Of a stretch of 32,000 bases of DNA, positions 1 to 32,000 are shown one piece after another (within the stretch, counting starts at the first letter, position 1; every line of letters begins with the position of its first letter). This DNA comes from Nostoc sp. PCC 7120 = FACHB-418 (lineage in GTDB: Bacteria; Cyanobacteriota; Cyanobacteriia; Cyanobacteriales; Nostocaceae): the NCBI RefSeq assembly GCF_000009705.1, contig NC_003272.1, positions 2,310,001 through 2,342,000 of the forward strand, in the 5' to 3' direction. Made by a program: the position numbers and the translations under genes. A model generated the notes under the pieces. That model saw only the letters and a list, made by a program, of their open reading frames with translations. It was not told where the DNA came from and ran no database searches.

Positions 1-426
1 ATTGGTAAATCTCAAACTCAAATTTGTGAAATATTAGGTTGTTCCCAAGAAATGGCTCGTTATTGGATTGGTTTAGCCGAGGCTGGTTTAGCACATAAAT
101 GGAATGAACGTCCCATAGGTAGACCGAAGATTGTTAATACTCAATATCTGGAAAGATTAAGAGAGTTAGTCAGCAATAGTCCTCGTGATTATGGGTATGC
201 TTTTACTCACTGGACGGCTCAATGGTTAAGCAAACATTTAGCCTCGGAATTAGGCATTGAAATTAGCGATCGCCACATTAATCGCCTGCTTAAACAAATG
301 GGACTTTCCACTAAACGCAAAGGTTCCCAACCAAAAGAAACTAATTCTCTAGAGGATGCTGCGATTACAATTGGCGACTTAAAAACCACATCTGAACCTA
401 GTCTTAATTGGTCTTTTAATTCTTAA
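1..426 (+). CDS. IS630-type transposase N-terminal helix-turn-helix fragment (5' partial at window edge, no catalytic DDE part follows)
   Basis: The frame is open from base 1 (IGKSQTQICEILGCSQE precedes the listed Met at 52). It shows an HTH plus a winged-helix pattern (RPK...YGYAFTHWT...LGIEISDRHINRLLKQMGLS) typical of IS630/Tc1 OrfA. The stop at 424-426 is followed directly by octamer repeats, not by a DDE ORF. Confidence 0.5.
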   Translation: MGKSQTQICEILGCSQEMARYWIGLAEAGLAHKWNERPIGRPKIVNTQYLERLRELVSNSPRDYGYAFTHWTAQWLSKHLASELGIEISDRHINRLLKQMGLSTKRKGSQPKETNSLEDAAITIGDLKTTSEPSLNWSFNS

Positions 427-429
427 TTA

Positions 430-501
430 GGGGTACAGGGGTATAGGGGTATAGGGGTACAGGGGTACAGGGATACAGGGGTATAGGGGTATAGAGGTAC
501 A
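430..501 (+). repeat. Tandem octamer array (GGGGTAYA) x9, G-quadruplex-prone
   Basis: Read directly: nine contiguous 8-nt units (GGGGTACA/GGGGTATA with two degenerate units), starting 4 nt after the stop of the HTH ORF. Confidence 0.9.
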
Positions 502-512
502 AATATTTGAAA

Positions 513-547
513 CCCTTACACCCTTACACCCTTACACCCTCACACCC
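513..547 (+). repeat. Tandem octamer array (CCCTTACA) ~4 units, C-rich counterpart of the preceding G-rich array
   Basis: Read directly: cccttaca x3, ccctcaca, ccc. It is separated from the G-rich array by 11 nt and is imperfectly complementary to it. Confidence 0.85.
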
Positions 548-608
548 AGCCTCAAAAGAGTAAGTCCTATTAAATTTTGAATTCCCCCTTGGGGTTGGAG
601 GTGGGAAA

Positions 609-3600
609 ATGCCATCAGGGTTTTCCCGGCAATATTTAGCGGAACAACTCACTCATATATTGGGTGAGTCTTTGTCAGAACGGGAGTTAGAAAAGTGCAT
701 CCAAGGTTTAGAAATTATTGAACCACCAATCGCCAAACAATTTTGGCAAGCGGCGACAGCATCGGCGGGGATTTATATTGTTCTTGGGGGTAAAGTCAGG
801 CTATTAGATGACGCTCACAACTTAATTACGACCGTTTCAACTGGTGCATCCTTTGGGGAATTGACTCTGTTTCCTGATGCAGACTTTATTCCTTATGTCG
901 CTAGAGCTTCGGTGAACTTGAAATTGGGTTATCTTCCCCAGACGATTTTACAAGATTTGATGGGCGAAAATTCCAGTGTTGGCGATCGCCTGAAAAAACA
1001 CGCCGAAACTTGGGATTTGTTGGTGTTGTGTTGTCAAAACTCTTTGTTGCCGCAAAATTCCTCAGTTGAGGAGATAATCAAAGCCTTAGCTTTATTTGAG
1101 CGACATAGTTTAGATATTGGTTCCCTACCATCACAGATATTTCCAGATACCAAGCTGTGGATATTGCGTCGCGGAGAATTGGAAAATAATAACGGACGCA
1201 CATTCCAACCCGGAACCATCTCCCAATATTCAAAGCAAATCAATTGGCAAGTCACACAATCAGCTATTGTGTATATTCTCAAGCAGGAGAATTGGCAAGT
1301 AGCACAGGAGTATTGGCCGGAGTTGGGGACTGGAGATTGGGGACTGGGGACTGGGGAAAACGCTTCTCAGTCGCCTTTACCTAGTCTTCGTTCTCCGGTT
1401 GTGAGGGAGCCGGAACCGCAGCCACAGCCAAAACAACGCCGAGCTTATTTCCCTAGTCCTCGTCTTCAGGTTGGTCATTGGTGGGGACGACTGATTAAGC
1501 GCTATCCCATATTTGAGCAACAAAGTGCGGCTGATTGTGGTGCGGCTTGTTTGGTGATGATTAGTCGCTATTGGGGTAAGCGTTTGAGTGTGAACCGACT
1601 GCGGGATTTAACTAACGTCAATCGCAGTGGTGCATCGTTGAAGGGTTTAACCGCCGCCGCCGAAACCATTGGTTTTACTACTCGTCCGGTAAAAGCTAGC
1701 TTTGATAAATTAGCACAACAACCCTTACCAGCGATCGCCCATTGGGAGGGTAAACACTATATTGTAGTTTATGAGATTAACAAAAAACAGGTAATTGTCG
1801 GTGATCCGGCGATCGGTCAACGTAACTTGAGTATTGCTGAATTTAAAGCGGGTTGGACTGGTTACGCCTTGTTGTTGCAACCGACAACCGAGCTGAAAGA
1901 AAACGAAGAAGCAAATACATCATTTTGGCAATTATTTGAGTTAGTCAAACCCCACACACGGGTATTAGTAGAGGTATTCAGCGCTTCGGTATTGATTCAG
2001 GTGTTTGGATTAATTACACCCCTATTTACCCAATTATTGTTAGATAGGGTGATTGTTCAAGGAAGCACCTTAACATTAAATGCAGTCGGTTTGGGGTTGA
2101 TGATATTTGGCTTATTTCGTGTGGTATTGAACGGACTACGGCAATATTTGTTAGACCACACAGCCAACCGTATCAGCATCTCGCTATTGGTAGGTTTTAT
2201 TAAACATACCTTCCGTTTACCCTTGTCGTTTTTTGAGTCGCGTTACGTCGGGGATATTGTTTCTCGCGTCCAAGAAAACCAAAAGATTCAACGCTTTTTA
2301 ACTGGGGAAGCATTGTCAATCATTTTAGATTTGTTGACAGTGTTTATCTATGTAGCTTTGATGTTTTGGTATAGTTCAGCAATGGCATTGATGAGTTTAG
2401 CGATTGTACCGCCTTTTATGTTATTGGCAATCATCGCTACACCCTTTTTACGCCGCATTAGTCGAGAGGTTTTTAGTGCTACAGCCAACGAAAATAGTTA
2501 TCTGATTCAATCCCTTTCTGGTATTCGCTCAATTCGCTCAATGGCAATCGAACAAACAGTACGTTGGCATTGGGAAGAACTGCTGAATAATGTCATCAGA
2601 AAAACCTTCAGTGGACAGATAATTAGTAACAAATTACAAATTTTTAGTTCTGCCTTAGAAACTCTGGTAACTACCAGCCTACTTTGGTTTGGGGCATGGT
2701 TGGTGATTCAAAACCAACTGACTATCGGGCAATTAGTCGCCTTTAATATGTTGTTAGGTAATATTATCCGTCCATTTCAAAGGCTGGTAGTTTTGTGGAA
2801 TCAATTACAAGAAGTGGTGATTTCTACAGAACGAATTAATGATGTTTTAGAGGCAGAACCAGAGGAAGATTTACAACACCAACATCGGCAATTTATCAGT
2901 AATTTACTTGGTCATATCCGCTTTGACAATGTAACATTTCGTTACCATCCAGAAAGCGATCGCAATATTTTAGAAAACCTCAGCTTTGAAATCAAGCCAG
3001 AGCAAACCGTGGCTGTAGTAGGGCGCAGTGGTTCCGGCAAAACCACTTTATTTAAACTGATTTTGGGTCTATACCCTCCGACAGATGGAAAAGTTCTCAT
3101 TGATGGCAAAGATGTAACTAATATAGCCCTGCGATCGCTCCGTTCACAAATCGGCGTTGTAGACCAAGATACATTTTTATTTGGCGGCACAATCCGCGAA
3201 AATATCAGCATTGCTCACCCAGAGGCTTCCTTAGAAGAAATTATTGCTGTCGCCCGTTTAGCAGGTGCGGACGACTTTATCAAACAAATGCCAGCAGGTT
3301 ATGAAACCCAAATTGGTGAAGGTGGGGGGATGTTGTCTGGCGGACAAAGACAACGTTTAGCGATCGCCCGTGCTTTGTTAGGAAACCCCCGCCTATTGTT
3401 GTTAGATGAAGCCACAAGCCATCTCGATTCCGAATCGGAACGCATTATTCAAAACAACCTCAAAACCATCCTCAAAGGGCGCACAAGTGTCATTATTGCT
3501 CACCGCCTTTCCACCGTGCGCCACGCAGACTTAATTCTGGTATTAGATCGCGGCTTATTAGTCGAAAGCGGTAATCACGATCAATTAATTGCCAGAAGAG

Positions 3601-3644
3601 GGCATTACTTTTACCTCAATCAACAGCAGTTGAGTAGTGAGTAA
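609..3644 (+). CDS. Peptidase-containing ABC transporter (PCAT): N-terminal cyclic-nucleotide-binding-like domain + C39 double-glycine peptidase + ABC exporter
   Basis: cNMP-like block GGKVRLL...GASFGELTLF. C39 catalytic Cys in QQSAADCGAACL, with later His (AIAHWEGKHYIVVYE) and Asp (VGDP). TM exporter core. Walker A GRSGSGKTT, signature LSGGQRQRLAIARAL, Walker B LLLLDEATS, H-loop IIAHRLS. GGAGG lies 7 nt upstream of the ATG. Confidence 0.92.
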   Translation: MPSGFSRQYLAEQLTHILGESLSERELEKCIQGLEIIEPPIAKQFWQAATASAGIYIVLGGKVRLLDDAHNLITTVSTGASFGELTLFPDADFIPYVARASVNLKLGYLPQTILQDLMGENSSVGDRLKKHAETWDLLVLCCQNSLLPQNSSVEEIIKALALFERHSLDIGSLPSQIFPDTKLWILRRGELENNNGRTFQPGTISQYSKQINWQVTQSAIVYILKQENWQVAQEYWPELGTGDWGLGTGENASQSPLPSLRSPVVREPEPQPQPKQRRAYFPSPRLQVGHWWGRLIKRYPIFEQQSAADCGAACLVMISRYWGKRLSVNRLRDLTNVNRSGASLKGLTAAAETIGFTTRPVKASFDKLAQQPLPAIAHWEGKHYIVVYEINKKQVIVGDPAIGQRNLSIAEFKAGWTGYALLLQPTTELKENEEANTSFWQLFELVKPHTRVLVEVFSASVLIQVFGLITPLFTQLLLDRVIVQGSTLTLNAVGLGLMIFGLFRVVLNGLRQYLLDHTANRISISLLVGFIKHTFRLPLSFFESRYVGDIVSRVQENQKIQRFLTGEALSIILDLLTVFIYVALMFWYSSAMALMSLAIVPPFMLLAIIATPFLRRISREVFSATANENSYLIQSLSGIRSIRSMAIEQTVRWHWEELLNNVIRKTFSGQIISNKLQIFSSALETLVTTSLLWFGAWLVIQNQLTIGQLVAFNMLLGNIIRPFQRLVVLWNQLQEVVISTERINDVLEAEPEEDLQHQHRQFISNLLGHIRFDNVTFRYHPESDRNILENLSFEIKPEQTVAVVGRSGSGKTTLFKLILGLYPPTDGKVLIDGKDVTNIALRSLRSQIGVVDQDTFLFGGTIRENISIAHPEASLEEIIAVARLAGADDFIKQMPAGYETQIGEGGGMLSGGQRQRLAIARALLGNPRLLLLDEATSHLDSESERIIQNNLKTILKGRTSVIIAHRLSTVRHADLILVLDRGLLVESGNHDQLIARRGHYFYLNQQQLSSE
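1324..1358 (+). repeat. Heptamer STRR (TGGGGAC-type, 5 units) embedded inside the exporter CDS
   Basis: tggggac tggagat tggggac tggggac tggggaa is read in frame as LGTGDWGLGTGE, in the linker between the cNMP-like and C39 domains. Confidence 0.85.
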
Positions 3645-3653
3645 TGAGGTAAG

Positions 3654-3684
3654 AGTCAACAGTCAACAGTCAACCATCAACAGT
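3654..3684 (+). repeat. Heptamer STRR (AGTCAAC family, ~4 units) in the exporter-HlyD intergenic spacer
   Basis: agtcaac agtcaac agtcaac catcaac was read directly. The same family recurs in reverse complement at 16618-16652 and as agtcaat at 29761-29781. Confidence 0.85.
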
Positions 3685-3734
3685 TCTCTTTCCGCCTACT
3701 TTTCCATATCCCACCACATCCCGTCAAATAATTT

Positions 3735-5273
3735 ATGCCAAACCCATCTGTTAATTCATCATCTGTACTTGTGCAACCACAGACGGCTCAGGTGCAACGT
3801 GGTCATGATTTAGTTGATTATCAGACACAGGCACTGACGCAGACAAATGATTGGTTTTACGGCACAGAAGAACTACTAGATGCGTTACCGCAGCGCTGGA
3901 CGCGCTCGATGCTGTATTTGCTCATCAGCTTTACCATCATTGTTTTGCCTTGGGCAATGTTTACTAAGGTTGATGAAACGGGAAGTGCTAGAGGGCGTTT
4001 GGAACCCCAAGGCGCAACTCAAAAATTAGGTGTTGCTGTTACTAGTAGTGTCAAGGCTGTCAATGTGGCAGAAGGGGCGACTGTCAAGGCGGGACAAGTG
4101 CTATTGGAATTAGAGTCTGATGTGTTGCAATCCCAGGTGGAACAAGCACAGACAAGGTTAGAAGAACTCATCAATCGCCAAGGACAGCAAGAGCTACTAA
4201 AAAACCAATTGATGTTAACAATTAACATCCAACAGCAGCAAAACCAAGCCCAAGAATTAGAGAAAATGGCGCAAGTGCATCAGGCGCAGCAAAACCTGGA
4301 TGCTAGGCAGAGTACATATAATTTACAGAAGTTAGAAAAATTAGCGCTAGTTGAACAGGCTAGACAGGATATCAATACTAGTCAACTAGGAAGAAAATTA
4401 GCCAATAGCCGTTTGCAAAGAGATATTAAAGAAGTTTTACGTTATCGCCGACTTTTGAGACAAGGTGCGATCGCTCAAATTAAAGTAGTAGAACTAGAAA
4501 AGATAGCGGAAGACAGTCAACGTTCCCTATTGCAAGCCAACTCTGATTTTACTCAAGCCCAGCTACGCTTACAAGAAAAAGAAAGCCATTATCAAACCAC
4601 CGTCAGCCAAACCTTAGCTGACATTGAACAAGCAAAACTCCGCCTCCAAGAACAGCAAAGCAGCTATCAAAGTCTTGTGCAGACAGGTAAGTTAGCACTG
4701 TTAAGGAGTCAGGAACAACTCAAAGACTTACAAAACCAACTAACTACCCTACAATCAGAAATCATCCAAACCAAGAGCCAGATTAACGCCTTCAAGATTC
4801 AGATTCAGCAACGAGTAGTGCGATCGCCTGTTGATGGTACGATTTTTGATCTACCAATCGATAAACCAGGCCCTGTAGTCGAAGCTGGACAGATAGTTGC
4901 TCAAATTGCGCCTAAGAATGCGGCAATCATTCTCAGAAGTTCCATGCCTAGTCAACACAGTGGTTTCTTGAGAGTGGGAATGCCAGTAAAAATTAAATTT
5001 GATGCCTATCCTTTCCAAGATTATGGAGTATTACCAGGACGTGTTAGCTGGATTTCTCCTGACTCGAAAATTCAAACTACTAGCCAAGGCAACGTAGAAG
5101 TTTATGAAATGGATATTACTTTAGATCATCCCTATATTCAAGCTGGGAATAAACGTATTACCTTAACCCCTGGACAATCAGCCACCGCCGAAGTTATTAT
5201 CCGCCAGCGTCGAGTCATTGACTTTATTTTAGACCCCTTCAAAAAGCTGCAAAAAGGTGGTTTAGAGCTTTAG
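3735..5273 (+). CDS. HlyD-family membrane fusion / secretion adaptor protein
   Basis: N-terminal membrane anchor (MLYLLISFTIIVLPWAMF), a long Gln-rich coiled coil, and a C-terminal barrel pattern (VRSPVDGTI...GMPVKIKFDAYPF...GRVSWISPD). It lies 90 nt downstream of the ABC exporter on the same strand. Confidence 0.88.
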   Translation: MPNPSVNSSSVLVQPQTAQVQRGHDLVDYQTQALTQTNDWFYGTEELLDALPQRWTRSMLYLLISFTIIVLPWAMFTKVDETGSARGRLEPQGATQKLGVAVTSSVKAVNVAEGATVKAGQVLLELESDVLQSQVEQAQTRLEELINRQGQQELLKNQLMLTINIQQQQNQAQELEKMAQVHQAQQNLDARQSTYNLQKLEKLALVEQARQDINTSQLGRKLANSRLQRDIKEVLRYRRLLRQGAIAQIKVVELEKIAEDSQRSLLQANSDFTQAQLRLQEKESHYQTTVSQTLADIEQAKLRLQEQQSSYQSLVQTGKLALLRSQEQLKDLQNQLTTLQSEIIQTKSQINAFKIQIQQRVVRSPVDGTIFDLPIDKPGPVVEAGQIVAQIAPKNAAIILRSSMPSQHSGFLRVGMPVKIKFDAYPFQDYGVLPGRVSWISPDSKIQTTSQGNVEVYEMDITLDHPYIQAGNKRITLTPGQSATAEVIIRQRRVIDFILDPFKKLQKGGLEL

Positions 5274-5532
5274 GAAACAAGGCAAAGACCGTGGCATATT
5301 AGTAGTGGACTGTCTAAACTAAAATAGTGCATTAAATTGAAAAAATTAAACACAGATGTAGCTTGCTTCCCGCAGGGTACGGGGATGAAAGCGGATAAAA
5401 AAGATGTTTTAATGCAACATTTAAGGCTTGACACGCCACTACAATAATTTTATTTTTGCTTTATAAATAACATCTAAGCATCAAATAATTAAAACTACCA
5501 TTAGATAGAGACTATAAATAATTAATGAGGCG

Positions 5533-6381
5533 ATGATAATAAAAGAATGCCTGATTGCCTCGAAAACTAATTATTTTAAGCTAATAGGTGGAGCAAATAT
5601 CAATATGGAAAAGTTTTTAAAACTCTCTGTTGAGGACATTATCACTCATCTTAAAGTCTCTTTTCAAATGCCTAGTATACTAGAAGCAATCGCTACCCAG
5701 AAAATCATTGCTGATACTGCTGAAAAAGTAGGTATTGAATTAAGTGTAGAAGAACTACAACAATCTGCCGATAGTATGCGTTTTGCTAACCGCTTGCTAA
5801 AGGCAGATGATACTTGGAATTGGCTACAAAAACACTATCTAACTATCGATGATTTTGAGGAAGTAGCCAAATCAAACTTATTACATATGAAATTGGCTGA
5901 ACATTTATTTGCTGACAAAGTTGAACCTTTTTTTTATGCTCATAAAATTGATTACACTGGAGCTGCAACCTATGAAGTAATTCTAGATGATGAAGACTTA
6001 GCCTTAGAGTTATTTTATGCTTTGCAAGAAGGTGAAATTAGTTTCCAAGAAATCGCTCGTCAATATATTCAAAGTCCCGAAACTCGCCGGGCTGGAGGTT
6101 ATCAAGGGATTCGCTATCGCTCGGAGTTTCGCCCAGAAATAGCCGCAGCCGTCTTTGCTGCTACACCTCCCCAGCTTCTCAAACCAATAATTACACCCAA
6201 AGGTGTGCATATAATTGCAGTGGAGGAAATCATTACACCAGAATTAGATGAATCACGCCGGGTTCAAATACTTAAAGATTTCTTTACCCATTGGTTACAA
6301 CAACAAATCACTAATTTAGAAATTGTCGCTGAACTTTCTCAAAATGATAATTCTTCTTCCGAATTGCCTAGACCAGCCTAA
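5533..6381 (+). CDS. Parvulin (PpiC)-type peptidyl-prolyl isomerase with SurA-like N-terminal domain, no signal peptide
   Basis: C-terminal block GGYQGIRYRSEFRPEIAAAVFAATPPQLLKPIITPKGVHIIAVEE resembles a rotamase (PpiC) domain. The start is uncertain: ATG 5605 (MEKFLKLSVEDI) has GGTGGAG 11 nt upstream, whereas ATG 5533 has GAGG only 2 nt upstream. Confidence 0.7.
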   Translation: MIIKECLIASKTNYFKLIGGANINMEKFLKLSVEDIITHLKVSFQMPSILEAIATQKIIADTAEKVGIELSVEELQQSADSMRFANRLLKADDTWNWLQKHYLTIDDFEEVAKSNLLHMKLAEHLFADKVEPFFYAHKIDYTGAATYEVILDDEDLALELFYALQEGEISFQEIARQYIQSPETRRAGGYQGIRYRSEFRPEIAAAVFAATPPQLLKPIITPKGVHIIAVEEIITPELDESRRVQILKDFFTHWLQQQITNLEIVAELSQNDNSSSELPRPA

Positions 6382-6438
6382 TGTTGATGTACTATTTTGG
6401 TAATGAGTAATGGGTAATTGCCTTTTTGATTATGCTTT

Positions 6439-6457
6439 GGGTGGGCAATGCCCACCC
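6439..6457 (+). terminator. GC-rich hairpin GGGTGGGCA-A-TGCCCACCC downstream of the PPIase gene (terminator-like / dispersed Nostoc repeat)
   Basis: A perfect 9-nt inverted repeat 58 nt after the stop at 6381. There is no clear T-tract afterwards, so terminator function is uncertain. Confidence 0.35.
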
Positions 6458-6535
6458 TACAGTTAATTAAATATGTATGATAATAAAGTTGGATTTCCCT
6501 ATAAGACTTTGGGGATAATATTACTTAAATATACT

Positions 6536-6817
6536 TTAATCTAATTCCATCATCTTTATTTTAATAGCTACAAATTTTGCACCTATATGCTGAAGTTTAC
6601 GAGTTTTAATTGTATCTGGCATACTATTATTTTTGAGTAGGCGAATATATGTACGATATGGTATATATGTAAGAGGATTATATCCAGCAGTATGGAGCAT
6701 TAAAACACAAGCCCAAGAATACTTACCGACAGATATAGCTTGGAGAATAGCCTCCCATTCTTCAGTGAGAATTGTACAGTTACAAAGTTGATGATGCTGG
6801 AAAGATTCTTGAGTCAT
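6536..6817 (-). CDS. HetP-family (heterocyst commitment) protein homolog
   Basis: The central block [36 protein letters not shown] matches the conserved core I recall from Anabaena HetP and its short paralogs. At 93 aa, the size fits the HetP-like paralogs. Confidence 0.7.
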
Positions 6818-6966
6818 CAGCCTAAATTATAAACGTGAATTTAAATGTTGAGAAAAAGCCCTTTTGCCCGCCGGAATAGCTCCCAATAACTGTGAGGTTA
6901 TCAACAGTCAAACTTTACACAGATATCAATACATCTTTAACTTTCATCGTTTAGATGAAGTTTTAA

Positions 6967-8049
6967 CTACAAAGGTGTATAGATATCTTCAGAATAAGCA
7001 TTGAGGTAGGGACGCTGCAATTCGATGTTGAGTGAAGAGAAGTGTTGTAAAATTGCAGTCATTCTACCTGCTGGCGTATCATTACCTTGTTGCCAAGCTT
7101 CCAGCAAACCATTAGCAATTATTTGACAACGGTGTGTACCAAAGCTTTCCTGTTCGGCAAATCTATGGTTTGGTTCTTCGGCGATCGCTAACCCTGGTGC
7201 GATAAGCTTAGTAAATAGGGGTACTTGTGCCTGAAAATGCGTTTGATTTTCTGCATATATCGTCTTCAGAACAGGGTAAACCTTTTCATAGTCATTTTTA
7301 TCAAAATACAGTACTGCCGAGTCATGGCGAACATAATCAGAGGGGTTGTATAGTGCTTTAAATGTGAAAGCAATCGGTATAGCGTTGAGGTGTGTAGTCA
7401 AAGCATCCATGACTGCAACTGCACCATCTGGAGTTAAGTTGAAATAAACACGTACCAAAGTTTGATATTGTTGCGCTGCACCTGCATTAGCCACCGCCAT
7501 ATAAAATCCGTTTTGGACGAGATTTTTTGGCAATTGGATAGCAGCAGAGTTACCCATCATCTGAGTTCGCAAACCATCCGGCGGAACGTGGAGAGTTAAA
7601 CCATCCCGATGGACTGCCAAAGTCCCATCTGATTCTTCCCTGAGAACTTGCCAACCATAACTCCAGTAGCCAGTACCTTTATTATGTTCATGCAGGCGAT
7701 CGTAAAAAGCTAGGTCTACACCTAAAAATGTGTTGTTTTCTAGATTTTTATTGACGGCTAAATTAGATATCTCTGCATCAGAGGCCAGAACACTTTTCAA
7801 CGAGCCATTGTAATAGATGCCGTAGAGAAAACTACGCAGTTGCTGACTCAAATACTTATTCTGTAAATCCAAAGATAATTTTTGAAACCGAGAGACTGAA
7901 GACTCAGGTAATTCTAAGGGTTTATAGTTGGGATGCTTAATACAATACTGAGACTGTATTTCGATATTATGAATCATGTCTTGCAATGATATCTGCAATA
8001 ACTCTGGAATATCTGACAATTGTACAGATAGAGAATCTAATATTTGCAT
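6967..8049 (-). CDS. HopA1-like protein (candidate phospho-Ser/Thr lyase partner of the adjacent kinase)
   Basis: A 360-aa soluble protein immediately downstream of the APH-type kinase. The C-terminal pattern VRVYFNL...FTFKALYNPSDYVRHDSAVLYFDKNDY fits my recollection of the T3SS-effector HopA1 family. The assignment is recall- and context-based and was not HMM-verified. Confidence 0.5.
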   Translation of the reverse strand: MQILDSLSVQLSDIPELLQISLQDMIHNIEIQSQYCIKHPNYKPLELPESSVSRFQKLSLDLQNKYLSQQLRSFLYGIYYNGSLKSVLASDAEISNLAVNKNLENNTFLGVDLAFYDRLHEHNKGTGYWSYGWQVLREESDGTLAVHRDGLTLHVPPDGLRTQMMGNSAAIQLPKNLVQNGFYMAVANAGAAQQYQTLVRVYFNLTPDGAVAVMDALTTHLNAIPIAFTFKALYNPSDYVRHDSAVLYFDKNDYEKVYPVLKTIYAENQTHFQAQVPLFTKLIAPGLAIAEEPNHRFAEQESFGTHRCQIIANGLLEAWQQGNDTPAGRMTAILQHFSSLNIELQRPYLNAYSEDIYTPL

Positions 8050-8078
8050 AGAGGTTTGTTAGTAAATGATATGAGTAG

Positions 8079-8119
8079 GATATGAAGGGATGAGGAAGAT
8101 GAAGGAGATGAGGCGGATG
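8079..8119. repeat. Nonamer tandem repeat (GATGARGNN, ~4.5 units) in the kinase-HopA1 spacer
   Basis: gatatgaag g gatgaggaa gatgaagga gatgaggcg gatg was read directly between the kinase stop (8176) and the HopA1-like start (8049). Confidence 0.7.
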
Positions 8120-8175
8120 TCACTTTAGCTTTCCCATCTCCCTCTACCGCCCACTCCCCACGCCTGATTCCCTAA

Positions 8176-9348
8176 TTAAACCTGAGACAAACTTACAGGA
8201 GAGAGGTCTGATAACTGGACACCAAAAATTGTTTGCACTGATGCTTCTGGACGACACAGCAAACTTTTGGCGACTTGTAGCATACAAATACCCACATTAC
8301 CGAAGGTTTTTTCGTACTGGAGTTGAGCCTGAATAGCAGTAACGAGTGCTAAACCGCAAAATTGCATGACTCGTTGTAGGAAGTCGGGATGATGTTCTAA
8401 GATTTCTGGGAAATGAGTAAGATAAGCCGTCACCAACTCTCTTATTGAAGGTTGGAGAACGTACAAAGGGGTGGCAGCTAAACGTAACGACTCCTCAATG
8501 GCAATTGATTTACCAGTTACCAAGCTGTATAACCAAATTTGCAAGTAGCTGGCAATGAGTGTTCCTAAATCGTTAGCAGGGTCTCCCCAGTTACCACGTT
8601 CCCAGTCAATGAAGCGCACCATATTTTCATCACTCATATCTTCCCAATTGAGGGAGACGAGGATATTGTTTAACTTCAGGTCATTATGGGTAAGACAGCA
8701 GGGAGTAAAACTGTTGATTAATTGTGCGATCGCCTGTCCCAAACTATCGTAAAGTTGATATAGGGCAAAAAATCTCAGACCATCAGCAGGAACCTTACCA
8801 AATATCTCTGGAGTTAGTCTATCTAATCCTCGATTTAGATGAGGTGTTCTTGGGTTAGATTTACTCTCACCAGGATTTTGAAAGAAATCTCGATATTCTT
8901 CACAGTTAAATGAGGTGCGATGAATCAACGCCAAAGTAGTCCCGACTGCATTAGCAAGCTGGGTGGGAAATAAATTTAAATTCTCTTTAATGTAAAAATC
9001 CATCAAATCTTGATAGTTATCAAGATAGTTGAAAATGATAATAGAATTTTCCCAATTAAAGTATATCGCTTCTGATAAATAGGAACGTATGTGGTTAATT
9101 TCTGGAAATCTGCTAACAAAATCATGAATGCGCCATTCCAGAACAAACTCACCAGTCGTCTTTCCTTCTAAGTTATGACGTTCTTGTTTAACTAGTAGTT
9201 TTCTTTCTTCTGGGAAAGTAATTAATAAATTAAAATTCTTTGCTGGTTTCAGTTCAACTTTACTCGACGCTCCTTCCTCAAGAGTACACAAGTTTAAAGA
9301 AATTAAGTAATCACATACATTTTGAGAGTTGAGGATAAATGGTGGCAT
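8176..9348 (-). CDS. Aminoglycoside-phosphotransferase (APH)/choline-kinase-fold kinase
   Basis: Catalytic loop LTHNDLKLNNILV (HxDxxxxN), metal-binding FIDWERGNWGDPANDLG, and a candidate beta3 lysine in LLVKQE. Confidence 0.8.
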   Translation of the reverse strand: MPPFILNSQNVCDYLISLNLCTLEEGASSKVELKPAKNFNLLITFPEERKLLVKQERHNLEGKTTGEFVLEWRIHDFVSRFPEINHIRSYLSEAIYFNWENSIIIFNYLDNYQDLMDFYIKENLNLFPTQLANAVGTTLALIHRTSFNCEEYRDFFQNPGESKSNPRTPHLNRGLDRLTPEIFGKVPADGLRFFALYQLYDSLGQAIAQLINSFTPCCLTHNDLKLNNILVSLNWEDMSDENMVRFIDWERGNWGDPANDLGTLIASYLQIWLYSLVTGKSIAIEESLRLAATPLYVLQPSIRELVTAYLTHFPEILEHHPDFLQRVMQFCGLALVTAIQAQLQYEKTFGNVGICMLQVAKSLLCRPEASVQTIFGVQLSDLSPVSLSQV

Positions 9349-9490
9349 ATATTTAAGATGAGTTACAACATTTATATCTAAATATTTGTAGGGTTGGTTT
9401 CGCCCAACGCACTTGATCTAAGGCTACAAGTCTTTAAGTCTGCAATGGCTTTCCTCTGTATATTTCAAAAATCTAATACTAGCTCTATAT

Positions 9491-9712
9491 CTATTTATGA
9501 CTATTGCCAATATATGAATTAACTATTTTTAGGATGGTAGCAATAGCAAATGATATTGTGATAAATCGAAATATTTTTTCTGCTAAGATAAATATTTGAT
9601 TATATGAATACTGATTACCGCCGTATATTAATCCAGATTCTTCATAATTTAGGTCGGTTAGAAAATTTTCTGAATCATGAGAATGTAATTCAGAAACAAT
9701 TATTTTCGCCAT
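9491..9712 (-). CDS. Divergent double-glycine-leader precursor peptide (P6), hydrophobic Cys-free core
   Basis: From the internal Met: MAKIIVSELHSHDSENFLTDLNYEESGLIYGG | NQYSYNQIFILAEKIFRFITISFAIATILKIVNSYIGNSHK. The leader layout parallels the five upstream copies (I.V.EL...SE.FL.DLN...GG, then N.YS.N). It is very AT-rich and has no obvious SD. Confidence 0.5.
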   Translation of the reverse strand: MAKIIVSELHSHDSENFLTDLNYEESGLIYGGNQYSYNQIFILAEKIFRFITISFAIATILKIVNSYIGNSHK

Positions 9713-9843
9713 TTTAGAAAAATGCAAAAATTTGACATTGATTAAATACACTCTATATTAGATAATTTTATTGGTTTAAGAAAAAACCAAAAAATAGTTT
9801 ACTTTTACTCACAGAAAAAGACTGTAATTTGATGGAATTTATA

Positions 9844-9873
9844 AGCGATTAAACATGATATTGCTTAATCGCT
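9844..9873 (-). promoter_or_regulatory. Conserved hairpin AGCGATTAA-N12-TTAATCGCT upstream of P6
   Basis: A 9-bp perfect inverted repeat from the same sequence family as the hairpins preceding P1-P5. Confidence 0.6.
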
Positions 9874-9910
9874 GATGCCATAATCTTAACAGAATTATTG
9901 ATTTGAGTTT

Positions 9911-10144
9911 TTATGCAGCAGAACTGAAAGAACGAGCCAAGTGTCCAATGGCATCGATACCATAGGTAATGACACCAAACTCAAATCCCTTCACGGCTAA
10001 GTCTAAAACTCCATTTGTGGTATTGGAATAATTACCACCATGAACAGAATTATCAAGATTGTTTAATTCGTTGAGGAAGCTTTCAGAATCTTGGAATAAT
10101 TCTGTACCAGTAGCTTGTAATTCATTAACAGCAATAAACGCCAT
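9911..10144 (-). CDS. Double-glycine-leader precursor peptide P5 (core ...HLARSFSSAA)
   Basis: Leader MAFIAVNELQATGTELFQDSESFLNELNNLDNSVHGG, then a 40-aa Cys-free core. AGGAG lies 6 nt upstream of the ATG. It differs from its paralogs almost only at synonymous sites. Confidence 0.8.
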   Translation of the reverse strand: MAFIAVNELQATGTELFQDSESFLNELNNLDNSVHGGNYSNTTNGVLDLAVKGFEFGVITYGIDAIGHLARSFSSAA

Positions 10145-10187
10145 GATGGACTCCTAAAACTATTTTGGTTTTGAGTAGAAAGTGCAG

Positions 10188-10215
10188 GCGATTAAGAAAT
10201 ACAAAACTTAATCGC
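10188..10215 (-). promoter_or_regulatory. Conserved intercistronic hairpin GCGATTAAG-N10-CTTAATCGC, 43 nt upstream of the P5 start
   Basis: A perfect 9-bp stem. Identical stems occur at 10531-10558, 10874-10901 and 11251-11278. No T-tract follows on the - strand. Confidence 0.7.
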
Positions 10216-10253
10216 TCATGCCACAATTGCAAGAAATCCGTTTATCTTAGTAT

Positions 10254-10487
10254 TTACGCAGCAGAACTGAAGGACTTAGCTAGGTGTCCAATAGCATCAA
10301 TACCATAAGTGATAACACCAAACTCAAATCCTTTCACGGCTAAGTCTAAAACTCCATTTGTGGTATTGGAATAATTACCACCATGAACAGAATTATCAAG
10401 ATTGTTTAATTCGTTGAGGAAGCTTTCAGAATCTTGGAACAATTCTGCACCAGTAGCTGGTAATTCATTAACAGCAATAAACGCCAT
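10254..10487 (-). CDS. Double-glycine-leader precursor peptide P4 (leader variants Q10P, T14A)
   Basis: A 343-bp-shifted copy of 10597-10830 with 3 nt differences. It has the same RBS and the same core NYSNTTNGVLDLAVKGFEFGVITYGIDAIGHLAKSFSSAA. Confidence 0.8.
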   Translation of the reverse strand: MAFIAVNELPATGAELFQDSESFLNELNNLDNSVHGGNYSNTTNGVLDLAVKGFEFGVITYGIDAIGHLAKSFSSAA

Positions 10488-10530
10488 GATGGACTCCTAA
10501 AACTATTTTGGTTTTGAGTAGAAAGTGCAG

Positions 10531-10558
10531 GCGATTAAGAATTGCAAAACTTAATCGC
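10531..10558 (-). promoter_or_regulatory. Conserved intercistronic hairpin upstream of P4
   Basis: GCGATTAAG-aattgcaaaa-CTTAATCGC. Confidence 0.7.
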
Positions 10559-10596
10559 TCATGCCACAATTGCAAGAAATCCGTTTATCTTAGTAT

Positions 10597-10830
10597 TTAC
10601 GCAGCAGAACTGAAGGACTTAGCTAGGTGTCCAATAGCATCAATACCATAAGTGATAACACCAAACTCAAATCCTTTCACGGCTAAGTCTAAAACTCCAT
10701 TTGTGGTATTGGAATAATTACCACCATGAACAGAATTATCAAGATTGTTTAATTCGTTGAGGAAGCTTTCAGAATCTTGGAATAATTCTGTACCAGTAGC
10801 TTGTAATTCATTAACAGCAATAAACGCCAT
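10597..10830 (-). CDS. Double-glycine-leader precursor peptide P3
   Basis: Same architecture as P4/P5, with AGGAG 6 nt upstream of the ATG. Confidence 0.8.
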   Translation of the reverse strand: MAFIAVNELQATGTELFQDSESFLNELNNLDNSVHGGNYSNTTNGVLDLAVKGFEFGVITYGIDAIGHLAKSFSSAA

Positions 10831-10873
10831 GATGGACTCCTAAAACTATTTTGGTTTTGAGTAGGAAGTGCAG

Positions 10874-10901
10874 GCGATTAAGAATTGCAAAACTTAATCG
10901 C
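10874..10901 (-). promoter_or_regulatory. Conserved intercistronic hairpin upstream of P3
   Basis: GCGATTAAG-aattgcaaaa-CTTAATCGC. Confidence 0.7.
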
Positions 10902-10961
10902 TCATGCCACAATTGCAACAGAGCTATTTTGCTCAGTTTTCACACAGTCAGTAATGAAAAT

Positions 10962-11207
10962 TTAGTAATAACCGTTACCAGCATCACTGTAGGACTTAGC
11001 TAGGTGTCCAATGGCATCGATACCATAGGTGATGACACCAAACTCAAATCCTTTTTCAGCCAAGTCTAAAACTCCATTGGTAGTTTTAGAATAATTACCA
11101 CCATGAACAGAATTATCAAGATTGTTCAATTCGTTGAGGAAGCTTTCAGAATCTTGGAATAATTCTGTACCAGTAGCTTGTAATTCATTAACAGCAATAA
11201 ACGCCAT
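10962..11207 (-). CDS. Double-glycine-leader precursor peptide P2 (core variant N4K, V13E, C-terminus SYSDAGNGYY)
   Basis: Same leader as P3-P5 with a core carrying an alternative C-terminal tail, and the same RBS. Confidence 0.8.
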   Translation of the reverse strand: MAFIAVNELQATGTELFQDSESFLNELNNLDNSVHGGNYSKTTNGVLDLAEKGFEFGVITYGIDAIGHLAKSYSDAGNGYY

Positions 11208-11250
11208 GATGGACTCCTAAAACTATTTTGGTTTTGAGTAGGAAGTGCAG

Positions 11251-11278
11251 GCGATTAAGAATTGCAAAACTTAATCGC
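11251..11278 (-). promoter_or_regulatory. Conserved intercistronic hairpin upstream of P2
   Basis: GCGATTAAG-aattgcaaaa-CTTAATCGC. Confidence 0.7.
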
Positions 11279-11338
11279 TCATGCCACGATTGCAACAGAG
11301 CTATTTTGCTCAGTTTTTACACAGTCAGTAATGGAAAT

Positions 11339-11590
11339 TTAGTAATAACCGTTACCAGCGTCACTGTAGGACTTAGCTAGGTGTCCAATGGCATCGATAC
11401 CATAGGTGATAACACCAAACTCAAATCCCTTCACAGCTAAGTCTAAAACTCCATTTGTGGTATTGGAATAGTTATAGCCACCACCATGAACAGAATTGTC
11501 AAGATTATTCAACTCGTTGAGGAAGCTTTCAGAATCTTGGAATAATTCTGCACCAGTAGCTTGTAATTCTTTAACAGCAATAAACGCCAT
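11339..11590 (-). CDS. Double-glycine-leader precursor peptide P1 (core begins GYNYSNTT, C-terminus SYSDAGNGYY)
   Basis: The start is taken at the MAFIAV Met (ATG 11590-11588), as in the paralogs, rather than the track's upstream Met at 11608. Confidence 0.78.
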   Translation of the reverse strand: MAFIAVKELQATGAELFQDSESFLNELNNLDNSVHGGGYNYSNTTNGVLDLAVKGFEFGVITYGIDAIGHLAKSYSDAGNGYY

Positions 11591-11630
11591 GATGGACTCC
11601 TGAAACAATGTTTGTGTTTAGCGAATTCCG

Positions 11631-11663
11631 TCAACGATTAAGTTTGTTTTGCTTAACCGTTGA
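11631..11663 (-). promoter_or_regulatory. Related 5'-UTR hairpin upstream of P1 (12-bp stem, one mismatch)
   Basis: TCAACGATTAAG-tttgttttg-CTTAACCGTTGA, which shares the CGATTAAG/CTTAA core with the intercistronic hairpins. Confidence 0.6.
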
Positions 11664-12084
11664 TTCAATTTTTATTGATCTTTTTTAGGGAAATCAAGCC
11701 TAAAACTTCAATCAGCAAGACATAAATAAATTCCATATGTCTGTTTTTCATGTTTACATTACCTAAAATTAAAGCTTGCTAACTGTGATAATCTGCGGCA
11801 CAATATTTTGTGAAAAATATAGTATTGTAATTCAACGCTTCAACTTAGTTCGCCAAGCTATTGCTGCACTTGTAAACTGATAAAAGCAACTGATAACTAA
11901 CACCAATGTGAAAAAGAACGAACGCGACAGATATATTAACAGACTTGGAAGCATTGTGTTGTCAGGGTTTTATCTGAACTAGATGTCCTAATCTATCTGG
12001 CTAGGGCTATAACACTCCAAAATTCTTATTCTGCTTGGCTTACCTAATTTTGAATTTTGAATTGGTATCACACGCACTCGCGTA

Positions 12085-12130
12085 ATAAAAAATCGTGTAT
12101 TTTGATAAAAACTAATATCAAAATACACGA
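12085..12130 (-). terminator. Rho-independent terminator of the 85-aa gene
   Basis: A perfect 15-bp stem (12093-12107 / 12116-12130: TCGTGTATTTTGATA / TATCAAAATACACGA) with an 8-nt loop. On the - strand it is followed by TTTTTTATTA, and it starts 34 nt after the stop at 12164. Confidence 0.75.
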
Positions 12131-12163
12131 CATCATAAATATTAGGTTGTAATTAACAAACAA

Positions 12164-12421
12164 TCATGAATTAATACCAAGCTGTTGTCGCAGGTCTTGA
12201 ATTTGTAATTCTAGTGAATCCATCCATCGATCAAGAGTTCCATTAGTATCATTCAATGTGGGTGGTGTTGACTCTTCTGACGGTTCAGCAACTCGATTTC
12301 TTCTACCGCCATATCTTCTTTCCAAGCCTGCATACACAGACTTCAGTTCCCAAGTAGTGAGGTCTTTCAATGATTTTCCTTCATCATCGGGGGAAAGATC
12401 AGAAATTGTTATTCTTACCAT
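12164..12421 (-). CDS. Small hydrophilic protein with double-glycine-type leader-like N-terminus
   Basis: MVRITISDLSPDDEGKSLKDLTTWELKSVYAG resembles the cyanobacterial ISDL...L.DLT..EL..V.GG leader layout (AG instead of GG). AAGAGG lies 8 nt upstream of the ATG, and the gene has its own terminator. It has no Cys and a charged C-terminal part. Confidence 0.55.
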   Translation of the reverse strand: MVRITISDLSPDDEGKSLKDLTTWELKSVYAGLERRYGGRRNRVAEPSEESTPPTLNDTNGTLDRWMDSLELQIQDLRQQLGINS

Positions 12422-12631
12422 TTGCTTGCCTCTTTCAATACGATTATATCGGTTAGCTCGTTACAGGGATTTTCCCTAATCGGAAAGATGGGAAGTCCTG
12501 CCTTATATTTTGATTTGTCCTTGAGAAAAATCAATATTTTTAGGCTAGATTTATAGACATAATTCAAGTATTTGTGTCTATAAAAGCTGATTTTGTATAA
12601 CGGTGAAGCTGCTTTGTCTTCGTCAAAACAG

Positions 12632-12663
12632 TAATCCCAGGTTCTCTAGAGAACCTGGGATTA
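12632..12663 (-). terminator. 32-nt perfect palindrome, terminator-like hairpin downstream of the M16 peptidase pair
   Basis: TAATCCCAGGTTCTCT|AGAGAACCTGGGATTA lies 39 nt after the stop at 12703. On the - strand it is followed by CTGTTTTG. Confidence 0.55.
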
Positions 12664-12702
12664 TCACTCATTTATAGGAATCCGATTTGATGATCTCAAC
12701 TA

Positions 12703-14241
12703 TTAATTCTGCGCTTGTTGTGGTGGACTAGGAATTGTCACATCAATTGGTGTGACTTGAGCAGCTAATTGAGTTAACGGTGGTTGAATAGCGGTTTGAT
12801 TACCCACCACCAGAGTTACAAGATTATCTGGTTTGAGGTATTGCTTGGCTACCCGTTGCACATCAGCTATGGTGGTGGCGGCTACGGCTTTTTGATAGCG
12901 GAAGAGAAAATCAGCCGGATAGCCGTAATATTCATAGCGCATCAATCGGGATAGGGTTTGGCTGGGGTCTTGGAAGTTGAATACAAAAGAATTGAGAGTA
13001 GACTCTTTAGCACGGGCTAATTCTTCTGCTGTTACTGGTTGGGCTTGGATGCGTTTTATTTCCGCTTGTAAGGCTTTGACGAACTGCACAGTCGCATCGG
13101 AACGGGTTTGTCCACCAGCCATGAACATCCCAGGATAGTCAAAGCGGGGACTCCAGTAACCATATACAGAATAGGCTAAACCTTGACGCGATCGCACTTC
13201 ATTAAATAAACGTCCCCCAAAACCATTTAACACCCCATTCAATACATCCAATGCTGCATAGTCGGGGTTATCGAATTTACCCCCCAAATGCCCAACTAAA
13301 ATACTACTTTGGGTAAGTTGGGGCTGATTGACGAAAAACACACCACCTGTATTTGCTGGGGAGACTTTTGGTAAAGTTGGTTTAGTAAATTGTGGGTTAC
13401 GCGCCCAGTTACCCAACTTAGCTTGAATGAGCGATCGCATTTTTTTAGCATCAAAATCTCCCACAATGCCCAAAATCATATTATTGGGGTGGAAATACTT
13501 TTGGTGGAACTGTACCAAATCTTCACGAGCGATCGCGTTAATAGTGGCATACTCTGTAATACGACCATAGGGACTATCCTTGCCATAAATCAGCTTGCGA
13601 AATTCCCTAGAAGCAATACCATCAGGATCATCATTGCGGCGAGCGATACCACCTTTAGCTTGAGTTTTCGCCAAATCTAGTTTAGCTTGAGCAAACACTG
13701 GCGATCGCAACACCTCAGCAAATAGCCCAAATACTGTTTCCACATCTTCACTCAGCGCCTCAAAACTAGCGCTACCCGCCGCCTCACCAATATTCACTTC
13801 TACAGATGCGGCACGTTGTTCTAATATTTGATTCAAATCATCAGGTGAATGCTGCTTAGTTCCACCAGTCCGCATCACGCCACCGGTAAAGCTAGCCAAT
13901 CCCACTTTATCTGCTGGTTCCCAACGACTCCCAGTCCTGACTAGTGCGGTACCACCAATTAAAGGTAGTTCCCTATCCTCCATGAGATAGACAACCAAGC
14001 CATTCTGCAACACAAACCGTTCGTACTTGGGTAACTTCACCTCCGGTAAGGGCGCAAACTGCAACTCTGTGTAGTGTTTGGCTGCTGCTGTCGCCGTCAG
14101 CGAAAAGTTAAAAGTTACAGCTAAAAAGGCAAAAATAGCCACCAATGCCACAATAAACCTTTTGCCTTTTGCCATTTTGAATTTTAGATTTCTAATTTTG
14201 AATTGTTTACGCCTGTGCATATCTGTTGCTGCTTTCCTCAT
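12703..14241 (-). CDS. M16-family peptidase, non-catalytic-type subunit (no HxxEH motif), secreted
   Basis: It has pitrilysin-fold length and pattern. The position equivalent to the zinc motif reads GLASFTGGVM. There is a signal-anchor FIVALVAIFAFLAVTFNFSLTATAAA. An alternative start is ATG 14175 (MAKGKRF). Confidence 0.8.
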   Translation of the reverse strand: MRKAATDMHRRKQFKIRNLKFKMAKGKRFIVALVAIFAFLAVTFNFSLTATAAAKHYTELQFAPLPEVKLPKYERFVLQNGLVVYLMEDRELPLIGGTALVRTGSRWEPADKVGLASFTGGVMRTGGTKQHSPDDLNQILEQRAASVEVNIGEAAGSASFEALSEDVETVFGLFAEVLRSPVFAQAKLDLAKTQAKGGIARRNDDPDGIASREFRKLIYGKDSPYGRITEYATINAIAREDLVQFHQKYFHPNNMILGIVGDFDAKKMRSLIQAKLGNWARNPQFTKPTLPKVSPANTGGVFFVNQPQLTQSSILVGHLGGKFDNPDYAALDVLNGVLNGFGGRLFNEVRSRQGLAYSVYGYWSPRFDYPGMFMAGGQTRSDATVQFVKALQAEIKRIQAQPVTAEELARAKESTLNSFVFNFQDPSQTLSRLMRYEYYGYPADFLFRYQKAVAATTIADVQRVAKQYLKPDNLVTLVVGNQTAIQPPLTQLAAQVTPIDVTIPSPPQQAQN

Positions 14242-14257
14242 ATTTGCGGTGTATTAC

Positions 14258-15853
14258 TCATGCTTTTTTCGATAACAACTTGCCAATTGTGCGATTTTCC
14301 GGCGTAAACGTTGCTTTTGCCACTCGCTGAATATCCGCAGGAGTCACAGCCACAATGTCATCTAATTGTTTAAACAAATTGCGCCAAGAACCTGTTTTTA
14401 CCTCATATTCCAGAAGTTGCTGCGCCATACCCATATTGGAATCGAGGCTGCGTAATAAACCAGCTCTGGCTTGAGTTTTTACCCGTTCTAATTCCACCGC
14501 AGATACAGGTTCAGTTTTCAACTTGTCAATTTCTTTACTTAAAGCCAGCGCTACCTCATCAACTGTATGATTAGGAGCCGTGAGAGCATAGAACAGCATC
14601 AAGTTGGGGTATTTATCACCAGGAAAACCACTAAAACCTTGAGCGTTTAATGCTACACGTTCTTTTTCCACTAAAGACTTATATAGTCTTGATGTGCGTC
14701 CACTACTTAACAAGCTGGCAATAATATCATACGCCGCATTATCTGGATGAGTCATTGCGGGACGATGATAACCTTCTAAATACCAAGGTTGAGAAGCGAG
14801 TTCTAAAGTAACTTCTCGTGTTTGTGTTTGTTTGGGTTCTGTGGCAATTTTTGACTGTGGCTTAGGTGCTGCTTTGTAGCGTCCAAAGTAAGTTTGCGCC
14901 AAGCGTTTGACTTGAGCTACTTCCACATCTCCGACAACAGCAATAGTCAAATTACTGGGTACGTAATAAGTGTTAAAAAACGTCTGTACATCTTCTGGCG
15001 TTAAGTTACGAATATCTTGGTCGTAACCAATCACCGGTCGTCTGTAAGGATGAACTTTATAAGCAGCATCAATGAACCTCTCCACCATCATCCCAATAGG
15101 TGAATTTTCCACCCGCATCCGCCGCTCTTCTAAAATCACATCTTTTTCTTTATAAAACTCCCGGCGAATTACAGGATCAAGAAATCGATCAGACTCCAAT
15201 GACATCCACAGTTCTAACTTATTGGACGGGAAACTGTAGAAATAACGTGTCGCTTCCGTTGAGGTATTGGCGTTTAAACCTACACCCCCAGATTGTTCGA
15301 CAATTTGCCCCAGTTCATTTTGTTTGACTAATTTGCCAGCTTGTGATTCTACTTCCTTGAAAGTCGCTTGCAACCTCACAACATCATCTTGCTTACCATT
15401 GGCTTTCGCTGCTCGAATTTGTGTGTCTAACTGCTCCAAGCGCTCAAGTAAGGGTTTTTCAGCCTGATAATTTTCTGTACCAATGCGTGTAGTGCCTTTG
15501 AACGCCAAATGCTCAAGAAAGTGAGCGACACCAGTTTTACCATCTGGTTCATCCACACCTCCAACATCCGCGTAGGTGAGAAAGGAAACTACTGGTGCTT
15601 GATGGCGTTCTAAGACAATAAACTTCATGCCATTATCCAGCCGGAACTCCGTCAAATCTTTAATTACCCGGTCTAGATAGGGTTGAATTGAAGTAGGAAC
15701 TTTTGCAGTTGGTGTTTTGCTTGGTTGGAGAGCAATTGGCGTTTGTGCTAATGCTATTTCTGGTGTCCATCCCCACCATAGAACGACTGTTGCCATCAAG
15801 ATTGCCAACAGCCGACGCGATATTGAACGACTAAGTTGATTCATAAGCAACAA
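14258..15853 (-). CDS. M16-family zinc peptidase, catalytic-type subunit
   Basis: Inverted zinc motif HFLEHLAFKG (HxxEH) and an N-terminal signal peptide (LLAILMATVVLWWGWTPEIALAQ). Its stop lies 16 nt upstream of the partner gene. Confidence 0.88.
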   Translation of the reverse strand: MLLMNQLSRSISRRLLAILMATVVLWWGWTPEIALAQTPIALQPSKTPTAKVPTSIQPYLDRVIKDLTEFRLDNGMKFIVLERHQAPVVSFLTYADVGGVDEPDGKTGVAHFLEHLAFKGTTRIGTENYQAEKPLLERLEQLDTQIRAAKANGKQDDVVRLQATFKEVESQAGKLVKQNELGQIVEQSGGVGLNANTSTEATRYFYSFPSNKLELWMSLESDRFLDPVIRREFYKEKDVILEERRMRVENSPIGMMVERFIDAAYKVHPYRRPVIGYDQDIRNLTPEDVQTFFNTYYVPSNLTIAVVGDVEVAQVKRLAQTYFGRYKAAPKPQSKIATEPKQTQTREVTLELASQPWYLEGYHRPAMTHPDNAAYDIIASLLSSGRTSRLYKSLVEKERVALNAQGFSGFPGDKYPNLMLFYALTAPNHTVDEVALALSKEIDKLKTEPVSAVELERVKTQARAGLLRSLDSNMGMAQQLLEYEVKTGSWRNLFKQLDDIVAVTPADIQRVAKATFTPENRTIGKLLSKKA

Positions 15854-15994
15854 GTAAATAAATATCCACTACCTAAGCAACAGGTTAATCGAGAATTGTA
15901 GCGTTAATCTTGTATTAAGCTTTCTGTGCTTTTTGTACCTGACGTTAGACAATAATGCTACAAGTAGTGTTCCGGAGATTTTACAATAACTATT

Positions 15995-16608
15995 ATGCGA
16001 GTTTTTAATTCTCCCCCGCCTTCAGAGGCACAGACACGCACCAAAATTTTACAGGCAGCGCTAAAGTTATTTGCCTCCCAAGGCTTTGATGGCACTACCA
16101 CCCGCGATTTAGCACAAGCCGCAGGTGTAGCCGAAGGTACTTTGTTTAGGCATTTCCCTAACAAAAAAGCGATTTTGGTAGAAGTAGCAACTGCTGGCTG
16201 GGTGGACATTCTCACAGATTTGCTCACAGAGTTGAGCGAAATGGGTAGCTATAAAGCAGTCGCTCAGGTGATGCGTCGCCGGATGTGGAATTTGCAAAAA
16301 ACGCCGACTTAATGCGGGTTTGCTTCATGGAAGTGCAGTTTCACCCAGACTTGCGCGATCGCATTCAAGAAGAAGTCATTGGTAAAATGACCGATGTCGC
16401 CGAAGCCTTCTTCCAAACCGCAATGGATAAAGGCATTTACCGCAAAACAGATGCCAATCTAGTAGCCAAAGTATTCCTGGGAATGTTTGCGATCGCTGGC
16501 TTCTCTAACAATACTCTCATGCAGCCAGACGCTTCCCCCCAAGAAATGCAGCAAATGGCAGAAGGCCTAGCTGATATCTTCCTCAATGGGGTACTAGCAA
16601 AAGATTAG
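15995..16608 (+). pseudogene. TetR/AcrR-family transcriptional regulator split by a frameshift
   Basis: An N-terminal TetR HTH (TKILQAALKLFASQGFDGTTTRDLAQAAGVAEGTLFRHFPNKKAI) sits in one frame and ends at 16312. The C-terminal ligand-domain-like part sits in another frame from 16285. Removing 2 nt at the tgtg of 16284-16287 would fuse them as ...RRRM-EFAKNADL... Confidence 0.7.
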
Positions 16609-16617
16609 GGAATCACC

Positions 16618-16652
16618 GTTAACTGTTAACTGTTGACTGTTGACCATTGACC
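16618..16652. repeat. Heptamer STRR (GTTAACT/GTTGACT/GTTGACC, 5 units)
   Basis: Read directly. It supplies the last codons (..MVNGQQSTVNS) and the stop codon of the - strand gene 16619-17068. Confidence 0.85.
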
Positions 16653-17068
16653 ATATTCGCCTGTTGACTCCACTGCTGGACTAATTCAATTGCTGGACAC
16701 AAATCTCGACGCTGCAAGGTTGCGACTTGTAAGCGTAAAATCTGTTTGTGTAATCGGTGAGTGGGAATCTGGGCTAACTGTGCCACAGAAGCAACACCAG
16801 CATGAAGTAACAGACCACAATATTGTGTTCCCACACCAGGAATCCTGGCTAAATCTGCTAAGGCGATCCATTTATTTACATATTGCGGATGAACTTGTAA
16901 TCTACTCGCCAAAGCCAGCCTGGACTCTAAAGTTTTACCCTGTTTGACAAGCCCTGCTGTAGTTTGAATCCCACAATTTTGCAGTCGGGATTGTTCCTCT
17001 TGACTCAATCCAGGTAATTGCTCAATCGGCCAGTCACAACTTAGCATAGTTGTATTTTTACTAGACAT
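16619..17068 (-). CDS. DUF4332-like (helix-hairpin-helix) domain protein
   Basis: The pattern IEQLPGLSQEEQSRLQNCGIQTT..L......LADLARIPGVGTQYCGLLLHAGV.SVAQLA is typical of cyanobacterial DUF4332 proteins (recall-level assignment). Confidence 0.55.
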   Translation of the reverse strand: MSSKNTTMLSCDWPIEQLPGLSQEEQSRLQNCGIQTTAGLVKQGKTLESRLALASRLQVHPQYVNKWIALADLARIPGVGTQYCGLLLHAGVASVAQLAQIPTHRLHKQILRLQVATLQRRDLCPAIELVQQWSQQANMVNGQQSTVNS

Positions 17069-17118
17069 GGAAAATAAGACATAGGTTTATTTATCTATTC
17101 TGGCGCTTAATTTTCAAA

Positions 17119-17180
17119 CGCAGAGGAACACGGAGGTAAACGCAAAGGAACGCGGAGACTTCTCTTTGCGTACCTCTGCG
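17119..17180 (-). terminator. Nested hairpin / small dispersed repeat downstream of the PhzF-like gene
   Basis: Outer stem CGCAGAGG (17119-17126) / CCTCTGCG (17173-17180); inner stem CGCAAAG (17141-17147) / CTTTGCG (17164-17170). Confidence 0.45.
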
Positions 17181-17190
17181 CCCCTTTGCA

Positions 17191-18012
17191 TTAAATTAAC
17201 TCCCCCCGTAAAACTGTAACCGCCTGTCCTGCGAGAAATACCCGATGGTCGCTTTGCGAACCGCCGTAGGCATCGCCTCCCCCATAACGCACCTTCACCA
17301 CCCCACCACGGCTAGAGGCTTGATAAGCCACAAACTCATCTTTACCCAGGCGATCGCGCCAATAAGCAGCCAAGCAGCAATGAGCCGCCCCTGTAACTGG
17401 ATCTTCATTTATACCCAAACCAGGAGCAAAAAAACGAGAAACAAAATCATACTGGGAATCAGTCCGAGTTTGGCTGGTTACAATAGCATTACCAGTTAGT
17501 AAGGTTGCCAGTTTAGAGAAATTCGGCTGCATTTGCCGCACTAAATCCTCAGACTCTACCTCTACCAAATAGCCCAAAGAGTTCTGTACAACTACTTTCA
17601 ATGGCACACCCAAAGCCTCACCTAGTTCAGGCGGCGTTGTTATTGCTTGTGAATGATTTACCGGAAAATCTAACTCAATCCAATCACCTTGGCGCTTGGC
17701 AATGAGTAAACCACTTTTGGTATGAAAATGAGCAACTTCATCGGGGGACAAATGCCCCTCTGACCACAAAACATGAGCGCTGGCTAAGGTTGCATGACCA
17801 CAAAGCGGTACTTCCACTGTCGGCGTGAACCACCGCAGATTGAAGCCATCATCTTGTTTGACTAAGAAAGCCGTCTCCGATAAATTCATTTCCTGGGCTA
17901 CATTTTGCATCCAAGAGTCATCTTGGGGAGTAGGCAAAACACAGACAGCCGCAGGATTACCCGCGAATGGTTTAGCGGTGAAAGCATCTACTTGAATAAT
18001 TTGTTGTCCCAT
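17191..18012 (-). CDS. PhzF-family isomerase-like protein
   Basis: QVDAFTAKPFAGNPAAVCVL, NLSETAFLV, LRWFTPTVEVPLCGHATLASAHVL and EDPVTGAAHCCLAAYW are the characteristic two-domain PhzF/DAP-epimerase-fold motifs. Confidence 0.85.
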   Translation of the reverse strand: MGQQIIQVDAFTAKPFAGNPAAVCVLPTPQDDSWMQNVAQEMNLSETAFLVKQDDGFNLRWFTPTVEVPLCGHATLASAHVLWSEGHLSPDEVAHFHTKSGLLIAKRQGDWIELDFPVNHSQAITTPPELGEALGVPLKVVVQNSLGYLVEVESEDLVRQMQPNFSKLATLLTGNAIVTSQTRTDSQYDFVSRFFAPGLGINEDPVTGAAHCCLAAYWRDRLGKDEFVAYQASSRGGVVKVRYGGGDAYGGSQSDHRVFLAGQAVTVLRGELI

Positions 18013-18121
18013 AAAGTTTAAAAATATAATTCGTAATTAACAAGGTAAGTCCTATTGAGCATGAATAACGGGCTATGCAGTACCTTAGAAATTAGTAAAC
18101 TATCTCCACAAGCCTGAGTCA

Positions 18122-18343
18122 ATGTTCAATGCAAGCCGTAATTTGCAACTCAAAATCATTACAGGTCTAATTTTTGTGGGCTTGGTCGGTTGTAATGCTG
18201 AACAAAAGCTGCCATCCAATCCTACAGAAATACAACCATCAACCACACAACCTGAAGCACCAAACAGGGAAAATGACAAAGATGATGATGATCAAGAGCC
18301 AGAAAATGACAGCCAGGATAATGATAAAGAAGATAACGATTAA
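18122..18343 (+). CDS. Small lipoprotein with acidic low-complexity tail
   Basis: A signal peptide with the lipobox LVGC (IITGLIFVGLVGC|N), followed by a Pro/Glu/Asp-rich tail (DKDDDDQEPENDSQDNDKEDND). Confidence 0.5.
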   Translation: MFNASRNLQLKIITGLIFVGLVGCNAEQKLPSNPTEIQPSTTQPEAPNRENDKDDDDQEPENDSQDNDKEDND

Positions 18344-18359
18344 ATAGCGATAACTAATT

Positions 18360-19727
18360 ATGGGTTCTCTAGCTGATACTTTGCGCGATCGCCGTCAAAA
18401 ATTAGCCCACCTCATCGATTTTCCCGCGATTTTATGGTCAGGTGGTAGCAATGCGCGCAATTTTCCCGCCAATCGTTTTCCGTTTCGGGCTAGCAGTCAC
18501 TTCCTCTATTTTGCTGGCTTACCCCTACCCAACGCCGCAATTTACCTAAAAGCAGGTAAGTTAACATTATTTATCGATGATCCTGCACCCGGTAGCGCCC
18601 TATGGCATGGAGAAACGCCAAAACGTGAGGAAATAGCTGAAACTATTGGTGCGGATGCAGCTCAACCCTTATCAGAATTAACGCCTTTCCTGGAAGGTGC
18701 AGCCACTATTGCCGTCCAAGATGCTACAACTTGGACGCAGCAATCCCAACTACTGAACAGATGGGTTTTACCGCAAGGTCAGCCAGAAGGAATTGATTTA
18801 GAATTAGCGAAAGCGATCGTTACCTTACGCCTCACCCACGACACAGGCGCATTAGCTGAGTTACGCAAAGCTGCAACTGTGAGTGTAGCAGCCCACAAAG
18901 CCGGCATGGCAGCCACCACCAACGCCAAAATAGAAGCAGAAATTAGAGCCGCAATGGAAAGCGTTTTCCTGGCTCACAACATGACGACTGCTTATAACAG
19001 TATTGTCACAGTCCACGGTGAAGTCTTACACAACGAACAGTATCACCATCCTCTGCAACCAGGGGATTTATTACTAGCCGATGTCGGCGGCGAAACAGAA
19101 TTAGGTTGGGCTGCTGATATTACCCGTACCTGGCCTGTGTCTGGTAAATTTTCTCCCACACAACGGGATATATATGATGTAGTCTTAGCAGCCCATGATA
19201 CCTGCATTGCCAACATCCGCCCTGGTGTGGAGTATGCAGAGATTCATCTATTAGGGGCTAGGGTTATTGCCGAAGGTTTGGTAAATTTAGGCATTTTGCG
19301 AGGTAATCCCGAAGATTTAGTAGAAAAAGATGCCCATGCTTTATTTTTCCCCCACGGTATCGGTCATCTCTTGGGTTTGGATGTCCACGATATGGAAGAC
19401 TTGGGCGATTTAGCCGGCTATGAAGAAGGGAAGAAAAGGAGCGATCGCTTCGGCTTAGGCTACCTCCGTTTAAATCGTCCCCTACGTACAGGAATGTTAG
19501 TCACAATTGAACCCGGATTCTACCAAGTTCCCGCCATCTTAAACGATGAAAAAACTCGCTCAAGATATCAATACACAGTCAATTGGGAACGCCTATCACA
19601 ATTTACCGATGTCCGAGGAATCCGCATTGAAGATGATGTTTTAGTTACAGATACAGGCAGCGAAGTCCTCACCGCCGCCTTGCCAAATGACGCTGATACC
19701 ATAGAACATCTAGTTAATCAAATTTGA
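18360..19727 (+). CDS. pepP: Xaa-Pro aminopeptidase (M24B, aminopeptidase P family)
   Basis: Pita-bread metal ligand pattern: LLADVGGE...AADITRT, HGIGHLLGLDVHD, VTIEPGFY, IRIEDDVLVT. Confidence 0.85.
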   Translation: MGSLADTLRDRRQKLAHLIDFPAILWSGGSNARNFPANRFPFRASSHFLYFAGLPLPNAAIYLKAGKLTLFIDDPAPGSALWHGETPKREEIAETIGADAAQPLSELTPFLEGAATIAVQDATTWTQQSQLLNRWVLPQGQPEGIDLELAKAIVTLRLTHDTGALAELRKAATVSVAAHKAGMAATTNAKIEAEIRAAMESVFLAHNMTTAYNSIVTVHGEVLHNEQYHHPLQPGDLLLADVGGETELGWAADITRTWPVSGKFSPTQRDIYDVVLAAHDTCIANIRPGVEYAEIHLLGARVIAEGLVNLGILRGNPEDLVEKDAHALFFPHGIGHLLGLDVHDMEDLGDLAGYEEGKKRSDRFGLGYLRLNRPLRTGMLVTIEPGFYQVPAILNDEKTRSRYQYTVNWERLSQFTDVRGIRIEDDVLVTDTGSEVLTAALPNDADTIEHLVNQI

Positions 19728-19869
19728 GGCGTTGCTGAATCAGAGGATGAAATTTGATGTGCTGAAATTTCAAACTCTTTATTTTGAATTTTGTTGGCGT
19801 TCGCGGTAGCGTCTCGTAGAGAAGCCTTCCCGTAGGGTATTTTGAATTGATTCTGCGCCTCTGCGTGAA

Positions 19870-20568
19870 TTAAACCGCCAAAAACCGTTGAATCACATCC
19901 TGACTAAGTTCATCAGTGGAACCAGATGCAACAATAGCCCCTTTTTGCATAGCGTAATAGTAATCAGCCTGACGGACAAAATGTAAGTGTTGTTCTACAA
20001 GTAAAACAGAAATACCTGTAGTTTCAATAATGCGACGGACGGCTGCTTCAATTTCTAGGATGATTGAAGGTTGAATCCCTTCTGTGGGTTCATCTAAAAC
20101 CAATAATTGAGGCTGTCCCATTAAAGCACGAGCGATCGCCAGTTGTTGTTGTTGTCCACCACTTAAATCACCACCCATCCGCGATAACATGGTTTTTAAC
20201 ACAGGAAATAAGCTAAAAATTTCTTCCGGAATTTCAGCTTTTTTCACCTGTTTCTGTCTAGCTTCTAACCCCAGCAGCAGATTTTCCTTGACTGTTAAAC
20301 GAGGAATAATATCTCTTCCTTGAGGAACATAACCAATTCCCATTTTCGCCCTTTGGTCTGGAGATTTGGAGTTGATTAAATTCCCGGCTAAGTTAATAGT
20401 GCCACTGCGAGGTTTCAGTAAACCCATAATTGTTTTCAGTAGGGTTGTTTTACCTACACCATTGCGCCCAATTAGACAGATCATTTGCCCATTTGGTACA
20501 GTTAAATCTACATTGCGGAGAATATGGCTTTCGCCATAGTAAACGTTAAGGTTAGAAATATTTAGCAT
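19870..20568 (-). CDS. urtE: Urea ABC transporter ATP-binding protein UrtE
   Basis: Walker A GRNGVGKTT, signature LSGGQQQQLAIARAL, Walker B LLVLDEPTEG. It is the last gene of a urtABCDE-ordered operon. Confidence 0.85.
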   Translation of the reverse strand: MLNISNLNVYYGESHILRNVDLTVPNGQMICLIGRNGVGKTTLLKTIMGLLKPRSGTINLAGNLINSKSPDQRAKMGIGYVPQGRDIIPRLTVKENLLLGLEARQKQVKKAEIPEEIFSLFPVLKTMLSRMGGDLSGGQQQQLAIARALMGQPQLLVLDEPTEGIQPSIILEIEAAVRRIIETTGISVLLVEQHLHFVRQADYYYAMQKGAIVASGSTDELSQDVIQRFLAV

Positions 20569-20578
20569 ATTGGTTCAG

Positions 20579-20598
20579 AGACGCGATTAATCGCGTCT
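20579..20598. repeat. 20-nt perfect palindrome AGACGCGATTAATCGCGTCT, 11 nt upstream of the urtE start
   Basis: Read directly. A 16-nt half-copy GATTAATCGCGTCTGT recurs at 20619-20634, and CCCCTACA octamers (20652-20671) abut the urtD stop. Confidence 0.85.
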
Positions 20599-20671
20599 GT
20601 ACAATTGTTTAGATATATGATTAATCGCGTCTGTTGTCTTGATTCTACACACCCCTACACCCCTACACCCC

Positions 20672-21412
20672 TCATTGTTGTCCTAAATAAACTTCAACGA
20701 CACGAGGGTCATTTTGGACTTCTTCAAAATTGCCTTCACAGAGTACCGAACCCTCATGTAAAACTGTGACTTTCTTGGCGATTTGGCGGACAAATTCCAT
20801 ATCATGTTCAATTACTAAAATTGAATGACTCTGCGCTAATGTTAAAAGTAATTCGCCGATATTATAAGTTTCTTCATCAGTTAAACCTGCCACTGGTTCA
20901 TCCACAAGTAATAAATCTGGGGATTGTCCAACTAACATTCCAATTTCTAAACGTTGCTTTTCTCCATGAGATAACAAAGATGCGGGTATGTCTGCTTTAG
21001 GCGTTAAGCCAATGGTTTCTAATAAACCTTTAATACTATTTTCTTCCGTAGATTGAGAACGCCCAAACAATGTAGAGAAAACGTTTTTCTTTCGGTTACT
21101 GGTAATTTCTAAATTTTCCCGTGGCGTGAGGTTGAGATAAACTCTAGGTGTTTGGAATTTGCGCCCAATTCCTCGCCGTGCAATTTGATGTTCACGTAAA
21201 GAACGCAGGTTTTTTCCTTTAAATAAAACTCTGCCTATCGTCGGTTGAACTTTACCTGTAATCACATCCAAAAATGTAGTTTTACCCGCACCATTAGGGC
21301 CAATTACTACTCGCAATTCCCCCACATCCATACTAAAATTTAGTTGGTTTAGAGCTTTAAAACCATCAAAGCTAACAGTAACATTTTCAGTTTCCAAGAT
21401 TTTGGCGTTCAT
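20672..21412 (-). CDS. urtD: Urea ABC transporter ATP-binding protein UrtD
   Basis: Walker A GPNGAGKTT, signature LSHGEKQRLEIGM, Walker B LLLVDEPVAG. Its position after urtC also fits. Confidence 0.85.
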   Translation of the reverse strand: MNAKILETENVTVSFDGFKALNQLNFSMDVGELRVVIGPNGAGKTTFLDVITGKVQPTIGRVLFKGKNLRSLREHQIARRGIGRKFQTPRVYLNLTPRENLEITSNRKKNVFSTLFGRSQSTEENSIKGLLETIGLTPKADIPASLLSHGEKQRLEIGMLVGQSPDLLLVDEPVAGLTDEETYNIGELLLTLAQSHSILVIEHDMEFVRQIAKKVTVLHEGSVLCEGNFEEVQNDPRVVEVYLGQQ

Positions 21413-22505
21413 GTTGTACTTCTGGGTCTTCTTCCAAACTGGGATATGTAGAAATTTGTTGAGGGCGTTTGAGAAAAGGAATGTTTTGACTACGTAACCA
21501 TCCTACTAAGCCATCAGGAAGGACGGTCACGACAATTAAAAATAATGCGCCTTGGAAAAATAGCCAGATTTCGGCAAATTGTTCACTCAAAAAAGCACGG
21601 GCATAATTAACTAATAAAGTTCCCAAAACTGCCCCGATTAATGTAGCGCGTCCCCCCACAGCTACCCAAATCACCATTTCAATGGAAAAAGCAATATCCA
21701 TAGCTCTAGGTGAGACAGAACCACTTTGCAGGGTGTAAAATGCTCCTGCGATACCAGCGATCGCACCAGAAACTGCAAAGACTAATGTTTTAAAATCTGT
21801 AGGGTCATAACCAGAAAATCTCACCCGGCTTTCATCGTCTCGAATTGCAATTAACAGTCGTCCAAAGCGTCCGCTAGTCAACCAGCGACAAATCCCGTAG
21901 GTAGCAGCGAGAAACAGGACTGTGAGAGTGTAGAAGATAAATTTTGTTTTTGGATCGCTGACAGTTGCACCAAACAAAGTTGTAAAATCTATTAGCCCGT
22001 TAGTACCATTAAAAAATTGCTGTTGACCGTTAAAAAAGTTGAAGAATACAATAATCGCCGCTTGGGTCAAAATCGAAAAATAAACGCCCTTAATCCGATT
22101 GCGGAATACCAAATATCCTAATAACCCCGCCAGCAACCCTGGAATTATCACCACAGCCGCCACTGCTATGGGGAACGAATAAAAAGGTCGCCAAAACCAA
22201 GGAAGTTCCGTGACACCATACAATTCCATGAAATCAGGTAACTCACCCTCTGGGATTTGCAGTTTTAGGTACATTGCGATCGCATATCCACCCAACCCAA
22301 AAAAGATACCATGTCCCAAACTGAGCAAACCAGTGTAACCCCAAATTAAATCAATACCTAAAGCCACAATTGCCAAAGACAAAAATCGCCCCAACAGATT
22401 CAAGCGAAACTCTGACAGCACCAGTGGCATAATTAAAATGAGGATGAGAGCGATCGCTACCACCACCCCAACCTCAATTAATATTAACCGTCCTCCCTTT
22501 TTCAT
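21387..22505 (-). CDS. urtC: Urea ABC transporter permease UrtC
   Basis: A polytopic LivM-like permease, 372 aa, located between urtB and urtD. It overlaps urtD by 26 nt. Confidence 0.82.
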   Translation of the reverse strand: MKKGGRLILIEVGVVVAIALILILIMPLVLSEFRLNLLGRFLSLAIVALGIDLIWGYTGLLSLGHGIFFGLGGYAIAMYLKLQIPEGELPDFMELYGVTELPWFWRPFYSFPIAVAAVVIIPGLLAGLLGYLVFRNRIKGVYFSILTQAAIIVFFNFFNGQQQFFNGTNGLIDFTTLFGATVSDPKTKFIFYTLTVLFLAATYGICRWLTSGRFGRLLIAIRDDESRVRFSGYDPTDFKTLVFAVSGAIAGIAGAFYTLQSGSVSPRAMDIAFSIEMVIWVAVGGRATLIGAVLGTLLVNYARAFLSEQFAEIWLFFQGALFLIVVTVLPDGLVGWLRSQNIPFLKRPQQISTYPSLEEDPEVQHERQNLGN

Positions 22506-22545
22506 TCTCTGCGCCCTCCGCGTCTCTGCGTGAGATTAAAAAAAA

Positions 22546-23706
22546 TTAAACATCAACACTACGACCCTTTTGCGGAAACATCCCCCCAGGCTTCCACTGC
22601 AAAAAGACAATAATCAACACAAATACCAACACCTTAGCCATACTTGTGGTAGCAAAAAATGTCAATAAATCCGCTAGAGGCTTCACAGGAGAAAATAACA
22701 AAGCTAAAGTCCCAGAACCAATCAAAAAGTTAGCTGTCCCAATTCCCAGAGCAGCGACAATAGTACCAGCTAAATTACCCACACCACCAACCACCACCAC
22801 CATAAATGTGTCGATAATATAGTTTTGTCCCGTATTCGGCCCTACAGAACCGAGCAAACTTATTGCACACCCAGCCACACCCGCTAAACCAGAACCCAAA
22901 GCAAAAGTAATCGCATCAACCTTTTCGGTGGGGATACCTAAACAAGCGCTCATACTCCGGTTTTGTGTTACCGCCCTAATTCTTAATCCCCAGCTTGAAC
23001 GCTGTAAAAATAGATAAATACCACCCACACAAATTATTGTCAAAACAATAATAAATAATCGGGCGAATGGTAATTGCACACCACCTAAAGATATGCCAGT
23101 TTGTAACCAACTAGGCGCAGTTACATCGACATTTTGCGCGCCAAACCAAGGTTGAGTTACTGCTAGTTGATAAGTTTGAGTTAATACGTTACCAGTGGTG
23201 ATTGTTACCCCCAAAGATAGCAAGAAAATCACCGCCACAACCCAGTTACGAATCCTCTCTAAATTGGCGCGGGAATTTAAAATCCATAAACCTCCAAAAA
23301 ACAAGAGAGAAAACAAACCCAAGCCAATTATTAACACCCAATTTACACTACGGACAAACTGCTGAAAAATTAAACTAACGCCCCAAGTTGCTAGTAAAGT
23401 TTCTAGAGGTCGTCCATAGAGATAACGAATCACACCTCTTTCAAGAATTAATCCAATAAATGCGGTGAAAACGAAAGCAATAATTAACGCCAAAAATATA
23501 TAAATCTCAAACCAAAACCCACCTAATTGTTTACAGCCATTCTGCACAACAAATGTTGCATAAGCCCCAAACATCATCAATTCGCCATGCGCCATATTAA
23601 TCACACCCATCAAGCCAAAAATAATGGCTAATCCCAAGGCAGCAATTAATAACACAGAACCGATGCTAATACCATTAAATACAGCATCTAAAAAACCTGT
23701 TAACAT
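22546..23706 (-). CDS. urtB: Urea ABC transporter permease UrtB
   Basis: A polytopic LivH-like permease with the extended length (386 aa) typical of UrtB. It follows urtA. Confidence 0.82.
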   Translation of the reverse strand: MLTGFLDAVFNGISIGSVLLIAALGLAIIFGLMGVINMAHGELMMFGAYATFVVQNGCKQLGGFWFEIYIFLALIIAFVFTAFIGLILERGVIRYLYGRPLETLLATWGVSLIFQQFVRSVNWVLIIGLGLFSLLFFGGLWILNSRANLERIRNWVVAVIFLLSLGVTITTGNVLTQTYQLAVTQPWFGAQNVDVTAPSWLQTGISLGGVQLPFARLFIIVLTIICVGGIYLFLQRSSWGLRIRAVTQNRSMSACLGIPTEKVDAITFALGSGLAGVAGCAISLLGSVGPNTGQNYIIDTFMVVVVGGVGNLAGTIVAALGIGTANFLIGSGTLALLFSPVKPLADLLTFFATTSMAKVLVFVLIIVFLQWKPGGMFPQKGRSVDV

Positions 23707-23729
23707 TATTTTTCACCAAAAGCTATCAT

Positions 23730-23764
23730 CGTAATTCGTAATTCATAATTAATTACGAATTACG
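23730..23764 (-). promoter_or_regulatory. 14-bp perfect hairpin built from heptamer repeats in the urtA-urtB spacer
   Basis: CGTAATTCGTAATT (23730-23743) / AATTACGAATTACG (23751-23764), with the 7-nt loop cataatt. Confidence 0.7.
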
Positions 23765-23776
23765 AATTATTTTGAA

Positions 23777-25093
23777 TTAGGCCTTTTTATATTTTTCGCC
23801 CTTCCCTGGGTCTGACCAATCACAAGCAAATCCCTTAGTTTCTTTCACAAATTGATTCCAAGGAACTGGTTCAACTGGTGCAGGTGTAGCATAGATAATA
23901 TCAAACAAACCATCATCTCTAACTTCACCAATCCGCACAATTTTAGATATGTGGTGATTAGTATTGACTGTCACTTTACCTTCAGGTGCATCTATGGTTT
24001 GACCATAAGCCGCCGCCCGCACTTTTGCTAAATCAGGACTACCTGCTTTTTCTACTGATTGCTTCCACAAATACACAGCGATATATGCAGCTTCCATCGG
24101 GTCATTTGTCACCCGGTCTGCACCATATTCTTTTTTAAAAGCTTCGACAAATTTCTTATTAGCAGGGGTATCTACTGTTTGGAAATAATTCCAAGCAGCG
24201 TAGTGGCCTTTTAAATACTCAACCCCAATTGCTTTAACTTCTTCTTCCGCAATACTTACCGACATAGAAGGATGTTTATCTGGTGTTAATCCAGCACCTT
24301 TTAACTGTTTGAAGAAAGCTACATTACTATCACCGTTCAAGGTGTTATAAATTACCCCGCCGTTAGGTAAAGCTTGCTTAATTTTGCTGATAATTGGTGT
24401 AACTTCCGTGTTACCTAATGGTAAATAATCTTCACCAACTGTTTTTCCACCTAAAGCTTCTAATTGGGCTTTGATAATAGTGTTAGCAGTCCGAGGGAAA
24501 ACGTAATCTGAGCCTACTAAAAAGAATTCTTTGCCCTTATTTTTTAACAACCAATCAACAGAAGGTTCAATTTGTTGATTTGGCGCTGCACCTGTGTAAA
24601 AAATGTTTTTAGAACACTCTTGACCTTCATACTGCACGGGATACCACAGCATATGGTCTTTACTTTCAAAGACTGGCTTAACATTTTTGCGGCTAGCTGA
24701 AGTCCAACAACCAAAAACTACAGCTACTTTATCTTGATCAATCAACTTGGTGGCTTTTTCTCTAAAAGTATCCCAGTTAGAAGCACCATCTTCAACAATG
24801 GCTTCAATTTGTTTACCTAAAACACCACCAGCCGCGTTAATTTCTTTGATAGCTAATTTCTCAGCATCCACAACGCTTTTTTCACTGATAGACATTGTGC
24901 CACTAAGGGAGTGCAGAATACCTATTTTGATCGTGTTACCACCACTAGCAGCCACAGGAGAAGCATTCCCAGAGGTGGCTGGACTGTTTGTAGCGTTTGG
25001 GGTGCTATTAGCGCAAGCCTTCAGCAAAATGCTGCTACCAATAGTTGCAGAGCCGTAAATTAAAAATCTGCGTCGGTTAATTCGTCTACTCAT
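23777..25093 (-). CDS. urtA: Urea ABC transporter substrate-binding protein UrtA
   Basis: [37 protein letters not shown]...[17 protein letters not shown]...YPVQYEGQE...GAAPNQQ is the UrtA/AmiC-type signature. The N-terminus carries RR ([12 protein letters not shown]) plus the lipobox-like LLKAC. Confidence 0.9.
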
Positions 25094-25194
25094 ATCTTGG
25101 TTAAATTTCCCCTTGATGAATCAGCTAGCTCCCTGAGAGTTCACAAGGTCAAGCTTTAGATTGTGATATTAGTTTGATATTTAACCATTGAATT

Positions 25195-25208
25195 GTTATT
25201 TTTGATAC
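25195..25208 (-). promoter_or_regulatory. Candidate NtcA-binding site GTT-N8-TAC, with -10 box TAATAT (25171-25166 on the - strand) upstream of urtA
   Basis: There is one mismatch to GTAN8TAC. The site centre to -10 spacing fits class II NtcA promoters (site at about -41.5 if the TSS is near 25160). Confidence 0.35.
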
Positions 25209-25693
25209 TAAATTCTAATTCCTTTAAATAAAAATTAATCTAATTAACTAAAATTCAGAGTGATATTTATAGCTGTGCAGATATTAAACGGTTGACCTAA
25301 CAGGTATCTGAACTAGCGCTCCTCTATATGTCGTAGATTTAGGGTTGGGGCGAGACAATTTTGTTACAAGTTAATCGTTTGTTTTGCCATCTCACATATC
25401 CAATCAAGCTCCTTCGACAAGCCAAGTAAAGACACTAGGACAGTCAAATTAACCGTATTCTGCCAATGCTGCTTGTTCGGCTACTTTACTGTGGACTAAT
25501 TCTCAGGATGCAACATCATCAGCTAATTCTTTAATCACGGACTCATTATTGACATCCAACAGATCAATGGTATCCTCCTGCTCAAGTCGCGGGAAAAACT
25601 ACTAAGCTGGTAAATAGCACATTATAAAAATTTCTGAATCGCATTCCATAGCTGGTTCGGACACCCCATTGGCTCAATAACTGTAACTAAGAT

Positions 25694-27166
25694 ATGTTTG
25701 ACGCATTAGCAGACCGTTTAGAATCCGCCTGGAAAAAGCTGCGCGGGCAAGATAAAATTTCTGAATCTAACATTCAAGATGCTTTGCGAGAAGTGCGCCG
25801 CGCCCTGTTGGAAGCAGATGTTAACCTCCAAGTAGTCAAAGATTTTATTAGCGAAGTTGAAGCCAAGGCGCAGGGAGCCGAAGTTATTAGCGGCGTGCGA
25901 CCTGACCAGCAGTTCATCAAGATTGTTTACGATGAGCTAGTACAGGTGATGGGGGAAGAGAATGTTCCCCTGGCGGAAGTGGAACAAAAGCCCACAATTG
26001 TTTTGATGGCTGGTTTACAAGGTACTGGTAAAACCACAGCCACCGCCAAATTAGCTTTACATTTACGGAAATTAGAACGCAGTTGCTTGTTGGTAGCCAC
26101 AGACGTATATCGTCCAGCCGCGATTGACCAGTTGCTCACATTAGGTAAACAAATTGACGTACCAGTATTTGAACTGGGAAGCGATGCAGACCCTGTAGAA
26201 ATTGCTCGTCAAGGTGTGGAACGTGCCAAAGCAGAGGGCGTGAACACGGTCATCATTGATACAGCAGGTCGTCTGCAAATTGACGAAGACATGATGGCGG
26301 AATTAGCCAGAATAAAAGAAACCGTCCAACCCCACGAAACGTTGCTGGTGGTGGATTCGATGACTGGTCAAGAAGCCGCCAACCTCACCCGCACCTTTCA
26401 TGAGCAAATAGGTATTACTGGGGCAATTCTCACCAAGATGGATGGTGATAGCCGTGGTGGTGCGGCGTTGTCGGTACGGCAAATTTCAGGAGCGCCGATT
26501 AAGTTTGTGGGTGTGGGGGAAAAAGTCGAAGCCCTACAACCCTTTTATCCAGACCGCATGGCTTCCCGAATTCTGGGTATGGGTGATGTGCTGACATTGG
26601 TAGAAAAAGCCCAGGAAGAGTTCGATTTAGCTGATGCTGAGAAAATGCAGGAGAAAATCCTGTCAGCGAAGTTTGACTTTACCGACTTTGTCAAGCAACT
26701 GCGGATGCTGAAAAATATGGGATCGCTGGGGGGTCTCCTCAAAATGATTCCGGGGATGGGTAAACTCTCAGATGATCAGCTAAAGCAGGGAGAAACCCAA
26801 CTCAAGCGGTGTGAAGCGATGATTAATTCCATGACAATGCAGGAACGCCGCGACCCTGATTTATTGGCAAGTTCGCCCAACCGACGGCGACGGATTGCGT
26901 CTGGCTCTGGTTATAAAGAAGCAGATGTGAATAAACTAGTGGCTGATTTCCAAAAAATGCGATCGCTCATGCAGCAAATGGGTCAAGGTAATTTCCCAGG
27001 AATGCCCGGAATGTTTGGCGGTGGCGGTGGTGGAATGGGTAATATGTTCGGTGGTGGTAGTAACCGTCCCGCAGCCCCTGGCTGGCGCGGCTACAATAGC
27101 GGCGGTGCAGGCACAAAGAAGAAAAAACCCAAAGACAAAAAGAAAAAAGGTTTTGGAAATCTGTAG
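25694..27166 (+). CDS. ffh: Signal recognition particle protein Ffh
   Basis: N/G domain motifs GLQGTGKTTATAKLA, DTAGRL and TKMDGDSRGGAALS, a Met-rich M domain, and a Gly/Met- and Lys-rich C-terminal tail. Confidence 0.95.
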   Translation: MFDALADRLESAWKKLRGQDKISESNIQDALREVRRALLEADVNLQVVKDFISEVEAKAQGAEVISGVRPDQQFIKIVYDELVQVMGEENVPLAEVEQKPTIVLMAGLQGTGKTTATAKLALHLRKLERSCLLVATDVYRPAAIDQLLTLGKQIDVPVFELGSDADPVEIARQGVERAKAEGVNTVIIDTAGRLQIDEDMMAELARIKETVQPHETLLVVDSMTGQEAANLTRTFHEQIGITGAILTKMDGDSRGGAALSVRQISGAPIKFVGVGEKVEALQPFYPDRMASRILGMGDVLTLVEKAQEEFDLADAEKMQEKILSAKFDFTDFVKQLRMLKNMGSLGGLLKMIPGMGKLSDDQLKQGETQLKRCEAMINSMTMQERRDPDLLASSPNRRRRIASGSGYKEADVNKLVADFQKMRSLMQQMGQGNFPGMPGMFGGGGGGMGNMFGGGSNRPAAPGWRGYNSGGAGTKKKKPKDKKKKGFGNL

Positions 27167-27335
27167 CCAACTGTCAAAGATTAGGGTTTTGACTATGGGC
27201 TATGGACTTTTGACTAATGACCAATAGCACTAAACCCTTAGCAAGTGTTAAAATTAGCATTTCAATAAAGGAAGTCTTGGATTTAAGATAGCCGCTTCCT
27301 TAATTACCTACAAACAGGAGAATGTTTCTTCAATC

Positions 27336-27596
27336 ATGATCAAACTGCGCTTGAAACGATTCGGTAAAAAGCGGGAAGCGAGCTACCGTATTGTCGCTAT
27401 GAATAACCTCTCTCGCCGCGACGGTCGCCCCTTGGAAGAGTTGGGATATTACAATCCTAGAACTGATGAAGTGCGATTGGATGTTCCTGGTATTGTCAAG
27501 CGACTACAGCAAGGCGCTCAACCTACTGACACGGTACGTCGCATCTTACAAAAACAAAATGTCTTTGAACAGGTCAGTGCAAAACCCGCATCATAG
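27336..27596 (+). CDS. rpsP: 30S ribosomal protein S16
   Basis: [23 protein letters not shown]...GYYNP is the canonical S16 N-terminus. It lies downstream of ffh, as in many bacteria. Confidence 0.95.
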
Positions 27597-27993
27597 TCTT
27601 ACAGCTAACTCACTAACAGCTAGCCCCAATTACGTCGGGCTAGTCAAGTTCTTGATGCAGCCATTTTTAGAAGCTCCAGAGTCTTTAAGCGTCGATTGTG
27701 AAATTTCTCCCACCCTGAAACGGGCTTGGGTTCGCATCGCCTTTGAAAGTGTAGATAAAGGGAAAGTGTTTGGCCGAGGAGGTCGTAATATTCAGGCGAT
27801 TCGCACAGTGATTTCTGCTGCGGCAGAACTTGCTGGACAATCAGTTTACCTGGACATTTACGGCAGCACCACTCCAGGCCGAGAAGGAATGTTTGTTGAG
27901 GAAGACCAACAAGAACGCACGCCTCCGCCAATATCACGAGAAAGAAGCGGAAACGCCCCGCCGCGACCGGTTGTTAAACCACGCACCCGTTAG
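27559..27993 (+). CDS. KH-domain RNA-binding protein (YlqC/UPF0109-like) with basic Pro-rich C-terminal extension
   Basis: The KH core is [23 protein letters not shown]. The start is uncertain. ATG 27559 overlaps rpsP by 38 nt but retains the conserved N-terminal helix [15 protein letters not shown]. The track's 27466 start lies deep inside rpsP and is unlikely. Confidence 0.7.
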
Positions 27994-28272
27994 CGCCCCT
28001 ACACGGAATTCAAAATTCAAAAAGCTGATTTCAGCAAGCTTTTCACATATTTTGAATGGTTAATTGATTTAATCTGTGCTGTACTAGGTTAACAATAGAG
28101 AAGAAGCCTGAGCGGTTTTAGTTAACTCCGCTCAGAAACTTCGATAAACTGAGGAAGTGGTGAAAAGATGTCAGCATCTTTTTGCTGCTACCTAGAAAAT
28201 TTACCCACCGTATACAGTTAATGATGGTGATACACAACTGTGAAAATCTCTTCCAGGAGGTGAATCCAGGGA

Positions 28273-28449
28273 GTGGCTGAAGTCCGTTTGGGTGAGAATG
28301 AGTCTATTGACTCGGCAATTAGACGTTTTAAAAAGAAAATTCAAAAAGCCGGGATTTTATCAGAAGTTAAACGTCGGGAAAGATACGAAAAACCTAGCTT
28401 GCGCCGCAAGCGCAAAGCAGAAGCTGCGCGCAAGGGTGGCCGCTACTAA
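28273..28449 (+). CDS. rpsU: 30S ribosomal protein S21 (GTG start, absent from the ORF track)
   Basis: My own translation gives (M)[63 protein letters not shown] at 28255-28260 lies 12 nt upstream of GTG 28273. The listed ORF 28292-28480 is an out-of-frame shadow. Confidence 0.88.
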
Positions 28450-28808
28450 ATCAGAGGAAAGCCTTTGGTTAATGTGGTGAACTTAATATTCCTTGGGTGA
28501 ATTAAGGGTTTGTAGTGATTTTTTAGCTCAAACCTGGAAAAGTGGAGACGTTATTGCGTCTCTACTTGATAAATATTTAAATATAATTAAATATTCCATT
28601 ATTAACGAATAATAGAAACGAATTTTATCCCTGAATTTAGATAAAACCTTTGTGGAATCTAGGATTAAATAGATATTTATTATAGAATAGTATAAAAATA
28701 AACAGTTCTAAAATGAGATAAAAAAGCCATTAAAGCAAATCAAAAACAACTCACAACTGACACGCAAAGCGAGTCAAAATTGCTTCTTAATATATTACAA
28801 AAATACTT

Positions 28809-29762
28809 ATGGCAGATGCTTTCATAATTCAGCTGCCTAACATTCCCAGTGCGATCGCTCTTGCAGGTGATAGAGAAGAAAATTTCAAAATTCTCTCCCA
28901 GCAAACAGGAGCCACCTTAGTACTGCGTGGGCAAGAGTTACATATCTATGGTACAGAAACGCAAAGAGATTTAGCGACAAAATTAGTGCGATCGCTAGAA
29001 AGTATCTGGATTCAGGGCAACACTATCTCCAGTGCTGATATATTAACAGCTCGTCAAGCTGTAGATAATCACCGCGAATATGAACTACAAGAACTACAGC
29101 GAGATGTCCTAGCCAGAACCCGCCGGGGTGAAGAAGTCCGAGCTAAAACCTTCAGACAACGCCAATATATCGAAGCCATCCGCAAGCGTGACCTCACCTT
29201 CTGCATCGGCCCGGCGGGGACTGGTAAAACATATCTGGCCGTTGTCCTAGCCGTCCAAGCACTCCTCGCCAATCAGGTAGAAAAGCTGATTTTGACACGT
29301 CCGGCGGTAGAAGCTGGTGAAAGACTGGGGTTTTTACCAGGGGATTTGCAGCAGAAAATTAATCCCTATCTGCGTCCGCTTTACGATGCAATTTACGAAT
29401 TCATCGACCAAGAGAAAGTCCCCAATTTGATAGAACGGGGAATTATTGAAGTCGCACCCCTCGCCTATATGCGGGGACGCACCCTCAACCATGCTTTTGT
29501 GATTGTTGATGAAGCCCAAAATACCACACCCGCCCAAATGAAAATGGTTTTAACTCGTTTGGGTTTTCGTTCTCGCATGATAATTACAGGCGACATCACA
29601 CAAACTGATTTGCCAATAAATCAACAATCAGGTTTGACAGTGGCTTTACAAGTTCTTAAGCACGTTGAAGGTATTGCTGTTTGTGAATTTACCCAAAAAG
29701 ATGTTGTGCGTCATCCTCTAGTTCAGCGCATTGTCAGCGCCTATGAACAGTATGAAAAATAG
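28809..29762 (+). CDS. phoH: PhoH-family ATPase
   Basis: Walker A GPAGTGKTYLAV, Walker B FVIVDEAQN, and ITGDITQTDL, typical of PhoH-like proteins. Confidence 0.9.
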   Translation: MADAFIIQLPNIPSAIALAGDREENFKILSQQTGATLVLRGQELHIYGTETQRDLATKLVRSLESIWIQGNTISSADILTARQAVDNHREYELQELQRDVLARTRRGEEVRAKTFRQRQYIEAIRKRDLTFCIGPAGTGKTYLAVVLAVQALLANQVEKLILTRPAVEAGERLGFLPGDLQQKINPYLRPLYDAIYEFIDQEKVPNLIERGIIEVAPLAYMRGRTLNHAFVIVDEAQNTTPAQMKMVLTRLGFRSRMIITGDITQTDLPINQQSGLTVALQVLKHVEGIAVCEFTQKDVVRHPLVQRIVSAYEQYEK

Positions 29763-29789
29763 TCAATAGTCAATAATCATTACTAAGGA

Positions 29790-30206
29790 ATGGTAACGGG
29801 TATGAGTCATAGTCTGAAAGATTTTTTGGAAGCTTGCGAAACATTGGGAACTCTGCGGTTAATTGTTACTAGTAGCGCGGCTGTATTAGAAGCACGGGGA
29901 AAAATAGAAAAGCTATTCTATGCAGAATTAGCTAAGGGTAAATATGCCAATATGCACACTGAAGGCTTTGAATTTCACTTGAATATGGAAAAAATTACGC
30001 AAGTAAAGTTTGAAACTGGTGAAGCCAAAAGAGGCAATTTTACAACTTACGCTATCCGTTTTTTAGATGAGAAACAAGAGTCGGCTTTAAGCTTATTTTT
30101 GCAATGGGGTAAGCCTGGAGAATATGAACCAGGACAAGTAGAAGCTTGGCACGCTTTAAAAGAAAAGTACGGCGAGGTTTGGGAACCTTTGCCAGTACAA
30201 CTTTAG
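29790..30206 (+). CDS. ChuX/HutX-like heme-utilisation carrier family protein
   Basis: By eye it aligns with recalled HutX: TLRLIVTSSAAVLEARG / HLNMEKITQVKF / YAIRFLDEKQESALSLFL / EPGQVEAWHALKEKY. This is a recall-level assignment. Confidence 0.5.
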   Translation: MVTGMSHSLKDFLEACETLGTLRLIVTSSAAVLEARGKIEKLFYAELAKGKYANMHTEGFEFHLNMEKITQVKFETGEAKRGNFTTYAIRFLDEKQESALSLFLQWGKPGEYEPGQVEAWHALKEKYGEVWEPLPVQL

Positions 30207-31294
30207 TTGGATATAACAATATTATGGAATCTAGCGTCTTCTATGTTTTTATTTGGCCTTCCATAGGCGGCTGCAATTTCCAAAACTTGAATTTGGTTTA
30301 CTTGTGCAGGCACTTTAGTAAAATTAATAATGAGTTTATTCTTAACTTTTGGGATTAAAGTCGTCTTCACATATTTTTCTACATTTCCATCAATTTCAAC
30401 TGATTCAGCAAAGTAGGTAATACCATCTAAGTCTAGTATTCTGCTTCTCAGACCAGCAAAATTACCATACATAATCAGTCTTTGATCATCATTAAGAGTG
30501 TTGATTAATTGCAACTCGCATTTGATATTCTGATTTTTTCTTGCACACTTCTGTAAAGTAAATTCTAACCCATCTCTTTCAATAGTTGTAAAATTTTCTA
30601 TTGGTGATGCGGTGTTTAACTCAGGCTGTTTATTTGATATGGGATTGGAAGAGGATTTTAATAAAGAATCATCAGATTTTAGAGGAGATTCAGGATTTTT
30701 TAATACAGAACTTGATGAATTTATATCAGGTAAATTTTGACTACTTTTACTAAATGAGTTTTCGGAACATTGTATTTTTAAAAAACATCTCACTTCTGGT
30801 GTTGCAACAGCAATTATTAGCCCAGTAATAGTTAATAACAGGGTAACTATAGCATTAAATTTATTAAATGCTATCTTTTTACGGCGATGTTTTAAAACCT
30901 GGTCTTGAATGAGCCGCCAAAGTTTAACAATTTGCTCATTCTCCCTATCTCCATCCCAGCCTATAAGATTAGCAGATTGAATATCTAAAAATTCTCCAGG
31001 GATTTTTACTGGTTCTATCAAAACAGAAATCAATACCTTGCCATTTTTCTTGGCTTCCGCCGCTAAATTTGTCAACAAAGCTGATTTGACAGATGTATTA
31101 GACCATAAAACAATAACGAACTTATTCTTTTCTAAAGCCTTTGTTGTTTCACTTATGATTTGGCTGCCTATAGATATATTTTGTGCTTCCCAAATATCAA
31201 TACTGTAGTAATTTAAAGCATCTTTCAAAAGATTTGCTGTAGCTTGATTTGATTCAGAGTATAATAAACAAACTTCACTCTTGCGTGTGTTCAT
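30203..31294 (-). CDS. TIR-domain membrane protein (N-terminal TIR, one TM helix, C-terminal beta-rich domain)
   Basis: TIR_2-like layout: VCLLYSESNQ...DIWEAQNISIGSQI...KNKFVIVLWSNTSVKS...LAAEAKKNGKVLISVLIE. The TM helix is AIVTLLLTITGLIIAVA. A Ser-rich linker is followed by a ~130-aa C-terminal domain. Confidence 0.7.
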   Translation of the reverse strand: MNTRKSEVCLLYSESNQATANLLKDALNYYSIDIWEAQNISIGSQIISETTKALEKNKFVIVLWSNTSVKSALLTNLAAEAKKNGKVLISVLIEPVKIPGEFLDIQSANLIGWDGDRENEQIVKLWRLIQDQVLKHRRKKIAFNKFNAIVTLLLTITGLIIAVATPEVRCFLKIQCSENSFSKSSQNLPDINSSSSVLKNPESPLKSDDSLLKSSSNPISNKQPELNTASPIENFTTIERDGLEFTLQKCARKNQNIKCELQLINTLNDDQRLIMYGNFAGLRSRILDLDGITYFAESVEIDGNVEKYVKTTLIPKVKNKLIINFTKVPAQVNQIQVLEIAAAYGRPNKNIEDARFHNIVISN

Positions 31295-31549
31295 TCATTG
31301 ATTGTCCTTTTCAATATATTTTATTTTAATGGCGAATTAGTATAATAATCAGACTAGAAAATTATAGAGGTCTTTCAATGGAAAATCAATATTATAGTTA
31401 GCTGGGAAACTTATGGTGTTTGCCTAGCTGTCCATTATACCTTAACTGGGGATCTTATTTTTGTATGGTTGAGTGATCGCTTAACTAAAATAATTGCTAT
31501 GGATTAAATCTCTGATTAATAAAAAATCAATAATAAATAGATATAGATA

Positions 31550-32000
31550 ATGCTGACAATAAGAGCTATTTGGAGTTTTTGCTTAATTATTTTCTTGTTA
31601 GTGGGGTGGAATGGAGATGCAAATGCAGGTGAACTATCTGAACGCTTGGCTCATTTTCCCCAGTGGAAAAAATTAACTTCTGTGCAGCCAGCTAAGGGGG
31701 ATTTGGCTTACCCTAAATGGATGGCTGGAACTTGGGAAGTTAAGAGTACCTTGGTAGATTTAGCAGCACCTTTAGCACCGGATATTGTTACACCTGGTTT
31801 TGAAGGAAATCGTCAGCAACTAAATCAGCCCGTCAGCTTTTTAGTACGATTTATAGAAGTACAACCTCCCACTATTGGCTTAAAATTCCTTCCTCAGATA
31901 GATGCTAAATCAACAATTGTGGTTGCTGATAGAGTTTTTAACAGTTTGAATTTAGCTAGGTCTTATTTAGGTGATGCAGCCGTATTATCAGTTAAAGTAG
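31550..32000 (+). CDS. Secreted hypothetical protein, 3' partial at window edge
   Basis: From ATG 31550 the ORF stays open to base 32000: MLTIRAIWSFCLIIFLLVGWNGDANA|GELSERLAHFPQWKKL... It has a signal peptide, and it is absent from the track because no stop lies in the window. Confidence 0.5.
   Translation, partial: MLTIRAIWSFCLIIFLLVGWNGDANAGELSERLAHFPQWKKLTSVQPAKGDLAYPKWMAGTWEVKSTLVDLAAPLAPDIVTPGFEGNRQQLNQPVSFLVRFIEVQPPTIGLKFLPQIDAKSTIVVADRVFNSLNLARSYLGDAAVLSVKV

Follow-up and report, generated by a model that had tools for sequence, protein, structure and literature searches.

The alr1927-asl1938 locus of Nostoc (Anabaena) sp. PCC 7120 carries seven secreted-peptide genes, none of them encoding Cys, next to genes for a kinase and a HopA1-family protein. 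Profile, fold, and catalytic residues all mark this pair as clearly homologous to LxmK/LxmY, a class V lanthipeptide dehydratase. At a probability of roughly 0.6, the locus, a member of a listed cyanobacterial family, performs leader-guided dehydration of Ser/Thr without thioether formation, followed by export through a C39-ABC/HlyD system. The existence of the cluster is confirmed, and catalogues of 2011 and 2021 already include it. New here are a K-S-[F/Y]-S motif that is near-invariant at the end of one precursor type (130/137), a leader motif, ELFQDSESFLNEL, that goes with the enzyme pair and not with the core, and the Ser-rich, Cys-poor character of the cores throughout the family.

Gene content and earlier descriptions

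The analyzed stretch of 32 kb (hereafter the window) corresponds to BA000019 2,310,001–2,342,000. Its minus strand encodes the HopA1-family protein, the APH-fold kinase, a single divergent precursor, and a tandem set of five precursors with double-glycine leaders; all of these elements described in the initial annotation were recovered at the following positions.

609–3644, plus strand: C39-peptidase ABC exporter (Alr1927), predicted leader-cleaving transporter (PF03412, E = 5.6e-42; ABC_membrane, ABC_tran)
3735–5273, plus strand: HlyD-family membrane fusion protein (TIGR01843, E = 9.7e-63, exceeding the cut-off)
5533–6381, plus strand: PpiC/SurA-like rotamase, putative maturation/folding helper (PF00639, E = 2.7e-10)
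6536–6817, minus strand: HetP-like protein Asl1930, co-oriented, membership uncertain (NF037966, E = 9e-30; UniProt H1930_NOSS1)
6967–8049, minus strand: HopA1-family, LanY-type phospho-Ser/Thr lyase homologue, 360 aa (BAB73630.1; all1931 by accession order)
8176–9348, minus strand: APH-fold, LanK-type peptide kinase homologue, 390 aa (BAB73631.1; all1932 by accession order)
9491–9712, minus strand: type B precursor, single, divergent, 73 aa ("CDS10" of Wang 2011, Table S3; Eyles dataset 2)
9911–10144, minus strand: type A precursor copy 1 (asl1933), 77 aa, leader ELFQDSESFLNEL...HGG, core end RSFSSAA
10254–10487, minus strand: type A precursor copy 2 (asl1934), 77 aa
10597–10830, minus strand: type A precursor copy 3 (asl1935), 77 aa
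10962–11207, minus strand: type A precursor copy 4 (asl1936), 81 aa, tail KSYSDAGNGYY
11339–11590, minus strand: type A precursor copy 5 (asl1937), 83 aa (BAB73636.1; exact sequence in Eyles dataset 2 under WP_010996095)
12164–12421, minus strand: type C peptide (asl1938), 85 aa, found by jackhmmer from type A/B leaders; a listed group II precursor
12703–15853, minus strand: M16 peptidase homologue pair (12703–14241 and 14258–15853; PF05193/PF00675)

The locus had been taken for a candidate undescribed RiPP family, a reading that does not hold since the same sequences and coordinates are found in two published surveys; the seventh peptide at 12164–12421, the divergent export set, and these cluster descriptions had been overlooked. 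Wang, Fewer, and Sivonen (2011, PLoS One; PMC3140520) counted CDS10, asl1933–asl1937, and asl1938 among the precursors of "group II" bacteriocins, and their Table S3 places CDS10, asl1933–asl1938, and asl1930 at BA000019 coordinates equal to the window coordinates plus 2,310,000. The words kinase and phosphotransferase do not occur in their main text. The locus shares with the group II clusters, among which it is listed, HlyD, a long C39-ABC, a SurA-like rotamase, extra "modification" genes, a HetP-like gene, and M16 peptidases, the last noted by the same authors (PMC3140520).

The locus is also a listed member of "Family 1A" of Eyles, Vior, Lacret, and Truman (2021, Chem Sci; PMC8153245), a set of 183 RiPP-like cyanobacterial HopA1/phosphotransferase clusters that together encode 570 peptides with double-glycine leaders, and it shows no locus-level difference from that family. 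The datasets of that study contain WP_010996095, the Nostoc sp. PCC 7120 HopA1 protein, together with the exact sequences of two peptides of the window, and score the locus as positive for HopA1, phosphotransferase, PPIase, peptidase, and transporter, and as negative for LanC and HFCD (PMC8153245). Cyanobacterial LanK/LanY clusters were noted as well by Liang et al. (2022; PMC9486802). In the literature searched, we found no report of a peptide product of Family 1A or of the PCC 7120 cluster (PMC8153245 gives none) and no experiments on any member of the cyanobacterial kinase/HopA1 clusters, the latter counted against the proposed mechanism.

The kinase and the HopA1-family protein

The 360-aa protein is assigned by its profile to the HopA1 family, as a LanY-type lyase homologue: it matches the entire 170-position model of Pfam PF17914 with E = 2.6e-62, in agreement with the initial annotation. 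LxmY (9dk1_B) is its sole significant sequence match in the PDB (E = 2.8e-8; 2.7e-10 with a profile) and the best Foldseek match of its AF2 model (E = 2.3e-16, TMt 0.69), a model of only moderate confidence (pLDDT 69), which was counted against the proposed mechanism. R200, K231, R241, and Y248 are invariant among 32 homologues, and the last three are spaced like K219/R229/Y236 of CaoY. The conserved residues correspond to those that proved essential in CaoY (PMC9486802).

The kinase, likewise, has the APH fold with the intact catalytic motifs that had been proposed (PF01636, E = 6e-9; HNDLKLNN and IDWERGNWGDP both present), and K54, E71, H221, D223, K225, N228, and D248 are invariant. The NCBIfam LxmK model NF038156 matches it over positions 20–345 of 347 with E = 1.1e-20, at 74 bits, far under the equivalog cut-off of 315, and PDB sequence searches with the kinase did not recover LxmK. 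Its AF2 model (pLDDT 82) has LxmK (9dk3_A; E = 1.3e-13, TMt 0.76) as best Foldseek match, with MTR kinases almost equally good; this near-equality, the sub-threshold score, and the failure to recover LxmK by sequence were also counted against the mechanism. The relation of the pair to LxmK/LxmY, suggested in the initial annotation, is thus borne out by profile, by fold (both top Foldseek matches), and by catalytic residues.

LxmK/LxmY (lexapeptide; PDB 9DK1-3) and CaoK/CaoY (cacaoidin) are likewise split into an APH-fold kinase and a HopA1-like lyase that act on leader-bearing substrates, with the lyase Lys/Arg/Tyr/Arg and the kinase catalytic residues conserved; sequence identity to the PCC 7120 proteins is only ~16–22%. 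Unlike class V loci, the PCC 7120 locus lacks core Cys, a LanX-like second APH protein, a LanD decarboxylase, a LanJ reductase, and a methyltransferase, its leader ends in a double glycine predicted to be cut by the C39-ABC exporter, and it has multiple tandem precursors in a Gram-negative phototroph host. The thioamitide pair TvaC/TvaD (TsaC/TsaD) is of the same kind and serves Ser/Thr dehydration there (PMC8153245), whereas the PCC 7120 locus has no YcaO/TfuA, HFCD decarboxylase, or precursor Cys to support thioamide or AviCys chemistry. Domain searches across the 32-kb window turned up neither LanC nor a flavoprotein decarboxylase, and YcaO and further tailoring enzymes were likewise missing, in line with the earlier remark that a cyclase or decarboxylase gene is absent.

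Precursor peptides

The five type A genes form a tandem array at the DNA level (a 343-bp unit in 3 copies with 96% matches, and a 377-bp unit in 2.7 copies with 92%). The genes of the locus are separated by 126–149 bp and translational coupling is absent; these gaps were counted against the mechanism. So was a report that asl1933 is not expressed after nitrogen step-down (PMC4365693), a study that may have discarded reads from the 96%-identical tandem copies. The type B gene was read from an inner ATG, while the mechanical open reading frame reaches 9751. The type C peptide has a related leader ending in YAG, followed by an Arg-rich stretch and a helical tail; a terminator-like hairpin lies after its gene at 12131–12092.

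As had been claimed, Cys is absent from all six type A and type B precursors, and the 40-aa core contains 7 Ser/Thr. Among 245 unique cores, Ser makes up 12.4% against a background of 6.7% and Cys 0.1% against 0.7%, and no core is without Ser/Thr. The cores bear an amphipathic hydrophobic segment with GxxxG.

Across 137 type A peptides, the leader segment ELFQDSESFLNEL is invariant. K-S-[F/Y]-S is present in 130 of them and S-x-S in almost every one; the residue before the motif is Lys in 95% and Arg, Ile, or Thr in 6/137. What follows is a low-complexity stretch of 2–16 aa, hypervariable even among copies of one array, and the tails are Gly- and Tyr-rich. Type B peptides have the leader DSE.F...L....[YF]GG and S[FY] at the end of the core, often without the Lys before the motif. 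The near-invariant motif of this Nostocales sub-family differs from the description of Family 1A cores as having no conserved Ser/Thr/Cys (PMC8153245); the lack of a Ser/Thr conserved throughout Family 1A was counted against the mechanism. Conservation of K-S-[F/Y]-S could also have a cause other than modification, e.g., target binding or protease recognition.

Linkage across genomes

HopA1 was reported beside a phosphotransferase in 96% of 1,340 cases (PMC8153245). Among 37 genome loci retrieved through HopA1, all from Nostocales, the kinase is directly upstream of HopA1 in every one and precursors are upstream of the pair in 35, an arrangement far beyond chance. The type B gene lies 18–197 bp upstream of the kinase in 30/36 main-clade loci, and at least 28 loci have the type C gene upstream of the type A array. 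Conversely, metagenomes searched for nothing but the leader motif [EQ]LFQDSES yielded 53 loci, ~37 of them with room to judge, and the kinase and HopA1 are present in ~33 of these 37; for the four orphan leader-motif loci, the assemblies of origin also hold a full locus. The co-occurrence check proposed in the initial annotation thus links pair and precursors both ways.

There are more divergent loci, in which the trio of kinase, HopA1, and leader peptide is kept with different cores, precursors downstream, an added AKR-like gene, and no M16, TetR, or HetP. In other kinase/HopA1 loci, this leader stands before unrelated cores; it therefore follows the enzymes rather than the cargo. The persistence of the trio where all else changes, together with the spread of Family 1A over 183 clusters across Cyanobacteria (PMC8153245), makes it highly improbable that kinase/HopA1, peptides, M16 peptidases, and HetP are functionally uncoupled and held together by mere conserved Nostocales synteny, even though many of the 37 genome loci also keep unrelated neighbors (TetR, DUF4332, PhzF-like) in synteny and all 37 are from Nostocales.

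Proposed modification and product

We infer that the kinase and the HopA1-like protein act on these peptides as a split LanK/LanY-type Ser/Thr dehydratase, possibly as a complex by analogy with LxmKY and CaoKY. The kinase would recognize the leader segment ELFQDSESFLNEL and phosphorylate core Ser/Thr with ATP, and the lyase would eliminate the phosphate to give dehydroalanine (Dha) or dehydrobutyrine. The C-terminal K-S-[F/Y]-S, with its near-invariant Ser, offers the best candidate site, and the Ser/Thr of the N-terminal NYSNTT may be secondary sites. Lanthionine would not be formed because the cores lack Cys and the locus lacks a cyclase. CaoK/CaoY dehydrate leader-bearing peptides in vitro (PMC9486802), and so do LxmK/LxmY, according to the literature.

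An end product other than a plain linear dehydropeptide appears rather unlikely and could take three forms: Dha at K-S-[F/Y]-S may react with a nucleophile other than a thiol (e.g., Lys, with lysinoalanine as the product, or else His or Tyr), enamide hydrolysis at Dha may release the variable C-terminal tail and leave a C-terminal amide, or phosphoserine may stay as the final modification. Lysinoalanine is known from duramycin and cinnamycin, and thiopeptides carry Dha-derived C-terminal amides. The Lys before the motif in most type A peptides would suit the first form, and the short, hypervariable tail resembles a discarded follower peptide; however, no DurN-like cross-linking enzyme or amidase is recognizable in the 32-kb window, Lys is replaced in some type A copies, and type B peptides often lack it. 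As for the third form, a Lys beside the target Ser impaired and slowed phosphate elimination in CaoA E-1K (PMC9486802), an effect that would favor phosphate persistence and was counted against the dehydration mechanism, whereas the intact catalytic residues of the lyase speak against a phosphorylated end product.

In prochlorosin systems, ProcM serves many ProcA precursors that combine a highly conserved leader and a double-glycine site with hypervariable cores, and export is by a C39-ABC transporter. The dehydration proposed here would follow the same logic of leader-guided, promiscuous modification, with one modifying enzyme for many precursors. ProcM is a single fused protein of class II (LanM) that includes a cyclase domain, and it works on Cys-containing cores, whereas the PCC 7120 enzyme is split and unrelated in sequence, and its cores are free of Cys.

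Export and neighboring genes

The export set (C39-ABC, HlyD, and PpiC-like) is transcribed divergently from the kinase, HopA1, and precursor genes. Alr1927 matches TIGR01193 with E = 5e-152; C39-ABC genes are found in 44 related loci and HlyD genes in 45. Cleavage would follow the double glycine, and C39-ABC/HlyD would carry the peptides out of the cell, with the PpiC-like protein as a putative helper.

Since a double-glycine leader, C39-ABC, and HlyD make a self-sufficient route, the peptides might also be exported unmodified, as class-II-bacteriocin-like or EbfG-like matrix peptides processed only by this system, while the pair acts elsewhere, on the HetP-like or a cellular protein, or in immunity or regulation. 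The amphipathic GxxxG segment and the Gly/Tyr-rich tails, like those of matrix or adhesive peptides, fit such a role. The modules are separable, too, as seven relatives have the pair and precursors with no transporter within 10 kb. In Synechococcus elongatus PCC 7942, the tandem small GG-motif peptides EbfG1-4 are exported by the C39 transporter PteB with HlyD as unmodified biofilm matrix components (PMC12267927). Alr1927 shares 31.9% identity with PteB and ranked lowest among the four PteB homologues, and the authors did not single out asl1933–1937 as EbfG homologues; a kinase/HopA1 pair is not described for that system (PMC12267927). Unmodified export is nevertheless distinctly unlikely: the invariance of ELFQDSESFLNEL far exceeds the needs of C39 processing, the leader predicts the pair in most informative metagenome loci and travels with it onto unrelated cores, the catalytic residues are invariant in both enzymes, and Pfam Bacteriocin_IIc has no match to the precursor peptides.

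The M16 pair, found in 40 related loci, may reflect peptide processing or mere synteny. The HetP-like gene adjoins HopA1 in ~25 loci. The commonest accessory gene is the PpiC-like one, present in 53 related loci; its product matches TIGR04500 ("peptide maturation system") with E = 2.6e-19, under the cut-off.

Gene Organization and Earlier Descriptions of the Locus

The genes discussed here are listed with window coordinates and strand.

Features of the alr1927–asl1938 locus and its flanks
609–3644, +, C39-peptidase ABC exporter (Alr1927), divergent from the kinase/HopA1 pair
3735–5273, +, HlyD protein, divergent from the pair
5533–6381, +, PpiC/SurA-like rotamase, divergent from the pair
6536–6817, −, HetP-like Asl1930 (BAB73629), co-oriented with and 149 bp downstream of the HopA1 gene
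6967–8049, −, HopA1-like protein All1931, 360 aa (Pfam PF17914, E = 2.6e-62, full model)
8176–9348, −, APH-fold kinase All1932, 390 aa (APH match, E = 6e-9)
9491–9712, −, type B peptide, 73 aa from an inner ATG (ORF list)
9911–10144, 10254–10487, 10597–10830, 10962–11207 and 11339–11590, −, five tandem type A peptide genes, 77–83 aa (ORF list)
12164–12421, −, type C peptide asl1938, 85 aa, double-glycine-type, upstream of the type A array
12703–15853, −, two M16 peptidase homologues, upstream of the tandem array

The anatomy proposed in the initial annotation, i.e., the ORFs with their positions, the catalytic motifs of the kinase and seven Ser/Thr in 40 core residues, was reproduced. Six precursors had been counted and all six are present, while a seventh, asl1938, had been overlooked. 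As had been claimed for the six, Cys is absent from all seven peptides of the three types, and no cyclase or decarboxylase is encoded within the 32-kb window: domain searches of the window gave no LanC, flavoprotein decarboxylase, YcaO/TfuA, second APH, reductase, or methyltransferase. Exact-sequence matches were obtained to BAB73629–BAB73637 of Nostoc (Anabaena) sp. PCC 7120.

The family had also been thought to be undescribed, but both the cluster family and this exact locus have already been described, as a genome-mining prediction, since they are listed in two surveys. Wang, Fewer and Sivonen listed CDS10 (BA000019 2319491–2319712, the type B gene), asl1933–asl1937 (type A), and asl1938 (2322164–2322421) as “group II” bacteriocin precursors (Wang et al., 2011; PMC3140520), at the window coordinates plus 2,310,000; asl1930 appears likewise in the group II listing of their Table S3. 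Group II is defined there by HlyD, a long C39-ABC transporter, SurA, and extra modification genes, with HetP-like and M16 neighbors (PMC3140520), and the window holds HlyD, a long C39-ABC, a SurA-like rotamase, the Table S3 precursors, and HetP-like and M16 neighbors. In the second survey, a phosphotransferase was found next to HopA1 in 96% of 1,340 proteins, and the largest group of kinase/HopA1 pairs by cluster count was cyanobacterial (Eyles et al., 2021; PMC8153245). Its Family 1A, found only in Cyanobacteria, comprises 570 peptides from 183 clusters, which share a conserved double-glycine leader and have variable cores with no conserved Ser, Thr, or Cys (PMC8153245). Dataset 2 of that survey contains, under WP_010996095 (Nostoc sp. 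PCC 7120) in network 1, the exact 83-aa and 73-aa peptides, and dataset 1 scores the window locus as positive for HopA1, phosphotransferase, PPIase, peptidase, and transporter, and negative for LanC and HFCD (PMC8153245). The locus, with its HopA1 domain, adjacent phosphotransferase, varied double-glycine peptides, and own entry in the datasets, is thus a listed member of Family 1A as well as of group II. Cyanobacterial candidate precursors associated with LanK/LanY have been collected elsewhere, chosen for containing Cys (Liang et al., 2022; PMC9486802).

The literature searched, whose coverage of subscription journals is thin so that absence is no proof, contained no paper characterizing a product of this locus, nor any characterized product of a cyanobacterial kinase/HopA1 pair. 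Searches by locus tag (all1931–all1932, asl1933–1938, and alr1927–1929) gave catalogue mentions and work on Asl1930 only, with no functional study of the pair, and no main text searched names HopA1 together with Nostoc. To our knowledge, current understanding of LanK/LanY-type dehydratases is limited to class V lanthipeptides and thioamitides, in which the dehydrated residues go into Cys-dependent cross-links. Nostoc (Anabaena) PCC 7120 is a standard genetic model for filamentous cyanobacteria, and therefore the question of the product is directly answerable. What is added here is modest: a K-S-[F/Y]-S motif, two-way linkage statistics, a family-wide enrichment of Ser with depletion of Cys, and a translationally coupled aldo/keto-reductase-like gene in sister clades. 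For an already recognized question on product chemistry in a genetically tractable organism, the analysis now makes three specific predictions, namely a specific leader recognition motif, a target Ser in K-S-[F/Y]-S, and a Cys-free outcome.

The Kinase/HopA1 Pair

The assignment of the 360-aa protein to the HopA1 family, made at first from sequence alone, agrees with the Pfam match and with its top fold match, LxmY. The sole significant PDB sequence relative of All1931 is chain B of 9DK1–3 (E = 2.8e-8, and 2.7e-10 with a 32-sequence profile), which is LxmY, the lyase partner of LxmK in the dehydratase complex for lexapeptide (LxmKY; PMC12141560). An AlphaFold2 model of All1931 (pLDDT 69) likewise has LxmY as its best Foldseek match (E = 2.3e-16, TMt 0.69), followed by Pseudomonas HopA1 and then by lyase domains of class III lanthipeptide synthetases and SpvC/OspF. 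In an alignment of 32 cyanobacterial homologues, R200, K231, R241, and Y248 are invariant. The last three have the same +10/+17 spacing as K219, R229, and Y236 of CaoY, and R200 aligns with an Arg of LxmY and is the counterpart of CaoY R187; mutagenesis has shown these residues to be required for phosphate elimination (PMC9486802). H39 and H120 of All1931 are also invariant among the homologues, and an equivalent of CaoY His57 is not assignable in All1931, as the N-terminal regions fail to align by sequence.

The expected APH fold of All1932 was recovered too, with LxmK as the top fold match of its model (pLDDT 82; E = 1.3e-13, TMt 0.76) and methylthioribose kinases close behind. The NCBIfam LxmK model is matched end to end (E = 1.1e-20) with 74 bits, the equivalog cut-off of 315 being well above this score. 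K54, E71, H221, D223, K225, N228, and D248 are invariant. LxmK was missed by PDB sequence searches with All1932, whether a single sequence or a profile of 32 sequences was used. All1932 is hence linked to LxmK by the NCBIfam model and the fold search together with gene adjacency, its gene lying 126 bp upstream of the HopA1 gene on the same strand. Taken together, All1932/All1931 is very probably a divergent but intact LanK/LanY-type module. A role of the pair in defense was also considered and was dropped because PADLOC gave no defense-system match.

In its action, the locus would resemble the step at which the precursors of class V lanthipeptides and thioamitides are dehydrated. The LanK-type kinase and the LanY-type lyase with its catalytic Lys, Arg, and Tyr are shared with class V lanthipeptides, whereas the core Cys for (methyl)lanthionine or AviCys, which defines that class, is missing from the window peptides, and LanX (a second APH-like cyclase) and/or the LanD decarboxylase have no counterpart in the window. 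Thioamitide clusters have a YcaO/TfuA pair and a C-terminal Cys for AviCys; the window locus lacks all of them. Because these class-defining features are missing, the locus is neither a lanthipeptide nor a thioamitide cluster. Its plan, a single enzyme system for many variable cores behind a conserved leader, resembles that of the prochlorosin system.

Leaders and Cores of the Precursor Peptides

Among 137 type A peptides of the main clade, the leader segment ELFQDSESFLN[ED][LM] is invariant. The type A cores are variable, yet 130 of the 137 (95%) end in K-S-[F/Y]-S, and the remaining seven differ by R, I, or T in place of the K of the motif, or by small changes. The tail after the motif, 2–16 residues rich in Tyr, Gly, Ser, and Asp, varies even among copies of one array. 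In type B cores, the hydrophobic segment likewise closes with S-[F/Y].

The same leader precedes quite unlike cores in other loci with the kinase and HopA1 genes: alternating (I/V/L)-Thr repeats in the related locus L074, GNTVNANT-type repeats in L076, L078, L080, L087, and L089, and Ser/Val/Thr-rich strings in L081 and L083. Thus, the leader tracks the enzyme pair and not the cargo. Over 245 unique cores (10,303 residues), Ser makes up 12.4% (background 6.7%) and Cys 0.1% (background 0.7%). Every one of the 245 has at least one Ser/Thr, with a median of seven in 42 residues; only six contain Cys, and just two of the 137 related type A cores do. A Ser/Thr-rich, Cys-poor cargo behind a pair-tracking leader is the pattern expected of a leader-guided, substrate-tolerant enzyme that modifies Ser/Thr and feeds no thioether.

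Rare type A variants at L007 (378–620), L009 (7375–7635), and L044 (9453–9809) carry an ...NSTCG C-terminal tail after K-S-F-S, the only recurrent Cys in main-clade type A cores; a decarboxylase was not evident in L009. Homology of the leader to class V leaders was considered and is not claimed. The CaoA leader has F-20, Y-17, E-12, and L-11, giving F..3..Y..6..L, whereas here the aromatic and E-L residues are spaced as F..6..F/Y..4..L. Given this difference, only the shared placement of Family 1A and class V leaders in network 1 is cited (Eyles et al., 2021; PMC8153245).

The type C peptide asl1938 has a related leader ending in YAG, followed by Arg-rich ERRYGGRRNR (RRRRR in relatives), Ser/Thr, and a helical tail W..L..Q..DLR.QL. 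At least 28 related loci have a single such gene 5′ of their type A array.

The DNA of the type A array is itself repetitive, with a 343-bp unit present three times (96% matches) and a 377-bp unit present 2.7 times (92%). Each inter-precursor spacer contains an imperfect inverted repeat (at 9841–9876, 10531–10558, 10874–10901, and 11251–11278), either GCGATTAAGAATTG/CAAAACTTAATCGC or, in the spacer between type A and type B, the related ATAAGCGATTAAACA/TGCTTAATCGCTGAT. Inter-cistronic RNA hairpins could arise from these repeats, all of which lack a T-run. Terminator-like hairpins are found 3′ of asl1938 (12131–12092) and after the M16 gene. As promoter- and terminator-like sites in the window are no commoner than in shuffled sequence, no conclusion on operons is drawn. 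An Rfam scan of the whole window gave no match.

Linkage Between the Pair and the Peptides

Co-occurrence of the pair and the peptides, offered in the initial annotation as a test, was examined in both directions. In 37 genome loci retrieved via HopA1, all from Nostocales, the kinase is directly upstream of HopA1 in every case, and peptides are present in all. A fixed upstream order of one type C, 1–7 tandem type A, and usually one type B gene is kept in 35 of them, the type B gene, where present, lying 18–197 bp before the kinase. In the two more distant loci (L031 and L032), peptides with unrelated hydrophobic cores lie downstream. In the opposite direction, a metagenome scan by the leader words [EQ]LFQDSES alone gave 53 loci, about 37 of which had enough flanking DNA to judge, and about 33 of these encode both kinase and HopA1. 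The contig of L042 breaks off after the kinase gene. Four orphan loci (L063, L068, L070, and L079) have one or two type A genes with no kinase or HopA1 within 10 kb; all of their source assemblies also hold a complete locus, and thus modification in trans is possible. Among 91 sequences (the window and 90 fetched loci), the kinase is found in 73, HopA1 in 71, PpiC-like proteins in 53, HlyD in 45, C39-ABC in 44, and M16 in 40. The pattern named in the initial annotation as speaking against the idea, pairs without peptides and peptides without pairs, did not emerge from these loci.

Two other explanations can be weighed at this point. One is pure synteny, in which the pair and the peptides would be uncoupled neighbors. 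It is contradicted by the trio of kinase, HopA1, and leader, which persists in loci where every other neighbor changes. The other is export of unmodified peptides, either bacteriocin-like or like the EbfG matrix peptides (PMC12267927). The locus does share a double-glycine leader, a dedicated C39-ABC exporter, and an accessory protein with class II bacteriocins, although the window peptides match no Pfam or NCBIfam family, including the bacteriocin profile PF10439. Such export may occur, but it would leave both the invariant leader and the tight tie of the leader to the pair unexplained, and the genomic linkage of the peptides to an intact kinase/lyase pair argues against it. The pair probably acts on these peptides.

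Predicted Modification

From homology and from the CaoKY and LxmKY complexes, the following pathway can be proposed. Translation yields precursors that carry a leader of about 37 aa, as their ORFs and conservation show. All1932 and All1931 would form a complex and bind this leader, by analogy with CaoKY and LxmKY. The kinase would phosphorylate core Ser/Thr and the lyase would eliminate the phosphate to leave Dha/Dhb, as homology and the intact catalytic residues suggest, the prime candidate target being the near-invariant Ser of K-S-[F/Y]-S. Lanthionine is not formed, because there is neither Cys nor a cyclase. Alr1927/HlyD would, like other members of their families, cut after Gly-Gly and export the peptide. 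Speculatively, the PpiC-like protein would act thereafter, and so might the M16 pair with its apparent signal anchor. The dehydro residues might stay as they are, undergo reduction, be captured by Lys/His, or serve to release the variable tail.

A phosphopeptide might instead be the end product. A Lys beside the target Ser, as in the motif here, hindered elimination in CaoA; the lyase site is intact, however, and this alternative is disfavored. A product that carries, or derives from, dehydro residues is somewhat favored over one that does not. The full reading, that the pair makes a dehydro residue from the Ser of K-S-[F/Y]-S, and possibly from other Ser/Thr, in Cys-free peptides, giving a first characterized product for the ~180 clusters of Family 1A, is tentative, with a probability of roughly 0.35. 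The product would then be a linear dehydropeptide, a peptide with a Lys-Dha (lysinoalanine-type) cross-link, or one whose tail is shed at Dha. If true, a class-V-type dehydratase would be uncoupled from lanthionine formation.

Neighboring Genes

A HetP-like gene adjoins HopA1 in about 25 related loci, and Asl1930 has been reported as a negative regulator of heterocyst commitment (PMC9045159). As this sub-family is confined to heterocyst-forming cyanobacteria and lies beside a commitment regulator, a role of the peptides in the biology of filaments or colonies, and not an antibiotic one, is conceivable.

With its N-terminal extension, Alr1927 is what Wang et al. (2011) called a “long type” transporter. 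This extension is about 300 aa long, and residues 52–120 weakly match a cyclic-nucleotide-binding domain (E = 7.8e-6) with 26.2 bits against a cut-off of 27.5. The first M16 homologue (12703–14241, −) starts with a basic stretch and a hydrophobic segment (…KGKRFIVALVAIFAFLAVTFNFSLTATAAA) resembling a signal peptide or membrane anchor; if it is one, the M16 pair would act outside the cytoplasm. Membership of the M16 pair and of the TetR, DUF4332, and PhzF-like genes in the cluster was considered. Their conservation cannot be told apart from Nostocales synteny, and divergent loci lack these genes; only the M16 pair is kept, as a possible member.

The TetR-family regulator is split into ORFs 15995–16312 and 16285–16608 (+) by a frameshift near 16300. 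In 35 related loci, the homologous gene forms one ORF of about 204 aa; the split here could reflect either pseudogenization or a sequencing error in the reference genome. On the 5′ side of the ABC exporter gene, 52–426 (+) encodes a homeodomain-like/winged-helix protein with HTH_32 and a weak IS630-transposase-like match. In 30 related loci, homologues of 199–245 aa take up this place, and this points to a conserved regulator more than to a transposase; the copy seen here, adjoining the window edge, has a short N-terminus. Other genes of the window encode an amino-acid/urea-type ABC importer, Ffh, a KH protein, PhoH, a heme-utilization protein, and a TIR protein. The last (30203–31294, −; 363 aa) has an N-terminal TIR domain (PF13676, E = 6.8e-11), had no PADLOC match, and is unrelated to the cluster.

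In nine related loci (L031, L074, L076, L080, L081, L083, L086, L087, and L089), an aldo/keto-reductase-like gene of about 346 aa (PF00248, E = 1.3e-8) lies just 3′ of HopA1, overlapping or abutting its stop codon in most of them. These are sister loci with Thr/Ser/Asn-rich repeat cores. An AKR column is already included in dataset 1 of Eyles et al. (2021; PMC8153245). The protein could be a new type of Dha/Dhb reductase, analogous to LanJ.
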